Below are positions 1-64,000 of a stretch of DNA of 64,000 nucleotides, in pieces. Under the pieces are notes generated by a model. The model had not been told where the DNA came from, did not search any database, and worked only from the letters and a program-made list of their open reading frames with translations. How positions within the stretch are numbered: the stretch's first letter is position 1; the number at the start of each line of letters is the position of its first letter. The DNA is from an uncultured Methanoregulaceae archaeon (lineage in GTDB: Archaea > Halobacteriota > Methanomicrobia > Methanomicrobiales > Methanospirillaceae): positions 2,208,001 through 2,272,000 of the forward strand of contig OY969564.1 in assembly GCA_963701095.1 (NCBI GenBank), written 5' to 3'. The position numbers and the translations under genes are program-made.

Positions 1-1
1 T

Positions 2-679
2 CACGTCTCTAATTTTACCGATTTCGAACTGCTCGAGCAGTATGCATCAGTCGAATATGTGCCCTGCGACGGATCACTTGAAAGTTATGATTGTATCATT
101 CTTCCTGGTACCAAGAACACTATAGACGATCTTGATGCGCTAAGGAAGGCTGGTATGGATCATAAATTATCGGCTGCACGCCAAAAGGGTGTCCCTGTTA
201 TCGGTATCTGCGGGGGGTACCAGATGCTTGGAAAAACCCTTGTTGATGAAGGCTTTGAGTCTGCCGCCGGCATTTATCCTGGTCTTGGCCTGCTTGACTG
301 TATAACACGGTTTGCATCCTATACCAAGAACACGACACAGGTGCGGCGCCGGGCAGCCTTGATATCTCCGATCCTGTCATCGATAGGAGAAGTTACCGGC
401 TACGAGATCCATATGGGAGTGACAGAACCCGGTTCTGACCGAGAGGCGTTCTCCGGTGATGGCAGGGTAAGCCCTGACGGTCTGGTGTTTGGAACCTATA
501 TGCACGGATTGTTCCTCAATCCTACCGCTGCAAATGCCCTGCTTACGTACCTGTATGGTAAAAAAGGTCTTCCCTATACACCGATTCCCGTCGAAAGTGC
601 AGATCCTTACGATCAGCTTGCGTGTTTATTTGAGGAACATGTCGATGTTGATGCGATCGTTGCCATGCTCAATGCATGA
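2..679 (+). CDS. cobQ: Cobyric acid synthase, C-terminal glutamine amidotransferase domain (5'-partial)
   Basis: Frame open from base 2 (HVSNFTDF...); motifs PGTKNT, GICGGYQMLG, GYEIHMG, GTYMHGLF. Confidence 0.95.
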   Translation, partial: HVSNFTDFELLEQYASVEYVPCDGSLESYDCIILPGTKNTIDDLDALRKAGMDHKLSAARQKGVPVIGICGGYQMLGKTLVDEGFESAAGIYPGLGLLDCITRFASYTKNTTQVRRRAALISPILSSIGEVTGYEIHMGVTEPGSDREAFSGDGRVSPDGLVFGTYMHGLFLNPTAANALLTYLYGKKGLPYTPIPVESADPYDQLACLFEEHVDVDAIVAMLNA

Positions 680-711
680 CTACGAAATGGTTTAATGGGA
701 TACTCCCCTTA

Positions 712-978
712 TTAACCGATTATGTCGGCAATGTTATGGAACCCCTCACTTTGCCGGTCCGCGCACCTGACTGCCTGGACCGCAGAGAGATCTACTTCAC
801 CGGTTACCTGGCACTTGGCACAATAGGCAAGCGACGGGGATTTTACGTACTGGCCATTAATCTTGAAATCCCGGCAGTGGATACAGAACCGGCAATGGTC
901 AACCGGCTCTTTTTTGTTAGGAAGGCATTGCACCACATTATCAATGGCATTAAGTTCACGGTATGTATCAGATCCCAA
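712..978 (-). CDS. Small Cys-rich hypothetical protein, possible metal binder
   Basis: 88 aa with CxxCxxC and CxxC; AAGGAG RBS before TTG; fills the gap between two clear genes. Confidence 0.65.
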   Translation of the reverse strand: MGSDTYRELNAIDNVVQCLPNKKEPVDHCRFCIHCRDFKINGQYVKSPSLAYCAKCQVTGEVDLSAVQAVRCADRQSEGFHNIADIIG

Positions 979-1047
979 GTCAGCAGCTCCTTTATCAGAA
1001 TTTCTCGGACACTATACTTAAAACAATTCAAAGCCAAAGTTTGAACC

Positions 1048-2226
1048 ATGAAGGTCTGTATCATGTGTGGGGGCGAGGGTACCCGCTTGCGCCCTCTCAC
1101 ATTCGAACGTCCAAAACCGTGTATCCCGATTGTCAACCGGCCCTCTGTCCAGCACCTGGTCTCGCACCTTTCCAATCTGGGATTTCGCGAAGTAGTGATG
1201 ACTCTTGGGTATATGGGAAAGGATATAGAAATGGCGCTTGGAGATGGGTCCTTATTTGGCGTTGATATTACCTATGTCCATGAAAAGACAAAGCTTGGCA
1301 CTGCAGGTAGTGTCAGGAATGCCAAAAAATATCTTGATGGGCAGGATTTTCTTATAGTCGGCGGGGATCATGTAACGGACCTTAATGTTCTTGAATTCTT
1401 CCGGGTCCATCAGAAAGAAAAAGCCATCGCCACTATCGGTCTAATTTCTATCGATGACCCCGGGGAATATGGTATTGCAGAGATTGACGTTAATTATGAA
1501 ATAAAACGGTTCAAAGAGAAGCCTGCTCCTGGTGAGATATTCTCCAATCTTGCAAGCACCGGGATGTATGTCTGTAGTCCGGAGATCTTCGATCATATCC
1601 CGGCAGGGAAAAAGTTTGACTTTGCCCGGGATCTTTTCCCCCATCTTATGGAAACCGGTCGGTCTCTCAAAGGCTGGCTTGCACGTGGGAACTGGAGTGA
1701 TGTAGGCAGCCCGCACTCGCTCCGTCAGGCAGAGCGGTGGAAACTTCAGGACATTGCTATTACCGATATAATCGGGGATCTTTCCATGCATGGCGCCAGG
1801 GTGCAGGGACCGGTACATCTGGGAGACTCGATTACGCTGGGAAAGAATACCAGTGTTATCGGACCGGTGGCAATTGGATCGGGAACTACTATAGGGAATA
1901 ATGTGCTTATCGGTCCTTATACCAGTATAGGTGACCGGTGCATTATTCGGAACAACGCGAAGATCTTCTCATCCTCGCTCTACAACCGGGTGAGTATTGG
2001 AGCAAACACCACTATTTCGGGAAGTATTATTGACAATGATACTCACATTGGTGAAGGGTGCAGCATAGAAAACGATACCGTGATTGGCCCCCGGGTAGTC
2101 CTGCGTGATAACGTTGTTGTGCATTCCAAGACCCGCATCTGGCCAGAAGTCGTTGTTAACGATGGCATGATAATTAAAGAACATATTCTTAACGATAAAT
2201 TCGATCTGAGGTGCGAAGGTTCCTGA
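1048..2226 (+). CDS. Sugar-phosphate nucleotidyltransferase (mannose-1-P guanylyltransferase-like) with C-terminal hexapeptide beta-helix
   Basis: GGEGTRLRPLT..PKP, LGTAG and FKEKP motifs; hexapeptide repeats. Confidence 0.92.
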   Translation: MKVCIMCGGEGTRLRPLTFERPKPCIPIVNRPSVQHLVSHLSNLGFREVVMTLGYMGKDIEMALGDGSLFGVDITYVHEKTKLGTAGSVRNAKKYLDGQDFLIVGGDHVTDLNVLEFFRVHQKEKAIATIGLISIDDPGEYGIAEIDVNYEIKRFKEKPAPGEIFSNLASTGMYVCSPEIFDHIPAGKKFDFARDLFPHLMETGRSLKGWLARGNWSDVGSPHSLRQAERWKLQDIAITDIIGDLSMHGARVQGPVHLGDSITLGKNTSVIGPVAIGSGTTIGNNVLIGPYTSIGDRCIIRNNAKIFSSSLYNRVSIGANTTISGSIIDNDTHIGEGCSIENDTVIGPRVVLRDNVVVHSKTRIWPEVVVNDGMIIKEHILNDKFDLRCEGS

Positions 2227-2245
2227 ATAAAATAATCAATCTTTA

Positions 2246-3028
2246 TTACCGTTTTACGAGACGGTGCGTTATTGCCACGAGCGGGTGACGGGCATAATCC
2301 AGCACCTGTACATCATCAAGTGTTTTTAAGTTCATCGTGTTAGCAGTCCGTTCCATTCCAAGTTCGATATCATCGTTAATTTCAATAATATAAGCATCAA
2401 GGGCCGTGATGCCAAGCCTCTTTGCAGCAATCGCACGATGGTGGCCATCCACCAAAATCGTCCGGCCCGGTCGGCGAACTACAATAATTGGTTCCGCAAG
2501 TCCTTTTTTGATTTCATAGATCCGGCCTTCCAGTTCGTCTTCGTAAATCTTGGATTGTGTCGGGAGCAGGTCCCTGATGGGAACAATCCCCCGGTTGAGT
2601 GTGGGATCAACGCCGTAAAGTTTTTTGAGCGTTGTTATGAAATTGAAGACTTTCTCAGGGGAAACGTGTTCGATTTGTGAACGGATCACATCTGAATTCG
2701 AAATGATCCCGAGCAGATGATTCTTCTCGTCTACAACAGGAAGTTTCTGGATACCGCTACGAAAAATTACTCTGGCGGCATCAGTGATATCCATCTCGGG
2801 ATCCGCTACGATAAGTTCTCCGGACATGGTCTGTTCTATTGTTTCATTCGGTTTTACAAAAAGCAGGTCACGGGCAGCAATATACCCGACAACTTTATCG
2901 CCGTCAAGAACCGGGAAGCCGTCATGTTTGGTCTGCTGGATCTTTTCAATTACCGATTGGACAGTCCCATGCAGATCCACACTGATGACATCATAGGTCA
3001 TATAGTCCTTGACCTTTTTTTTATCCAT
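2246..3028 (-). CDS. CBS-pair plus ParB/sulfiredoxin-like domain protein
   Basis: Two CBS repeats (HDGFPV, IQKLPVVD) followed by LLPTQ...EPIIV...LVDGHHR. Confidence 0.88.
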   Translation of the reverse strand: MDKKKVKDYMTYDVISVDLHGTVQSVIEKIQQTKHDGFPVLDGDKVVGYIAARDLLFVKPNETIEQTMSGELIVADPEMDITDAARVIFRSGIQKLPVVDEKNHLLGIISNSDVIRSQIEHVSPEKVFNFITTLKKLYGVDPTLNRGIVPIRDLLPTQSKIYEDELEGRIYEIKKGLAEPIIVVRRPGRTILVDGHHRAIAAKRLGITALDAYIIEINDDIELGMERTANTMNLKTLDDVQVLDYARHPLVAITHRLVKR

Positions 3029-3198
3029 CTGTATATTTTCCGGCTCCCGTGACTTTAAATGAATCGATACAGGAAGAGAATTCGGATGAAATTATAATGG
3101 GTGAGGGGGGTGGAATTTCACGCTATAAGAAAAGATGTACCTCGTATCAGAATAGTTTATGACCGTTCAACAGTGAATGATTAAAGAGGATCATTGGA

Positions 3199-3889
3199 AT
3201 GGGAACAAAAAAACAAGCAGAAAAATCAAAAAAGCTGTGGATAAAAGTACCTTGCGGTACTTGCCGGGATTGTATTCGTTTTTCTCATGGTATTCTCTGC
3301 TGTGGGCTCAAGCTGGATTACATCTCTTGCCTCGATCAAACCCGGCGACGTGGTAGTATTAGACTATACACTCAAAGATGCTCAGGGTAATCCTATTGTG
3401 ACCTCAAACCAGCAGCTTTACACACAGCTCACAAGTCAGGGGTCTAATATTATGTTTTCAAAGCCTCTCACGATCACAGCAAATCAGTCTCTTGTTACTA
3501 ATTTATCTCCGGTGCAGGTCTATTCACAATCAGCAGGTTGGACAAACCAACTCGCTTTATTAAAAAGCGAGTACGACACAATCAGTTCGGGGATTATAGG
3601 TCTCAAAGTAAACGGTCGTAAAACAATCTCCCTCCCCTCAGCAGAATCGGAGTTCGTATCGTCACAACAGCTGGCATTGAGCAACCTGAGTGTTTCATCA
3701 ATTCAGGTTGGTGATCTGATGCCCCTTGGTGTCTCCGATACCCCGATGGCGTCGGCAAACCAATCCAGTTCCACACAATACTTCAGGATTGCAGAAGTGG
3801 TAAACAAAACGAAGGATGGCATCACCCTTGATTTCTCTTACCCTAGTGTCGATATAACAGTAACATCGATCAATCAGGCATCGAGCTGA
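3199..3889 (+). CDS. Membrane-anchored FKBP/SlyD-like protein, split by a +1 indel at about 3250
   Basis: Removing one C at 3250-3251 joins MGTKKQ..KV to LAVLAGIVFVFLMVFSAVG (TM helix); KPGDVVVLDYTL and ITLDFSYP resemble FKBP/SlyD. Confidence 0.65.
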
Positions 3890-4121
3890 TACACTCTTTA
3901 GAAAACAATTTTAACAATTTTTCAAATCTTCCATGAATGTGATAAACTTATTTCGTCTTTTCCAGAATTTTCCGTCTCCCTGTTCGATACATTAGTGGCC
4001 GGATCCCTATATGGATTGTTTGACCCCCACAAAGGCATCACATTTTTCAAAAAAAAGATCGTTCAAAAAAGAATTTCAATTCGGGATCGAATTGCATCAT
4101 AAGAACTATTCGAAAAAAAAC

Positions 4122-4697
4122 TTACGATCTGAACCCGTAGATACGCTTGATACGGTGAGCGATCGTTTTCCAACCCTCTTTTCGCATCAGGGGGCCGTCG
4201 CGCAGCTTAATATGGGACAGGGTGAAGCGTTTCCCATCGACTACGTATTTTTCGCCTACAACAAATTCGTCCTCTCCTTCACATTCAGTATAAAGAGGAA
4301 TCGTCTTTCTGCCGTCATGCACTGAGATTTTTACAACAACCCTGTCGATGGTCCGGGTCCACAGTGTTGTAATATCTTTTGCCTTTGCCCGTGGCAGCCG
4401 TCTCCCCCCACATTCAATTGCAGTAACCTCTACACCATAGGCTTCATCCCCGCATTCTGCTACCAGATGATCCTCAAGGAAACACTCGTCATCCGGGTCG
4501 AATTCTATGGAACCATTTAATGAGGTCCCTTCCCGGGAAATGATGGTCTTTATCACAAGCATTTCAGGTTCCTTTTCCCATGGAATCCGGTGGTGGAGAC
4601 CGCATGTTGTGCACCGGACGAGGCGATCGCGGGATTCAGAGAGAACTTCATGTTCGGTCTCTTCCCGGCAGTCGGGACATAAAACGGTGATAAACAT
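4122..4697 (-). CDS. Archaeal zinc-finger protein (HVO_0476-like)
   Basis: ATG at 4697; CPDC..EHEVL..VRCTTCG..H zinc ribbon. Confidence 0.85.
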   Translation of the reverse strand: MFITVLCPDCREETEHEVLSESRDRLVRCTTCGLHHRIPWEKEPEMLVIKTIISREGTSLNGSIEFDPDDECFLEDHLVAECGDEAYGVEVTAIECGGRRLPRAKAKDITTLWTRTIDRVVVKISVHDGRKTIPLYTECEGEDEFVVGEKYVVDGKRFTLSHIKLRDGPLMRKEGWKTIAHRIKRIYGFRS

Positions 4698-4731
4698 TAA
4701 AATATGAATGGCGACCCTCACATGATAAAGC

Positions 4732-5169
4732 ATGAAGGCGCAGGAGATTATCCGGTGCCGGGGCCATCCGTTCGTCCTCGGTACCCATCCGACAACATTT
4801 GAGGTGACCTGCGAAGAGCAGCTCAGCCAAAATGGCAACTGCATTATTGGTATAGCCGCAGACAAAGGTTGCGCCGGACTCTCCCCGGAATTCAGGGCCC
4901 TCCTTTCCAACGACGACGCAGTGCTCGTGACCTGGCTTTGCTCCGGCGACATTACAGCCGAAATCCGATCGCAGGGTTCGGCTCATTTAACTCTCGATCA
5001 CCCGACTGATATTGTCTGGCGGCGCAGTACGTTTACCTGTGGAAGAACCATCGGCATCTGCTCTGATCAGGTCGCTACGTCGCTGTCCAGGGAGCTGATC
5101 ACCAGACTCAAGGGTGGTGCCGAAATGACCGTTACCCTTACCGTCACTCGTCCCGGCTCAGGGTCGTAA
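4732..5169 (+). CDS. DUF371 family archaeal protein
   Basis: GHP.V.GTHPTTFEVT, GNCIIGI.ADKG, DIVWRRS.F motifs. Confidence 0.88.
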   Translation: MKAQEIIRCRGHPFVLGTHPTTFEVTCEEQLSQNGNCIIGIAADKGCAGLSPEFRALLSNDDAVLVTWLCSGDITAEIRSQGSAHLTLDHPTDIVWRRSTFTCGRTIGICSDQVATSLSRELITRLKGGAEMTVTLTVTRPGSGS

Positions 5170-5329
5170 TCTTTTCTTCAGCGTCAGCAAGCAAGGATTC
5201 GCATTGTTTCACGAGTTCTGCACCCCGTTCGTATAATTTCATGCTTTCATCCAGGCTTGTGCCGCCGTCTTCAATTTTTGCAATAATCTGTCGTAATTGC
5301 TCGATCTTTTCTTCGTAGGTTTCAGTCAT
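5144..5329 (-). CDS. xseB: Exodeoxyribonuclease VII small subunit
   Basis: YEE.IE.L..II.KIE.G..SLDES..LYERG..L...C...L..AE; overlaps xseA. Confidence 0.92.
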   Translation of the reverse strand: MTETYEEKIEQLRQIIAKIEDGGTSLDESMKLYERGAELVKQCESLLADAEEKITTLSRDE

Positions 5330-6578
5330 GATCTACACGCTCCGTAACAACCCTGCTGCACCCATCATAAAAATGCAGGTCCAGACGGTCGTCTTTTTTG
5401 AGACTATTCACCGTTTTCACCACGATACCGTCTTTTTCTGCAACACAATATCCCCGGGCAAGAACAGCGCGAGGGCTTCTTCCTTCAAGTGAAGTTTTTA
5501 TTTCCGCAAGCGTAAGATGATCGCGTTCGATCCTGGTTACGAACGCTCGTTCGAGTCTGTCAGAGAGATCTGCAGTGGCCTGTCTCTTCTCACTAATTCT
5601 CCGGGAGAACCGTTGCGGGCGGAAACGATCCCGCAGATCCGTAACCTCCTCCCGTGCGCGTGTAATGCGGGCAAGCAGAGTTGTCCTTAGTTGGCACTGG
5701 AGATCAACAACCACAATCCGGAGATCTTTCCTGTCCGGTACTACCAATTCGGCTGCGGCTGAAGGCGTTGGAGCTCGAACATCGGCGGCGAGATCTGCAA
5801 GGGTTATATCAACTTCGTGGCCTATTGCTGATACAACCGGCACAGGACAAGCGACAATCGCCCGAACGACATCAGGATGGTTAAAAGGGAAGAGATCCTC
5901 AAAACTTCCTCCGCCCCTGGCAACGATTACGACATCGACGTATTTTGCGACGCGAGCCAGAGCGAGAGTGATCCCGGCGTGCGCGTCTTCACCCTGAACT
6001 GCGGTAGGGGATATAATGATCTCCACAGGGAAACGACGGGCAATTACTGTACGGATATCGTGGATGACGGCACCGGTCTCAGACGTGACCACACCTACCC
6101 GGGAAGGAAACTGAGGAAGAAGACGCTTCCGGTCTGTTGCAAAACATCCCTCGCTTGCCAGTTCTTTTCTCCATCTCTCGACTAAAAGGAATTTTTCCCC
6201 GGCGCCACCCCGGGTCATCTTTTTTACCTGCAACTGGTAGGATCCCTGTGGTGGATATACCCGGACTGAACCGGTGACAACCACCTCCAAACCGTCTTCC
6301 GGGCTGAACGAAAGACGGTCCGTGTCCGCTCGCCACATAACACACCTGATGACCGAAGGCATATTTTCATTCCCTTTCTCTGAAAGAGAGAAGTATAGGT
6401 GACCACGGCTGTGGCGTTTATAGTTGGTGATCTCTCCCTGGACCCTTATATCCTGTAATTGTCGATTATCGAGGAGACATTCAATGATGCCACTGAGCTC
6501 TCGTACTGTGAGTGGTTTGTCGGGGGTTTCCGCCGGTTCCTGCGTGTCCGATGACTCGGATTGGTAAAACCAGTCCAT
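5322..6578 (-). CDS. xseA: Exodeoxyribonuclease VII large subunit
   Basis: GEITN..GHLYFSL OB fold; ARGGGSFEDL, SAIGHEVD, APTPSAAAE. Confidence 0.96.
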   Translation of the reverse strand: MDWFYQSESSDTQEPAETPDKPLTVRELSGIIECLLDNRQLQDIRVQGEITNYKRHSRGHLYFSLSEKGNENMPSVIRCVMWRADTDRLSFSPEDGLEVVVTGSVRVYPPQGSYQLQVKKMTRGGAGEKFLLVERWRKELASEGCFATDRKRLLPQFPSRVGVVTSETGAVIHDIRTVIARRFPVEIIISPTAVQGEDAHAGITLALARVAKYVDVVIVARGGGSFEDLFPFNHPDVVRAIVACPVPVVSAIGHEVDITLADLAADVRAPTPSAAAELVVPDRKDLRIVVVDLQCQLRTTLLARITRAREEVTDLRDRFRPQRFSRRISEKRQATADLSDRLERAFVTRIERDHLTLAEIKTSLEGRSPRAVLARGYCVAEKDGIVVKTVNSLKKDDRLDLHFYDGCSRVVTERVDHD

Positions 6579-6621
6579 CAGGATTTATTATACACAAAGC
6601 GCTTATTTAATTAGTATTATC

Positions 6622-7449
6622 ATGACCGCTTACGGCGTTTCAAGCATGTTCTTCCATGATTATACCTCAGGGAAGATATTCTCGTTTGTCGCACAAACCG
6701 GTCTTGATGGGCTTGAATTCTGGCTTGAAACCCCCCACTTCTGGCTTCGTGATCTCCCGGTCAACGAATTAATTGGATGTCGGCAGGAATATCCGGAGAT
6801 TACCACCTTTTCTGTGCATGCACCAGTCTTGGATCTCAATCCATGTTCTATCAACCCGGATATCGCAGAAATTTCCGTCGTCTCAACGGTCCGGGCACTT
6901 ACCATGGCAAAGGCCCTGGGAGTTAGTGTCTTCACAGTACATCCCGGCAGGAGGACGGCGAAACGGCCTCCGGGGGATGCAGATCTCGCCCGGTTTGATC
7001 ATTATATATCTGCACTCCGGGATGCCGCCCTCAAGGACCCTTTAACTGTCGCGATTGAAAATATGGAACCAGCCGTTAATTCTCTTATCTGTACTCCTGA
7101 GCGGATGAGGGAAGTTCTTGATGCCGAACCGTGGCTCAGATTCACGCTTGATACATCCCACGCACTTATAGCGTCAGAGGAAATAGTAATGGAATACATC
7201 GATCTTTGTTCTGACCGGCTCGCCAACGTGCACATCAGCAGAGCAGAAAATTGCCGGATGCACCTCCCGCTTGACCAGAGCCCCGTTATTGCCCGGATCC
7301 TGGGGGCGCTCTGTGATCACCATTATCAGGGCGCCCTCATGCTTGAGATCGATGATCTCAACTTCAAAAAACCATTGTCTGCCGGGGAAAAATGTGCAGT
7401 CCTTGCAAGAGATCTTGCATTTATGAAGGACTGTATGGAGCAGGAATGA
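6622..7449 (+). CDS. Sugar phosphate isomerase/epimerase family (AP-endonuclease-2 TIM barrel)
   Basis: SVHAP, TVHPG, IENM, LDTSH, NVHIS metal-binding motifs. Confidence 0.85.
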   Translation: MTAYGVSSMFFHDYTSGKIFSFVAQTGLDGLEFWLETPHFWLRDLPVNELIGCRQEYPEITTFSVHAPVLDLNPCSINPDIAEISVVSTVRALTMAKALGVSVFTVHPGRRTAKRPPGDADLARFDHYISALRDAALKDPLTVAIENMEPAVNSLICTPERMREVLDAEPWLRFTLDTSHALIASEEIVMEYIDLCSDRLANVHISRAENCRMHLPLDQSPVIARILGALCDHHYQGALMLEIDDLNFKKPLSAGEKCAVLARDLAFMKDCMEQE

Positions 7450-7558
7450 TTACAAAACCGTCGTCCGTTGGTTTTATTAAATCATGTTCCCCATACTTGC
7501 TGTAGATAACGACTATGAACCAAAGATACTGTCGTGCTCTTGCACGGCGTGAAAGAAG

Positions 7559-8836
7559 ATGATAGAGGATTTTTTTTATCTTCTGCTCTTTATCATCTGC
7601 ATCCTGCTCTCCGCTTTTTTCTCCAGTTCGGAGGTCGCTCTCATCTCGATTACCAAGGCGAGGGTTCGAACACTGGTTAACGATAAGAAGCCAGGATCTC
7701 TCGCACTTGCCACCTTAAAAGAAAAGCCGGATCATTTCCTGATTACCATCCTTATAGGAAATACTATCGTCAATATAGCGGCTGCAGCCATCGCCACCGC
7801 GATTGCAATCAACCTTTTTGGCGGCATTGGGGTAGGGATCGCTACGGTCTTTGTGGTTGTAATTCTGCTGGTGTTTGGAGAGATCGGTCCAAAGATTTAC
7901 GCAACCCGTACCCCGGATAATTACCCCCGGGCAGTCGCACCTGTCATACTTTTCCTCTCGCGCCTTCTCTCTCCTGTTATCTGGATCGTAGAGCGGGTGA
8001 GCCCCTCTCTTGGTGTTGGTAAAGATTCCGGAGAGCCTGCCATTACTGAACAAGAGATCAGAGAATGGATCGACGTGGGAAAGGAAGAAGGGACTATCGA
8101 ACAGGATGAAAAAGAGATGTTATATTCTGTCCTTGAGTTCGGGGATAAGACCGCGAGAGAGATCATGACCCCCCGCGTTGATGTTACCCTGATGCAAGAT
8201 ACCATGGCAATTAACGAAGTCATCCGGATCTTCAATGAAACAGGCTTTTCCAGAATCCCGGTTTACAACGGGCAGATTGATAATATTACCGGGGTTCTTA
8301 ATGTAAAAGATGTCTTCTCTGCAATGGTTTCCAAAAGGAAGGACATCTCGATAAAAGAGATAATGTATGACCCGACCTTTGTACCGGAAACAAAGAAAAT
8401 TGACGATCTCTTAAAGGAACTTCAGGTACACCGGGTCCAGATTGCTATTGTAATCGATGAATACAGCAGTTTTGTTGGGATAGTAACCGTTGAGGACATA
8501 CTAGAAGAGCTTGTTGGTGATATCAGGGACGAGTACGACCGGGAAGAACCCGATGTCCAGAAAATTGCAGACGGCGTCTTTGTACTTGATGCCCAGATGT
8601 GGGTTGATAATATCAACGACGAGCTGGGCCTTGGGCTTCCCATAGACGAGTCTTACGAGACTGTTGGCGGCCTTTTGATTGACAGGCTCGGGCACATACC
8701 TCAGCATCCGGGAGAAAAAGTTGAGATCGAGAGAGGAAGGATAACTCTTGTTGTCATGCAAATGCATGGCCGACGCATCGTAAAAGTCAAGTGTGTCGTC
8801 CGACCGGAGATCCAGGATGGGGGCGACGTCCGATAA
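7559..8836 (+). CDS. CNNM/CorB-type (DUF21-CBS-CorC) membrane protein
   Basis: SAFFSSSEVAL, GEIGPK, IMTPRVD, FSRIPVY, VEDILEELVG. Confidence 0.93.
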   Translation: MIEDFFYLLLFIICILLSAFFSSSEVALISITKARVRTLVNDKKPGSLALATLKEKPDHFLITILIGNTIVNIAAAAIATAIAINLFGGIGVGIATVFVVVILLVFGEIGPKIYATRTPDNYPRAVAPVILFLSRLLSPVIWIVERVSPSLGVGKDSGEPAITEQEIREWIDVGKEEGTIEQDEKEMLYSVLEFGDKTAREIMTPRVDVTLMQDTMAINEVIRIFNETGFSRIPVYNGQIDNITGVLNVKDVFSAMVSKRKDISIKEIMYDPTFVPETKKIDDLLKELQVHRVQIAIVIDEYSSFVGIVTVEDILEELVGDIRDEYDREEPDVQKIADGVFVLDAQMWVDNINDELGLGLPIDESYETVGGLLIDRLGHIPQHPGEKVEIERGRITLVVMQMHGRRIVKVKCVVRPEIQDGGDVR

Positions 8837-8846
8837 CCGAGGAAGT

Positions 8847-9452
8847 ATGGAAAAGCGGATCGTAGTAGTTGCTTCCGGAAGGGGTTCGAACTTTCAGGCC
8901 GTTATCAATGCCCTGAAGAGAGGGACAATACCAGCGATCTGCGTGGCACTTATCACTGATAATTCAAAAGCCTATGTGATCGAGCGGGCAAAATCTGAGT
9001 GCATCCCGGTTATTTTGGTTGATTACGCAACATTCTCCTCCCGGGAACTCTACGAACAGGCCCTTCTTACCGCACTTAAAAAAACCCAGCCAGATCTCGT
9101 TGTCCTTGCCGGTTATATGAGGATTATGGGTAGAGGCGTCGTGAAGGAATTTTCAGGAAGGATGATGAATATCCATCCGGCGCTTCTCCCCAGTTTTGCC
9201 GGTCTCCATGCCCAGCGCCAGGCTCTTCTGCATGCGGTAAAAGTTACCGGGTGCACGGTGCATTTCGTCGATGATAGTCTGGATGGGGGGCCGATTATCC
9301 TCCAGCGCTGCGTACGGGTGATGGACGAAGACGACGAGGACACCCTCGCCGAACGTATCCTCATCCAGGAGCATATTGCCCTCCCTGAAGCAATCAGGCT
9401 TTTCTGCGAGGATCGTCTGACCATCGAAGGCAGGAAAGTCCGGACACGGTGA
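8847..9452 (+). CDS. purN: Phosphoribosylglycinamide formyltransferase
   Basis: SGRGSNFQA, LAGYMRI, NIHPALLPSF, GCTVHFV, DGGPII; ATG at 8847 preferred. Confidence 0.96.
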   Translation: MEKRIVVVASGRGSNFQAVINALKRGTIPAICVALITDNSKAYVIERAKSECIPVILVDYATFSSRELYEQALLTALKKTQPDLVVLAGYMRIMGRGVVKEFSGRMMNIHPALLPSFAGLHAQRQALLHAVKVTGCTVHFVDDSLDGGPIILQRCVRVMDEDDEDTLAERILIQEHIALPEAIRLFCEDRLTIEGRKVRTR

Positions 9453-9543
9453 TTGACTTTTCTGAAAGGGAAATATTGTCCGGGCACCCGCTTTTTTATA
9501 TCCCGGCCGCTGATAGTATGACACCTGCAAGGTAGCCACGAAC

Positions 9544-9858
9544 ATGAAAGACAGGAAACGCACCGCCTCCTTAAAACCATTGGCACGGGAGCGGATTGCC
9601 GTGCTTTTTTCTGAAGCGGAAAAGATATACAATAAGCATCCCGAATATAGTGACCGCTATGTTGCTCTCGCCCGGAAGATTTCCATGCGTGAGCGTGTCA
9701 GGATCGACCGGGAATACCGTCATCGTTTCTGCCATCACTGCTACCGGTACCTCATGCCGGGAATGAATATGCGTGTGCGAATACACCCGGGATGGGTTGC
9801 GGTAACCTGTCTCGATTGCAAAAAGACGACCCGGTACAGGATGGAGGTATCCCCGTGA
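9544..9858 (+). CDS. rnp4: Ribonuclease P protein component 4 (Rpp21)
   Basis: ARERI..L, RYV.LARKI, CHHC...CLDC. Confidence 0.93.
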   Translation: MKDRKRTASLKPLARERIAVLFSEAEKIYNKHPEYSDRYVALARKISMRERVRIDREYRHRFCHHCYRYLMPGMNMRVRIHPGWVAVTCLDCKKTTRYRMEVSP

Positions 9859-10106
9859 CCACAAAAACTGATCCCGCGATGCAGGACCTCAAACCAACGG
9901 TCTGGATTGGAAAACAGGGCTGCACCGAAGCGGCTGTCGAAGAGATCGTAGCCCAGCTCAAAAAACGCAAGACCATAAAGATAAAGTGGCTTCAGAATAC
10001 GGATGTAGATCCTGATGCGGTGGCGGCTGCGGCCCATGCTGCTCTCGTCGAAGTCAGAGGAAGGACAATGGTTCTTACCGAATCGGCAAAAAAGGGAAAA
10101 AAATAA
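9855..10106 (+). CDS. YhbY/CRS1 family RNA-binding protein
   Basis: LKPTVWIGKQG, QL..RKTIKIK, VEVRGRT; GTG overlaps rnp4 stop. Confidence 0.9.
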   Translation: MTTKTDPAMQDLKPTVWIGKQGCTEAAVEEIVAQLKKRKTIKIKWLQNTDVDPDAVAAAAHAALVEVRGRTMVLTESAKKGKK

Positions 10107-10204
10107 GTCCTTTTACCGGTATCCGGTATCTCGAAATATATAAAAACCTCGCTTACCAATAAGATAAGACTGTTATTTAATTTTAAAAACAGTGAGGAAT
10201 CTAC

Positions 10205-10825
10205 ATGACGACCGTATATGATGTCCCGGCCGACGATCTTATCAGAAAGGTTGCCGAGGAGCTCAGGAAGCGGCAGGAGATCAAGCCGCCAGCATGGGCT
10301 GCCTTTGCAAAAACCGGGGTGCACAAGGAGATGCCCCCGGAAGACCCCGACTGGTGGTTCACCCGGGCAGCAGCAGTGCTGAGACGCGTCTACGTCGACG
10401 GCCCCCTGGGCGTCGAAAGGATGCGGAGTTTCTATGGAGGGAGTAAGAACCGCGGCTCAAGACCGAATGCTTTCCGGAAGGGCAGCGGTTCTATTCTCAG
10501 AAAAGCCCTCCAGCAGCTTGAAGCGGCGGGTTTTATCATTCATGACAAGACTGGCCGCAAAGTGTCCCCTGCTGGCATGGCATTTCTGGACAGTATGGCA
10601 AAAGACGTCCTTGCCAACCCTCCGGCACCGATCCCAAAACGGGTAAAACCGGTAGCCGAAGAGCCAAAGAAGGCAGAGACCAAGAAGACCAAAGGGGCAA
10701 AGGCCGAGAAGTCCGATGATGCAAAAGGCGATAAAAAGCCCGCTGCAAAGAAGGGCGAAGGCAAGAAAGCTGAAAAGCCCGAAGGTCATAAAGAAAAAGC
10801 TGAAGGCAAAAAGCCTGAAGCGTAA
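10205..10825 (+). CDS. rps19e: 30S ribosomal protein S19e with Lys/Glu/Ala-rich C-terminal extension
   Basis: TVYDVPA, PAWA.FAKTG.HKE.PP..DWW..RAA, GSGSI.RKALQQLE. Confidence 0.97.
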   Translation: MTTVYDVPADDLIRKVAEELRKRQEIKPPAWAAFAKTGVHKEMPPEDPDWWFTRAAAVLRRVYVDGPLGVERMRSFYGGSKNRGSRPNAFRKGSGSILRKALQQLEAAGFIIHDKTGRKVSPAGMAFLDSMAKDVLANPPAPIPKRVKPVAEEPKKAETKKTKGAKAEKSDDAKGDKKPAAKKGEGKKAEKPEGHKEKAEGKKPEA

Positions 10826-10839
10826 GTTGGTGACAATCC

Positions 10840-11178
10840 ATGGGAGACGATGAGCTGAGTGAAATCCGCAAAAGGAGGATGGCGCAACTCCAGCAACAGG
10901 CCGGCGACCAGCAGGCTATGCAGGAAGAAGCTGAACGCCAGCAGCGTCTCAAGTCCCAGATGCAGATGGTGCTTATGCAGATTCTCGAGCCCGATGCCCG
11001 TGAACGCCTGAACACCATCAAACTCACAAAACCGGACTTCGCAGCTGCCGTGGAACAACAGCTGGTGATGCTTGCCCAAAGCGGGCGCATCCAGCAGAAA
11101 ATCACCGATGCACAGTTAAAAGATCTGCTCCGGCAGCTTGCGCCGGCAAAACGGGATTACTCAATCACCAGAAAGTGA
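10840..11178 (+). CDS. PDCD5-like DNA-binding protein
   Basis: DELSEIRKRRMAQL, ARERL..IKL.KP, ITD.QLK.LL; conserved position after rps19e. Confidence 0.93.
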   Translation: MGDDELSEIRKRRMAQLQQQAGDQQAMQEEAERQQRLKSQMQMVLMQILEPDARERLNTIKLTKPDFAAAVEQQLVMLAQSGRIQQKITDAQLKDLLRQLAPAKRDYSITRK

Positions 11179-11780
11179 TGAAAGCAGGAGTGCTGTATAG
11201 CGGCGGGAAGGATAGTTCCCTTGCAGCGATAATGCTGGGTACGTATTACGAGGTTGAACTCAACACGTTTGTGTTCGACCCCGCCCGCTTAATTCCGACA
11301 ATAGAACTTGCCGCGCAGGTGCTGGGGTTCCCTTTGAGAAAACGGGTATTTCCCGAAGGAATGGCAGAAGAGATGGCAGATATGGTAATTTCATGCAGGT
11401 ATCCCAACGATGCAATCAACCGCATCCATAAAACTGCCATTGAGACCCTTGCCGGGGAGTATGAAGTCGTTGGCGATGGCACCAGGTTTGATGACCGGGT
11501 GCCAATGCTCTCCAGGGCAGAAGTGCAGAGTATCTGTGGCCGGTCTGGTAGCACGTACGTGCGTCCTCTTCTTGGCTACATGCGGTCCGAAGTCGACCGG
11601 CTGGTTGATCGGTTCCTCCTTGTGGAATACGGGGAGACCGGAGTAATCCAGAACGGCGATTACGAATCTGAGATCAGGGCGGCGATCCGTACCCGCGGAG
11701 CTGATCCCACCTCCCTGTTCCCCTCGCACCATGAGCAGTCGCTTGTGGTAGGAAGAAAAGAAGCAACAACAACAAGGTGA
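11175..11780 (+). CDS. PP-loop (AANH-like) ATPase family protein
   Basis: [27 protein letters not shown]; conserved position. Confidence 0.88.
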
Positions 11781-11785
11781 AGAAC

Positions 11786-11938
11786 ATGAGCAAGCTCAGT
11801 AAAGGAAGGAAGATCCGTCTGGCAAAGGCATGTGACCAGAACCGGCGTGTGCCTCAGTGGGTCATGATAAGGACGAAAAGGGCCGTCGTTTCCCACCCGA
11901 AAAGACGCAACTGGCGCAGAAGCACGTTAAAGGTGTAA
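11786..11938 (+). CDS. rpl39e: 50S ribosomal protein L39e (below ORF-track length cutoff)
   Basis: Manual translation [50 protein letters not shown]. Confidence 0.97.
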
Positions 11939-11942
11939 GATC

Positions 11943-12209
11943 ATGGCAGAACAGATGCAGGAACATGTCTATATTATCCCCCTCAGGGATGCGCGCAGGA
12001 TGCCCCGGTGGAAACGGGCTAATGGTGCGATTAAGGATATTCGCAAGTACCTTGCCAAGCATATGAAAACCGACAACGTCAAGCTTGACAAGACCATCAA
12101 TGAGAAGGTATGGAGCCGGGGAAGTGAAAAGCCGCCCTCAAAGATCCGTATCCGTGCCATGAAAATGGAAGACGGACAGGTCCAGGCGGAATTAGCCCCG
12201 GAATCGTAA
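11943..12209 (+). CDS. rpl31e: 50S ribosomal protein L31e
   Basis: YIIPLR, KRA..AIK.IR.YL.KHM, INE.VW.RG..KPP.KIR. Confidence 0.97.
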
Positions 12210-12213
12210 ATCT

Positions 12214-12876
12214 ATGGAACGTACAACTACATTTGACGGGGATCCAAATATCGGGGTTTTTGCCCGGGTAACCGGCGATATTGCTGTGATACCCCCGGAA
12301 GCACCGGAAGAGTTCCGGGCTGCACTCAGAGAAGCGCTCGGCGTCGAGCTGGTAATTACGACGATTCAGGGCAGCTCAATTATAGGTTCACTTGTCGCCG
12401 GGAATAGCCGGGGCCTCGTTGTTTCCGGCCTTGCAACTCAGGAAGAGCTCGCAGTGCTTGGGGAGTACCGTAAGGTCATGTCCCTGTCAGAAACTATGAA
12501 CGCGGCAGGTAACGTGATTATGGCAAACGATTCATTTGCTGCAGTTCATCCGGATCTTCCCGTTGACATCGCGTCAAAGATCGGAGAGTTTCTGGAAGTT
12601 GAAGTGATCCATATAACTCTCGGCGGTATCCGGACAGTCGGTATGGCCGGTGTAGCATCTAACAAGGGTGTAATTGTGCACCCTCGTGCGACGGCTCAGG
12701 AGATAGCACGACTCGAAGCGGTGGCAAAAGTTCCGGTTGGTACCGGCACGATTAATATGGGCAGCGGTCTTGTCGGCACCGGGGTTCTCGTAAACGATAC
12801 GGGATACTTAGCCGGTAATGCGACAAGCGGGTTTGAACTGGGAAGGATCGAGGACGTATTCGGATTTATGGAGTGA
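12214..12876 (+). CDS. eif6: Translation initiation factor 6
   Basis: [36 protein letters not shown]. Confidence 0.96.
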
Positions 12877-12881
12877 GTATT

Positions 12882-13076
12882 ATGGCAGAGGAGCAGAAAT
12901 TTGAAGTGAAAGGAACCTTTCTGATGGGTGAAGACTGGATGCCCTACACGAAAGTTGTTGATGCACCAAATGAAAAACAGGCCGAGGAACGCACCTTTGC
13001 GGTTATCGGCAGCAAACATAACTTAAAGAGACGTTATATAAAAATTTCCGGTGTTTCTCCGGTAAAAACGAAGTAA
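12882..13076 (+). CDS. rpl18a: 50S ribosomal protein L18Ae (LX/L20a)
   Basis: FEVKG, KVV.APNE..A.E, GSKHNLKR..I.I; follows eif6. Confidence 0.93.
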   Translation: MAEEQKFEVKGTFLMGEDWMPYTKVVDAPNEKQAEERTFAVIGSKHNLKRRYIKISGVSPVKTK

Positions 13077-13077
13077 C

Positions 13078-13086
13078 TTTTTTTTT
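13078..13086 (+). terminator. Oligo-T tract, probable archaeal terminator of the rps19e-rpl18a cluster
   Basis: T run starting two bases after the rpl18a stop. Confidence 0.6.
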
Positions 13087-13385
13087 AAACCGACGGGGGT
13101 GATCCGAAAGATTCGGGAACCCTATTCAGCATTTCCGGATCTATTACATACGTATTCCCAAATTTTGTTTCAAGAGAAGAAACTCGTATGGAGAAAACGT
13201 TTTGACGTCATGATAATGAGGTGATTAGGTAACTCTCCACAATAAACAATTTTCATATGTTTGATATTTGACGAATGAATTCAACGTTTAATTAGACATT
13301 TTGTAACACGTCTATCACCGAAAATCGAGACAGACTATGACCATAAATAGGGAATAAAACAAAGTTACCAAAGAGGAGAAAATGG

Positions 13386-15200
13386 ATGATTGAACGGGCA
13401 AAAATCCTCATCATAGAAGATGAGTCCATTGTTGCAGAGGACTTAAAAGAAGTTCTGGAAAAAAAAGGATACGTTGTTCCGGGAACATTGTCTTCTGGCG
13501 AGGAGGCCCTTGAAGTCGTCGGTACCTGCCATCCCGATTTGATCCTGATGGATATCAGCCTCAGTGGCAGACTCGATGGTATCGAGACCGCAAAAAGAAT
13601 CCATGAAAAATACAATATTCCGATTATTTATCTCACCAGTTATTCATCAGAAGGATATATTGAAAGCGCCAAGCAGACTGATCCCTATGGATATATTGTA
13701 AAACCCTTCGATCCTCCCTCCATTTCAACGACTATTGAGATTGCACTTCACAAATATGCAATTGACACCAGAAACAAGATCAGCCTTGACACATACCGGT
13801 TTATTGCAGAGTATACGTCAAGCTGGGAGATGTGGCTGGATGCTTCCGGGAACCCGTTGTATGTCTCGCCTTCGTGCGAACGTATTACGGGGTACAAACC
13901 GGCCGAAATTATTACACATCCCCGTTTGCTGCAGGATATGGTTTTTTCAGAAGATCGCCAGATCTATGCGGATCATGTTGGGTGTGCAGTTGGTTCTCAG
14001 AACCATAGTGATACGGTTAATTTCCGGATTGTGACAAGGAGCGGAGATGTCCGGTGGATAGGTCATTCCTGCATACAAATCAGGGACAAGCAGGGTTCAG
14101 TTATCGGTAAAAGGATCAGCAACGCCGATATCACGTCAGAACAGGAACAGATCCACGATTTTGCCCTTGCCTTCCAGGAAAGCAATGAACGGTTTCTCTT
14201 ATTAACGGAGACTATGGCAGATACAATAATTTTCGTTTACGACGAAGCACATGGTCTTGAATATATTAACCGCAAGGGGGCGTCTCTCTTAGGAAAAAGT
14301 CCGGATGAGCTGCTCACGAAAAAGATACCGGATCTTTTTGAACCAAAAATCGCAAAAAACGCCGAAAATATCCTTGAAAATTTCTTTGCGACAGGAAAAC
14401 CCTCCTTTGTAGAACACTCGTATATGAGGCGCCCTGGTGATGAATTGTTCTTTGAAACCTGGCTCTTTTCCCTTGACCAGAAAAGTAAAAAAACCAGGAA
14501 GGTCTGGGGGCTCATGCATGATATTTCTGGTAAAAAGAGGGCAGAGAGGAATCTTCTGGAATCTCTCAAAGAAAAAGATGTCATGCTCAAGGAGATTCAT
14601 CACCGGGTAAAAAACAATCTCCAGCAGGTTGCAAGTCTGCTCTATCTCCAGGAAATCCGAGGAAACAATACGGATATTGTTAGTGCTTTGCACGAAAGCC
14701 GTGACCGGATTTTTTCCATGGCCCTTGTCCATGAGATTTTAATAGCATCAGAAAACCTTTCACAGATAAATCTCGCGACGTATCTTTCCAGTCTTGTCCA
14801 GCATATCGAGGGATCATACGGTATTTTGGCCGACAAGGTCAAGGTAACCATGAACGTTGACCCGGCCATTGCCCTAACTCTTGATGAGTGCATTCCCTGC
14901 GGACTTATTATCAACGAACTGGTTTCGAATTCCATGAAGCATGCCTTCCTCCCGGAGGTAAAGGGAGAAATATTCATTCGCGTGTCCAGCACCGAACAGA
15001 CGTGTACCCTTATCATTGGCGATAACGGGCGCGGTCTTCCTTCATCAGCGGATGTGGCGCGTGCCGGATCCCTGGGACTCCAGCTTGTTAACCGTTTGGT
15101 ACACCAGTTAAACGGATCGATAAGTGTAGCGGGGGAGCACGGGACGGTCTATACTATTACATTTCCCATGAATCTGCCCGGACGTGGCGAATATTTGTAA
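13386..15200 (+). CDS. Hybrid sensor kinase: REC-PAS-PAS-HisKA_2-HATPase
   Basis: ILIIEDE..PDLILMDI receiver; YVSPS.ERITGY PAS; EIHHRVKNNLQ; NELVSNS.KHAF, DNGRG, SLGL. Confidence 0.93.
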   Translation: MIERAKILIIEDESIVAEDLKEVLEKKGYVVPGTLSSGEEALEVVGTCHPDLILMDISLSGRLDGIETAKRIHEKYNIPIIYLTSYSSEGYIESAKQTDPYGYIVKPFDPPSISTTIEIALHKYAIDTRNKISLDTYRFIAEYTSSWEMWLDASGNPLYVSPSCERITGYKPAEIITHPRLLQDMVFSEDRQIYADHVGCAVGSQNHSDTVNFRIVTRSGDVRWIGHSCIQIRDKQGSVIGKRISNADITSEQEQIHDFALAFQESNERFLLLTETMADTIIFVYDEAHGLEYINRKGASLLGKSPDELLTKKIPDLFEPKIAKNAENILENFFATGKPSFVEHSYMRRPGDELFFETWLFSLDQKSKKTRKVWGLMHDISGKKRAERNLLESLKEKDVMLKEIHHRVKNNLQQVASLLYLQEIRGNNTDIVSALHESRDRIFSMALVHEILIASENLSQINLATYLSSLVQHIEGSYGILADKVKVTMNVDPAIALTLDECIPCGLIINELVSNSMKHAFLPEVKGEIFIRVSSTEQTCTLIIGDNGRGLPSSADVARAGSLGLQLVNRLVHQLNGSISVAGEHGTVYTITFPMNLPGRGEYL

Positions 15201-15232
15201 AACTCTTTTTTTTGGATGAACCAAGGTATTAT

Positions 15233-16721
15233 TCAGATCATCCCCGGCCCGATTTCACCCGATTCATCCTTGTAATCTGGGTTGATTTCCTGATGAATCA
15301 CCAGTGTCAGGATGAGAATAATAATACCCAGGATAAATGAGCCCAGAAATGCAAGATCGAACCCTGCGGTTAATACCTGGACCTTCAGACTGGCCGGCGA
15401 TTGCATCGTTACGTTATGATTCGTCGCAATCGTCAGGATCCCCCACAAAAAGATCATATTGAAAAGGGCAATTCCTAGGGTAAGAGGGGCAAACCGTTCG
15501 AGGCTGGTGAGACTTGAGATCATGCCCTGCTTTGTCTTCGCTACGGCCTCCATCACCATATTCGATGCCGGTGTTATCACAAATCCCAGGCCAAAACCGA
15601 TGAGCGCTAAGTCTGACGACAACATACAAAACCGGGGTTTCGGGCCTGAGCTGCATCACTAGGAAATACCCTGCGGAAAGGCAGATCCCGGCCAGGATAC
15701 ACAATCGCTTCGGCCCGACCCGGTTATAGAAAATCCCGGAAAGGATGCCGGCGGCCATCATAGCAAAGGAGAGTGAAGTCATAATGAGTCCGGCGGTCGA
15801 GGTATCGAATAAGCGGACATACTTGAGATAGAATGGCAGGAGATAGTTGATGCCTGCGAAACTGAAAAAAACGAGCGAGAGCAGGAGGTTTAAGAAAAGA
15901 AAATTCTTGTTCTTAAAAAGTCTGAGATCAAGGAGTGGATCATTTGTCCGGAGCTCATGAACGACAAACCAGCCCAGGGTTACCAGTACGAGGAGGGTAA
16001 GACCTAGAATGATAGGCGAAGTCCACCCCATGGTATCGCCCTCAGAGACCACAAAAAGAAGGGATGCGAGCCCGGTAAATACGAGAATGGCACCTGCCCG
16101 GTCAAATCCGTCAAGGGTTCCTTTACTGATCGATGCAGGAATCACCTTCGCTCCGAGTACGACAGCGACTATTCCTACAGGTACGTTAATAAAAAATATC
16201 CAGTGCCATGAGAGGTACTGGGTCAGAAATCCACCGATGGTCGGTCCGAGTGCCGTCCCGAGAGCGGCGAGGGTCATTACGATTCCCATCGCACTGCCTT
16301 TCTTTTCCATGGGGATGAACGCGGTAACCATTGCGGGAGCAATTGCAGTCATCATTGCACCACCGACTGCCTGTACCATGCGTGAGCCAACCAGTACATT
16401 AAGCGAATTAAACATGTCGGGGAGTGTCCCACAGGCAAATGAACCGAGGGTAAAGATAATAAAACCGGAAAGAAACACCCGCTTGAAACCAATAATATCG
16501 GAAATCTTGCCAAACACAAGCACGCAGCCGGCCATAACGAGGAGATAAGCTGTGGCCACCCAGCTGACTGTCGTCGAAGAGACATTGAATGCCTGCGATA
16601 TTGTCGGGAGAGCGATGTTTACGATGGTGCCATCAAGCCCCGCCATAAACGTGGCAAGCGAAATGGATACAACAAGAAGGAGGAAACCGGTGTTGTCGGT
16701 GCTTTTTTCAACATCACTCAT
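15233..16721 (-). CDS. DHA2 (EmrB/QacA-like) MFS efflux transporter, split by a +1 indel at about 15612
   Basis: LDGTIVNIALP, GKISD.IG.KR, WHWIFFINVPVG; C-terminal TMs continue in ORF 15233..15625 (LALIGFGLG). Confidence 0.9.
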
Positions 16722-16785
16722 AGCAAGATGTTACTTACCCAAATGTGAAGAGAATTGCGGTTTGGATCTAAAAAAAGAGTATTTT

Positions 16786-18213
16786 TCAGTTTGCCGGTGG
16801 CGAAACTTTCCACGAGGCTTTCCTGTACTTTAAAAATACCAGTGGGGGAACCGCGAGGAGGAATGTACCCACAAGAACGGACACAACGTACACCGGACCA
16901 TTGGAGAAGAACGACGGGGGCATCAGTCCAACAATAAAGGTGAAAATGACACCGAATGCGCCAAGTCCCCCTACGATCCAGATACCGACCATACCCCCGG
17001 GGATCTTGAACGGCCGGGGGGTATCCGGCTGGCTGTACCGAAGCTGAATAAGCGCTGCAAAGACGAGCAGGTAGACAATGGCAAGGAGTTCTGTGGTAAT
17101 TGCCGACAGGAGCCAGTACGCCGCGTTTACGGAAGGGAGGAACACGTAGAGCAGCGAGATAATCGAACCGATAACTGCCTGCATGATGAGGATTGCCACC
17201 GGTGCACCGTGTTTGTTTGTTTTATTGAAGATCGGTGGCATATTCCCGTCATCTGCAACAACACCAAGACCTTTTGCCGGCCCAATAAGCCATGCTGCCA
17301 AAAGGACGATGCCACCGACGGTTATAAGAAGAGCCATAGGAGTGACAAGACCCGGCATACCAAAGGAGACAAAGAAGAACTGGATCGCCTGCATGACACC
17401 GGATGCAAGGTTAAGCTTGCTCGCCGGGATCACAAAAGCGATCGCAAGGGTGGCAAATACCGTGCATAAAAAGATGATAATAGCGGAAAGTGCCATGGCC
17501 CGTGGATAATCTCTCTGGGGATTTTTGGTTTCAAGGGCATGGAACCCGGCCATCTCCATGCCGGAAAAGAGCAGGACGATGGTTGCAAAGAACGGTAAGG
17601 TTGAAAGCGTGATGTTCGGGACTATTGCCCCCAGGGAAAAGGGAGGCAGCACCGTTGTCGATCCACCTGCGATCCATATCATGCCAAGGGCAATGATGAG
17701 CACAGCCGGGACAATCCCGCCGAGGACAACCCCCACATTGGAAAACTTGTTAGTGAGCTCGGGATCTGAAAGGGCAATAATGGTTGTTCCCCAGAACGCG
17801 GCCATCATTACCGTAAACATATACATCGGGTTATTAGCGAGCGTTGGCGTGAGTGCGAAAGCAAGAGTCGAGGCTATGAACGCGAGAACAGTCGGGAACC
17901 AGACCAGGTTGTTCGACCACTCACAGAAGATCGCGGTAAATCCGCCTTTGTCTCCAAAGGCCCGTTTCACCCAGGCATAGATACCTCCGCCTTCCGGCCA
18001 ACCGGTAGCAAGTTCAGCCCCGGCAAGCGAAATAGGGATAAGAAAAAGGATCGTGCCGATGATGTACCATCCGATACTTGACCAGCCATATTCTGCCATT
18101 GAAGGAAAATTCCTGATACTTAATACGGCAGCGACGTTGATCATGGCAAGGGTAAAGACCCCTAATATCTTTTTCTTTGGGAGCCCTGTCGATAATTCCT
18201 TATTTTCACTCAT
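16786..18213 (-). CDS. APC-family amino acid permease/antiporter (GadC-like)
   Basis: LAMINVAAVLSIRN.P, AELATGWPE.GGIY.WV, GMEM..H, NPQRDYP; ATG overlaps the restored decarboxylase stop. Confidence 0.92.
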   Translation of the reverse strand: MSENKELSTGLPKKKILGVFTLAMINVAAVLSIRNFPSMAEYGWSSIGWYIIGTILFLIPISLAGAELATGWPEGGGIYAWVKRAFGDKGGFTAIFCEWSNNLVWFPTVLAFIASTLAFALTPTLANNPMYMFTVMMAAFWGTTIIALSDPELTNKFSNVGVVLGGIVPAVLIIALGMIWIAGGSTTVLPPFSLGAIVPNITLSTLPFFATIVLLFSGMEMAGFHALETKNPQRDYPRAMALSAIIIFLCTVFATLAIAFVIPASKLNLASGVMQAIQFFFVSFGMPGLVTPMALLITVGGIVLLAAWLIGPAKGLGVVADDGNMPPIFNKTNKHGAPVAILIMQAVIGSIISLLYVFLPSVNAAYWLLSAITTELLAIVYLLVFAALIQLRYSQPDTPRPFKIPGGMVGIWIVGGLGAFGVIFTFIVGLMPPSFFSNGPVYVVSVLVGTFLLAVPPLVFLKYRKASWKVSPPAN

Positions 18214-20555
18214 GGGTGTTTCACCTTTTTACTTTCCGCTTCCTTAAGACAATACATCATGTACTTCCCGTTGACGTTCTCGATGCCATGGATATCGTGC
18301 GAAAATCCCGGGAACGTGTTATCGAAATTCTGGAGGACTATCAGGGTACTGAAGGACAGGACCAGAAAGTTTCCCGGTTTTCTCTCCGGGTGCGAGCAGA
18401 GGTATCCCTGGCGGGTAGGGGACGATACCGGTCGCCACGATCCTACCTCCAGATTGTTCGACAGGAATATATTCGACCTTGTTTTTCACCAGCTTTGCGA
18501 AAGTATCTGCATACGTCCGTGCCGGTTCCGGCAGGGTCGCATATGCCTCTCCGAGCAGCTCGCACATCCTGTTCTCTTTTTTGAATTCGTGCATTTCCCT
18601 AACGAGGTCCTGGAGCGTTTTTCCTGCATACCGGTCGGGGCATCCGGTTGTAAGATCGGGAAAAATCTCTTCAAGAGGGGCATTTTCTGTGTACAATCGT
18701 TTGAACTCGAAAAGCTCGGTTACAAGCGTTCCCCATTTCCCCTTGGTAATGCCCATAGAGAATAAAAACAGGATGGAATAGTCCCCGGACTTCTCATTCA
18801 CAATTCCCCTGGTATCCAGGAATTTTACCACGATTGCCGCCGGGATACCCCAGTCAGCGAGCGAACCGTCGTCGTTAACCCCTGGCATAAGTACGGTGAC
18901 CTTGATGGGGTCAAGCATGCAGTAATTGTCAGGCAAACCGGAAAACCCGTGCCATTTTTCTCCCGGATGAAGGACCCAGGCCGAAGGCGTTTCCCGGAGC
19001 AGATCGATCGGTGCATCCTGGAAGAGGATCTTCTTTTTCGTTTTGGGGTCAGTGACCGTCTCCGGCTGCCACATGCCAAACCACCAGTCTTTGGACTTTC
19101 CTTTTCCCTGGCCTTCGATCTCACACTTAACCCGTGCCATTGTTCGCCTGAACCGGATTGCTTCCTCGATTGAATCGGTCGTCAGCACTCTTCCCGGTGC
19201 TCCATCCATCATTTTTGTAGAGATATCAAGAGACGCGATTATTGTGTAGAGCGGAGACGTGGAACTATGCATCATAAAGCCCTCGTTGAACCGGGAATGT
19301 TCTATGGGGATGCGGCCGTTCCTGACATGCACCATTGATGCCTGGGAGAGAGCGGCGAGCAGCTTATGGGTTGATTGTGTGGCAAATACCGTAGGCCCTT
19401 TTTCATCTTTAGCGCCGTCCCGCATCGCGAACCGGTCCCGGTACAGCGGGTTGAACCGTGCATACGCATACCAGGCTTCATCGAAATGAATACTGTCGAC
19501 GCTTTTTCCAAGGAGCGTTTCGACGTCTTTTGCGTGGTAACAGAGACCATCGTAGGTTGAGTTTGTGATGATCACATGCACGGGCTTTGTCTCCTCTAAT
19601 CCCTTCGTGAGGGGGCAGGCTGCAGTTTTTGCCCTGATTGCTGTCGGTGTCATCTCTGATGGCGGAATGGGGCCAATGATACCGTACCGGTTTCTTGTCG
19701 GCATAAGATAGACTGCCACCGAATGAGTCATCGTTAGTGCATGTTCGCTCGATTTGTGGCAGTTCCGGTCAACGAGCACGATATCGTCTTTTGTCACACT
19801 GCCAAAGAATACTATTTTGTTTGCCGTCGACGTACCGTTTGTTACAAAATAGGTCTGGTCTGCACCAAAAACTTTGGCTGCATACCGCTCAGCCTCGCCT
19901 ACCGGCCCTGAGTGGTCGAGCAACGATCCGACTCCCCAACCGAGATAGAGAGATCGGAACGGAAAAGTTGTTCCCCGAAAAAGGAATGGAACACTCGCCC
20001 GGCCGGTGATTTTAAGAATGCTATTCCTCCCGCGTGCCCCGGAGTATGCCAGGAATATTCAAAATCCTTTGAGAACTTTACCAGCTCGCCGAAAAACGGT
20101 GGAAGAAGATGTTCGCGGTACCGGCGTGCTGCCGCACTGATCCTTCCTGCGATAAATTCTGGTGTATCTTCCATCACCCAGATGTATTCATTGATCTCCT
20201 TGACCATCTCCATGGTGAGTTCAACGGGAGCTGCATTCGTTGGCTCACCCATGAGGAAAATGGGGATCTTTTCATTGATCTCACGAATTTGCTGGATGAG
20301 CCGTTGCGTATCTTTATGCCGTTTGGCAGAACAGCCGCCGACATTCCAGTTGACCAGGATACAGTCAACCCAGGAGAGTCCGGAATAAGCCGCCCGTGCA
20401 TCTTCCGGGGATGCTACACTGGCTATCTGGATACCATCCTTTCGGATTTCTTCCATTATACGGGAAATAGCTCTTCCCTGCGGGGTGTCTGTAGCATGCA
20501 TATCATCGACAATAGCGACACGCATCTGTTCTTTTTGGTTGAGATTTTCTGTCAT
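18210..20555 (-). CDS. PLP-dependent Orn/Lys/Arg decarboxylase (AdiA/LdcI-type with N-terminal wing domain), split by indels at about 19932 and 18345
   Basis: WHTPGHAGG, RSDLSISV|GELGSLLDHSGP (restored), NGTSTAN, DRNCHKS, HFDEAW, STHKLL, PYPPGIP; restored end FPGFSHDIHG..YCLKE..KHP with stop at 18210. Confidence 0.92.
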
Positions 20556-20889
20556 AGATAACTCCGGGGTGATGGATTATACCGGCTTCCCTTTCACCAA
20601 ACCGGATCGTCCACCAAGAAAGGTCTGAATATAACGGCTCTATTTACGTCAGTTAATTAACCTTCCCATTTTTACATCGCAATTTTGCCTGATCTCTTAA
20701 AGAAATGTCAATGTTTTGGTTTTCCTATTCTATACACATGTACAAGAAAAGAGGAGTATTCTATGAATTCTGAAATGAACGGCAACAACGGTTTTTGAAT
20801 ATACTCTATAATGATGTATTTATGATCCCTGCGGACAAACATATCAGAAAGATCCTGTTACCCGCATAGATGTTAAGGAGGCAATAATC

Positions 20890-21375
20890 TTGGCACAAGC
20901 ACTACCTATGGACCAGCGCGAAATTGAAACGCTCCAGTACTACCTGAAAGAATATGGACAGCAGGCCGAAGTATTTGCCGGCCAGCTCGAACTTATGGAG
21001 AACGGGCGCATGGAGGCCCTTGCCGCAATTGAGGCACTTAATGCACTTGTCGCGTCAGATGATGGTACTGTACTCCTTCAGATAGGAGGCGGGGCCAGCC
21101 TGAGAGCAAAGGTTCTCAACCCGGAAAAAGTGCTCCTCAATATCGGATCTGAAGTTATTGTTGAGAAGACAAACCCGGATGCAGTGGAGTATCTCAAAGA
21201 CCGGATCACCGAAATGGAAGCCTCCCAAAAGAAAGTAGCCGAGGCTTTGGAAAAACTTCGTGCCCAGATGAACGAGATAGCAAAACGGCTCGAACAGGGA
21301 TACCGTCAGGCATCAGTACCGGAGAGCCCGGCCGCCCACCGCCATGCTCACGAAGATAATGATGAAGAAGAGTGA
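20890..21375 (+). CDS. pfdA: Prefoldin subunit alpha
   Basis: Coiled coils around VLLQIGGG and KVLLNIGSEVIVEK; precedes ftsY. Confidence 0.93.
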   Translation: MAQALPMDQREIETLQYYLKEYGQQAEVFAGQLELMENGRMEALAAIEALNALVASDDGTVLLQIGGGASLRAKVLNPEKVLLNIGSEVIVEKTNPDAVEYLKDRITEMEASQKKVAEALEKLRAQMNEIAKRLEQGYRQASVPESPAAHRHAHEDNDEEE

Positions 21376-22430
21376 GCGGGGAACTATCAGACATGTTTTC
21401 GGGTCTCAGGGATCGGCTGCAGGCAGCACGAAACAAGCTCAGTGAAAGTATCGGAGCCGTAGCAGAAGCAGCCCAACCGAAACCAACCGTGGATCCCGTA
21501 AAAACCAGTGATGCTGAACCAGTAATGGCTAAGAACCCGACACTGGCTGATAAAGTCCGGGTCCTCTTTATCGAACGGGAGCTGGTCGTCTCAGAAAAGG
21601 ACGTTTCCGGGGCTCTTGGCGATCTGGAGATGACATTGCTTGAAAGTGACGTCGCCCTTCCTGTTGCAGACGCTCTTGTTAAAGACATCCGCACAGGCCT
21701 TGTGGGAAAACACCGGAAGATTGGGGAATCTGTCGATGCACTTGTCGTTAAAGCCCTCAAATCCTCCCTTTTAAAGGTACTCGGCTCCGGGTTTGATCTG
21801 CCCGCGTATATCAAAACTCACGAGCGACCGGTCAAAATCCTCTTTACTGGCGTGAACGGAACCGGTAAAACCACAACCGTCGCAAAGATCGGAGCATATC
21901 TCAAGAAGCAGGGATTCTCCGTAGTGATCGGTGCCGGAGACACTTACCGGGCCGGGGCAATCGAACAGATCAGCGTGCATGCAGAACGTCTGGGTATAAA
22001 AATTATCGAGCACCAGACCGGTGCTGACCCATCTGCCGTGCTGTATGATACCGTGCAGTATGCACTGGCTCACAAAATTGATGTGGTGCTTGCGGATACT
22101 GCCGGCCGGTTCCATACCAAGGCAAACCTGATGAGCCAGCTCGAAAAGATCCGGCGTGTGATGAAGCCAGATCTTATTATTTACGTCGACGAAGCAGTAG
22201 CCGGGAACGACGCGGTAGTCCGGGCTGCAGAATTCGACCGAACTGTCGGGGCAGATGCAATTGTCCTTACCAAAGCAGATATGGATTCCCGGGGAGGGGC
22301 GGCGATCTCGATTGCCCACACCATCGGAAAACCTTTGCTTTTCCTGGGCACCGGGCAGTCGTATGAAGATATAGTCCCCTTCGAACCCGGTGCTATGGTT
22401 GAAGAACTTCTGGGAGGTGGTCCCTTATGA
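21372..22430 (+). CDS. ftsY: SRP receptor FtsY (start may be the ATG at 21393)
   Basis: GVNGTGKTTT, DTYRAGAIEQ, DTAGR, TKAD. Confidence 0.96.
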   Translation: MSGELSDMFSGLRDRLQAARNKLSESIGAVAEAAQPKPTVDPVKTSDAEPVMAKNPTLADKVRVLFIERELVVSEKDVSGALGDLEMTLLESDVALPVADALVKDIRTGLVGKHRKIGESVDALVVKALKSSLLKVLGSGFDLPAYIKTHERPVKILFTGVNGTGKTTTVAKIGAYLKKQGFSVVIGAGDTYRAGAIEQISVHAERLGIKIIEHQTGADPSAVLYDTVQYALAHKIDVVLADTAGRFHTKANLMSQLEKIRRVMKPDLIIYVDEAVAGNDAVVRAAEFDRTVGADAIVLTKADMDSRGGAAISIAHTIGKPLLFLGTGQSYEDIVPFEPGAMVEELLGGGPL

Positions 22431-23752
22431 TGGACACCTTATCGGCCTCACTTAAGGATGCCCTCAAAAAACTTGCCGGGAAAGCTGTTGTAGACCGGGC
22501 AGCCGTTGATGAACTGGTAAAAAACCTCCAGCGGGCGCTTCTCTCTGCCGATGTAAATGTTAAACTTGTGATGGATCTTTCAAAAGCTATTCGCACCCGG
22601 TCGCTTGACGAGGAACTGCCAAAAAACACTAATGTACGGGAACATGTCCTCCGCATCGTATACCAGGAACTGGTAAGGCTTGTCTTTGCTACAGCAGATC
22701 TAAAACTTGAGCCGCAGGTTATTTTGATGGCCGGCCTGCAGGGGAGCGGCAAGACCACAACGACGGCAAAGATTGCCCGCTACTTCCAGAAAAAGGGCAT
22801 GAAAGTCGGGGTGATCTGTGCCGATACATTCCGGCCTGGCGCATATGACCAGCTCTCTACCCTTTGTGCCAAGATCAATGTCCCCTGTTTTGGCAATCCC
22901 ACAACCACAGATGCACGGAAAATCGTACGTGAGGGCCTTGTAGCGATAAAAGATTTGGAAGTAATCATAGTCGATACACAGGGACGGCATGCACTTGAAC
23001 CCGATTTAATCCAGGAGATCATCGATCTTAACGTTATCACAAAAGCCAGCCACCGCTGGCTTGTAATTGATGCAGCTCTTGGTCAGCAGGCAAGCGAGCA
23101 GGCACGCCGGTTCCATGAAGCAATAGGCATCGACGGCGTGATCATAACCAAAATGGACGGCACTGCGAAAGGTGGCGGTGCGATGTCAGCCGTCGCCGAG
23201 ACAAAAAGCGGGATCGTCTTTATCGGTGCCGGGGAGACCATTGAAGACCTTGAACGATTTGATGCAAACGGATTTATCTCCCGGCTCCTTGGTATGGGTG
23301 ACTTACAGGCATTGGCGGAAAAAGTCCAGGAAGCCCAGGCAGCGACCGAGATAGACATGGACGCGATGATGAAAGGGCACTTCACCCTCCGTGACATGTA
23401 TAAACAGCTCGAAGCCCTCAATAAAATGGGCCCTCTCAAGCAGATCATGAACATGCTCCCTATGGGTAATATGCAGCTTCCCGAGGGTGTCTATGATGTT
23501 ACCAGCACCAAGATGGTGCGGTACCGGATTCTCATGGATTCGATGACACCCCAGGAGCTCGATGATCCCAGCATTATTTCCAGTTCGCGGATGCAGCGGA
23601 TTGCACGAGGTGCCGGGGGCACTCCCGAAGAAGTAAGAGAGCTTATAAAATATTATAAGATGATGCACAAAACCCTTAAAGGGCTCCGGGGAGCTGCTGG
23701 CGGGAAATTCAATATGCAGCGACTGATGAAGCGTTTCTCCGGAATGCAATGA
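22427..23752 (+). CDS. srp54: Signal recognition particle protein Srp54
   Basis: GLQGSGKTTT, DTFRPGA, TKMDG.AKGGG, Met-rich M domain. Confidence 0.97.
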   Translation: MMDTLSASLKDALKKLAGKAVVDRAAVDELVKNLQRALLSADVNVKLVMDLSKAIRTRSLDEELPKNTNVREHVLRIVYQELVRLVFATADLKLEPQVILMAGLQGSGKTTTTAKIARYFQKKGMKVGVICADTFRPGAYDQLSTLCAKINVPCFGNPTTTDARKIVREGLVAIKDLEVIIVDTQGRHALEPDLIQEIIDLNVITKASHRWLVIDAALGQQASEQARRFHEAIGIDGVIITKMDGTAKGGGAMSAVAETKSGIVFIGAGETIEDLERFDANGFISRLLGMGDLQALAEKVQEAQAATEIDMDAMMKGHFTLRDMYKQLEALNKMGPLKQIMNMLPMGNMQLPEGVYDVTSTKMVRYRILMDSMTPQELDDPSIISSSRMQRIARGAGGTPEEVRELIKYYKMMHKTLKGLRGAAGGKFNMQRLMKRFSGMQ

Positions 23753-24324
23753 CCTCGTTTGCCATAATAGGACACCTTGCCCTTACCGATGGGGATTTTT
23801 CCTTAAACGATCTCCCCGGGGCAGGGCGCATGGATGTACTTTGCCGGTGTGTGAATGCCTCGTTCTTTCTCTCCCACGACCTTCGCCGGGATGTAGACTG
23901 TTATCTGGTTCTTCTTGGGAAGTCCAAAGCGCCAAGGACCCTGTTGTTCCGGGGAAACGAGATGCGTTCACTCTCACCGGATGAACGAAGTGCCGGGGCA
24001 CTCATAAAAAAAGGGTTGTCCATTCCCTGTGGGAGCGAATTTCGGGAAGCAGCACCCGGAGTCTATGTGAGAAACACCGGTCTCGACCGCCTTTTTGCGG
24101 AGCATACGTTTGCAGTGCTTGATGAAAACGGCACTGATATACGGACAGTAACGACAATGCCGGACGCATTCCTACTCTCTGACCACCAGAATTTTTCAGA
24201 TGATGAGGAATCTCTCATAAAAAATGCTTCACAGTATTCGGTGGGCCCGGTATGCCTGCACGCCGATCACACTATTACCGTTATCTCAAATGAAATCGAC
24301 CGGAGGAAAAACGGATGGAAATAA
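23749..24324 (+). CDS. trmY: tRNA (pseudouridine54-N1)-methyltransferase
   Basis: LNDLPG.GRMDV.CRC, LSH.LR.D, PDERS, LSDH, LHADH. Confidence 0.93.
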   Translation: MTSFAIIGHLALTDGDFSLNDLPGAGRMDVLCRCVNASFFLSHDLRRDVDCYLVLLGKSKAPRTLLFRGNEMRSLSPDERSAGALIKKGLSIPCGSEFREAAPGVYVRNTGLDRLFAEHTFAVLDENGTDIRTVTTMPDAFLLSDHQNFSDDEESLIKNASQYSVGPVCLHADHTITVISNEIDRRKNGWK

Positions 24325-25544
24325 ACGAACAGGTTGAAAAGATCCTCGCTTATGGGGATTGCTGTGATCACTGCCTCGGCCGGTTTTTCGGGAAGCGGTC
24401 CCATGGTCTCGGCAATGATGAACGGGGAAAGGGGCTCCGGGTTGCCCATGCTCTTGCGGCAAACCAACCCTATATTCCTATATCCACCTGTTGGATCTGC
24501 GGAAACTTCTTCGAAGATATAACCGGATGGGCGCATAAGGTCTCCCGAGCACTGGAATGTTACGAATACGCGACGTTCCTTGTAGGGTGCAGGGTGCCCC
24601 CGCTTATTGCTGAGAACGAAGAGATGGTCTGGAGCGACCTTTCCCTGAGCGATCCTGAGCCCTTTAAGTCTGAAGTTAACAGGGAAGTGGGAAAGGCGGT
24701 TTCTGCGATCACGGGAAAGGTTGTGGATTTCAAAAAACCTGATGTTATTGTTCTTCTCGATCCATCTACCGATACTGTGGAAGTCCAGATAAATTCCCTT
24801 TTCTTTTATGGCAGGTACCAGAAATTCGAGCGCGGTATACCGCAGACCCACTGGAACTGCCGGACCTGTAAGGGGGCAGGTTGCGAAAAGTGCAATTATA
24901 CCGGCAAGCAGTATCTGGATTCCGTGGAAGAACTTATCGGCAGGCCTGCAATAGAGGCATTTGACGCCGATGATGCTGTCCTTCACGGGGCAGGCAGGGA
25001 AGATATCGATGCACGTATGATCGGTACTGGCCGGCCTTTCATTCTTGAAATAGTTGCCCCGAAAAAACGTTCAGTTGATCTGAAATCTCTTGAAGCAGAG
25101 ATAAACCGAACCGCAGATGGCCGGGTAGCGGTTACCCTTTCACACTGGAGCAACCGGTCTGATGTGGAAACCCTTAAATCAAGTAAAGCGCATAAAAAAT
25201 ACAGGATCCTGGTCGAGGTCGATGGGCAGGTACCGGCAGAAATGCTGGCAAATGCCCTGAATACCTTAAAGGGCGTCACAATACAGCAGCGCACGCCCGA
25301 ACGGGTCGCCCACCGGAGAGCAGACAAAATCCGGGAGCGTAAAGTCCTCGATATTGAGTGTGTAGGGGAACAGGATGGACAGTTTATCCTAGAAATCCTT
25401 GGCGAAGCCGGCCTCTACATCAAGGAACTCATATCAGGAGATAAGGGAAGGACCACCCCGAGTCTTGCCGAGATCCTGCAGCAAGCGGCGCACGTCACCA
25501 GCCTTGATGTCGTGCATGTTGAAGGACCAAAGGAGGGAGATTAA
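24315..25544 (+). CDS. pus10: tRNA pseudouridine 54/55 synthase Pus10
   Basis: C..CLGR, GRY.K..RGIPQT.W, HGAGRED.DARM.G.GRPF, QQRTP.RV, GLYIKEL. Confidence 0.95.
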   Translation: MEINEQVEKILAYGDCCDHCLGRFFGKRSHGLGNDERGKGLRVAHALAANQPYIPISTCWICGNFFEDITGWAHKVSRALECYEYATFLVGCRVPPLIAENEEMVWSDLSLSDPEPFKSEVNREVGKAVSAITGKVVDFKKPDVIVLLDPSTDTVEVQINSLFFYGRYQKFERGIPQTHWNCRTCKGAGCEKCNYTGKQYLDSVEELIGRPAIEAFDADDAVLHGAGREDIDARMIGTGRPFILEIVAPKKRSVDLKSLEAEINRTADGRVAVTLSHWSNRSDVETLKSSKAHKKYRILVEVDGQVPAEMLANALNTLKGVTIQQRTPERVAHRRADKIRERKVLDIECVGEQDGQFILEILGEAGLYIKELISGDKGRTTPSLAEILQQAAHVTSLDVVHVEGPKEGD

Positions 25545-25546
25545 CA

Positions 25547-25837
25547 ATGGCACACCACAATGGACCAAGAAAGAAAACACGGTATAAATTCAAGAAAGAT
25601 TTGAGACAACGCGGGCTGCCGCCGGTTACCTCCGTCATCCAGCAGTTCGAGATTGGCGCGAAAGTTCACATCGTCGTGAATCCAAGCATCCAGAAAGGTA
25701 TGCCGCACCGCCGTTTCCACGGGCTTACGGGCACGGTTCTCGGCAAACGCGGGCGGGCATGGATGCTCTCCATTAAAGACGGCAATGCGGAAAAGACGGT
25801 CATTGCACGACCGCAACATCTAAAAGCACAAAAGTAA
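25547..25837 (+). CDS. rpl21e: 50S ribosomal protein L21e
   Basis: GPR..TR, GMPH.RFHG.TG.V, RPQHL. Confidence 0.97.
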   Translation: MAHHNGPRKKTRYKFKKDLRQRGLPPVTSVIQQFEIGAKVHIVVNPSIQKGMPHRRFHGLTGTVLGKRGRAWMLSIKDGNAEKTVIARPQHLKAQK

Positions 25838-25849
25838 ACTCATTGACAG

Positions 25850-26209
25850 GTGATTGGCATGAAAGTGAAGGGTATTATTAGCGAAGAAAAGGTTACGCTC
25901 CCTGAACTCCGCTCAACTCTTATGGGCGTGGAATCAGAGAGAATCGCTGCCGAAAAGGAGTTGTCCTATGAATTCAGGCGCAGTATGGATCATGCCAACC
26001 ATCTTGCCAAGACCACACCTGATAAATCCAAAGAACTCGTGGATAAACTCCTGAAACTCGAGAAAATGAAGCCGGAAATCGCATACCGGATAGCAAATAT
26101 CATGCCCAAGAGCCGGGATGAAGTACGGGCGATTTTTGCAAAAGAGCGCTTCACCCTTTCTCCCGAAGAGATTGATTCTATCATCGATCTGGTCATGGCT
26201 CACTTCTGA
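25850..26209 (+). CDS. rpoF: RNA polymerase subunit Rpo4 (F)
   Basis: ELSYE.RR..DH, IANIMP...DEVRAIFAKE; follows rpl21e. Confidence 0.92.
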   Translation: MIGMKVKGIISEEKVTLPELRSTLMGVESERIAAEKELSYEFRRSMDHANHLAKTTPDKSKELVDKLLKLEKMKPEIAYRIANIMPKSRDEVRAIFAKERFTLSPEEIDSIIDLVMAHF

Positions 26210-26219
26210 GGTGCAGATC

Positions 26220-26783
26220 ATGAAGATCGAGAAAAAAGAGGTCAACGCGATTATACTGGATGTGCTCATGAAAGGGCACGCTGAGGATCCCCGGCCACAG
26301 TTCAAACGTGAACCTTTAGTTCAGGCGATGGGTGTTGAGCAGTTCAAACTCCTCGAAATGATCCCCAAATCCGGCGTTGTCATCAACCTTCACGATAAAG
26401 TATACATCGGGGATTCCGAGCGAGACAAAATCGAACGGGTCAAGCGCCGGATAAGCTACGAGGAGCTGACCCAGACTGCCCGGGGAGAACTGCCTTTTAT
26501 GATTGAACAGGTCGTAAAAGAGCGGGAGCAGGACTTTGTCACGTTCTTTAACAAGGCTATATCAATCACCCCCAAACTCCACATGCTTCATCTACTGCCT
26601 GGCATAGGGAAGAAACTGATGTGGGAGGTGCTTGAAGCCCGGAACAAGAAACCCTTTGAAAGTTTCGCTGACATTTCTGCCCGGATCAAATCGATACCGC
26701 ACCCGGAGAAAATGATCCAGGCAAGAATCCTTGAAGAGCTTCAGGATAAGGAAGTAAAATATCACCTCTTCACGACAAAATGA
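26220..26783 (+). CDS. DUF655 family putative RNA-binding protein
   Basis: ATG at 26220; QA.G..F.LLE, H.L.LLPGIGKK, KPFESF.DI. Confidence 0.92.
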   Translation: MKIEKKEVNAIILDVLMKGHAEDPRPQFKREPLVQAMGVEQFKLLEMIPKSGVVINLHDKVYIGDSERDKIERVKRRISYEELTQTARGELPFMIEQVVKEREQDFVTFFNKAISITPKLHMLHLLPGIGKKLMWEVLEARNKKPFESFADISARIKSIPHPEKMIQARILEELQDKEVKYHLFTTK

Positions 26784-27544
26784 AAGCCTATCACGATCAG
26801 CACTTCCTTATCGATAAGAATGCCGTCAACCGGATTGCGGATCTTGTCGATGTTAAAGGTAAGGAGGTCCTGGAGGTTGGGCCGGGAAACGGAGCCCTGA
26901 CCCGGGCTCTCATCGAACGCAGCGCCATTGTCCATGCAATAGAGCTCGATGGACAACTGTGCGAAGGGCTCGCCGAGACTTTTGCGAAAGAAATAGAAGA
27001 CGGGGCACTCACGGTTACGCACGGCGATGCTACCCGGTGCGATCTTCCCCCTTTTGAGATAGTAGTATCCAACCTCCCCTACTCAGTCTCTTCGAAAATA
27101 ACCTTTCGTCTTCTCGATGCCGGGTTTACCGTCGGCGTCCTGATGTACCAGGAGGAGTTTGCCCGGCGGATGGCTGCCCCGGCTGGTACAAAGGAATGCG
27201 GACGGCTCTCGATAATGGTCCAGACGTATGCAACCGTGCAGCAGTGCTTTACGCTTCCCCCCAGCTGTTTCTCACCAAAGCCACAGGTGCATTCGATGGT
27301 TGTGAAGATTACCCCCCGGCCGCCCATTTTTGGTGTAAACGACAAGAAAAAGTATGCGGACGTAGTACGTGCACTTTTCACCCACCGGAGAAAGACAGTA
27401 AAAAACGGTCTGAAAGGATCGTCAGGGATCCTGAACCGGGACTGGGCGGAGATGGCTATTGCTGCGCTTCCTGAAGAGATCCTCAAAAGCCTGCCGGAAG
27501 AATTATACCTCGAAGATTTCTCAACGATAGCGAATCTCGAGTAG
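26780..27544 (+). CDS. rsmA: 16S rRNA adenine dimethyltransferase RsmA/KsgA
   Basis: DQHFL, VLEVGPG.GALT, VSNLPYSVSS, GRLS, F.P.P.V.S, RRK. Confidence 0.95.
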   Translation: MKAYHDQHFLIDKNAVNRIADLVDVKGKEVLEVGPGNGALTRALIERSAIVHAIELDGQLCEGLAETFAKEIEDGALTVTHGDATRCDLPPFEIVVSNLPYSVSSKITFRLLDAGFTVGVLMYQEEFARRMAAPAGTKECGRLSIMVQTYATVQQCFTLPPSCFSPKPQVHSMVVKITPRPPIFGVNDKKKYADVVRALFTHRRKTVKNGLKGSSGILNRDWAEMAIAALPEEILKSLPEELYLEDFSTIANLE

Positions 27545-27695
27545 TACGAGTCTGTAAAGTCTGCATGCGGCAATATATTTTCCTCATTAAAGGCTTAATA
27601 TAACCCCCCGCAAACTTGACAGAGCTATAAAAAATATGACTTAAATACTAAGGGTTGATCGGGTACTCTCGCATAGCACAGGTGAGGATCTCATT

Positions 27696-27713
27696 TTCGA
27701 TACGCGTATCGAA
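27696..27713. repeat. Perfect 18-bp palindrome TTCGATACGCGTATCGAA
   Basis: Sequence equals its own reverse complement; intergenic. Confidence 0.85.
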
Positions 27714-27923
27714 TCAACCGCAAGAGGCGGCCGGGCTGTATTGCGTAAATATTTTCCCTGAGTGTCCGGATTCGCAAAATGACGTATTTACTTACAGATC
27801 TTGCTACAAGAAAGGAAGTATTTAGCAAGCCTGACGCGATGATAGCTCATTCTTATTGGTATAAACGATATTTTATATCGTGATAATTTTGAAAAATAGT
27901 ACCGCGGGAGGAGGGTAACTGAA

Positions 27924-28676
27924 GTGGATCTCGCATTATTTTTCCAGGAGCAGGGCGTCGATGTTTTCTCGGAAGTCAGTATCGATACCCTCTCAGATAA
28001 AGACCGGTCATTCGTAGTGCAATTTTTTCCGGGCGCCCGTTTCGTGATCGTTTTCGGGAAGGAAGTTCCGGCGACGATATACCTTATGATGCCCAAGGAG
28101 AAAACACAGGGGATGCTCCGGATTGCTGAGGAACTTAATAAAACTGCTGTCAGGCTTGCTGCCTGCATGGAATCTGAACATATTCCGGCCCTGCCGGTAC
28201 CGTTGTACCTGCCTATCAGAGTGACTGATGGGAGCGTGCAGGGAGTTGTGCGGTTAAAACAGGTGGCAGCAGCCGGCGGCCTCGGATCACTTGGCAGGAG
28301 TACCGTTCTCCTCTCGCCGAAGTTCGGCCCGAGGCTGATGCTGAGTGGTGTCGTAACCGGGCACACTGCCTGCGAATCCGGTCAAGCACAAGGGAGTGCC
28401 CAGAGAGAAGATGTCCCAGCCTGCGTAGAATGCGGACAGTGCGTCAGTATGTGCCCGGAAGGAGCATTGGGGCCGGCAGGTTGCGACGCTTTCAGGTGCC
28501 GGATCGTTCATGCCTGGATTCCATCCGTTTTGGTTCCGGCCACAAAATGGATGTTGGCACGGAGGATATTTTTGAAATGCATGGCCCCATTTGCGCCCTG
28601 GATCGCACGGACAGCCACGATCCGTTGTAGTCTCTGTGTCACAAAATGCCCGAAATTTCTAGAGATAACTGGATAG
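27924..28676 (+). CDS. QueG/reductive-dehalogenase-like 4Fe-4S protein
   Basis: A.AGGLG.LGRS..LLSP.FGPRL.L..V.T; CVECGQCVSMCP; C...CSLCVTKCP. Confidence 0.8.
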   Translation: MDLALFFQEQGVDVFSEVSIDTLSDKDRSFVVQFFPGARFVIVFGKEVPATIYLMMPKEKTQGMLRIAEELNKTAVRLAACMESEHIPALPVPLYLPIRVTDGSVQGVVRLKQVAAAGGLGSLGRSTVLLSPKFGPRLMLSGVVTGHTACESGQAQGSAQREDVPACVECGQCVSMCPEGALGPAGCDAFRCRIVHAWIPSVLVPATKWMLARRIFLKCMAPFAPWIARTATIRCSLCVTKCPKFLEITG

Positions 28677-29076
28677 GAAATAAGATTTACCCTCTTTTGT
28701 ATGAAAAAGAATCGCACGTTTCCTAATTGACGTGAGGATTTAACCCTTCACCTCCCCTACCCGGTACCAAAACCAAATACGGTTTTGTCAAGTCTTCGGT
28801 AGTTTGTAATTTTTCTTCGCCATATTAAAAGTTTGAACTGCCGATAACATGACAGAACCCGACCATATTAAGGCATATAGCCAGTCCCTCTACAAGGGCA
28901 AGGAGGACATTCAAAATATGTAAGTTATACTTCATGTGCGTCATGCTATCTTCCCATAACAGTATACATCCTGAGAAAAGGCAGAGATTACACAAGAGGA
29001 CTGAAACCTCCTCTTTTCCCTCTATAAATCTCTAACAGGTTTTTGACAAATAATCAAAAAAGGCATACAGAACCTC

Positions 29077-30774
29077 TTATTCAATCTTAAGTTTCTCAGG
29101 GAGGAACGATTGCATCAGCTGTTCTATGTGGCCATAGGTCTTCTTGTGATCAACATAGATCCTGAAGGAGCCACCATTCCCTACTGTGATATGCAGGTGC
29201 CCGGAGAGCAGAACCGGTTTTTTCAGATCAATTTTCGTTATCTGGTATTTCTCGGCTTCAAAGATCTTCAGTTTCTCGAGATCTTCGATAGATTTCTGGC
29301 GTATATCCACGGTCGACCCAAAGAGTTCTTCAACCATGAACGTCCTGAACTGGACCCCCTGGCCGGTCTCGACATCAAGAGCGGGGTCGCGGATAACAAT
29401 GAGCCGCTTATTGGTGACATACACGCCGTACCCCCCGGATGATGAACCAATGGCCCCGGCTATGGCACCACCAAGTCCTTCTCCGGAAATTTTGAGCGAA
29501 AGACTCGATATACCCCCAATGTACTCTTCCTTTTCGGGGCCACCCTGCGGGGGTTCGCCAATAGTAACTGCTTCGATGGCTGCGATAAGCGTGCCGTTTG
29601 CATCGAAAACGGGGGAGCCCTTACCCCATAACAACAGCGGTTTCCCCTTAATAATGACATGTTCCATGTCACCGATATAGGCATCCCCGACTTTCTTGAC
29701 CCCGGCACCCGACGTCTTTGACGGCCGGATAATATGATCGATAAGCATCGGGACCGCTTTTCCATAAAAGGGGACGGCATATGCACCGTCTCCTTTGCCA
29801 ATCATCGCTGAGTGAGGAATGCCCGTCAGCTCCTCGAGCCCGCGGTTCCAGGCAATAATAATACCATTCCTGTCAACGGCAAAGACAGGCGTGTCGACGG
29901 ACTGGATGTTCTCCACAAGACCGCTCCACTGGACTTTTTCTGATGCAGGTGCCGGTGGCGTTACCGGAACCTGTGCACCTTCTGTCACAGGTTCCGGGCG
30001 GCCGATACGGACCAATCCTTCGGTGCTCCTGCCGGAGATCTGATATTCCGTGACCACACTACCGGTAAAAAGCCCGTGGTACTTCAATTGTAAAAGAGCA
30101 GATTTTCCATCAGGTCCCGCCATATGATGTTCTATAAGGACATCGGGCTGTGCAGCGGAAAGCTTCTGCAGGCCGAGGAGGACGCCCTTCTGCTCGTTCT
30201 CCGGGATAAAAGAAAAGAAATTACTTACCGGCATATCGGCAGGAGATAATCCAAAGAAACTGAGACCTGCTTCGTTTGCGAAACGAAACATGCCCTCAGG
30301 ATCAACACGACAGATGATATCATGTACGTTCTCAACAATCGACTGATAGTACCGGTTCTGTTCCGGCACGACACTTTCGGTACTCCGCTGAGAGACGGTA
30401 TTTCGTATAAAATCGACAAGCTTGACAAAGCCCTCGGCCGGGTTTACGCCTTTCTGGAAATAATAGTCAGCGCCGGCATTTACCGAATCGATAGCAATGC
30501 TCGCAAGCCGTTTAGCAGTCATCATCACAAAAGGAGTCTTGTAGCCACGTCTACGGATCTCCCGAAGCAGTGTAAGGCCATCCATTTCCGGCATGGAATA
30601 GTCCGCAACGATGACATCAAAATGAGTGGATTCGATACGCCGCAACGCCTCTTTTGCGCTGGAGACTGAAACGATGGAAAACTCATCCTCTCGTCCAAGT
30701 CTTTGCGAAAAGGCGTCAAGGAAGAGCGGCTCGTCATCGACACATAAGATGGATATCGTATCGGCTTTTTGCAT
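29077..30774 (-). CDS. Signalling protein REC-PAS-PAS with C-terminal PH-like domain, no kinase
   Basis: ILCVDDE..FDVIVADYSMPEMDG receiver; two PAS domains (FRFANEA; IAWNRGLEELTG); tail YGVYVTNKRLI. Confidence 0.8.
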   Translation of the reverse strand: MQKADTISILCVDDEPLFLDAFSQRLGREDEFSIVSVSSAKEALRRIESTHFDVIVADYSMPEMDGLTLLREIRRRGYKTPFVMMTAKRLASIAIDSVNAGADYYFQKGVNPAEGFVKLVDFIRNTVSQRSTESVVPEQNRYYQSIVENVHDIICRVDPEGMFRFANEAGLSFFGLSPADMPVSNFFSFIPENEQKGVLLGLQKLSAAQPDVLIEHHMAGPDGKSALLQLKYHGLFTGSVVTEYQISGRSTEGLVRIGRPEPVTEGAQVPVTPPAPASEKVQWSGLVENIQSVDTPVFAVDRNGIIIAWNRGLEELTGIPHSAMIGKGDGAYAVPFYGKAVPMLIDHIIRPSKTSGAGVKKVGDAYIGDMEHVIIKGKPLLLWGKGSPVFDANGTLIAAIEAVTIGEPPQGGPEKEEYIGGISSLSLKISGEGLGGAIAGAIGSSSGGYGVYVTNKRLIVIRDPALDVETGQGVQFRTFMVEELFGSTVDIRQKSIEDLEKLKIFEAEKYQITKIDLKKPVLLSGHLHITVGNGGSFRIYVDHKKTYGHIEQLMQSFLPEKLKIE

Positions 30775-30979
30775 CCGGTTTCCCTCAAAGTTCGATGTAA
30801 TTTCTATTTCGAGAGGTAAAATAGATTGTGAATTATATGGGGGCTTTTCAGGTTCTTTGCGTTTACCGCATCCAAAGAATTTGTCTCAATCTTATCTTGC
30901 ATAATGCCTATTTTGAACAAAAGCAACTTTGACAACAAGGAAATGGCTGTTGTTTTTGTGAAATGGGAAAAAAGGGAAT

Positions 30980-31294
30980 TTACAGGTCGATGAACACTTC
31001 TCCTTTTTCAAGAGTGACGTGGAACGAAGGTTCAGAGTTCTTCGCCGGGCCATGTACTGCTTCACCGGTTTTGATACTGAACTTGGATCCATGACAGGGA
31101 CACCGCACGATTTCACCTTCGAGTTTCCCTCCTGATAACCTGCACCCGTTATGGGTGCATACGTTACCGATGGCAAAAAATTGGTCACCAACTTTTGCAA
31201 TGAGAATCTGTTTGTCGTCGATTGTTACACCATGAAGCGGTGCATTTGCCAGATCGCTCACTTTGCCGATTGACTTTTTCACTGTCTTTTGCAT
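30980..31294 (-). CDS. Rieske-type [2Fe-2S] ferredoxin
   Basis: CTH.G..L and CPCHGSKF Rieske boxes; ATG at 31294. Confidence 0.92.
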   Translation of the reverse strand: MQKTVKKSIGKVSDLANAPLHGVTIDDKQILIAKVGDQFFAIGNVCTHNGCRLSGGKLEGEIVRCPCHGSKFSIKTGEAVHGPAKNSEPSFHVTLEKGEVFIDL

Positions 31295-31545
31295 AGGACT
31301 CACGTTTCCTTTGCGATTAACGTGCACATCCTGCAATAAAATATATAAAAGTATTTTTACTGCTCTTTTTTGTGTCTGACGAAATGTATGCAGGTGAGTA
31401 TGTCAAGGGTATGGATAGCGGTGCTAGTTCCGGGAGGGAGAATTTGTCACCGGAGTGAGAAAGGATACATCAGGATAAAAAGTATACTATCACACACGTT
31501 TGTCCCTATCGCATGCTTCATTATTCCAGATGCCCATTTCGTTGT

Positions 31546-32232
31546 ATGAATACCCGGTTAGTGATCACTGTACTCATAGCCGCTCTTGCAGTGATCGTTA
31601 TTCTGGCCTTGGTTTTTTTCGGCCCTTTTCAGGGAATGGCACAAAATGCCAAACCGACATCCATTGCTGAAGTACGTTCATTCCAGGGACAGGATCTTTC
31701 GTCTATCAATGATTTTCGGGAGAATGCGATCAATGGCGTTCAGCATGTCAATATCTCCACATACCAGCTGACTGTTACAGGCCTGACCAACCGGACCGTT
31801 ACCTATTCCTATAACCAGGTCCTCACACAATTCCCGCATTATTCCAAGGTTGAGACCCTCCACTGCGTGGAAGGCTGGGATGTTACTATCCTGTGGCAGG
31901 GAGTCCGCGTGCGGGATCTTCTTAATGATGCTGGCATCGATCCCCGGGCAAATACGGTCGTCTTCACCGGTTCTGACGGTTATACAACTTCGTTTCCGCT
32001 TTCCTATTTTACCCAGAATGATATCCTTATGGCATACACTATCAACAATGTCACCCTCCCTGCAGAACGCGGGTATCCGTTCCAGCTTGTTGCCGAAAAC
32101 AAGTGGGGATACAAATGGATCAAGTGGATTGACCAGATACAACTGACCAATGATCCGACCTATCAGGGTTACTGGGAACAACGGGGGTATTCAGAATCCG
32201 GCGACCTGAACCAGAGTTTCTACTCAGTGTGA
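31546..32232 (+). CDS. Membrane-anchored sulfite oxidase-family molybdopterin oxidoreductase (MsrP/YedY-like)
   Basis: N-terminal TM; LHCVEGW, W.GV, LP.ERGYP..LV...KWGYKW.KWI, GYWEQRGY. Confidence 0.9.
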   Translation: MNTRLVITVLIAALAVIVILALVFFGPFQGMAQNAKPTSIAEVRSFQGQDLSSINDFRENAINGVQHVNISTYQLTVTGLTNRTVTYSYNQVLTQFPHYSKVETLHCVEGWDVTILWQGVRVRDLLNDAGIDPRANTVVFTGSDGYTTSFPLSYFTQNDILMAYTINNVTLPAERGYPFQLVAENKWGYKWIKWIDQIQLTNDPTYQGYWEQRGYSESGDLNQSFYSV

Positions 32233-32273
32233 TCTTATTTTGGCGGATGTCGTAGAGAAATCAGGGCTTTCGT

Positions 32274-32531
32274 CTAGGTTTTTCCCAGCATTTTGCGGCC
32301 TATGGAAACGATCCACCGCCGGTTCATGAAGAGGTGGAGAAACACAAAAAGCCCAAGCAGGATTCCGGACCAGTCATGGAGATCTGAAATAAATGCGGCC
32401 GGAAGAATAACTTCGTTTAACCCGGTTACCTGCAACAGAACGGAGAATTTCAAAAGTCCGGTAATAAAACAGATCATGAAAGTAATGCCCATGAGGAGAT
32501 CAACTACCCAGGTTACAACGAATCTGTCCAT
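32274..32531 (-). CDS. Small two-TM membrane protein (DUF4405-like)
   Basis: VDLL...F....ITGLL and LHDWSG.....V.LHL..N..WI with two His. Confidence 0.75.
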   Translation of the reverse strand: MDRFVVTWVVDLLMGITFMICFITGLLKFSVLLQVTGLNEVILPAAFISDLHDWSGILLGLFVFLHLFMNRRWIVSIGRKMLGKT

Positions 32532-32633
32532 CCAATCTTCGTTCTTCTTTTCCCATAATATGTTTTTTGTGCACAATCAGAAGTCTCCTTTAATCAGCGA
32601 TCCTTTTTTCCCTTCCCGCTCCACACGTTTTTT

Positions 32634-33190
32634 ATGCCCTACGATCCTTTCCAGGTCTACCAGCCTGAGGCTGATACGTTCCTGCTTCTCGGGGCTGCGC
32701 TTGCCGAAATCCGTTCCGGGGACCGTGTCCTTGAGATCGGCACCGGAACAGGCCGCATTGCAATGGCGATTGCGCAGAGCTGCGATGTCGTGGCTACGGA
32801 TGTCAATCCTCATGCGGCCCTCTGTGCTCAGCGAAACGGTCTCAAGGTAGTGCGAAGCGATCTCTGTGCCGGATCCGGGGCACATTCGATCTGATAATTT
32901 TCAATCCCCCCTATCTCCCAACCCAGCTTGATGAACGAATAGATGACTGGCTGGAATTTGCTCTTGACGGCGGTATCACCGGACGTGAAGTTATCAGTCG
33001 TTTTGCTCTCAGCGTGGGAAGCGTCCTTGCCCCTTCGGGCAGGATCCTGCTCCTTGTCTCCTCGTTGACCGGTATCTCTGAGGTCAGGGATCTTTTTGAA
33101 AAACGCCTTTTTATGGTAGAAATACTACGGCAGGAAATCGTAGAAGACGAGATACTTTACGTACTCCGGATTACCCGGGACGATGGCTGA
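32634..33190 (+). CDS. HemK2/MTQ2 family protein methyltransferase, split by a -1 indel at about 32873
   Basis: VY.P.ADT.LL, VLEIGTGTG; shifted frame continues FDLIIFNPPYLP..DDWLE.ALDGG..GR to TGA at 33190. Confidence 0.9.
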
Positions 33191-33353
33191 TTTTTTTCAA
33201 CAAAAAATACGAAGATATTTTTGATGGCCAGGAATTGGTCAGCCTCAATCTTTATAGGCTAAATTAAAACTATTTAAAGAAAAAAACGGCAATATCAAAG
33301 GCAGATTTTTCAATCGTTTTCCCACTTTACCCCCTTTTTACACAGGTAATCCC

Positions 33354-33944
33354 ATGGACACAACCACCACCGAAGATATCTCCCGTCTCCTGGATCAGTA
33401 CCGTACAGCTATACATGAAACACAGGATCACGCCGGGGAACGCTGTAGTTTCGGCAGGTTCCGGGCAGGTGCACCGTATTTCGCACGTCATGCACTTCTC
33501 CGGCACATGGGTTCACGCGGTGAAAGGTATCCTTTTACACCGTCGTTACAAAGAGAGTTTGAATCTATCAATGCGGATCTTGCGGTCCTTGAGGATGAGG
33601 GCGGCTGGGCATATCGCGAGGAACTCTTCTGCGACCTTATCGCCTATACTGAAGCCCACAGGTCATTAATGTGTTATCGAGAGCTTGGCATGTGCAATTT
33701 CGATAAAATCAAGAATCAACAATTCCGGGAAGAGATCACGGTTCTTCTTGAAGAACTCGAAGGGGAATTTTGTATAGATACTATTATGGCGCTCATCTGC
33801 TCCCTAGATGAAACGGCGAAATCCTTACATGAATCCATCCGGACAGATGCGGTTTTGCCCGAAGGAGCCGGGCATATACCTGTCTGGGAGGATCGGTTCT
33901 GTTTTAACCTGGCCGGTAAACGGACCGGCCTCCTGGAAGAGTAG
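33354..33944 (+). CDS. Hypothetical protein
   Basis: 196-aa ORF filling the intergenic space; no family recognised. Confidence 0.6.
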   Translation: MDTTTTEDISRLLDQYRTAIHETQDHAGERCSFGRFRAGAPYFARHALLRHMGSRGERYPFTPSLQREFESINADLAVLEDEGGWAYREELFCDLIAYTEAHRSLMCYRELGMCNFDKIKNQQFREEITVLLEELEGEFCIDTIMALICSLDETAKSLHESIRTDAVLPEGAGHIPVWEDRFCFNLAGKRTGLLEE

Positions 33945-34730
33945 TCACACAATCAGCCGGCGTCGCATCATGTTGATTGAGATAATACAGAAAAACACCG
34001 TGGCAACAAGTATCCACGCGATATTCAGAAAGATCAGGCTGCCTGTTGCGGGAAGCGTGGCCATCCGCATGAGCGAGACAAGATGGGTAAGGGGAAAAAT
34101 TGCGAGGGCAATGTACTGGAAGATTACCGGGAGTATAGTAAGCGGGAAAAACGTACCCGAGAATAACATCATCGGTGTAATAAGCAGAAACGAGGGGTAA
34201 TTGAGCGTATCGATAGTGGGGGTAATCGCGGTAAAGCACATCGCAATGCCGGCGAAGGTAAGCCCGCCGAGAAAAGCAAGAGGGATAGTGAGAAGCGAGA
34301 AAGGAAGGGATACTACCCTGAATACCACAAGCACCGGCAGCATGATGGTGACCGAGATAACCGCTCTTGTGGCACCCCAGAGGAGTTCCCCAGCGATGAC
34401 GTCTTCAATCGAAAGTGGCGTTGCGATAATCGCATCAAAACTTTTCTGGTAATACATTCTCACGTAGGAACCATAGGTGCATTCGAAGAATGCAGAGTTC
34501 ATCGCCGAGATTGCAAGTACAGCAGGAGCAATAAAGTTGATGTACGGTACACCGTCGATTGTGCCAACATAGGTCCCGATCCCAAGACCGATGGCTGATA
34601 AATACAGGAATGCTTCAATTAACGGCGGGAAAAAATTCACTTTCCAGGTCTTTATAAATACATCAAGGTTCCGGCGCCAGACCTTCCCTGCACGTCGTGA
34701 GATCCGGGGAATTGACACTATGGATGACAT
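33945..34730 (-). CDS. ABC-2 type transporter permease (NodJ-like)
   Basis: Y..FIAP..LA..AMN, DAIIATPL...D...GE..W, FSGTFFP. Confidence 0.92.
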   Translation of the reverse strand: MSSIVSIPRISRRAGKVWRRNLDVFIKTWKVNFFPPLIEAFLYLSAIGLGIGTYVGTIDGVPYINFIAPAVLAISAMNSAFFECTYGSYVRMYYQKSFDAIIATPLSIEDVIAGELLWGATRAVISVTIMLPVLVVFRVVSLPFSLLTIPLAFLGGLTFAGIAMCFTAITPTIDTLNYPSFLLITPMMLFSGTFFPLTILPVIFQYIALAIFPLTHLVSLMRMATLPATGSLIFLNIAWILVATVFFCIISINMMRRRLIV

Positions 34731-34732
34731 GT

Positions 34733-35647
34733 TTACTCCCTCAGTGTCCTTCCGGTCAGTTTTAAAAAGACATCCTCAAGTGTCGCCGGCCTGGTACTCA
34801 TCCTGCTGTTTTTACACCGGTCGAGGAGTGTTTTTGCAAGCTCCCGGGACGAATCCGTTGCTACCTGTACCTGCTCGCCGAGGCTTTCGAACGAAACTCC
34901 CAGCTCCGAAAGACAAGCGGTCACTTCGGGCGTATTATCCATTTCGATGATCTCGCTACCTACATGGTCCCGGACCAGTTGGGCGGGGGTTCCTTCGACA
35001 AGGAATGTACCATGGTCCATAATAACCAGCCTGTCGCAGAGCCGGGCAGCCTCGTCGAGATAATGGGTCGTGAGCACAATGGTATTTCCCTGTGAACGGA
35101 GCAACCGGAGGCGGTCCCAGATGAGGTGGCGTGCCTGCGGGTCGAGACCAATAGTCGGCTCGTCAAGGATGAGCAGATCCGGGTTGTTGATAAGCGCCCG
35201 GGCAAGAATAAGCCGGCGTTTCATACCTCCGGAAAGTTTGTCGATACTTATTTTTCGTTTCTCGGTAAGTGATACAAACGCAAGAAGGTTCTCCGCTCGT
35301 TTCTGTGCCTCGGTTTCCGGGATATCGAAGTACCGGGCAAAGGTAAGCAGGTTCCCTTCAGTAGTAAAATCAGGATCAAGGTTTGTCTCCTGGGGGACTA
35401 CGCCGATCCTTTGTTTGATCTCTGCCGGGTTTATAGCGGGATCCATGCCAAAAACCCGCAGGGTGCCTGATGTCCGGGGTGAAACGCACTGGATCATCCG
35501 CATTGTTGTGGTTTTTCCCGCCCCGTTTGGCCCTAAAAATCCAAAAATCTCCCCTTTCTGGACACTGAACCGGATGTGGCTTACCGCAGTGGTGTCATTG
35601 TACGTCTTTGTCAGGTCGTCGGCTTCGATTATCCCGGGCATCGGCAT
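34733..35647 (-). CDS. ABC transporter ATP-binding protein (NodI-like)
   Basis: GPNGAGKTT, LSGGMKRR, ILDEPT.GLDP, LTTH. Confidence 0.95.
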   Translation of the reverse strand: MPMPGIIEADDLTKTYNDTTAVSHIRFSVQKGEIFGFLGPNGAGKTTTMRMIQCVSPRTSGTLRVFGMDPAINPAEIKQRIGVVPQETNLDPDFTTEGNLLTFARYFDIPETEAQKRAENLLAFVSLTEKRKISIDKLSGGMKRRLILARALINNPDLLILDEPTIGLDPQARHLIWDRLRLLRSQGNTIVLTTHYLDEAARLCDRLVIMDHGTFLVEGTPAQLVRDHVGSEIIEMDNTPEVTACLSELGVSFESLGEQVQVATDSSRELAKTLLDRCKNSRMSTRPATLEDVFLKLTGRTLRE

Positions 35648-35688
35648 AACCTCGTATCTTTGTACTGCCCATCCATGGTACGATCATA

Positions 35689-36162
35689 TTATTTTCTTTT
35701 ATTCAGCATCTGCAGAGAGCGGGATACAGCATCCCGGACATTTTCAAAGGGATCAGCTGCTGCCCCGGCGAGTGCATCTATCGCCCGGGTGTCACCGAAT
35801 CTTCCCAGCACCTCGGCAGCACCGGCCCGGATACGATCATCCCGATCTGCCAGACATCCTATGAGGGGAATGACTGCACGCCGGTCCTTCAACCGGCCGA
35901 GGGCTGCAACAACGCCAGCCCGGACCTCGGTATCTCTGTCGTTCAGCGCCGCAATTAGCCCCGGCACTGCACGATCGTCGTTTAATCTCCCCAATGCACG
36001 TGTTACCTCCCGGCGGACAGACGGGTGGTCATCACCCAGGGCTTTAACCAGTGGCATTACTCCAGCCGGGTCGCCGGATTGGCCCAAAGTCGCAGCAGCG
36101 TCGCGCCGTCTTTTAATCGTCGGCGAAGTCAGGTCTGTAATCAGCGGTGAGATATCGGTCAT
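35689..36162 (-). CDS. HEAT/PBS-lyase repeat protein
   Basis: Repeats of L.D.D..VR......LG.L.D.RAV..LI; ATG at 36162. Confidence 0.88.
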   Translation of the reverse strand: MTDISPLITDLTSPTIKRRRDAAATLGQSGDPAGVMPLVKALGDDHPSVRREVTRALGRLNDDRAVPGLIAALNDRDTEVRAGVVAALGRLKDRRAVIPLIGCLADRDDRIRAGAAEVLGRFGDTRAIDALAGAAADPFENVRDAVSRSLQMLNKRK

Positions 36163-36173
36163 AGATGGTGGGA

Positions 36174-36521
36174 TCAGCGGTCGCACTCCTGGCCCGACTC
36201 GTATGCTGCGATTACTTTCTTTGCCATTTCCGGAGAGATCCTGTCGTGAACAAGTTTTACGAGAGCTTCAGCATCTTCGGGCTCAACACAGCCAAGACCC
36301 TCTTCCCCGGTCAGAATTTTTTCGGTAATATAGGTCAGTTCATCATCTGAAAGCCGGCTGATCCGTCCGGTGAAATCTTCTGCACTTTCCGCAAAATGGT
36401 TGGAGACCGGTGGCAGGATCGCGTGAAACTGGTGCCCCGATCCGCCACAGGTAAGATCTCCGCATTCGGGTGCAAGTTTTTTTAAGATTACAATATCTTT
36501 CTCACTGAGTTCGCGTGCCAT
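36174..36521 (-). CDS. Hypothetical protein
   Basis: 115-aa ORF co-oriented with neighbours; GGAGGG RBS upstream. Confidence 0.7.
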   Translation of the reverse strand: MARELSEKDIVILKKLAPECGDLTCGGSGHQFHAILPPVSNHFAESAEDFTGRISRLSDDELTYITEKILTGEEGLGCVEPEDAEALVKLVHDRISPEMAKKVIAAYESGQECDR

Positions 36522-36605
36522 GGTTCAGAAATCCCCTCCGGGAAGTAAGTCATGTATCATCTGATGAGCGTTCAGGCGCATCATTTACTAAAAAAAGACT
36601 GGTGA

Positions 36606-37004
36606 TTAGAAGTATTTATTGATCCATTTTTTTATACTGGCAAGAATGCCCGAGTTGCTGCCGGAGGAAGATTTTCTCTGGGATGAGCGGCCCGGTTGAG
36701 GCTGGGGTCGGCTGGCCTGCATGGTTGGGGGATGGGAAACGGTTCGTCTCTGGGTAGGTTCTGACCTCTCCGGAATGTCCCGTATAGTGCTGTGTGGTTC
36801 CTCTGCCTCGGGTTCAAAACCCCACGAAAATCCAACCTTATACGCGTTCTCATTCTGGCGGATCCAGTTTGCCGCTGCCATATAACCCCGGTCTTCTGCC
36901 CGCTTAACCGTGTCCTGGGTATCCAGGGTGAAATGGATCTCCCGCTCAAGTGCGACCAGCTCTTCATACACATTGCCTGGAACCTTAATCTTCTCCCTGC
37001 TCAT
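36606..37004 (-). CDS. Hypothetical protein with low-complexity Pro/Ser C-terminal half
   Basis: 132-aa ORF, no family recognised. Confidence 0.6.
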   Translation of the reverse strand: MSREKIKVPGNVYEELVALEREIHFTLDTQDTVKRAEDRGYMAAANWIRQNENAYKVGFSWGFEPEAEEPHSTIRDIPERSEPTQRRTVSHPPTMQASRPQPQPGRSSQRKSSSGSNSGILASIKKWINKYF

Positions 37005-37212
37005 AGTAATCCATATAGGGATATGCAGGGATACGATATTTAATATTTCCTCATAAAACGCGCAGATATGCGTTAAATCTACGAACCGGTAAAAAAAAGA
37101 GCGTCAAAAGCCGCAAAACCGCTCACTCGCACAAGATTGATACTCCCGCTCGTAAAACGTAGTTAACAGGAATAAGTCCGGGGCAGGTCAGCTCCTCAGG
37201 GGAAAACAGTTC

Positions 37213-37401
37213 ATGACAACCGTTGTTTTTGTTGATGATGATTTCCGGCGGATGCCCCGCACGGATATGGCGAAACTCCAGAGAATCATTGCATCCGGGA
37301 AATTCGGCACACACAAAGTGTCGTTCGGGGATCGCTCTCTCAATGTAGAGATTAAAAAACAGGGTGATAAGATCACCGTTAGTATATCGAAGGTAATCTA
37401 A
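37213..37401 (+). CDS. Small hypothetical protein
   Basis: 62-aa ATG ORF with protein-like composition. Confidence 0.5.
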   Translation: MTTVVFVDDDFRRMPRTDMAKLQRIIASGKFGTHKVSFGDRSLNVEIKKQGDKITVSISKVI

Positions 37402-37499
37402 AGCATCCTTATAATAAGGAATATTGGTATCATAGCAATGCTTATATGAAATACCGGAAAAATAAAAGTCAAATAATGAAATAAGGGAGAATACAACCT

Positions 37500-37874
37500 A
37501 TGCCAGGTAAAAAGGTACTATATTTTACTGAAAAGGACATGGAATTTACCGATCTTCTTATCAGGATAGGGCTCCAGAGGACTGTCGCAACCGTACTGGT
37601 ATTCCTTGCAAACACTTCTGAAGCCTCCTCCCGGGATATCGAACGCGGTACCGATCTCCGCCAGCCTGAGGTAAGTCTAGCGATGCAGTATCTCCAGTCA
37701 CAAGGCTGGATTTCAAGCAGGCTTGAAAAGACGGATTCAATCGGTCGGCCGCAGAATCTTTTCAGTCTCTCAAAACCTATAGCAGAGATAATAGATCTTA
37801 TCCAGACCGAAAAAGAAAACGAGATACGGAGAAAAATCGCCCTTACTCAGAAAATCCGGAATTATATTGAATGA
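37500..37874 (+). CDS. Winged-HTH transcriptional regulator
   Basis: SRDIERGTDLRQPEVS.AM..L...GWI....GRP...F.L. Confidence 0.85.
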   Translation: MPGKKVLYFTEKDMEFTDLLIRIGLQRTVATVLVFLANTSEASSRDIERGTDLRQPEVSLAMQYLQSQGWISSRLEKTDSIGRPQNLFSLSKPIAEIIDLIQTEKENEIRRKIALTQKIRNYIE

Positions 37875-37894
37875 AGGGTACTCTTTTCTTTAAA

Positions 37895-37916
37895 GGCCGG
37901 TGAGGGATCACTGGCC
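37895..37916. terminator. GC-rich hairpin at convergent gene ends
   Basis: GGCCGGTGA-GGGA-TCACTGGCC stem-loop with one G-U pair. Confidence 0.4.
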
Positions 37917-38069
37917 GTGTTCATGTTCCGCAGAATACAGGAGCGCTTTTACCAGAAAATAAGCAAGTACGGCCGCAATTAAAAGAAGGGCAACTGCAAG
38001 AAGGATTCGTTCCTGCGGCGGAATTACCAGGGACAGGTATGCATGGTTGGCGAGCATGGGAAAACTCAT
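37908..38069 (-). CDS. 53-aa single-pass membrane microprotein (not in ORF track)
   Basis: Manual translation MSFPMLANHAYLSLVIPPQERILLAVALLLIAAVLAYFLVKALLYSAEHEHGQ; clear TM helix. Confidence 0.5.
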   Translation of the reverse strand: MSFPMLANHAYLSLVIPPQERILLAVALLLIAAVLAYFLVKALLYSAEHEHGQ

Positions 38070-38235
38070 CTGCCGAAATGTACTCTCTGTGGTGTTTTAC
38101 TGTCTCAATCCTTAAAAAAGTGATGGCTGGCTTTCTCCTTTAATCGGATCTTTCAGATGTTTTTCGGTCCCCGGATATTTACCTGTGTCTGAAGTATTCT
38201 TGGATTCTGCCAAACGATAAAGAAAGATAAGGGTT

Positions 38236-38796
38236 TTATTTTCCGGCAAACTTTTTGCCTGCAGAAAATGCTTTCTCGATCTCCTTTCCCACGCCGAAAT
38301 ACGTGGCCTGTGTGTAAATAACCGGGTTGATTTTTGCTATATCCGGTTTCCCTTCAGTCAGACAGGATGCATCAGCATGGATCTCTGCGATTTCGCCGAT
38401 TATCAGGATGTGGCTTCCACATTCTACCGATTTAAACAGCTTGCATTCAATGTTGACCGGGCATTCCGCAGCCAGGGGGGCAGTTTTGAGCTTGCCATAG
38501 AACGACCGGAACACCCCGCTTTTGTCCTGTTGTGAACCGGAGACAAGACCGCAGTGATCGGTTTCGATTACCTGCCGGGTTGACGGAATATTAAGACTGA
38601 ATGTTTTATTCTCGTCGATCCCTTTCATGGTATACCGTATTTTGTTAATCGCTACACAGACCATGGGAGGTGCCATGCACGCAACAGTTGACCAGGCTGC
38701 GGTCATGTAGTTTGCCTTCCCCTTCACGTTCGTGCCCACGAGAACGGTGGGCATAATACTCATGTATGGCATAGGGCCGATAGCTACCTTTTCCAT
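38236..38796 (-). CDS. Flavoredoxin/flavin reductase family protein
   Basis: N.MTAAW, PP...V, FS.NIP, CG.VSG...DK, ECPVNIECK, GSH...IGEI. Confidence 0.9.
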   Translation of the reverse strand: MEKVAIGPMPYMSIMPTVLVGTNVKGKANYMTAAWSTVACMAPPMVCVAINKIRYTMKGIDENKTFSLNIPSTRQVIETDHCGLVSGSQQDKSGVFRSFYGKLKTAPLAAECPVNIECKLFKSVECGSHILIIGEIAEIHADASCLTEGKPDIAKINPVIYTQATYFGVGKEIEKAFSAGKKFAGK

Positions 38797-38939
38797 AGAG
38801 ATTCGCCGGTTTCCGGTGGGCGAAGGTGGTTTTTAAGGGTATCTATGATAGCGGTTTGAATCTGTGCAAGAATGCGCCGGGATACCTTTCCTACACAACA
38901 ATGAAAAAATGGACCTGTCGGGAAACACTAAAAAAATGA

Positions 38940-39227
38940 TTATTGGTTATTGGCATCCGATGCCGGGTTTTCCTGGACGACCTGGCGCAACAATTTACGG
39001 AATTCATCATCATGGCGGGCGAGATTGAAGAACACGCTGCGCATCGTTGCCGGAAACTCTTCGGCATGCATATCATAGAACTGGCAATAAAAGGTGCAGG
39101 CGTCTATGATCACGTCCTCGCGGTTAAGGTACTTAAGTTTTGCAATGGTATCGATCTTTTCAATAAGCGCATTGGGAATCTTCAACGAGATCAACGTTTC
39201 GCCATAATCCATGTTTTCAGCTCTCAT
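38940..39227 (-). CDS. CopG/ribbon-helix-helix-like protein
   Basis: ISLKIP..LIEKID.IA....LNREDVI..A pattern; start at 39227 or 39212. Confidence 0.7.
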   Translation of the reverse strand: MRAENMDYGETLISLKIPNALIEKIDTIAKLKYLNREDVIIDACTFYCQFYDMHAEEFPATMRSVFFNLARHDDEFRKLLRQVVQENPASDANNQ

Positions 39228-39388
39228 TTTTAAGGATAAGAACCTATTGCCGGAACGCAAAACCCCTTCGAGCCGGATGGAGAGGATACGTCCTAGTCTG
39301 AAGGGTGCATAAAGCGTGCAGTTTTTTTTTAACGACAACCCGGAAATTTAATAGGAACCCCTATATCCCATAAGTGTTTTTTTAGATC

Positions 39389-40219
39389 ATGGATGATGCT
39401 CAAACGTGGTTCAACGAAGGTGTTACTCTCTATGAAAAGAGCGATTACCGGCGTGCAATAACCGCATTTGATAAAGCCCTGGCCGCTGATCCTACCCTGG
39501 CCGAGGCCTGGAATAACCGGGGTCTTGCTCTTATCCAGACGGGTGATTATGAGGAAGCCAGGCGATCTATCCAGAAAGCGTTATCGCTTAATCCCCATTA
39601 CGAAAATGCAAAAAAAGCACGGAATATTGTTCTCAGGCTTTTAAAAGACCAGGAAAATACAGAAACGGCGCCCGATGCATCCAAAGTCACACCGCCTCAG
39701 GCTCCTGATGGTAAAGGACCGAAACGTCCCGTGGTCCTTGTCACACTCATCTTCGTGGTCCTCCTTATAGCAGCAGGTGGCATCATTGCTGTGAGACATA
39801 TGCAGGGTTCAGGAGGCTTTTTTGCACAGGTAACCCCCACACCTGTATTAACGCCAATACCAACTCCTGTAGCAACCCTGACTCCCGGACCGACATCGAC
39901 AAAACCGGCAGTGCCTTCTTCAGGAGTCTGGGTGGAAATCAAGTACGACCGTTCCTATTCAGGGACTGTGGGGATACCCGGCAACGTGCAGATGCTTTCC
40001 GGCAGTACGCAAATGCAGCCAAATACCGGCGACCAGTTCTACCAGATCGAGCGAAATAATGGAATTATTTATGCATCTGTTACCAAGAACGACGGATCCG
40101 GAGATCCGCTGACGGTAAATATCTATAAAGATGGTACGCTTATCAAAACGGATTCTACTATGAAACCCTATGGGGGTCTTGATGTAGTGGGAGTTCTTTC
40201 GACACCAACGGTTCAATAA
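39389..40219 (+). CDS. TPR protein with TM helix and extracellular domain
   Basis: WFNEG..LY....Y..AI..FDKAL..DP..AEAWNNRG; central TM; Pro/Thr linker. Confidence 0.85.
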   Translation: MDDAQTWFNEGVTLYEKSDYRRAITAFDKALAADPTLAEAWNNRGLALIQTGDYEEARRSIQKALSLNPHYENAKKARNIVLRLLKDQENTETAPDASKVTPPQAPDGKGPKRPVVLVTLIFVVLLIAAGGIIAVRHMQGSGGFFAQVTPTPVLTPIPTPVATLTPGPTSTKPAVPSSGVWVEIKYDRSYSGTVGIPGNVQMLSGSTQMQPNTGDQFYQIERNNGIIYASVTKNDGSGDPLTVNIYKDGTLIKTDSTMKPYGGLDVVGVLSTPTVQ

Positions 40220-40411
40220 TCATCTGTCAGCAGTACCTGAAACCGCTCCGTCTGAAACCTGATCTTTCCATTTTTCACCCGATTGTGTGTTTTTGGTGTA
40301 AAGGTGATGGAACCGCGTATCGGTGCTCTTCAAAATATATATTTAGTTCATCAAATCTATATACTTTAGAAATAATATAGTGTTTAGAAGCATCGCAGGA
40401 GTGAATGAGCA

Positions 40412-40759
40412 ATGCCTATGATTGGTTTATACAGGATCCATCAGGAGCAGATAAAGAAAGTCGAGCAGAGCCTAAAAGCTCCTTTCCAGATTCATAAGGG
40501 GGATACAGGTACAGGTAACCCCCAGGTAAAAAAACCGGAACACATGAGACAGAAATCCCTTTCCGGTGAAAGGGAGCTTGGCCGCAATGTATCCGGTAAC
40601 AAACGGGTGTGCATGGATCCCCCGACACCACCCTCATCTCCGGTACCCGCACTCCGGTGCCTCCGCTGCAACACCCGCATGCCTGAACTGGATTTTCTCT
40701 ATACCAATAAGTCCGGCTTATGCATCTGCTGCTGGGAAGAACAGGAGGCGTGCATATGA
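40412..40759 (+). CDS. Hypothetical protein with C-terminal zinc-finger-like motif (true start may be the ATG at 40613)
   Basis: RCLRC...GLCICCWE. Confidence 0.45.
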   Translation: MPMIGLYRIHQEQIKKVEQSLKAPFQIHKGDTGTGNPQVKKPEHMRQKSLSGERELGRNVSGNKRVCMDPPTPPSSPVPALRCLRCNTRMPELDFLYTNKSGLCICCWEEQEACI

Positions 40760-40947
40760 GCATGAAAAAGAAAAAAGCAAAGAAATCATCATCACTGACA
40801 CCCGGATCTAATCCTGCACAACAACCCGCGCTTCCTCTCTCCCGGTCTTCACAAAAATCCGGTCCCGCGACTGTTGACACTTCAGGGGGCTCTCTGTTGG
40901 GGAAGGTAAAGTCTTATTTACTATCCGGTAAACCCGCAGAAGCCTAA
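40756..40947 (+). CDS. Small basic hypothetical protein
   Basis: AGGAGG RBS; ATGA overlap with upstream ORF; MSMKKKKAKK. Confidence 0.45.
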   Translation: MSMKKKKAKKSSSLTPGSNPAQQPALPLSRSSQKSGPATVDTSGGSLLGKVKSYLLSGKPAEA

Positions 40948-41069
40948 AGACCTCGTCAGCAGACAGAAGGACACAATAAAAACTGATTAGTTCCCGAACG
41001 GATGGAGGGTCCGGTCCACCCGTCGGTGACGCAGCTTTATTTCAATATTATCTTAGGTCTGCAGGACTG

Positions 41070-42104
41070 TTATTTTCCGGAAGGCTTCCGGTGCAGGGAC
41101 TTGTCTTCCTCGACAATATAGTTGATTACATTCTCTGAAATATCTGCAGCGTACTCTCCTGACCTGCGGATACTCTCGGCAATATAGCTGACAGAAACAG
41201 CCATCATCGTCTCCTGTTTAAAGGCAAGGTTGTGGATGTCGCCGCAGATATGTTCAAGGGCCGAAACCGATTCGATAGTCTTATGGGCCTCCTTGATATC
41301 GGCATTAAAAAACGAAATAACGCTCTTATCAAAGATTTGCATAGACATCGCACTTGCCTTCTTTAATGAAGTTATGATCTTCGGGTCGAGCTCGGTATCC
41401 ATCACCGGTTGTGCATTCTCGGCAATCCGTACGGCATGATCACCGATCCGTTCAATGATTTTGCTGATGAGGTGATAGTACATGGCCATACCGACCGACA
41501 CTTCCATCTTCCGCGAGAGGGACGGGTTCTGCATGATCATGTTGGTCTGCCGTGCTATCAGCCAGTTGAGCCGGTCTGAGTCCATATCCCGGTTAATCAC
41601 ATCAGTAGCAAGTGTCGCGTTATGCGTTTCAAGCGCCATAATGGCATCTTCATGCATGTTCCTGACAATCACAAACATCCGTTTTATGGTGTTATCAAAG
41701 GGCATCTCGGCAGGGTTGAGCAGATCTTTAATGAGGATAAGTGTATCGGTCTCTTCGATGACTTCCTGGCCGATAGTCATCTGGGTGAAGTCCCGGACAA
41801 CCGTACGGACAAATGGCGGGAACCGTTGTTTTGAGCTTATCCGGATTGTGGTAAACCCGGTAATGTATGTCCCGATAAGCATCCTGAACAGGAAGGAAGG
41901 GTCGGTAATATGACCGATATCGATCTCCTTGACCCGCTGGACCGGATCCTCAGTGGTCTTTTTGGTAACCAGAAGGGTACCATCGGGCTGGGTGATCAGT
42001 CCGACAGGATCGTTCTTCTTGATGCGCATTTCCTGGACCCAGTCTTTGGGTAGCGTAACGACAAACGATGACCCCCCGGTCATCTGTACACGGCGTATTT
42101 CCAT
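41070..42104 (-). CDS. phoU: Archaeal phosphate uptake regulator (AbrB-like DNA-binding domain plus PhoU repeats)
   Basis: MEIRRVQMTGGSSFVVTLPKDW AbrB domain; IERIGDHAVRIAE and IRRSGEYAADISE PhoU repeats; ATG at 42104. Confidence 0.92.
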   Translation of the reverse strand: MEIRRVQMTGGSSFVVTLPKDWVQEMRIKKNDPVGLITQPDGTLLVTKKTTEDPVQRVKEIDIGHITDPSFLFRMLIGTYITGFTTIRISSKQRFPPFVRTVVRDFTQMTIGQEVIEETDTLILIKDLLNPAEMPFDNTIKRMFVIVRNMHEDAIMALETHNATLATDVINRDMDSDRLNWLIARQTNMIMQNPSLSRKMEVSVGMAMYYHLISKIIERIGDHAVRIAENAQPVMDTELDPKIITSLKKASAMSMQIFDKSVISFFNADIKEAHKTIESVSALEHICGDIHNLAFKQETMMAVSVSYIAESIRRSGEYAADISENVINYIVEEDKSLHRKPSGK

Positions 42105-42268
42105 TTTCTGTTTACCTCCTGATGAATAGAGCGGTATGATGAATATGCTTAACTCTATTTTCACTCTTAAAGCATATATACCTGTATAGTCTATGTCGAA
42201 AAATTGTATATCATCTCGAAGTTAATATTCGTTTGAATATCAAAAGACGATGAATATGGGGGGCAGAT

Positions 42269-42766
42269 ATGAAAAATGAAACGATACTTTTTATCTGCTC
42301 TTTTAATTCGGTCAGGTCCCCCATGGCTGAAGGAATTCTCCGGCACCGGGATGTCTGCCGGCACTATACCATCTGCTCTGCAGGAATAGCGCCGGTCCGG
42401 GTCCGTCCCGGCGCAGTTGCGGTCATGCAGGAGATGAAAATAGATATATCTGATCATCTCCCTGCTTCACTCTACCAGTACCGGAATGAACATTTCGATT
42501 ATGTCATCACGCTTTGCAATAATGTCCGGGGGACGGCTGAAGAGATGCTGGTAGGTGGGGACCGGTTTATTCACCGGGATTTTGTCAGCCCTTCGGAAAT
42601 AGGGAAAACACACGGGGAAATTCTTGAGGAATACCGGAAATTGCGCGACGAGATCGGGGCATGGGTCGACGAGCTTTTTCCGGCTGCCGCCTTGGCGCCG
42701 GGAAAAAATAATGGCGAAATAAAGGCTGGTGCCACTATTTCTCCCATTTCTACCGGACACGCATAA
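42269..42766 (+). CDS. ArsC/low-molecular-weight PTPase family protein (atypical)
   Basis: P-loop CSFNSVRSPMAEG, SAGI, FDYVITLC. Confidence 0.85.
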   Translation: MKNETILFICSFNSVRSPMAEGILRHRDVCRHYTICSAGIAPVRVRPGAVAVMQEMKIDISDHLPASLYQYRNEHFDYVITLCNNVRGTAEEMLVGGDRFIHRDFVSPSEIGKTHGEILEEYRKLRDEIGAWVDELFPAAALAPGKNNGEIKAGATISPISTGHA

Positions 42767-42807
42767 ATAGTTGTCAGGGTGGAAAGGTACACTAAAGAGA
42801 GACGGAT

Positions 42808-43002
42808 ATGACCTATACCTCTTCATCGAATATGATCGATCTCGATGGTCCGCTCATCCAGGTATTTTTAGGATTTCTGTTCGCGATAATCGGGTGCGTC
42901 CTTTTGATCAGCGCACCGCAATACACTGATTTGGCCTATCTCCTCTTTCTTGTAGCTGGTGTACTGGTTGCTCTTTCTATGATTTTTCTTGCTAGTGCAT
43001 AA
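42808..43002 (+). CDS. Small two-TM membrane protein
   Basis: Two hydrophobic helices in 64 aa. Confidence 0.6.
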   Translation: MTYTSSSNMIDLDGPLIQVFLGFLFAIIGCVLLISAPQYTDLAYLLFLVAGVLVALSMIFLASA

Positions 43003-43139
43003 TCACAATAGATATTTTCAATAAATATATACATGAGAAAAATAACTATGTAGTTAGTGCCCCCGGAACTTCCCTCCGCTTCTGATCCACTCTGGCGCCG
43101 GGAAACGGTCCTCAGGTGTACACGTCTCTGAGGAAGAAC

Positions 43140-43652
43140 ATGTATCGGTTTACATCCAAAATAACAACAAATCCCATAAACCAAAGCGGACTTATCGCCG
43201 GTGCTATTGGTGGAGAGTCAGTCGTACTTGTTGTTCTGGTGAACACGCTTATTATCCGGACCTTCACCCAGGAAAATCTCCTGCCCGGTGATCCAAAAAT
43301 AATTGCATGGAACACCATCTACCCGTTCCTTATTATTGCGATTTTTGAAGGATGGGGGGTATTTGCCGCCTGGCTTGGCAGGTCAGAACTGCGCAGTGAT
43401 AACGATGCACTTATGGCCGGGTTTATCACCGGCATTGTCATTGGCATTTTGCTTGAAGTAATGTGGGTAGCCCAGCTCATCAGCCTGATTGCACATCAGT
43501 TCGGATCGTATTCCGGCGTTTTCGCCGGGTTTGGAAACATACTTATTACCTCCATGATCCTGGTTATTTTCGTTATCCTGGGGGGAATACTGTCGGGATT
43601 TGGCTCGTATATTTTTTATTTATTCAGATCATCCCCGAAGAACCAGAAGTAA
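43140..43652 (+). CDS. Multi-pass membrane protein
   Basis: About four Gly-rich TM helices; ATG at 43140. Confidence 0.7.
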   Translation: MYRFTSKITTNPINQSGLIAGAIGGESVVLVVLVNTLIIRTFTQENLLPGDPKIIAWNTIYPFLIIAIFEGWGVFAAWLGRSELRSDNDALMAGFITGIVIGILLEVMWVAQLISLIAHQFGSYSGVFAGFGNILITSMILVIFVILGGILSGFGSYIFYLFRSSPKNQK

Positions 43653-43742
43653 TCCCGGCTTCAAGCGTTCGGAAAAGGATCTTTCAGGAATCTCAAAAAT
43701 CTATATAGAAATTATTTTAAGTATATACTGTAAGTATAAACT

Positions 43743-43925
43743 ATGTGTTTATCCTTCCAGCCCTACCGCCACAACACCGGCCGTTGCCTTGATGAACCGG
43801 TTCCTGATACTGAAAATCCGGTATTGGAGCGATCGCATACATTATCTGAATTTATGACGGATAACCTTGGTCTGACCTATGTTTCAGTCAGGAATTGCGA
43901 TCTCGAACGGTTCAGTGTCAAATAA
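43743..43925 (+). CDS. Small hypothetical protein
   Basis: 60-aa ATG ORF directly after an AT-rich promoter-like region. Confidence 0.4.
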   Translation: MCLSFQPYRHNTGRCLDEPVPDTENPVLERSHTLSEFMTDNLGLTYVSVRNCDLERFSVK

Positions 43926-43937
43926 TTCGGTGGTGCA

Positions 43938-44135
43938 ATGATAATGCAATGCCAGAGTGAAATGTTGGAATTACTGTCAGCGCCAGCGGTATTGTTACGC
44001 AACCGTCCGTTTGGATCCCTCGATCCTGAGGATCTCAAGGGGCTCCGCGAATGGGTTACCGCGAAAAGGATTGCAGAAATAAAAACTCAGGAAAACTATA
44101 CTTCTCTATATTATGCACCCTGGCGGATAGGGTAA
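43938..44135 (+). CDS. Small hypothetical protein
   Basis: 65-aa ORF with GGTGG RBS, in tandem with the previous ORF. Confidence 0.45.
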   Translation: MIMQCQSEMLELLSAPAVLLRNRPFGSLDPEDLKGLREWVTAKRIAEIKTQENYTSLYYAPWRIG

Positions 44136-44190
44136 CAGTGATTTTTATAGATATACAGCACTAGTTATTTTGAAAAAAAAGTCTGTGGGG

Positions 44191-44209
44191 GATTTGCGTG
44201 ACGCAAATC
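44191..44209. promoter_or_regulatory. Perfect inverted repeat GATTTGCGT-G-ACGCAAATC, candidate operator
   Basis: 9-bp arms with 1-bp spacer, about 80 bp upstream of the pilus platform genes. Confidence 0.5.
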
Positions 44210-44289
44210 AATGAAACGCATCAAGAAGATGATTGCTTCTTGATAGAATATAGTTTAAACACTATCTCTATAAATAAATTTCGATAACT

Positions 44290-45192
44290 ATGGCTGCGGA
44301 AACGGACAGTTTTGAGAAGTTTTTTGAGATGTATAAGCGTTTTTGCTACATTTTCGGTCGGTCTTTTGATCGGAACCCCAACCGCGATATCATCAAACTG
44401 ATCTACCAGGCCGATCTTGAAATGACCCCGGGGATGTTTACCTCGTTATGGATTGTCACGACGATGGTCGTCGGTACTTTGATGATTATTATTGCCGCAT
44501 TCATTTTCCTGCTCCCCCAGAGCCCGTTTGCAATGCCGGCTCCTTTGCCCTACATACTGCTCTTTGCTCTTATCGGTGCAGCTGCAGTTGCTATTGGTTT
44601 TCCCTTTTACCTGCAAAACCAGATCGAGAATAAAAAGCGGGATATCGATACCCAGGTCCCGTATGCCCTTGCATTCATGTCGATCCTTGCAAGTTCGGGT
44701 GCTACGCCACTCGATATTATCCGGAGGATTGCCCGGGAAGAGTACGGCCAGATCTCCAATGAGTTTCGCAAAGTGCTCTTCCGGGTGGATGTACTCGGGG
44801 AAGATGTGGTCACCGCGATGAACGGGCTTGTGCAGAATACGCCGTCCGATATATTCCGGGACATCTGCATCGATATGACCAACATTATCTACGGTGGTGG
44901 GGGCCTGAAATCCTATCTTGAGACCAAGTCAAAAGAACTCATGTCCATCCGCCGCCAGACCTACAAGGAATTTGTGGAGTCGCTCGCCGTATTCGGTGAG
45001 GGATATCTCGGGGGAGTAGTCATGACTATTACCCTGGCTGTGCTGGGCGTGGTGATTACCGGTGCTCTCGGTATCCAGATAGGGCCATTTTCCGCACAGG
45101 ATTTGTTCAATTACCTGGTTTACCTGTTGATCCCGCTCATCAATGTGATCTTCCTGCAGATGCTGGCTGTGAAATATTCGACTACCCCGTGA
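44290..45192 (+). CDS. Type IV pilus/T2SS F-family membrane platform protein (TadC/ArlJ-like)
   Basis: ID.QVPYAL.FM.ILASSG, YG.IS.EF, LG.D...A......TPS..F. Confidence 0.9.
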   Translation: MAAETDSFEKFFEMYKRFCYIFGRSFDRNPNRDIIKLIYQADLEMTPGMFTSLWIVTTMVVGTLMIIIAAFIFLLPQSPFAMPAPLPYILLFALIGAAAVAIGFPFYLQNQIENKKRDIDTQVPYALAFMSILASSGATPLDIIRRIAREEYGQISNEFRKVLFRVDVLGEDVVTAMNGLVQNTPSDIFRDICIDMTNIIYGGGGLKSYLETKSKELMSIRRQTYKEFVESLAVFGEGYLGGVVMTITLAVLGVVITGALGIQIGPFSAQDLFNYLVYLLIPLINVIFLQMLAVKYSTTP

Positions 45193-45198
45193 TCCGTT

Positions 45199-46566
45199 AT
45201 GCCTGCGCCACCTAAGAACAAACCGGTCAATAAGAAAATGGATGAACTCCATGAGATTATCGAACGGATACGGATCAAGTACAACCCGCCGCGGGAACTG
45301 TTCACGATCGCTATTCCGGTAGCTATTGCCCTGTTGGTCGTTTTATCTGCATTTTTGATGGGATATACTCTTCACACCACGCAAAAACAAGTAACTGTCA
45401 CCACAAGTGACAAAGAAAAAGCACTGCAGGCATACCTTGCACAAATGAACAACGAGGGCGGCAATGGTACAGAAGAATCTGCTAATATAACGCCGACAAC
45501 ACCTGTAGCTCCAACAATGGGACTGGACGAGGTGATGGTATTTGCTCTCCTTATCGCTATTATCCCGTACGCGGTGGATATTACAATCCAGAAAAGGGCG
45601 GTTCGTAAAAAAGAAGAGCTCTATACCGAGTTTCTTTTCAAGCTCTCTGAGCTGATGAGAGGCGGTCTCGATCCGATAAAAGCGGTAAAGGAACTCTCTA
45701 AAACTGATCTTGGTGTTCTGACCCCGCATATCCGCATCGCATCGACATCGATGACCTATGGAAAATCCTTTGAAGAGGCCATGAAGGCGATGTCGAAATC
45801 GCTTCACTCCGAGTTGATTACCAGGTATACCATGCTCGTTGTTCAGGCTTCATATTCAGGGGGGTCAGTTGCTGATCTTATTCTCAAGGCCTCAGAAGAT
45901 ATGCGGAGCATTATCTCAATAGAAAGGGAAAAAGAAGGTAACCTTCACCAGTATGTGATGATCTTCTACTTTGCTCAGGCGATTATCATATTTATCGTCT
46001 ATATCCTAACGACAAGCCTGCTCCCGTTCGTAGCACAGATAGGTGCCACCCAGATGTTTGGTAAATCAGATATTGGTGATATCGATTTTGCCCGGGGATT
46101 CTTTCATATGATCATTCTCAACTCCATATTCGGTGGTCTGATTATTGGTAAGATCAGCGAAGGGGAGGCACGGTACGGTCTCAAGCATGTCGTGGTGCTC
46201 GTCGCCGTGGGGTATATTGCATGTGCTCTGTTTATACTTCCTCCGCCGGTTGCACCGGTCGGACCAAAAATCAATATTACTGTCGTATCCGGGGATCAAC
46301 AGACTGGAGTTATTGCATTACCGCTTTCAAACCCCATTGTTTTCCAGCTTACAGATGCAACTGGTAATCCTGTGAATAGTACATCGGTTTCATTCAGCAT
46401 AGTACCGAGTGGGTCAGTGAATCCGGTGTCGGCTACCTCAGATGATAAAGGACAAGTAGAGACGAAAGTCATTTTCGGATCCGATTCGGGATCTTATATT
46501 ATTACTGCAACGGCAAATGGAGTTTCCACTAAAGCAACCGCAATAGCAAAAACAGGAGGAAGTTAG
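45199..46566 (+). CDS. T2SS F-family platform protein fused to a C-terminal Ig-like (Big_1-type) domain
   Basis: FL..LSE..RGG, G.SFEEA, GLIIGKISEG....GLKH; tail SGDQQTG..LTDATGNPV...VSF..ATSDDKGQ..GSY.ITAT. Confidence 0.85.
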   Translation: MPAPPKNKPVNKKMDELHEIIERIRIKYNPPRELFTIAIPVAIALLVVLSAFLMGYTLHTTQKQVTVTTSDKEKALQAYLAQMNNEGGNGTEESANITPTTPVAPTMGLDEVMVFALLIAIIPYAVDITIQKRAVRKKEELYTEFLFKLSELMRGGLDPIKAVKELSKTDLGVLTPHIRIASTSMTYGKSFEEAMKAMSKSLHSELITRYTMLVVQASYSGGSVADLILKASEDMRSIISIEREKEGNLHQYVMIFYFAQAIIIFIVYILTTSLLPFVAQIGATQMFGKSDIGDIDFARGFFHMIILNSIFGGLIIGKISEGEARYGLKHVVVLVAVGYIACALFILPPPVAPVGPKINITVVSGDQQTGVIALPLSNPIVFQLTDATGNPVNSTSVSFSIVPSGSVNPVSATSDDKGQVETKVIFGSDSGSYIITATANGVSTKATAIAKTGGS

Positions 46567-46570
46567 TTCT

Positions 46571-47035
46571 ATGCCAAAAAATATTGTTTGTATTATATCG
46601 TTATGTCTGCTCATTGTTGCAGCAGTGAATATTTCCGGTTGTACATCAAATATGCCAAATGTCCAATCGAATAAGACAGTGTTAAGTTCAGATCCTCAAA
46701 TAGGTATTCATGAATGGGTATACGCTGTAAACAACAAAAATATCGCCATGCTATATGATCTTGAACCTGACGGTTTCAAGCAGGAGATTTCATTAAGTCA
46801 ATTCGCCATCTTAAATAAAGATAATGAATTTATGAATCCTAATTCAAGTCTCACAGACTACACGATCCTCAATGAAACGAGTAATGCAACCACCGCAAAC
46901 ATTAGAGTGATGGTACATTGGTATGGACCAAAATCCCCAAATTCTACACAAATGGAGACAGTTCCCCTGTTGTTCAATTTTGAGGAATCATATGAAAATG
47001 GGGGCTGGAGAGTCTGGGAAATTCCATGGCAATAA
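46571..47035 (+). CDS. Secreted or lipoprotein-like hypothetical protein
   Basis: Hydrophobic N-terminus ending ISGC; many N-x-S/T sequons; C-terminal ENGGWRV. Confidence 0.7.
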   Translation: MPKNIVCIISLCLLIVAAVNISGCTSNMPNVQSNKTVLSSDPQIGIHEWVYAVNNKNIAMLYDLEPDGFKQEISLSQFAILNKDNEFMNPNSSLTDYTILNETSNATTANIRVMVHWYGPKSPNSTQMETVPLLFNFEESYENGGWRVWEIPWQ

Positions 47036-47087
47036 TACTTATCAAAATTTATGTTTAAAACCTTGAGTCGGGAAAATGGTAATTGAA

Positions 47088-47639
47088 TTACATCCCTTGG
47101 ACAAAATGATGACAGCTCGGGCAGACCCAGCCGACGGGGATCATCTCCCCGCTTATAGTTGTTGAAAATGCCTGAATCATGGGAGTGGTGCAGGGGCATA
47201 TTGGCCTGTTTGCGGCTGCCTGCTGTTCCATAAAGGAATTGAGCTTACGTTTTTTGTAAAGGGCACTCTCGATGCTGGCAAAAAGTTCCCGGGTATTTAT
47301 CGGCTTGACAAGGTACCCGCTTGATTCTGTCTGAACGACACGCTTTATGGTTTCATCGTCGGAATAAGCGGTAAGGAAAATGACAGGCGTTCCGTACTGC
47401 CCTTTGATCTTCTGGGCGGCTTCGATGCCATCCATATCTCCCTGGAGATGGATATCCATGAGGATTACATCCGGTTGACACTCTCCTGTAAGAGTGAGGG
47501 CTTCTTTGCCGCTCATTGCAATGCCGACAACTGAGTATCCAATCCGTTTGAGTGTTTCCTCCAGAGTAATGGCGACGAGCCCCTCATCCTCAACGATAAG
47601 AATTCTTTTTTCCGCAGAATTTGCAGGGTTTTTTATCAT
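47088..47639 (-). CDS. Response regulator receiver with C-terminal Cys motif
   Basis: ILIVEDE, PDVILMDI, FLTAYSD, YLVKP; tail CPC...WVCPSC. Confidence 0.9.
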   Translation of the reverse strand: MIKNPANSAEKRILIVEDEGLVAITLEETLKRIGYSVVGIAMSGKEALTLTGECQPDVILMDIHLQGDMDGIEAAQKIKGQYGTPVIFLTAYSDDETIKRVVQTESSGYLVKPINTRELFASIESALYKKRKLNSFMEQQAAANRPICPCTTPMIQAFSTTISGEMIPVGWVCPSCHHFVQGM

Positions 47640-47723
47640 AGTTTCGCTGGATAATAATTTTGCATTTGACTATATTTAGTTGTGTTTAATATAGAGTAGA
47701 CTTACAATATATTTAGGAACTTA

Positions 47724-49139
47724 ATGAGCAGTCAGATCCCTGAAAGCCTCACATGGAAGGGAACGGATAACCCGTTTGTGCAGATACCAGAGGATCCCGG
47801 GATCATGCGCATATTGATAATTATTGTTGCCGCTGCTACGGTTTGTGTCGCAGTATTCAGCCTGACTCATGGAATTCTCGCTCTTTACCAGTACCTTTTC
47901 CTTCTGCCTATCGTAATGACAGCGTATTTTTTTCCCCGGTATGGGATTGCCGCCTCCATTATAATGGGATTCTCTCTGGTTCTGCTGAATGTACTGTTTT
48001 TAGGAGAAAATCTTCCTGTTTTGTCGCTTGCCTGTGTTACCTTCGGTGTGTTTCTGGGGATCGGTGGCATCGTCACCATGATGTCAGAGAATATAACCGG
48101 GCTTAAAAAAAGATACCAGGATATATTTGCAATGTCTGAGGCTGGCATTGTTATTTTTAACAGGGATACTGGCTGTATTACAGAGGCCAATCCCGGTTTC
48201 CTCAGCTCCGCTCGGCTATGAATCCATGCGATCCGGATTGCCTGCTTTTTGCGATCTTTTCGAACGTGCCGAGCAATATCACGATCTGGCCGGGGAGTAA
48301 CAGTCAGCGAAAGAATTAGTGACAGGAAATGCTCCCTTCGTACGGCAACAGGGGCGTTGCGCCAGTTTCAGATTTCAGCTCGTAAATTTGCGGGTCCCTT
48401 TATTCTCTGTACCCTTATGGACATCACGGAAAGAAAACAATACGAGGATATCTTGCGACAGTCATTGTCTGAAAAAGAGATCCTTCTCAAGGAAGTTCAC
48501 CACCGGGTCAAGAATAATATGCAGGTTATCATGAGCCTGCTGGAGCTCAATGCACTCAAGGCTGAAAACGCTCGTGAACGGTCACAGTACGCAGAGATGC
48601 AGGGAAGGGTGATGACTATGGCACTGATTCACGAGAAGCTGTACCAATCTCCGGTCTCCGGTTTCATCGAAGGGGAGGCATACTTCTCAGAACTCTTAAA
48701 AAATGTTGTTTCTGCTTCCGCGACGCCCGGAGTAAACTGTTTTGTCCGGGCACCAGGCATATTTCTCGATATTGACAAGGCTATTCCCTGTGGTCTCATT
48801 ATCAACGAGCTTGCGACAAATTCGCTGAAATACGCTTTTCATAATGAGGCGGGACCGGAGATTCACCTGACCCTCGTTATAGATAATGAAGGTATGTGTG
48901 TATTGGATTATGGTGATAATGGTGAAGGTTTTCCCGAATCCTTTGACTTCTCTGCATCAGAAACTCTTGGTATTAGGTTGGTGCATATGCTCGTACGCCA
49001 ACTTAAAGGAGTAATATCAATCACCAATAACAAAGGCACTCATTTCTGCATACGATTCCCCTTAAACATTCATGAACGGGAATTGAGAGCATCTGTTGCC
49101 CAGATTGCTGAGCAAACAACCATTGCCCAGTGGGCTTAA
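47724..49139 (+). CDS. Membrane sensor kinase TM-PAS-HisKA_2-HATPase, interrupted at about 48200-48300
   Basis: TM bundle and PAS start (EANP.F); in-frame TGA at 48219; +1 frame reads LGYE..DLFE; then EVHHRVKNNMQ, NELATNSLKYAF, DNGEG. Confidence 0.8.
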
Positions 49140-49304
49140 CAATGGGAGATGTGAAATTGCTTCAGACAGGGAGAGGATATTCACCGATGGTAGGAAACTA
49201 CTATGAGGAATTTGTTCCCGATACATGACTAAATAGTGCAATAGAGAATATAGAAGTAACCATGATATGATTCGAGAAAGAAGTAATAATTCCCCGGGGC
49301 ACCC

Positions 49305-51086
49305 ATGAAAGTCCGTACGCGATCACGCCTGATTCTTGCTGCAATGGCCTTTATTTTCTTAATCGCCCTGAGTTTTATTACCCAGTTTGTTATCCTTGAT
49401 TCCTTCAGGACGATGGAAAAACAGCAGATGACAGCAAATGTTGAGAGGGTTATTTCAAATCTCAACAACCAGGAAACAACAGTTGCGGCAACCTGCAGGG
49501 ATTGGGCTGGTCGTGATGAGACGTATGCTTTTTTGGGAGGACTGAATTCGTCAGGGCCTCATGGTACATTTGATCAGCCGCTCCTTTTGGGAACTCTCGA
49601 TATCGATTATCTTCTCATGTACAATACTTCGGGACAACTGGTTTTTTCTGAAGGAGCCATGACATCAGACGGAACCCCTGAAGTCATTCCGGGGCAGCTC
49701 CAGAATATAATCGACGACAGTATTATTCCTGCGGGAGTGCCCGAGGGAGTTTCCGGAAGACATGGGGTATCTTTTCTGAATGGTGAACCGGTAATTCTTG
49801 CCGGCTACGCTATCCGGGGAAGTGACCCGTCAGAGCCTTTAAGGGGTACGCTGGTGATGGTGAGGGTCCTTAACAGCCAGAGGATTGGGGATATGGAAAG
49901 CGTACTCCAGATCCCAGACTTTTCTATTGGCCCCTCTTCCGTGGTTTCAAGTGCTGGTGTACTGAATGCCACGGATATACAAAAAATGAAAAAAGGCCAG
50001 ATCATTAGTCAGCCCGTAAACAACAGCCTTATGGGTGGCACGGCAATGATCAGTGGTATCGAGGATAAACCGACATACCTGGCGCTGCAGGTTTTTACAG
50101 ATCGTACATTGTTCACTGATGTGCAAACGTCGATCCTTATTATCGCGGTTTCCATTATCATATTGAGTTTGGTTTTCATTGTCGCGGTACAGTTTTTACT
50201 TCAGCGTTTTGTTCTCGGACCGCTCAGTGCCCTTGATGATGATATAAAAATCGTCGGTAAATCAGGTGATCTCTCCCGTCGCATCCCGGAAAAAGGAGAT
50301 GACGAGATTGTTTCCGTTACCCGGGCCTTAAACCAGATGCTTGCAGACCTTGAGGAAAAAAGGGCCGAGCTTTCTGCAGCACGTAGTGAACTTGCCGAAC
50401 GTAACCGGGATCTTGAGGAATATAACAGGAAGGCAAATCTGTACCTGGATATTTACCTCGACGTAATTACGTATGAGATACTGAATGCCATCATGGGTCT
50501 CAGAGGATATGCCGAATATCTCAATGATATGGCTCATGAAAACGAAAAGCGGTTCCTTAAAAAGATCATCGATCTCGCCCAGAAAAGTAACAACGTTATT
50601 CGTAATATCGAGACAATCAGCCGCATTTACAAGATGCAACCCGGCGTTGTTGCTGTCAACCTTGAGAATATCATTCAGCATGAAATAGCCGCACGTCCGA
50701 ACCTTCATATCACTCTTGAGGGATGTGCCCTTTCGGTGTGTGCCAACGATATGCTCGGCGTAGTCTTTGACAACCTGTTTTCGAATAGTCTGAAATTTGG
50801 CGGATCTGAGGTGTCTATAATGGTCTCTGCCCGGCAAAAAAGTAAGGGTATGCTCGAAATATCGGTCATCGATAACGGGCCGGGTATTGCCGATGAAATG
50901 AAACCCGGTATTTTTGACCGGTTTGCCAAGGATACCAAAACCCGGAGCAGTTATGGCCTCGGGCTCCACATTGTCAAGATGCTCATAGAAGGGTATGGGG
51001 GCCGGGTATGGGCCGATGACAGGATCCCGGGCGACGCATCCTCCGGCGTTGCAATATGCTTTACTCTTCGTCTTGCCAAAAAATAA
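49305..51086 (+). CDS. Sensor histidine kinase, CHASE4-HAMP-HATPase
   Basis: DWAGRDETYAF (CHASE4-like); SGDLSRRI...GDDEI..LNQML HAMP; NLFSNSLKF, DNGPGI, GLGL. Confidence 0.88.
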   Translation: MKVRTRSRLILAAMAFIFLIALSFITQFVILDSFRTMEKQQMTANVERVISNLNNQETTVAATCRDWAGRDETYAFLGGLNSSGPHGTFDQPLLLGTLDIDYLLMYNTSGQLVFSEGAMTSDGTPEVIPGQLQNIIDDSIIPAGVPEGVSGRHGVSFLNGEPVILAGYAIRGSDPSEPLRGTLVMVRVLNSQRIGDMESVLQIPDFSIGPSSVVSSAGVLNATDIQKMKKGQIISQPVNNSLMGGTAMISGIEDKPTYLALQVFTDRTLFTDVQTSILIIAVSIIILSLVFIVAVQFLLQRFVLGPLSALDDDIKIVGKSGDLSRRIPEKGDDEIVSVTRALNQMLADLEEKRAELSAARSELAERNRDLEEYNRKANLYLDIYLDVITYEILNAIMGLRGYAEYLNDMAHENEKRFLKKIIDLAQKSNNVIRNIETISRIYKMQPGVVAVNLENIIQHEIAARPNLHITLEGCALSVCANDMLGVVFDNLFSNSLKFGGSEVSIMVSARQKSKGMLEISVIDNGPGIADEMKPGIFDRFAKDTKTRSSYGLGLHIVKMLIEGYGGRVWADDRIPGDASSGVAICFTLRLAKK

Positions 51087-51136
51087 TTCCACGTGTTTTT
51101 CTGGGACGTCTCAGCAGGATGCAAGAGAAAAAATGA

Positions 51137-51751
51137 CTATCCGTGTCGCTCTCTGGTATCGATTAGGAATCCTTCATCGCTCACTGTGAAAGGTAGCATC
51201 TTTTCAGAAAGCTTGGCTCCCTGCATTTTGGGGATATTGAGAAAACGTTTGAGTTTATCCCCTTCAATTACGGTGGTCACCTGAATAATCCCGTCTGCCA
51301 TAGCCCGCAAAAGTGCCTCATGCCGTTCGGGGAGAACACCGCGATCTACAAGCAGGAGGAGAACATGGCCGGTTTTTGCTGCGGTGAGGAGCCGGGAAAT
51401 AGCGTCCCGGAATTCGGAAAGAGGCGTATCAAGGAAATAGAGTGAAAACTGATCTACGATCACCAGGTTGCAGTTCCCAGGGAGTGTAAGAATATCAAGG
51501 AGCGGTCCGGGAGCGGTTCCGTGCATTTCTTCAATATGGAATCCCTTCACCGGCAAAATTCTCAGGAGTTTCATGTCATCGCGGATCTCGTCTGATGCTC
51601 TTGTGGTGATATAACACACGTCTTTTCCGTCAGCTGCCGCCTCTGAGGCTATATATTGGGCATAGATTGATTTGGCGAGCCCCAAATCTTCTTCAATCAG
51701 GATCACGCTCTTTTTCGGAAAATTATCTAAGCCATGAACGAGTGTCATCAA
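51137..51751 (-). CDS. KaiC/RAD55-like (ArlH-like) RecA-fold protein with degenerate Walker A
   Basis: GLD..P.KSVILIEEDLGLAKS, LVIVD, ADGII, R.L.IPKM.G....PFTV...G..ID. Confidence 0.8.
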   Translation of the reverse strand: MMTLVHGLDNFPKKSVILIEEDLGLAKSIYAQYIASEAAADGKDVCYITTRASDEIRDDMKLLRILPVKGFHIEEMHGTAPGPLLDILTLPGNCNLVIVDQFSLYFLDTPLSEFRDAISRLLTAAKTGHVLLLLVDRGVLPERHEALLRAMADGIIQVTTVIEGDKLKRFLNIPKMQGAKLSEKMLPFTVSDEGFLIDTRERHG

Positions 51752-52007
51752 CTATCTTTTGCATGTCCCCTCTCATAAGTGCTTTCCAACTCAGATGGAA
51801 CTTCAACAAACGGAATTTGGCAAATCCGGGAAACAATTTAATGTAACCTGACAACAAAATTTCCGCTGTAATTCCCCATGATAACCTCCAATTTCATTTT
51901 AAATCGTTTGTTTTTTACAGAAACTTTTTATAGGAAAAGTACCCCACAATATTATATCCCCCACAGAGATCACTCCTGAAAAAGCGCGTCTCCGGGATGC
52001 AACAAAA

Positions 52008-52454
52008 ATGCAGACCATCCCAGACCTCTTCAGGCGTATTTATACTACGCCGGCATACATTGCCCTTATCCCGTCGATCGCAGTAATTATCGATTACACC
52101 CTGACTTTTTTTCTCGCTGAAAATACGGGAATGATTTTACAATGGGAGGCAAGCCCTCTTGTCCGGTTTGCCGTTGCACATAATAGTGTCTCGATTTACA
52201 TAATGGCGATTGTTATATTCTATTATAGCACGGCTTATGTAGTCCTCCACATCTTACAGTCCACTCAATATTATCGATATGGCGTAGCGTTGGTTTTACT
52301 GGTTAGCATAATACATATCCTTGGCGGATTATCGTGGCAATTCAAGACCGCATGGTATTCCAACAGCATTTTTGTGCTTTCATTTTTATCTGTTCTCATT
52401 GCGATCTGCCTTTTCGGGTATACTTTCTTCAGGCAGATTCATTCTTCACAATGA
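52008..52454 (+). CDS. Membrane protein (DUF5658-like)
   Basis: IIDYTLT...EASPL followed by TM helices. Confidence 0.65.
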   Translation: MQTIPDLFRRIYTTPAYIALIPSIAVIIDYTLTFFLAENTGMILQWEASPLVRFAVAHNSVSIYIMAIVIFYYSTAYVVLHILQSTQYYRYGVALVLLVSIIHILGGLSWQFKTAWYSNSIFVLSFLSVLIAICLFGYTFFRQIHSSQ

Positions 52455-52612
52455 AGATTGCGAACAATGCAAAGATTTTATCACAATAGTTATCTATACT
52501 AATCATATATGGCTATATTTTATTATCCCAAAAGAATATATCTAACTTGGAATAGAATACTTCGTCGAGCAGGTAGTGCGGGTAAAATAAGGGGGAGAAG
52601 GCCCGAACTGAA

Positions 52613-52837
52613 ATGGACGTGAAAAGAACCGTGAGCAGAACACAACCAGACCAGGAAAGAATGAATCATACAATCATTCCCGCCGCTGCCTGTCTCACGC
52701 TTCTCACCGCGGGAAGTCTTTCTATTTATGGGAATTTTGATCTTATTCTGCCTTCCATCATAGCGATCTCAATCGTTTGCATACTTTATTTAGTATTTAT
52801 GATGGTACTTCACAAAAGAAATATTCTTGAAACATAA
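52613..52837 (+). CDS. Small membrane protein
   Basis: Two hydrophobic segments in 74 aa. Confidence 0.5.
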   Translation: MDVKRTVSRTQPDQERMNHTIIPAAACLTLLTAGSLSIYGNFDLILPSIIAISIVCILYLVFMMVLHKRNILET

Positions 52838-52941
52838 GTCTCTTTTGAACTCTTCACCTATTCGCATAGTAATTCTCTACGTCGTGATTTTAGCATGGCA
52901 TGAATATATCGATCGCGATAACGGTGGAAAGTAGGAAGCCC

Positions 52942-53346
52942 TTACCGATGCGCGATGAGCAGTAATTTGTCTGAATACAAAAGCCAGAAAAGATTCACCG
53001 TGAATGCGAGCATATAAGGAGCACAGGCTACCTGGATGATCCGTGTTCCCAGCCCCTTAAAGTTTCGTTCCATGATATTTGCAACAATGATGGTGAAAAG
53101 GGCAAACATCAGTTTGAGTCCCAGATGAAGGAGCGGCTGGTGCACTATATAATTCATAAAGGGATTTGCCTCAGTTGCCGCTCCTGCCCCTGCACCTTTC
53201 CAGAGAAGAAGGGTTGTCGAGATGACATCAAAAATGACGAGAAAAGTGAGAAAGACCATCCACTGGCTATCGATAGTAATGTCATCGGGGAATAGCGTAT
53301 TTACTATAATTTTCAATCGGGAAGGTAAATTGTTACGCTGCATCAA
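52942..53346 (-). CDS. Membrane protein (DUF5658-like)
   Basis: FDVISTT...EANPFM....LKL....VN pattern. Confidence 0.7.
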   Translation of the reverse strand: MMQRNNLPSRLKIIVNTLFPDDITIDSQWMVFLTFLVIFDVISTTLLLWKGAGAGAATEANPFMNYIVHQPLLHLGLKLMFALFTIIVANIMERNFKGLGTRIIQVACAPYMLAFTVNLFWLLYSDKLLLIAHR

Positions 53347-53532
53347 AAGGGCGGCTCCGGGTAAAGACTCTTAATATGCTTATTTTCTTAATCCCTATAG
53401 ATAGTTTTAGTCTTTCGCAAAAAGTAAAATCTCATTCAATATGTTTTTTTAATATAGAGATTATACCTTAAGTATAGATACCGGCATGTTCGACTTGCCT
53501 GCTCTTTACTCCCCACCCTGGATCGTGCTGCT

Positions 53533-54216
53533 GTGAACCTAATTATCCTGAAATACGGAATCTTCATCGGGGCTCTTCTTGCAACCACCCTGTACGTCTC
53601 ACCTGCATTAAATCCGCTTTCAGCAGCGTCAGGAGAGCAGAACACCAGCGAGATCAATGCACAATCCGTCTTTGCGTTTGGCTCGCAGGTTTTTTATAAA
53701 CAGGTTTCCCAGCCCGGAAATGAGTATATGCAAGGAAGTGTTCAGGGGTATTCCCAGAACCTGATCCCAAATGATACAGAAAACCAGGCCTATTCCTCAT
53801 CATGGCAGGCTGGTGTTGCAGAATTTGAGTCCGGATATAACCGGTGTACAGCCGCACTTTTTGATCTTGCGTCAGTACCATCGCTGCAGACCAATCAGCA
53901 GAAAATGGCTGTATGTCAGGAGTTTTTGGATGGCGAAAACGAAATGACCCAGGCCAGGAATGATTTCCTTTCAGCTAAGAGCAGTACTTCGCCTGCAGTC
54001 GACTCAGGTTTTACCATTGCCATGGTACTGGAACGGGTTGACGAGATTATCCAGAGTTCGGATGATGCAGACGAGGCCTGCATGAAAGCAGTACTTGCCG
54101 ATCATAATCATGACCCTGCGGGATTTTCACAAAATCTCAAGGATACTCAAAGTGCGGTACAGGAAATGAAACGCGTTTATCCTGAGCTTGAGGTGTTGAG
54201 CACGGATTTTACCTGA
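53533..54216 (+). CDS. Secreted or membrane-anchored helical hypothetical protein
   Basis: N-terminal hydrophobic segment; 227-aa ORF. Confidence 0.65.
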   Translation: MNLIILKYGIFIGALLATTLYVSPALNPLSAASGEQNTSEINAQSVFAFGSQVFYKQVSQPGNEYMQGSVQGYSQNLIPNDTENQAYSSSWQAGVAEFESGYNRCTAALFDLASVPSLQTNQQKMAVCQEFLDGENEMTQARNDFLSAKSSTSPAVDSGFTIAMVLERVDEIIQSSDDADEACMKAVLADHNHDPAGFSQNLKDTQSAVQEMKRVYPELEVLSTDFT

Positions 54217-54300
54217 AATTTGCAGAGCAAAAGGAATGCGATCTATGAGAAAAAACGAAAAGCCGGAGAAATACCAGGAAACCCATCGAAAACAGGTGAT

Positions 54301-54633
54301 ATGTGCATGAAATTACCCGATCCAAGAAGACTGTTCGTTGATGACCGAGCCATAAGCGATGAAGAGTTCAGGAATCAAAACATTGTATATTTAATCACCG
54401 CTGCAGTTATGATGATTGCAGGGCCGCTTTTCATCTATCATGGGTTCAATCTCCTTCCGTGGCCGTATACAGCAAAGTGGGGGGCCCTTTCGATTGCTCT
54501 GGGGTCATTTGTCCTCGTCTTCGGTTTTAGCATCTGGCAGGATCGTCAGGTTCAAATCCTGCAGCGGATGTATATCAAAGACGCCACCGAGATAAAACAG
54601 CTCCTGAGGGAATTAAAGGAAGAGAGAAAATAG
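54301..54633 (+). CDS. Two-TM hypothetical protein
   Basis: AGGTGA RBS; two TM helices and a helical tail. Confidence 0.65.
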   Translation: MCMKLPDPRRLFVDDRAISDEEFRNQNIVYLITAAVMMIAGPLFIYHGFNLLPWPYTAKWGALSIALGSFVLVFGFSIWQDRQVQILQRMYIKDATEIKQLLRELKEERK

Positions 54634-54779
54634 GAGAGAATGGATATGCAACTGCAATCTCCTGTTTTCGGGGATACTTCTGGAGGAAAAAATGGTGATA
54701 GTGTGATCGCCCAAGTACCTCAGGGAATGCTGGATTGCAGATTTACGAATGCAATGCAACTCCCAAAGAGCAGAGCTGT

Positions 54780-55595
54780 ATGATACTTACACTCCTTTCC
54801 TGGAATGTAAACGGCCTCCGTGAATGTTATGACCGGAAATATTTCTTGCCGGTCTTCCGTCACAACCCGGAAATTGTCTGTATTCAGGAAACAAAAGCCT
54901 CCGAGGAGAAACTCCCGGAGAAGGTGCGGAACCTGTACGGATACCACACGTTTTTTTCTGCTGTGCCCCAGGGAAGTACCGCCGGTGTAGGGCTTTTTTC
55001 CCGGCACAATCCGATTTCTGTTCAGTATGGTTTTGGAAACCCGGTCCTTGATAATAAGGGACGGGTCCTTGTAGCTGATTACGGTAGTTTTGTTCTGCTC
55101 AATATGTCATTCCCGCTTGGGATCAAACCGATGGGAAATCTCGATCATAAACTGAAATTTTACGATGCATTTCTTCTGTACGTGCAATCGTTATGTGAAC
55201 AGAATCGACCGGTAATCATCTGTGGCGATTTCAATGTGGCCCACACTAATCAGGATCTCTATAATCCCCCTAAAAAACAGGTCCGGCAGATTGGCATTTC
55301 ACCGGAAGAACGCAGTCGTCTTGACCAGCTGATAAGTTTTGGCTTTTACGATACGTTCCGGATTTTTCATCAGGGACCTGGTAACTATACCCGGTGGCCG
55401 TTCCAGAATGATTCCCGGCAAAGGAATTTTGGCTGGCGTATAGATTACTGCTTTGTCAGTTCTGCACTCCGAAAGTATGTATCGGATGCCGCAATCATGA
55501 AGGAAGTCAAAGGATCGGATCATTGCCCGGTCATGTTGGAACTGAATCTACCGGAAGCGGAAATGTTCCTTTCTGGATCTAAAACATTGTCGTGA
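54780..55595 (+). CDS. xth: Exodeoxyribonuclease III
   Basis: SWNVNGLR, CIQETK, CGDFNVAH, GWRIDY, GSDHCPV; ATG at 54780. Confidence 0.94.
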   Translation: MILTLLSWNVNGLRECYDRKYFLPVFRHNPEIVCIQETKASEEKLPEKVRNLYGYHTFFSAVPQGSTAGVGLFSRHNPISVQYGFGNPVLDNKGRVLVADYGSFVLLNMSFPLGIKPMGNLDHKLKFYDAFLLYVQSLCEQNRPVIICGDFNVAHTNQDLYNPPKKQVRQIGISPEERSRLDQLISFGFYDTFRIFHQGPGNYTRWPFQNDSRQRNFGWRIDYCFVSSALRKYVSDAAIMKEVKGSDHCPVMLELNLPEAEMFLSGSKTLS

Positions 55596-55650
55596 TACAA
55601 CAACCCAAAAAAAGTTTTTTTAACGATATCAGTTATAAAAGGTCTGAAAT

Positions 55651-56175
55651 TTATACTGACGAAGTCAGAAGAATTTGCTGTGAATTATCCTTAAAATTTC
55701 CGATAACGATAATCTCATCAGGACCATTGGCTCCTCCAACGTTCGAATAAGTAAACTGTTGATTGACTGTGGGTTTGGGAAGCATCTGGTGAAGAACAAG
55801 CTCACCGGAATTACGAAGCTGGATATCAAGAGAGATGAGTTCTGCATCATCCTTTCCTCCCAGATAAATAATTCTGGCAGTATTACCGATAAGATAACCA
55901 CGAACAGCAACATTTTTTGCCGCAAATAACGTCAGACTACCATCAGGCAATAAAATAAAAGAATCAACCATGGCTTCAGGATTATTACTTGCAAGTTCCG
56001 GGAACATGGATACGTACATCTGCACTGAGAGATTCTGCTCTGGCGAGTGATTGATTATATGATACACTGGAACAGCGATTACTAGAAGAAGCACGAGAAC
56101 AGTGAACCCAATAAAAAATTTCTGAAATACAAGCAGTATGATTATCCCAAAACCTCTGCAATCTGCGGTTTTCAA
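55651..56175 (-). CDS. Membrane-anchored protein with an archaeal pilin-like C-terminal domain
   Basis: N-terminal TM; K.VAV....I.Y.GG.D...L...D.IIV.G.F.D.SQQILL...V resembles methanogen pilin globular domains (recalled pattern, not searched). Confidence 0.55.
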   Translation of the reverse strand: MKTADCRGFGIIILLVFQKFFIGFTVLVLLLVIAVPVYHIINHSPEQNLSVQMYVSMFPELASNNPEAMVDSFILLPDGSLTLFAAKNVAVRGYLIGNTARIIYLGGKDDAELISLDIQLRNSGELVLHQMLPKPTVNQQFTYSNVGGANGPDEIIVIGNFKDNSQQILLTSSV

Positions 56176-56300
56176 ACTCCTTTATATGATAAGAATCAGT
56201 TTTTATCTCGCTAAATTCTGTTTTAGATTAATTGCTATTGTTAACTATTGATTTTTGGGACAAAAATATATAAATATTTAGGTACTATGGTAAAATTAAT

Positions 56301-56648
56301 ATGAAAACGGGTTACGGGTGGATTGAGATCTATGCTGTCCGGTATGACCATGATATAATTGTTCACCGCGATCGTTCGATCGAGAAAAGATCCAAGAAAA
56401 AATCCCGCAAATACCGCAGTTTCTTTAAACATACACCTTTGACTGACAGCGAGCTCGCTTTTCTTGAGGAAGAAAAACCCGATATTGTGTATATCGGGAC
56501 CGGACAATTCGGTGATCTTCCCATTACCTCAGAGGCACTTCTGATTCTTGCAAAGTTTGGGGCAATAATCCGGCCGACCCCAGAGATAATGAATTTTTTT
56601 TCCTCTGAATATCGCTCATTTGCAGCTATCCTCCATGTAAAGTGCTGA
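56301..56648 (+). CDS. Mth938-like (DUF498) domain protein
   Basis: GYG.I......Y.HDIIV, P..V.IGTG..G, PT.E, AAILHV.C. Confidence 0.85.
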   Translation: MKTGYGWIEIYAVRYDHDIIVHRDRSIEKRSKKKSRKYRSFFKHTPLTDSELAFLEEEKPDIVYIGTGQFGDLPITSEALLILAKFGAIIRPTPEIMNFFSSEYRSFAAILHVKC

Positions 56649-56852
56649 TGTGAGTTGAAATGCCGGTAAAAGAAAGCCGCTTTTTTAAATTTTTCAGATT
56701 GTAACCATAGGTTCAGATCTTTTTGAAAAACAGCGGGATATCGTTTTTTGAAGCATGATCTGTTTTATTTTCATGGAAATCTATTTAGGGTTTGAAGAAT
56801 AGGTTTTGGATACTCGATATTAACCGGATTTTAAGTATCCTGAAGTGTAATA

Positions 56853-58798
56853 ATGGCTGAAAAACGTGAGATCCTTCATGAGCTCGGCGAAGATGAACTC
56901 CTCCTTCCTACTCTCCTCAACTCCGCCCTGAAAGCGAACGACAGGATCAAATATTATTTTACTCTTCTCCAGGCAGCAAAAAACCATGCAGATAACCCGG
57001 ATCAGAGCCATTCGAATCTTAGGGCTGAACGGGAGTCTGTTGGGATTTCCGATCCTGATCTCGATATAGTTGTTGGCGGTTCAACAAGGGCCGGAGAAAA
57101 AGAATATACCATCCCTTTGGCAGGACTGATTTTTCATGAAATGTCGATAGCCATTGAAGAAATGGTATCTCCCCTTGCCTCAAAAAATTCTCCAGAAGTG
57201 GACAGTTTCAATGAGAGATTTACCCACCTGCGTAGTTCCCTCTCTCTATCCGGAGAAGAACCGGTATCTGGCGATCTTATCAATAATATTACGCTGGCCG
57301 ACCGGGGCAGTGGTACTGACAGCCTTCACCTGCTGGTAATGGATCTTCATAAAGCCATAAATTCGCTGCAGACGCAGATCGCGAACGAAGAAATCGATGG
57401 TGCACTCGGCTATCTTCTCATCGACCCGGATCGGGAAATGGTCCGGGCCTTCATGACTGGCGTCAACCGCACAGCCCCGCTCAAATTCGGTCATCCCGGT
57501 CTTGCGACAATCGCAACCCGAACCGGGGACAAACTGGTAATCCAGAATGATATTGGCCTTACTGATGCACATGTACTCGTCGTCACAGTAAAAGATCAAA
57601 CGATTACCATTACTTATACGGATATTCACCTTCCACGGCTGCATTTCTTTCAGAGTCTCTTCCATCCATTTCGGGTGCAGTGGAGCGATACGATCTCCCG
57701 GACGCCGGAGAAAAAATTCGAAGCCCCGGTATACCACCTTTCCGTGGGAACTTTCACTGCACACGATGAAACAGATGCTTGGGATTTCCTCACTCATGCA
57801 GGGTCGCGTGTCGTCTTTTTAATCGATTGGAACCGGGCCCGGAAAAGATTGCGCAATTTTGTTCCGAATGCTGATGCAATTGAAATTCTTGCCCGTGCAG
57901 CTGAGGAGGAAACAGGGCACATCGCTTTCCTTGAGCTGGGGGGGAAAGGCTGATCTATGAGGCTCTCGAACTGGCATCAAGTATCCCTCTCCGGTACGGT
58001 GAACCGTTACATGCGATTCTTGGCAGGGAGCAGACCATGGAATATCTTCAGTTTGTCCTCCGGACAGCATCGAAGGGACTTCTGGCAAATACGTCCCGTT
58101 TTCTTCTTCAGAATGAGATCCGTGCCGAGCTGCTCCGGTATTTCCGGACGGCACACGAAGGGATGATGGATCTCTGCGAAGAACATGCCTCGTATTCCAT
58201 AGAAATCGCTTCAATCGTCCTTGAATCCTTATGGCTTGCATCTGATCAGCACGATCCTCTGATCATTTCGCGCAATGCCGCCCGGGGGAAGGAATGGGAG
58301 CATAATGCTGACGATCTTGTGAACAGGATGAGGAATCTCTCCCAAAGGATCCAGAACCCGGAATTCTTTATCTCTCTTATCGCAACCGCAGATGACGTCG
58401 CCGACTATCTGGAAGAGGCTGGCTTTTTCATTACCTTGATCCCGGTTCATACCGATTCCAAAGATATTTTCTTTGAGCTCAGGAACCTTGCGGAGCTGGT
58501 CCTGAAGGGATGCCGTGGTTACCTGAAAATCCTGATTGCAGCCCAGGAATTCCATAGCACGAGCCAGCGCGAAGATCTCAAGGATCTGCTGACCGCTGTT
58601 GACGAGGTCTTTTCAATTGAGCGGCTCTGTGACGAATCCCTGAGAAGGACAGAGCGGGTGATCTTTGAGCAGTGCACCGATTTTAAGGAATTCAATCTAT
58701 ACCTCGAGATTGCGAGAACCCTCGAAGAAGCTTCCAATGCCCTTTTGAAAGTTGCTTTCCACGTCAGGGACTACATGATAGAGAGCATGAACCGATAG
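56853..58798 (+). CDS. About 650-aa protein: unknown N-terminal region plus C-terminal DUF47/PhoU-like domain; split at G7 run 57938-57944
   Basis: Adding one G gives LGGERLIYEALE..GREQTMEY, joining ORFs 56853 and 58037; tail EHNADD, ADDVADYLEEAG, IERLCDE, LEEASN. Confidence 0.8.
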
Positions 58799-58810
58799 GA
58801 TGGATACCAA

Positions 58811-60412
58811 ATGACCGACGAAACGCCCCGGATTGTATTTTTCGGACCAGATGTTAAGACAGAAGTATCCTCGGATGATTTCGGGAATAAGGCGTCTGTA
58901 CTGACAAGGATGTCGGCTCTGGGTATCCCGGTGCCCCCTGGGTTTGCCCTATCTGTTGACCTCTGCGAGGAATATTTCCGGAATGGTCAGGTTCTTCCCG
59001 ATGATGTACCTGAATTACTCCGGCAGGGACTTGCCTTCATCGAGCGGTCTACCGGGCTGCGATATGGTGCCAGTCGAAGGCCTCTGCTTGTCTCGGCACG
59101 CTCCGGAGCGGCCGTGAGCATGCCCGGGGCAATGGAGACGATCCTTAATATCGGGCTCAACCGTGTTACCGTGCGAGGCCTTATTGCACAGACCGGGAAC
59201 CCGAGATTTGCCTGGGATTCTTACCGGAGGTTCCTTGAATATTTTGGAACAATTGTTTTCTCCCATGATCCTGGGTCATACCGGAAAATTGAACGCCAGG
59301 TTATGGAAGAGGAACACGTGCCAGATGAATCCGTTCTTGATTTTGCCGCCATGAGAAGCATCGCTGAACAGTACGAACAATTGTATCCCCGTACAAACGG
59401 TAAGCGATTGCCGGATGATGTCTTCTCGCAGCTCGAACTCGCAACAACGGCGATCCTCCAGTCATGGAACAGCTCCCGTGCCCAGGCTTTCAGAAATATG
59501 AATCTCAATTCAGGCGCACGAGGAACTGGTGTTACGATAGAAGCCATGGTTTTTGGAAACCTGGGCTCGCTCTCCGGGGCTGGTGTTGCATTCTCACGAA
59601 ACCCCTTGACCGGCGTTAACGAACTTCTTGTTGATTTCAAGTTCGGCGCACAAGGTGAAGATATTGTATCAGGACTCATGGGGGTCGTGTCGCACCAAGA
59701 ATTCGCCGCAAGGATTCCTCTTGCTGCGCGTGAATTATCCGAGGCTGCGAAGAGACTTGAGTTCATGTACCGTGATATGCAGGATATAGAATTCACGGTT
59801 CAGGAAGGGAAACTTTTCATCCTCCAAAGCAGATCCGGGAAACGCGCTCCGCTCGCCGCCCTGAAAATCGCTGTAGATCTTGTCCACGAAAATATTATTG
59901 CAAAAGACGAAGCAGTTAGCCGGGTGAGGGATATCGATGCAGAGGCGATCACCATTCAGACTATCAAAACCTCTAAATCGCCTCTTGCTGTGGGTATTTC
60001 AGCTTCCATGGGTGTAGCATCTGGGAAAATTGCCCTTAGTGCCGAATACGCAATCGAATTATCTAAAAATTCGCCGGTCATCCTCGTCCGGGAAACCGCA
60101 AATCCGGATGACATTGGTGGTATTGGTGCCTCTCTTGGTATCCTTACGGTGAGAGGTGCAAGAACCTCCCATGCAGCCGTTGTCGCACGACAAATGGGGA
60201 AAGTGTGTATTGTGAGTTGTGGCGACCTGAAAATTGATCTGGCTCGGCGTGCGTGCACCTTCCCCGGACGTGATCTCTACGAGGGTGATTATATCACCCT
60301 TGATGGCGGGAATGGACAGATTTATGAAGGGATCGTTCCCGTGGTAGTGGAGAAACCAGTAGAACTTATTCAAGAGCTGCGTATGTGGAATTCAGATACA
60401 CCTGCCCTATGA
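58811..60412 (+). CDS. PPDK-like protein: ATP-grasp plus phosphohistidine domains, no pyruvate-binding barrel
   Basis: GNK..L, GIPVPPGF, PLLVS.RSGA.VSMPG.M.T.LN.G, MVFGN, AQGEDIVSG, DIEFT, LQSR.GKR, TSHAAVVAR; stops at 533 aa. Confidence 0.9.
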   Translation: MTDETPRIVFFGPDVKTEVSSDDFGNKASVLTRMSALGIPVPPGFALSVDLCEEYFRNGQVLPDDVPELLRQGLAFIERSTGLRYGASRRPLLVSARSGAAVSMPGAMETILNIGLNRVTVRGLIAQTGNPRFAWDSYRRFLEYFGTIVFSHDPGSYRKIERQVMEEEHVPDESVLDFAAMRSIAEQYEQLYPRTNGKRLPDDVFSQLELATTAILQSWNSSRAQAFRNMNLNSGARGTGVTIEAMVFGNLGSLSGAGVAFSRNPLTGVNELLVDFKFGAQGEDIVSGLMGVVSHQEFAARIPLAARELSEAAKRLEFMYRDMQDIEFTVQEGKLFILQSRSGKRAPLAALKIAVDLVHENIIAKDEAVSRVRDIDAEAITIQTIKTSKSPLAVGISASMGVASGKIALSAEYAIELSKNSPVILVRETANPDDIGGIGASLGILTVRGARTSHAAVVARQMGKVCIVSCGDLKIDLARRACTFPGRDLYEGDYITLDGGNGQIYEGIVPVVVEKPVELIQELRMWNSDTPAL

Positions 60413-60431
60413 CCAGGATGATTCCATCGTT

Positions 60432-60677
60432 TTATTCTTTCTTGTAATCCTTCAGGGAATCAAGCGTTTTCTGATCAACTCGAATTTTTCCTTTAAGCTT
60501 CCGTACCTTTATCCAGGTTTCCAGATATTTCAAAAATCCATTTTTTCCGATGGAAGAGTCATCTAATACTTTCTTTGCTGCCTGGTATTCCGCCGTGGTG
60601 TTTGCAACCTGTTTTTCCGCATCGCGGACGGATTTCTGGTATGCTGCATCAGTCATTCGGGCAGGGAGGGGTTTCAT
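60432..60677 (-). CDS. Small basic helical hypothetical protein
   Basis: 81-aa ORF with GAGGT RBS. Confidence 0.55.
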   Translation of the reverse strand: MKPLPARMTDAAYQKSVRDAEKQVANTTAEYQAAKKVLDDSSIGKNGFLKYLETWIKVRKLKGKIRVDQKTLDSLKDYKKE

Positions 60678-60699
60678 CTTAATTACCTCTTGAATAAAT

Positions 60700-61434
60700 T
60701 CATGCTGTAATTACATCGATTGATCTTTCGGTGTTCTTATTCCGTGCTGCTGCTTGCTCGATCCGGGCATAATTCCTCAGGATCCTGGTTAATGTATCGT
60801 GTAACTCTTGGTTCTTGGTGAGAAAGATAAACATAACGGTATTGTCGGCTATGATAAGGGGAGAAGATCCTGTCAGTCTCAAAACCTCGTCGAACTTCTT
60901 TTTCGGTTCATCCGGTGCAGGGGGTTTCCTTCTCTGATAGTGCTGGTATATCATGAGGATGGATTCGTTATCGAGGTGTTCATAAAATGTTTTTAGTTCT
61001 GAGAATGCGAGATGTTTTTCTGTGACATTCTTTTCCTTGATCCCCGTATCCGGATCAATAAATATCAATGATTCAATGGGAAAATTCTCGTAGATGCTCT
61101 GGAAATACTCATCGCGTTTCTGTTTTGAGAAGATCTCGTTTTTCTCGATGCGTATCCGGACTTTTTTTTTGTTGATATCATCTTTGAGTTCCTTTATGTA
61201 ACTTTTCAATTCATCATAATAGTGATCGACTTCTTCTGTTCTCCTGAGACGCCGGAAACAGGCTATCAGATCAGTATTTCGGCAACCGGGATTTCCTTTG
61301 AAATCTGGATCGTATTTTGTCAGCATGGGGACGATAACGATACGATCGATTCCACCCTTGAATCCCTTGATGATTGAAGTAATAAGATCATACTTGAACA
61401 GATCTTTAGTATCACCAAAATATTTCGCATTCAT
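60700..61434 (-). CDS. Hypothetical protein
   Basis: 244-aa ORF; motifs M...YFGD..D.FKY.L, FIDPD.GI, IYQH; AT-rich. Confidence 0.7.
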   Translation of the reverse strand: MNAKYFGDTKDLFKYDLITSIIKGFKGGIDRIVIVPMLTKYDPDFKGNPGCRNTDLIACFRRLRRTEEVDHYYDELKSYIKELKDDINKKKVRIRIEKNEIFSKQKRDEYFQSIYENFPIESLIFIDPDTGIKEKNVTEKHLAFSELKTFYEHLDNESILMIYQHYQRRKPPAPDEPKKKFDEVLRLTGSSPLIIADNTVMFIFLTKNQELHDTLTRILRNYARIEQAAARNKNTERSIDVITA

Positions 61435-61537
61435 TGTTCAATCCCTGTTGAGAATAGCAAGCGAGACAGTAAAAAAGTATGTTTTCAGGGATTTTTTGTT
61501 GATTTGAATACCCTGATTAGGTAATGTTAAAGAGATC

Positions 61538-61650
61538 TAATCTATATTGAATTACCTCCTATCCCGTCTGAATTAAAAATATATATAGCCTATTGTGATC
61601 ACTATATTGAAAAGCCTTAAATCTATATCAAAAACGCTAAAAATATATAG
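61538..61650 (+). promoter_or_regulatory. Array of (C/A)TATAT boxes upstream of pstS, candidate Pho-type operator/promoter
   Basis: Cores at 61542, 61581, 61602, 61623 and 61643; last four spaced 20-21 bp. Confidence 0.5.
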
Positions 61651-61789
61651 TCAAAGGTCGATATGGTGATTGGTGAATTGACATCTGTGGGGGATGAATG
61701 AACTTCACCAGCAAGAACTCCGTGGCAAATCCCTTAATACTACAAATTTTTCTACAAATCCCATCCACGAACACCAAAGGTGAAAAGTA

Positions 61790-62994
61790 ATGTACGCAAT
61801 GAAACGCATGAACAATGATATGGCAGTCTCACCGATTGTCGCGACGCTCGTCCTTATCGTCGTCGCCGTCATCGGTGCTGTTGCAGTCGGAACCATTATG
61901 GGTTCCTTCTCAACCCAGGTATCGAAGCAGGCAAACGCAGGGCAGGCATCGTCCGCATCCCAGACCGAGATTCTCGTTGCTGGTTCGACAACCCTCCAGC
62001 CCGTTGAAATCAACCTTGCATCAGACTATGCAAAGATCAACCCCGGTATCCAGGTTAACGTCCAGGGTGGATCATCAGGTGTCGGTGTAACCGCTGTTGC
62101 AACCGGTATCGCTGATATCGGTGCATCTTCAGCCGCATCCAAGATCACCGCAGGACAGGCAGCAAACCCGTCCAACCCCGGCTACCAGAACCTTTACGCA
62201 CAACTCATCGGCGGCCGTGCAGTTGCATGGATCACCAATGCCGCATCCCCGGCTGTCGCATCAGGCACAGTTAGCGCATCTGATCTCCAGCAGGCATACA
62301 GCACTGCCCTTGGATCAAACGGTACCCTTCCAGCTCATGGGCAAACAGCAGCAGCATTTCAGGAAATGCCATTATGGTTTCCCGTGCAGACTCATCTGGA
62401 ACTGAAGACGATGCAAGCACCTGGCTCTTTGGTGCAACCGGCAAGATCAACTCCTCATACACTATTGCAGAGACTGGCAACGAAGGTCTTCGTTATTATA
62501 TCGCTACGACGGCACACACACTCGGTTTCTGCGACGCAGGCTGGGCACTCACCAACCCGTCCGGTATCGAGATCCTCAACGTCACTGACTGGACCGCAGC
62601 AACAAGCCCAGACTCACTCTACACTCCAGAAGTAGCAACTGGCACAGTAGGAGAAACCTACGGTGCAGTCACCAAGACTGAAATGATGGATGCTCTTAAG
62701 GACTGGTATTTCGGCAGCGCACAGGACCACTCAGGCAGTGCAGTTGCAACCTCTGGCGTACACACTGGCCAGCAGATCGGTAACTACCCCCAGGGACTTG
62801 TCGGCGGTATGTACTGGATCACCCCAGCTACCGTCCCAACCGTCTTTACCGCCCGTGGAACCATCCAGACCCAGGGAAGCAGCGCAGCATCAAGCACAGT
62901 CAAGGACCTCATGAACTTCGCAGTGTCACCCGTAGAACAGCCAGCATTTGACAACGTCGGTGACTTACAGATTAACGAGTTCGCCTCGACATAA
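61790..62994 (+). CDS. pstS: PstS-like phosphate-binding protein with archaeal type IV pilin class III signal peptide; split by a -1 indel at about 62325-62340
   Basis: NDMA|VSPIVATLVLIVVAV; AGSTTLQP, VQGGSSG.G, ADIGASS; shifted frame SWAN...VSRADSSGT; directly upstream of pstC. Confidence 0.85.
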
Positions 62995-63003
62995 GACCAT
63001 ATA

Positions 63004-63019
63004 ATTTTTTTCTTTTTTT
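63004..63019 (+). terminator. T-rich tract after pstS, probable partial terminator
   Basis: Two T runs shortly after the pstS stop. Confidence 0.5.
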
Positions 63020-63038
63020 GACTGAGTGTAATTAAATA

Positions 63039-63956
63039 ATGAAAAGCAAATCAGAGATTCATAAAAATCTCTTCCTCTTCTGTGCCTTAGCCACTGTGGT
63101 CACAGTTTTTTCCGTCATTTTGTTTATTCTGATAAATGCAGCACCAGTATTTCTCCAGTACGGCTTTGGGTTCATCTTCGGAACCACATGGGACTACCCC
63201 ACTCACCAGTATGGTGCCTGGCCACTCATAACAGGGACATTATTACTGACTGCAGTGACGATGGTGATCTCGGTTCCTGTGGGCATTGCAACTGCGGTTT
63301 TCCTCTCTGAATGGGCGCCGCCGTGGCTCGACCGGTCCCTCTCCACGCTTATCGAACTTTTGGTAGGGATACCTTCGGTCGTTTTTGGTATACTCGGTTT
63401 TTTTGTATTCCGGGATTTTTTCCGGTATGGTATCAATCCGTTCATCGCAAACAATCTTGGTTTCATTTCATTCTTTCAAGCAGGTTCTACAGATGGTTTC
63501 GGTATCCCGATAGCATCGTTTGTCCTTAGCCTGATGATCCTTCCCACAATTATTGCTCTTTCGACAGAGGCGATGAGGAGTGTCCCGGCAGAGCAGCGTG
63601 AAGCATCAGCTGCTCTTGGCGCGACTGACTGGGAAACCATACGGGATCTCATCCTTCCCTCGGCAGTCCCCGGAATAACGACCGGCGTGATTTTGGGAAC
63701 GATGCGAGCAATGGGTGAGACTATGGCTGTGGTCATGCTCGCCGGAGGTGCGTATGGAGTTCCAACGTCCGTTCTTGATTCTGTCCTGCCACTGACTGCA
63801 AAAATCCTCATCGATCTTGAGAATTATATCGCCGAACCGGAACCAAGGAGCGCTCTTTTCGCTCTTGGCGTCCTACTTATGGCAGTGGAAATCGGTTTTG
63901 TTTTAGCTATTCATATCATTACCGACAAAATGAAGCGGCGGTATGGCGGTGCCTGA
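63039..63956 (+). CDS. pstC: Phosphate ABC transporter permease PstC
   Basis: YG.WPLI.GT, IELL.GIPSVVFG, MILP.I, REAS.ALGAT.WET, RAMGETMAV. Confidence 0.95.
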   Translation: MKSKSEIHKNLFLFCALATVVTVFSVILFILINAAPVFLQYGFGFIFGTTWDYPTHQYGAWPLITGTLLLTAVTMVISVPVGIATAVFLSEWAPPWLDRSLSTLIELLVGIPSVVFGILGFFVFRDFFRYGINPFIANNLGFISFFQAGSTDGFGIPIASFVLSLMILPTIIALSTEAMRSVPAEQREASAALGATDWETIRDLILPSAVPGITTGVILGTMRAMGETMAVVMLAGGAYGVPTSVLDSVLPLTAKILIDLENYIAEPEPRSALFALGVLLMAVEIGFVLAIHIITDKMKRRYGGA

Positions 63957-64000
63957 TGAAACGGCGTTATGTCAAAGGTCAGATCATCAAGATAATCTGC
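63956..64000 (+). CDS. pstA: Probable PstA N-terminus (3'-partial)
   Basis: TGATG overlap with pstC; MKRRYVKGQIIKIIC; identity inferred from position only. Confidence 0.55.
   Translation, partial: MKRRYVKGQIIKIIC

Follow-up and report, generated by a model that had tools for sequence, protein, structure and literature searches.

Canonical PPDK (EC 2.7.9.1; TIGR01828; PDB entries 1kbl and 5jvn) carries a PEP/pyruvate TIM barrel (PEP-utilizers_C) behind its nucleotide-binding and phospho-histidine domains. Phenylphosphate synthase is counted among the two-component small-molecule dikinases. HpeHI is a two-component dikinase (PMC12167813), and in HpeHI and rifampin phosphotransferase (RPH), according to the available parts of the two reports, an ATP-grasp domain and a swivel histidine pass phosphate to a separate acceptor domain, an arrangement in which the parts can be separate proteins (PMC12167813, PMC4844700). 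That truncated PPDKs can be working histidine kinases was shown only recently, for VadK (Rv1127c) of Mycobacterium tuberculosis; the available text of that report describes a regulatory histidine kinase that autophosphorylates on the equivalent swivel histidine with ATP and Mg and co-purifies with an operonic protein partner (EMBO Rep 2026, PMC13400623).

The locus described here, from a methanogen, encodes a truncated PPDK homologue of 533 amino acids (the half-PPDK; plus strand, positions 58811–60412 of the window, which is the whole 64,000-nucleotide stretch of DNA analysed) and, directly upstream, a 648-aa partner with a PhoU-like C-terminal tail. We consider it likely that the two proteins form a self-contained phosphoryl-transfer module that descends from PPDK and is fused into a single chain in some organisms; the module is neither a pyruvate enzyme nor a broken gene. 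It is probably an unstudied phosphate-transfer device, and no paper on a half-PPDK with a DUF47/PhoU-tailed partner was found in the non-subscription literature searched. With its partner family, the half-PPDK represents a second truncated-PPDK lineage, phylogenetically broader in the searches made here.

The half-PPDK and its relatives

The half-PPDK is composed of an ATP-grasp nucleotide-binding domain, a linker and a phospho-histidine swivel domain. In Pfam, its 533 residues match PPDK_N (E = 2.9e-34) and PEP-utilizers (E = 1.9e-19) but not PEP-utilizers_C, as had been expected in an earlier sequence-only reading of this DNA, which described a homologue that keeps the ATP-grasp and catalytic T-S-H motifs and lacks the barrel. 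In TIGR01828 (865 positions) it spans model positions 14–523 only, its score of 524 bits falling short of the 843-bit cut-off, and it aligns with residues 18–511 of the solved PPDK 1kbl, its C terminus corresponding to the linker that precedes the PEP/pyruvate barrel. Identity to canonical PPDK is approximately 40% over the first 510 residues, and the ATP-site residues and the T-S-H motif (T452-S453-H454) are shared. His454 (codon 60170–60172, plus strand; motif GARTSHAAVVAR) is the predicted phospho-carrier and aligns to the catalytic-histidine region of solved PPDKs; together with K27, R97, E327, Q339, R341 and T452, it is invariant across 42 half-PPDK alignment rows.

Because its relatives are also approximately 530 aa long (521–552 aa), and so are not full-length PPDKs, the half-PPDK is not a recently truncated protein. 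The truncation is ancient and family-wide and, in agreement with the earlier reading, no frameshift. Half-PPDKs fall outside the clade of seven full-length PPDKs (SH-aLRT 98) in a tree in which the row 'fullPPDK_G030' is a mis-extracted ORF on a 9.4-long branch and the truncated copy from L020 is omitted; a single origin of half-PPDKs is allowed by this tree, the base of the group being without resolution.

VadK (NCBIfam NF004531 / PRK05878) is the closest characterised relative of the half-PPDK. Both combine, as far as the available report on VadK describes it, a PPDK nucleotide-binding domain with a phospho-histidine domain and have no barrel. The half-PPDK scores 423 bits with NF004531, below the 456-bit cut-off, and TIGR01828 is the better-scoring of the two models for all 42 half-PPDK family members, whereas the VadK-type genes of Rhodococcus (L065, 768 bits) and Streptomyces (L066, 479 bits) exceed the cut-off. 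Upstream of these two VadK-type genes lies a protein of approximately 200 aa, rather than a 648-aa PhoU-tailed protein. Kinship between the two kinds of neighbour is kept as a lead only, since hhalign of the actinobacterial protein against partner residues 97–177 gave a probability of just 20.7% (E = 1.1e-3), or 12.6% after a Streptomyces row was added. The division of labour also differs from that of HpeHI-type dikinases, which, in the available part of the report (PMC12167813), are split between an ATP-grasp part and a swivel-plus-acceptor part; here, one chain carries both the ATP-grasp and the swivel domain, and the presumed acceptor is a separate unclassified protein.

The PhoU-tailed partner

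The sequence-only reading placed a gene for approximately 650 aa 12 bp upstream of the half-PPDK. The gap is as described (partner stop codon 58796–58798, half-PPDK ATG at 58811) and the length is restored to 648 aa on correction, but the gene is not a single ORF in the window, which that reading missed: on the plus strand, a frame at 56853–57953 (366 aa) is followed by a second frame ending at 58798. A one-base deletion at 57936/57937, directly 5' of a seven-G run, splits the partner frame at codon 362. Contigs of all four public runs carry one extra base at this point (T, T, G and C), in each case the third position of a leucine codon, and a 2009-base contig from the probable source sample has the extra base and is otherwise identical to the window. 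The break is therefore an assembly error, and the real gene encodes 648 aa. With the base restored, the frame reads FLELGGERLIYEAL, the same as in the orthologue; the intact orthologue at L022:4771-6714 is 82–91% identical and matches the restored length. As weak evidence of expression, contigs of one metatranscriptome, 90–99% alike, align to both genes, none spanning the junction and DNA carry-over being possible; stretches left uncovered carry no evidential weight.

The tail of the partner, composed of residues 416–648 (58097–58798, plus strand, including the stop codon), is a PhoU-like/DUF47 six-helix bundle. It matches 3l39 by Foldseek (E = 5e-4 and TM 0.83), as well as 2iiu, 2olt and 4q25, and 3l39 again by profile comparison (E = 5.7e-8). 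The Pfam family DUF47/PhoU_div (PF01865) scores 23.9 bits with the window fragment and 20.3 bits with an orthologue (G003), against a cut-off of 24.4, and matches 40 of the 54 partner-family members at E ≤ 1 (best 8.4e-11). The fold and profile matches confirm the C terminus as a PhoU/DUF47 bundle, its 230 residues sharing fold and conserved acidic motifs with PhoU and with DUF47/PhoU_div (3l39, 2iiu and 2olt). Stand-alone DUF47 proteins are approximately 210 aa long; in the partner, this domain follows an unclassified front of 415 aa in a chain of 648 aa that is tied to a half-PPDK. The earlier description of a front of unfamiliar fold followed by a DUF47/PhoU-like tail holds.

The N-domain, composed of residues 1–415 (56853–58096, plus strand), comprises a four-helix bundle (residues ~12–177), an alpha/beta part (~188–323) and a helical linker. 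Its AlphaFold2 model has a mean pLDDT of 92.9, and the partner model is confident overall (pLDDT 92.6). A Foldseek search of the PDB with the N-domain alone gave no match at E ≤ 0.001. VIA-align against 48,161 chains gave only matches inside the noise range stated for the tool: generic helical bundles (best Z 9.5), the C-terminal domain of T4 MotA (Z 8.7) and ACT-like domains (Z 7.2). Residues 12–177 match CheA P1 domains with Z 7.2–7.7, a range that the tool calls generic. Among the 54 partner-family members, Pfam detected no Hpt match and, at E ≤ 1, no recurrent family over the N-domain; no RPH-like match was found in the partner by Foldseek, VIA-align or Pfam, and the best ESM Atlas match of residues 1–414 (score 0.76) is an unnamed cluster. 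The N-domain is thus without a known family and without a confident match to a solved fold.

All 86 partner rows agree at R122, D257, R262, W277, W326 and N327, five His/Asp positions of the N-domain vary in no more than one or two rows, and the four-helix bundle holds a conserved DSxHxxxxDxH motif. None of the partner's histidines is strictly invariant (H159 in 82/86, H166 in 81/86, H240 in 85/86 and H356 in 84/86), so the data do not demand a phospho-acceptor on the protein itself.

Pairing, fusion and gene neighbourhood

The pairing of the two genes is conserved. In a phylum draw of 251 genomes, the partner was found in 11, and the same 11 carry an adjoining PPDK frame of 535–564 aa with the partner upstream; the other 41 matching genomes have PPDKs of 888–1008 aa only and no partner. 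Both genes occur in three of 41 relatives, and the other 38 are without partner and without a half-size PPDK, seven of them carrying only more distant PPDKs (36–40% identity; whole frames of 928–976 aa). Of 31 partner loci, 28 have the half-PPDK directly 3' of the partner; of the other three, two are cut off by a contig end and one is a spurious match of 34 aa. The pair is intact in all 28 informative loci, which come from archaea and five bacterial groups. With the partner as query, archaea and several bacterial phyla contributed 1145 cluster representatives at E ≤ 0.001. The distribution is patchy, and the pair is plasmid-borne in Methylocella and Aquabacterium.

In many pairs the genes overlap by 4–8 bp (8 bp on the annotated Methylocella plasmid), suggesting translational coupling. 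Two fused proteins, P0272 (1205 aa) and P0301 (1200 aa), each contain PhoU_div, PPDK_N and PEP-utilizers, in the order partner then half-PPDK. The conserved pairing and the fusions fit one option of the earlier reading, in which the acceptor or substrate domain resides on the partner and acts in trans. Complex prediction of the partner (648 aa) with half-PPDK residues 340–533 gave a score of 0.00 in two runs, which is evidence neither for nor against association.

The surrounding genes are variable. Positions 61790–63956 on the plus strand hold a pstS-like gene, which the window shows in two frames, and pstC, both outside the conserved module; the former begins at 61790, 1.38 kb downstream of the half-PPDK, in keeping with the 1.4 kb given in the earlier reading, and pstC spans 63039–63956. 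The link to phosphate that this proximity had suggested survives in part: phosphate or polyphosphate genes lie within ~8 kb of the pair in nine of 40 loci and are absent from 31, but pst or PstS-like genes occur in only three of the nine (the window, L022/23 and L027), and the neighbours in loci outside this set are unrelated. The phosphate link is a tendency only, and the pst neighbourhood is not general; with neighbours this variable, a phosphate sensor next to pst is not established by neighbourhood. PPK1, PPX, CHAD or PPK2 genes stand beside the pair in L024, L030, L069 and L075; this genome also encodes PPK1, CHAD and PPK2, the closest of them ~65 kb away from the pair. In L067, a PhoU-domain gene lies next to an ABC ATPase. 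A SixA-family phosphohistidine phosphatase gene, which passes TIGR00249, abuts the pair in four loci (L022/23, L024, L025 and L067), an adjacency limited to one archaeal family, of methanogens.

Upstream of the partner lies a small gene (56301–56648, plus strand, 115 aa), called Mth938-like in the earlier reading. It does match Pfam DUF498 (E = 1.1e-5), but weakly, at 25.9 bits against a cut-off of 33. A homologue (57% identical) is located 1.6 kb downstream of the pair in L026 and a DUF498 gene (E = 1.4e-15) lies near the pair in L048, while tblastn found no homologue in the remaining loci searched; the DUF498/Mth938-like gene probably does not belong to the module as a constant component.

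Proposed function and competing explanations

By homology, the ATP-grasp domain of the half-PPDK would bind ATP and its own His454 would become phosphorylated; given a nucleotide-binding domain of PPDK type, Pi would probably be used and AMP and PPi released. The swivel domain would then carry the phosphoryl group to a site on the 648-aa partner instead of a barrel, as suggested by the pairing, the fusions and the precedents of PPDK, RPH and HpeHI. This second site may be placed in the N-domain, home of the never-varying R122, D257, R262 and N327, and candidate acceptors are a small phosphate-type substrate, another metabolite or a residue of the partner. Least securely of these steps, the PhoU-like tail might bind phosphate or metal, or couple the module to phosphate or polyphosphate homeostasis. 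In some methanogens, the neighbouring SixA-family phosphohistidine phosphatase would reset the phospho-histidine.

The half-PPDK ends exactly at the linker before the barrel, which would suit a split canonical PPDK with its barrel encoded elsewhere and assembling in trans. However, the conserved neighbour is a PhoU-tailed protein and not a barrel, and no stand-alone PEP-utilizers_C was found genome-wide, both matches sitting inside full-length PEPS/PPDK-like frames (769 and 839 aa) far from the window. No plus-strand ORF for a barrel follows either, as noted before: the next two ORFs 3' of the half-PPDK (60432–60677 and 60700–61434) are on the minus strand. Three of the five pair-bearing genomes tested also keep a full PPDK above the TIGR01828 cut-off, and we regard a split enzyme as extremely improbable. 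Decay, in the form of a recently truncated PPDK beside a frameshifted pseudogene, could be read into the two frames of the partner in the window and into the pstS-like gene, which also looks shifted, but it retains almost no probability: the break is missing from the contigs of all four public runs, including the probable source sample, and for both genes, orthologues across genera are of preserved length and 50–90% identical.

Two functional readings of the phosphoryl-transfer module carry more weight. Tentatively, and at somewhat less than an even chance, the pair is a two-component dikinase with the partner N-domain as a new acceptor or substrate domain, catalysing ATP + Pi + X -> AMP + PPi + X-P or the reverse (ATP from AMP + PPi + X-P), where X would be either a phosphate-type compound found everywhere (Pi, PPi or polyphosphate) or another metabolite. 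The six identical positions with a further near-invariant His/Asp/Arg set, the fixed order of the fusions, the overlaps, the self-contained, patchy and plasmid-borne occurrence, the PPK1, PPX, CHAD or PPK2 neighbours in four loci and the precedent of HpeHI, to the extent of its available report (PMC12167813), argue for a dikinase. The N-domain has no known catalytic fold or family, however, and no conserved third gene points to a pathway. PhoU-family domains, moreover, are known as regulators and are not known as enzyme parts. Alternatively, in a reading that comes near both to the sensor proposed in the earlier reading and to VadK, the half-PPDK could be a histidine kinase that reads adenylate, Pi or PPi status and phosphorylates or gates the partner, the tail of which would modulate phosphate, polyphosphate or cation transport proteins, with SixA resetting the system; this is possible, though we find it doubtful. 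It is consistent with the PhoU-like tail, the SixA-family genes, the DSxHxxxxDxH motif in a bundle with generic CheA P1 matches, the variable neighbours, often phosphate, polyphosphate or P-type ATPase genes, and the example of VadK with its co-purifying operonic partner, as described in the available text (PMC13400623). Against it, H159 and H166 are missing in four to five of the 86 rows, the helical-bundle Z scores are inside the tool's stated noise, SixA adjacency occurs in one methanogen family only, and conservation does not extend to any response regulator or other output gene.

For the phosphoryl-transfer module in general, both proteins would gain a function once the acceptor is identified; the ligands of PhoU-like domains might emerge as well, and adenylate, pyrophosphate and polyphosphate pools could prove to be linked in a new way. 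A further-reaching proposal, which we consider unlikely, is that the pair is a new enzyme with a previously unseen catalytic fold in place of the PEP/pyruvate barrel of PPDK, reversibly linking the ATP/AMP/PPi pool to inorganic phosphate chemistry; it may, for example, make PPi or extend polyphosphate from ATP and Pi, or make ATP from AMP, PPi and a phosphate donor. If true, this would constitute an unrecognised phosphate-bond energy route in methanogens, ammonia-oxidising archaea and soil bacteria. The pair is directly testable, as it occurs in the cultured bacteria Methylocella tundrae T4, Aquabacterium olei and Reyranella soli.

Gene layout and reading frames of the locus

The region of interest in the window comprises three plus-strand genes. 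ORF calling places a DUF498-like ORF of 115 residues at 56301–56648 and the long gene of the partner, a protein of 648 residues with an N-terminal domain and a PhoU-like tail, at 56853–58798; the gene of the half-PPDK, a truncated pyruvate phosphate dikinase (PPDK) of 533 residues (58811–60412), starts 12 bp after the partner stop. Between this pair and a pstS-like gene that begins downstream at 61790 are two minus-strand ORFs (60432–60677 and 60700–61434) that match nothing in Pfam or NCBIfam; pstC (63039–63956) lies beyond. The genome is one contig of 2.63 Mb with a completeness score of 86%, and its nearest protein relatives carry the name Methanoregula. The second minus-strand ORF (244 residues) is 72% identical to a homologue that precedes the pair in another locus, L024, and in G003, a related genome with intact orthologues, SixA-like and other genes occupy the place of both ORFs, so the locus has been rearranged. 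Elsewhere in the window, a CHASE4-HAMP sensor histidine kinase of 593 residues (49305–51086) adjoins a shortened KaiC/ArlH-like ATPase ORF of 204 residues (51137–51751), whose model matches are confined to the C-terminal half.

The partner is read in the window as two frames, one of 366 residues ending at 57953 and a second extending to 58798. Orthologues in two same-genus genomes are single frames of 648–651 residues, and the two pieces are 82% and 91% identical to the G003 orthologue, joining at FLELGG/ERLIY. When contigs from four public runs were aligned to the stretch, all four proved to carry an extra base behind 57936/57937: T in a 2,009-base contig from the probable source sample that is otherwise identical, T in one and G in the other of two DNA runs from relatives, and C in a metatranscriptome contig. 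Each of these bases is the third position of the Leu362 codon. The window has therefore lost one base in assembly, immediately ahead of seven consecutive G, and the actual gene is unbroken. The pstS-like gene is also split, into overlapping frames at 61790–62632 and 62374–62991, where the G003 orthologue is one frame of 306 residues; this is probably another assembly indel. The PPK1 of the genome (55610–56160 of the contig), which adjoins a CHAD gene (53668–54393), is likewise matched as two segments in separate frames and may be a further trace of such errors. Both shifted genes agree with a long-read assembly that carries indel errors.

Conservation of the two-protein module

The partner and the half-PPDK constitute a conserved two-protein module, which is fused in some cases. 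Among 41 relatives, the partner is present in three genomes, and a half-size PPDK (>50% identity) in the same three. Seven of the other 38 possess only more distant PPDKs (36–40% identity), in frames of 928–976 residues where whole and shorter where cut or broken; the remaining relatives gave no PPDK match at E ≤ 1e-60. When 251 genomes were drawn evenly from the phylum, 11 contained the partner, and exactly these 11 have a PPDK frame of 535–564 residues, in every case on the same contig and strand and starting about 10–45 bp past the partner. A further 41 genomes of the draw have only full-length PPDKs (frames of 888–1008 residues, 37–44% identity), without the partner.

A scan for partner loci with one genome per species returned 31 loci. 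The archaeal hosts are Methanoregulaceae, Methanospirillum and a Nitrososphaeraceae archaeon, and the bacterial hosts are Acidobacteriaceae, Hyphomicrobium, Reyranella, Pelobacter/Geobacteraceae and a betaproteobacterium. In 28 of the 31, the gene that immediately follows the partner encodes a half-PPDK; of the other three, two are cut off by the contig end at the partner and one is a spurious match of 34 residues. Where their start is evident, these downstream frames comprise 531–544 residues, and overlaps of 4–8 bp with the partner are frequent. The pairing of a truncated PPDK with a long DUF47 protein, proposed in the sequence-only reading, is conserved in the draw and in the scan. RefSeq carries annotated copies of the pair on plasmid p1 of Methylocella tundrae T4 and plasmid pTB101 of Aquabacterium olei; there the partner is called 'DUF47 family protein' or 'phosphate transport regulator', and the half-PPDK 'PEP/pyruvate-binding domain-containing protein'. 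Among the 150 listed of 1,145 partner-family representatives (E ≤ 0.001), at least two are chains of about 1,200 residues with PhoU_div, PPDK_N and PEP-utilizers; a third fusion among the 150 is a cut copy.

Architecture of the half-PPDK and its partner

The half-PPDK matches PPDK_N and PEP-utilizers in Pfam, with no match to PEP-utilizers_C, as the sequence-only reading had expected. It covers positions 14–523 of the 865 in the canonical PPDK model TIGR01828, and its alignment to solved PPDKs is limited to the nucleotide-binding and central domains (residues 23–510 of 5jvn and 18–511 of 1kbl, E about 1e-116). Residues invariant in the alignment of 42 family members include K27, R97, E327, Q339, R341, T452 and H454 (codon 60170–60172), the first five of which correspond to the residues that line the ATP site in the Clostridium symbiosum enzyme. 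The half-PPDK keeps all that phospho-histidine formation needs. The sequence-only reading had also found no plus-strand ORF for the PEP/pyruvate barrel after the gene, and this holds genome-wide: PEP-utilizers_C occurs only within two full-length PEPS/PPDK-like frames elsewhere, so that no barrel is available in trans.

A quick maximum-likelihood tree, which does not resolve the deepest splits among the half-PPDKs and places one mis-extracted sequence at the tip of a very long branch, joins seven full-length PPDKs in one clade (SH-aLRT 98) and leaves 42 half-PPDKs outside it; the bacterial half-PPDKs group with the Nitrososphaeraceae one (support 94). A complete PPDK is also present in three of five pair-bearing genomes. 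A recent truncation, named earlier as an outcome that would speak against the proposal, is not borne out; from the tree separation and the co-occurrence, the truncation is old and the half-PPDK no stand-in for PPDK.

The AlphaFold2 model of the partner, built with 86 diverse homologues, is confident, with a mean pLDDT of 92.6. Residues 416–647 form a six-helix bundle that resembles PhoU-like/DUF47 structures (3l39 at E 5e-4 and TM 0.83; also 2iiu, 2olt and the PhoU entry 4q25). The family profile matches 3l39 at E 5.7e-8 and PhoU_div is found in 40 of 54 family members, in agreement with the DUF47/PhoU-like domain first noted from the sequence. The N-domain (residues 1–415), modelled alone, has a pLDDT of 92.9. 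Foldseek found no match for it at E ≤ 0.001, VIA-align matched it only to helical bundles and small alpha/beta structures of a generic kind, and neither a recurring Pfam family nor a useful Atlas match emerged. The domain is under strong sequence constraint: in the 86-row alignment, R122, D257, R262, W277, W326 and N327 are identical in all rows, H214, H240, H259, D325 and R330 in 85, and H356 in 84, while H159 and H166 of the bundle motif DSxHxxxxDxH are identical in 82 and 81 rows, respectively.

Candidate functions and genomic context

The closest characterized protein to the half-PPDK is VadK (Rv1127c of Mycobacterium tuberculosis). A 2026 report describes VadK as a truncated PPDK: with ATP and Mg it autophosphorylates on His422, it acts as a regulator of the methylcitrate cycle, and it was co-expressed with its operonic partner Rv1126c for purification (PMC13400623). 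The half-PPDK is not of the VadK type by the NCBI model, since it scores 423 bits against NF004531, under the cut-off of 456, and the canonical PPDK model fits all 42 relatives better. Two-component dikinases such as HpeHI are a looser precedent for the pair (PMC12167813). The literature searched contained no paper joining a PPDK-like protein with DUF47, UPF0111 or COG1392.

Two genes that do pass NF004531, one from a Rhodococcus and one from a Streptomyces plasmid, follow the gene of a homologous protein of about 200 residues (L065:3360–3965 and L066:3264–3893; hhalign 99.8%). This protein has a winged-helix-like start and, in Rhodococcus-type rows, an invariant C-terminal motif RVDSxHTVWFQxHEHxLRxTGRE, which inclusion of the Streptomyces row reduces to S-x-HTVWFQ-x-HE; some of its 256 relatives bear the name MarR family. 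Its profile likeness to partner residues 97–177 is weak (12–21% probability), with a common DSxH...H helix.

We propose that the half-PPDK would consume Pi and release PPi, that the phosphoryl group would pass to a site on the partner, and that the module may serve phosphate or polyphosphate homeostasis. It is quite possible, if short of probable, that the partner brings a new acceptor domain acting on a substrate. A somewhat doubtful alternative is VadK-like regulation, with a PhoU-like output and a reset by SixA, a phosphohistidine phosphatase. The data are compatible with either the catalytic or the regulatory reading. In four Methanoregulaceae loci a SixA-family gene abuts the half-PPDK gene on its 3′ side (L022:8540–9028, L025:11488–11991, L067:7440–7946 and L024:11532–12024, minus strand); the first three score 79.9–105.8 bits with TIGR00249 (cut-off 74.5), and the L024 copy comes from tblastn alone. 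The SixA homologue of the window genome is 230 kb away (2497752–2498243 of the contig).

The context outside the pair is variable. Phosphate or polyphosphate genes lie within about 8 kb in nine of 40 loci, compared with unequal flank lengths and methods: pstS and pstC in the window; a PhoU-AbrB regulator, pstS and pstC in L022/23; PPK2 in L024; a PstS-like-OmpA fusion in L027; PPK1 and CHAD in L030; an alkaline-phosphatase family gene in L063; a PhoU-domain protein and an ABC ATPase in L067; PPK1 in L069; and PPX, a CHAD-metallophosphatase and PPK1 in L075. By a rough estimate this frequency of phosphate-related neighbours would exceed chance, yet it is far from universal.

Outside the window, a DUF498-like gene accompanies the pair in L026 and L048 alone. 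P-type cation ATPase genes are found near the pair in L028, L044, L045, L052 and L076, from Acidobacteriaceae, Reyranella and one archaeon, with a fragment in L073. They comprise the E1-E2 ATPase and cation ATPase N and C domains (only E1-E2 and hydrolase in L076), and in L044 and L052 they are accompanied by universal stress protein genes.

Follow-up and report, generated by a model that had tools for sequence, protein, structure and literature searches.

The window, i.e. the whole 64,000 nucleotide stretch analyzed here, encodes at positions 61790–62994 (+ strand) a phosphate-binding protein, PstS, that carries a class III (pilin-type) signal. This PstS probably acts as receptor in a phosphate bindosome with a machine of its own, which on genomic grounds would consist of a type IV filament (T4F) machine co-encoded with a second Pst system. 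The arrangement suggests that a surface structure resembling a pilus carries phosphate traps. Both class III binding proteins and bindosomes have precedents; for the co-encoded phosphate system none was found in the literature covered.

The bindosome has been studied in Saccharolobus solfataricus only, where no structure corresponding to it has ever been observed and where the receptors are encoded apart from the machine. Here, as seen in other Halobacteriota, receptor, permease, motor, platforms, pilin and regulators are in one operon. Since the operon is present in the genetically tractable Methanosarcina acetivorans (PMC4858521, Table S4), polymerisation of a binding protein on a pilus machine is directly testable. 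The distribution indicates an accessory phosphate-scavenging strategy in a minority of Methanomicrobiales (at least 25 of the 301 genomes sampled).

The pstS locus and its reading frame

The pstS sequence has one frameshift near positions 62330–62365 and is about 401 aa in length when intact. The N-terminal open reading frame (61790–62635, + strand) starts with MYAMKRMNNDMA|VSPIVATLVLIVVAVIGAVAVG, and the C-terminal half is a separate open reading frame in another frame at positions 62374–62994. The homologue P0001 is unbroken, has a chain length of 399 aa and displays 95% and 91% identity to the two PstS halves. Named homologues are from Methanoregula.

A short-read contig (run X1, possibly the source sample) aligns to positions 61925–62953 with no substitution, one gap and one added base, and by its length restores the pstS frame. 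Since this contig is one base longer and otherwise identical, the break in pstS is probably a consensus error of the assembly, which is a single contig of 2.63 Mb and 86% complete. A pseudogene reading is disfavored by the same near-identical contig; it is also weakened by the base that X1 adds at position 57936 in another split gene and by the splits in pstA and the pilus ATPase gene, both of which are broken in this assembly as pstS is.

The gene with the added base is DUF47/PhoU-like and is followed by a PPDK-like gene (window positions 56853–60412, split at about 57936). PPDK relatives adjoin the module in loci L001, L014 and L016. An amino-acid decarboxylase-like gene at 18319–20555, beside an amino-acid transporter (assigned by eye), is present as two open reading frames and is probably another assembly frameshift.

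The pilin-type N-terminus

The PstS chain begins with a short charged leader of 12 aa (61790–61825, + strand) that ends in D-M-A, is cytoplasmic in a register taken from solved pilins, and is predicted to be removed by prepilin peptidase. It is followed by a hydrophobic helix homologous to pilin alpha-1 (mature positions +1 to +34; 61826–61927, + strand), which is nearly invariant in the family, and then by an Ala/Ser-rich linker. A search of the PDB with the 45 residues past A|V (E ≤ 10) gives five matches, each of them a pilin or filament subunit from archaea (8FK7, 8REY, 3J1R, 5KYH and 8FJ5; E-values 0.003–0.37). The deposited chains of 8REY, 3J1R and 5KYH start at the same V-S-P as PstS.

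The archaeal pilin profiles to which the initial annotation had pointed are divided. The TIGR02537 archaellin/pilin N-terminal profile is above its cut-off of 20 on the first 62 aa (20.9 bits; 18.2 bits on the longer open reading frame), but Pilin_N (PF07790), at 19.4 bits, is under its cut-off of 25.2. No cysteine or lipobox was found in the PstS N-terminus, and a lipoprotein or Sec signal was rejected on the lack of Cys and the pilin matches. The earlier description of an archaeal prepilin-type N-terminus that is not a lipobox is therefore borne out by the TIGR02537 and PDB matches, the V-S-P register and the absence of cysteine, and the class III signal reading holds at the sequence level. 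The helix itself is of low confidence in the structural model of PstS (pLDDT 42–58).

The N-terminus is better conserved than the domain that it precedes. Mean pairwise identity is 74% over mature positions +1 to +29 and 39% over the PstS domain (28 sequences, 373/378 pairs), in a set gathered in part by N-terminal pattern; L001, L007 and L042, being broken or not PstS, are excluded from it. A search with the PstS domain only gave 35 proteins, 27 of which have a pilin-type N-terminus, including the top 25. Such an N-terminus is also present in 109 of the best 150 representatives (50% identity clustering).

Residue −1 is A or G in 136/136 homologues, and residue −2 is Met both here and in 104 of the 136. 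The FlaFind motif has K/R at −2, later also D/E, so that PstS with its Met fails the K/R form. Only 31 of the 109 class III representatives have K/R at this position, and K/R-based screens would miss most of the pilin-type PstS family. Ordinary pilins of the same genome, which encodes many further pilins, also carry non-K/R residues at −2, and PilA1/3 of H. volcanii have D there (PMC4371748, Table 1). A single A24 prepilin peptidase is encoded in this genome, at C1:2194206–2195399 in contig coordinates (one PF01478 match above cut-off).

The phosphate-binding domain

The N-terminal open reading frame matches PF12849 (PBP_like_2, E-value = 5e-11) and the PstS profile TIGR02136; the score for TIGR02136/TIGR00975 is 40.7 bits against a curated cut-off of 206.6, with the frameshifted half alone scanned. 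The AlphaFold2 model of P0001 has a pLDDT of 83.7 and its top Foldseek matches are PstS. The fusion of a pilin-type N-terminus to a PstS fold, as first annotated, is confirmed by the PF12849 match and the model.

The GSTT motif, the Ser positions and the R...SGT motif are taken by us to be the phosphate site, in part by alignment to solved PstS. These motifs are present in P0001, in most relatives and in the window's own frames. Of 31 aligned rows, 25 essentially retain the ligand residues S66, T67, T68, S96, S114, R196, S200, G201 and T202, a count that treats S/T swaps and one partly changed copy as kept. Phosphate ligands are absent from the other six class III rows (L007, L009, L012, L030, L042 and one L046 copy), thus the machine is not always phosphate-specific.

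The Methanocellaceae loci (L007:9995–12073, L009:9959–10942 and L012:8188–9186) have several proteins with pilin N-termini and altered binding sites. Among the class III proteins of this family is one of 692 aa with a Peripla_BP_2 (iron/B12-type) domain, and in these organisms one machine may serve several ligands. Genome G281 has a second, divergent class III PstS-like gene (L030:8386–9414), about 133 kb from the module, in which the phosphate ligands are absent.

In the PstS tree a long branch (support 100, length 1.58) separates the class III subfamily from most ordinary PstS rows. As this is a quick tree in which long branches meet, with 3 label changes and with L046b counted as "other" despite its class III signal, it neither supports nor contradicts class III monophyly.

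Permease genes

A pstC permease gene (63039–63956, + strand) follows pstS; its product matches TIGR02138 above cut-off and keeps the EAA-type coupling motif. The pstA gene starts at position 63956 (63956–64000, + strand) and continues past the end of the window. EAA-type motifs are present in both PstC and PstA here, and the strict pattern matched 10 of 19 proteins.

No pstB was found after pstA in the module, which is therefore without the pstB of a PstSCAB operon, and in the 30 module loci pstB is matched in two, both owed to a neighboring ordinary operon. The same genome has a complete ordinary pst operon at C1:2188256–2192624, with a lipobox PstS, pstB and phoU. An ordinary pstSCAB is also kept in the 5/5 other genomes checked, i.e. 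in 6/6 in all.

At its C-terminus PstA (G000 C1:2271956–2274611) is extended by a long stretch that comprises additional membrane segments and a domain outside the cell. In L028 the extension is part of one fused chain of 948 aa and in L004 of one of 805 aa, whereas it is split in this assembly; PKD-domain genes come after it. A transposase-like gene (by eye; G000 C1:2277156–2277938) interrupts the stretch between pstA and the ATPase.

Pilus-machine genes

Two platform proteins are encoded upstream, tadC1 (44290–45192, + strand; PF00482) and tadC2 (45199–46566, + strand), the latter with a C-terminal Ig-like domain that is Big_1-like and below cut-off. A KaiC/ArlH-like protein (51137–51751, − strand; PF06745) has relatives in 24 of 30 module loci. 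A small membrane protein without Pfam match (52008–52454, + strand) is found in 20 of the 30 and is the positional equivalent of arCOG09548. An AbrB-PhoU gene of phosphate-regulator type is at 41070–42164 (− strand), with relatives in 14 of the 30.

The VirB11-type module ATPase (C1:2280626–2282257), which is split by a frameshift that cuts off its N-terminal extension, and a class III PKD/Ig pilin (C1:2282425–2283651, − strand) are 9–12 kb past the window end. The distance from pstS is 17.5 kb for tadC, which lies upstream, and 10.8 kb for the ATPase, which lies downstream. With a Walker-motif ATPase, platform proteins, a class III subunit and a peptidase, the parts of a type IV filament system are all represented. 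The 19 linked ATPases group apart from the four other ATPases of the genome (SH-aLRT 93, in a quick tree with long branches).

Co-folding of PstS with the pilin scored 0.40 against 0.00 for the best control, with contact agreement of at least 73% and partner pLDDT of at least 78; 18 of 157 solved complexes pass with a score of 0.60 or lower, as do the only two mismatches (of 215) that pass at all. The predicted fold lends weak support to a pairing of the two proteins, and its score may reflect likeness to solved pilin filaments.

Conservation of the module across genomes

Full-length PstS including the pilin N-terminus is found in at least 25 of 301 Methanomicrobiales genomes by the matches listed, with 192 further matches that are weaker. 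TadC1 is matched in 31 of the 301 and the module ATPase in 29. Among the PstS matches listed, TadC1 is present in 25/25 and the ATPase in 24/25, and one of these is within 20 kb in 24/25. The Fisher p for co-occurrence of PstS and TadC1 is 3e-31, which is overstated since linked genes are inherited together and the genomes are kin.

Eight genomes have TadC1 or the ATPase with PstS absent among the matches listed. One of them (G282) does have a class III PstS, cut at a contig end, and in six (G039, G140, G165, G179, G269 and G296) the loci break at contig ends. In G013 (99% complete; locus L013) PstS and ATPase were not found; the tadC pair, kaiC, the membrane gene and a pilin fragment are present, and this is apparently a decayed module.

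All 12 loci from the genome scan have orthologues of tadC1, tadC2, the KaiC-like protein, the membrane protein, the VirB11-type ATPase and the PKD/Ig pilin. In a sample of the phylum TadC1 is found in 23 of 301 genomes. Seventeen loci from genomes outside Methanomicrobiales were picked by TadC1 alone (an eighteenth genome was already covered by other loci); 15 have a class III binding protein and the other two are contig-cut. The commonest layout in other Halobacteriota is pstS-pstC-pstA-ATPase-tadC-tadC-kaiC (opposite strand)-pilin-phoU. In 30 non-redundant loci the ATPase and tadC2 are each present in 28, tadC1 and the class III binding protein in 27, kaiC in 24, pstC and pstA in 23, the pilin in 21, a PhoU-type gene in 14 and pstB in 2. 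The gene set is thus conserved while gene order shuffles.

The binding protein comes ahead of ATPase-tadC-tadC in L008 (Nitrososphaerales) and L009 (Methanocellaceae), two loci from which pstCA is absent; L042 and L046 are also without pstCA. The receptor is therefore tied tighter to the machine than to the permease. In the phylum of L008 and G554, TadC1 is matched in only 2 of 351 genomes, one of these weakly. L031 and L032 have close PstS relatives with ordinary N-termini, and TadC1 was not found in their genomes. Among 20 genomes with close PstS relatives for which the profile match leaves out the N-terminus, TadC1 is present in three, two of which also have a class III copy; N-termini were read in two of these 20 genomes, and in G238 the sequence stops at the end of its contig.

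On this genomic evidence PstS and the pilus module are functionally coupled. The initial annotation had proposed display of PstS on a pilus-type structure, a proposal which gains support from the co-occurring, linked module of ATPase, two TadC proteins and pilin.

Two of these loci have further features. L042 (positions 1205–2428 and 6274–11404), a module variant, lacks pstCA and encodes a class III protein without Pfam match; its opposite strand carries a gene for an ABC ATPase of the MalK/CysA type. In the Nitrososphaerales module a PRC-barrel/CdvA-like coiled-coil gene (L008:13403–14227) is located beside kaiC.

Promoter region and shared motifs

The promoter region of pstS (61542–61650, + strand) displays five CTATAT/ATATAG repeats, which are candidate phosphate-regulator boxes, and a putative TATA box. 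The cluster is one of two such clusters genome-wide, and the repeats are also seen in relatives. With the pattern used, no CTATAT box was found that this promoter shares with that of the ordinary pstS or of phoU.

The 12-mer TCTGTGGGGGAT has four copies genome-wide, compared with 0.28 expected, and three of these are in intergenic regions of the module. One is about 105 nt before pstS (61684–61695, + strand), another about 107 nt before tadC1 (44182–44193, + strand) and the third between kaiC and the gene of the membrane protein (51956–51967, − strand). The core pattern precedes tadC1 in 12 of 19 genomes; ahead of pstS, where 20 genomes were readable, 13 have it. The shared 12-mer and the CTATAT repeats suggest co-regulation of the separated module genes, and the PhoU-type neighbors point to possible phosphate control of the module. 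In the passages covered, a paper on M. mazei starvation does not address this module (PMC6864096).

A structured leader RNA was considered and rejected. There is no Rfam match near gathering score, apart from one chance snoRNA, and fold z-scores are only −0.5 to −1.8; for these reasons TCTGTGGGGGAT is treated as a sequence motif. A hairpin is possible in the pstS leader (window positions 61672–61709), with outer arms that recur in relatives and a folding energy that is not significant. A scan for terminators of the bacterial-type pattern found none after pstS. RNA contigs of a relative in two wetland metatranscriptomes span pstS; such contigs can neither show transcription nor rank genes.

Comparison with known systems

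The closest known counterpart is the Bas bindosome (BasABCEF; T4F subsystem 4I) of S. solfataricus, in which GlcS, AraS and TreS are likewise class III ABC binding proteins and in which a T4F ATPase, a platform and pilins are needed for binding-protein function (PMC3047682; PMC4187195). There the sugar-binding genes are in ABC loci apart from bas, and the machine has one platform gene and three small pilins (PMC13705601). In the phosphate module, by contrast, the machine is encoded together with its receptor and permease, and there are two TadC proteins, a KaiC-like protein and a single large pilin of PKD/Ig type. The ligand is phosphate, pstB is absent and the ATPase is of Clade 2 and not 4I, as assigned for the ATPases of the same operon in PMC4858521, Table S2. 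A 4I ATPase and BasABC-type small pilins are lacking, and no small pilin triad is seen in the loci. The phosphate module probably functions in the manner of a bindosome and is outside the Sulfolobales Bas family. The Sulfolobus Bas system gave no classical filament, and complexes of binding proteins formed even without BasEF; the bindosome itself has never been seen as a filament according to the Discussion of the same paper (PMC3047682).

Sivabalasarma and Albers (2026) proposed that bindosomes are widespread, with 4397 predicted class III binding proteins, and that such (SPIII) binding proteins may functionalise T4F machines, as suggested here; in that paper the linking of binding proteins to specific T4F loci is stated to still need validation (PMC13705601). 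The word "phosphate" occurs 0 times in its main text, and "phosphate", "PstS" and "PBP_like" occur 0 times in 6 of 7 supplement files; the Pfam list in Fig S9 may include PBP_like_2.

The same loci appear as archaeal T4P Clade 2/System 2 loci with arCOG09549 in Table S4 of Makarova et al. 2016 (PMC4858521), where they are tabulated without interpretation for M. acetivorans, M. petrolearius and M. psychrophilus. The M. acetivorans entry has the full operon together with prepilin peptidase and PhoU; in strain C2A its pstS is at 3841261–3842259 (MA3093 if counted back from MA3100) and the ATPase gene is fourth in order. In these tables PstS is entered as a neighbor, unmarked as a T4P protein, and is FlaFind-positive in M. 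acetivorans only; neither phosphate nor PstS nor arCOG09549 is mentioned anywhere in the main text (PMC4858521).

Pseudomonas aeruginosa forms PstS-rich appendages by Hxc type II secretion, which resemble the phosphate module in low-phosphate surface PstS and in use of a machine of the T4F superfamily (PMC2242829). The resemblance is best regarded as an analogy, not as a homologous system. The PstS of these appendages is presumably a secreted cargo and not a pilin fusion. The canonical PstSCAB-PhoU system shares with the module the PstS fold, the phosphate ligands, PstC and PstA, and differs in having a lipoprotein PstS and a separate operon in the same genome. The S. solfataricus PstS SSO0489 is said to have once been listed as a class III candidate, and the M. 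acetivorans locus may have been noted in Szabo 2007. In the literature covered, which lies outside that older class III work (Szabo 2007; Albers 2003), no description of a co-encoded phosphate pilus system was found.

Proposed mechanism and alternatives

In the phosphate bindosome proposed here, the A24 peptidase would cut PstS at A|V, removing the 12-residue leader and leaving the hydrophobic helix, by which the ATPase and the TadC pair would lift the protein from the membrane. PstS would then be packed into an oligomer or a short pseudopilus, which the PKD/Ig pilin would start or cap and which would be situated within the S-layer or outside it. Caught phosphate would pass to the cognate PstC-PstA, for which the ordinary operon would lend its PstB as power source, and the module would be switched on at low phosphate.

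A variant in which PstS is the major pilin of a true phosphate-scavenging filament is possible, although we consider it rather less than even in likelihood. The ATPase would extend such a filament through the S-layer and recycle loaded subunits to the PstB-less PstC-PstA. A rough packing estimate gives a filament width of 11–16 nm (33 kDa head, assumed rise of 0.5 nm), which is comparable with the 14 nm of Iho670 fibers (PMC2910488), and hence a PstS filament is sterically conceivable. An adhesion pilus induced by phosphate starvation is unlikely. Its filament would be made mainly of PKD/Ig or other pilins, of which the genome has many. PstS would be a minor subunit or form the tip and would serve to bind surfaces or minerals that carry phosphate, with uptake secondary. 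The Ig/PKD-like domains on the co-encoded pilin and TadC2 are typical of adhesins, pstCA is absent in L008, L009, L042 and L046, and the PstS-rich appendages of P. aeruginosa at low phosphate are adhesive (PMC2242829). Yet pstC and pstA are present in 23 of 30 loci, mostly directly behind pstS; no small PilA-type major pilin is seen in the loci, and in most cases pstS comes first and has a promoter to itself.

Less likely again is a sensor, in which PstS, as a membrane-anchored monomer, and the PstB-less PstC-PstA would read outside phosphate and steer pilus assembly via the KaiC-like protein and PhoU. The near-invariant pilin helix is unneeded for a simple anchor, the EAA-type motifs are kept in PstC and PstA here and in the 10 of 19 proteins that matched the strict pattern, and pstB is available to borrow in all six genomes checked. 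These points are set against the absence of pstB from the module (its two matches in 30 loci belonging to neighboring ordinary operons), the position of the pilus ATPase in the place of pstB, and the conservation of the KaiC-like and PhoU genes. It is very improbable that the class III signal is a mere alternative membrane anchor and the pilus genes neighbors without functional link, even though linked genes move together and 1376 such binding proteins are reported from genomes without a T4F locus (PMC13705601). The linkage outlasts the shuffling of gene order across several families and into another phylum, the rare TadC co-occurs in 25 of 25 genomes among the PstS matches listed, and a regulatory motif is common to the separated genes.
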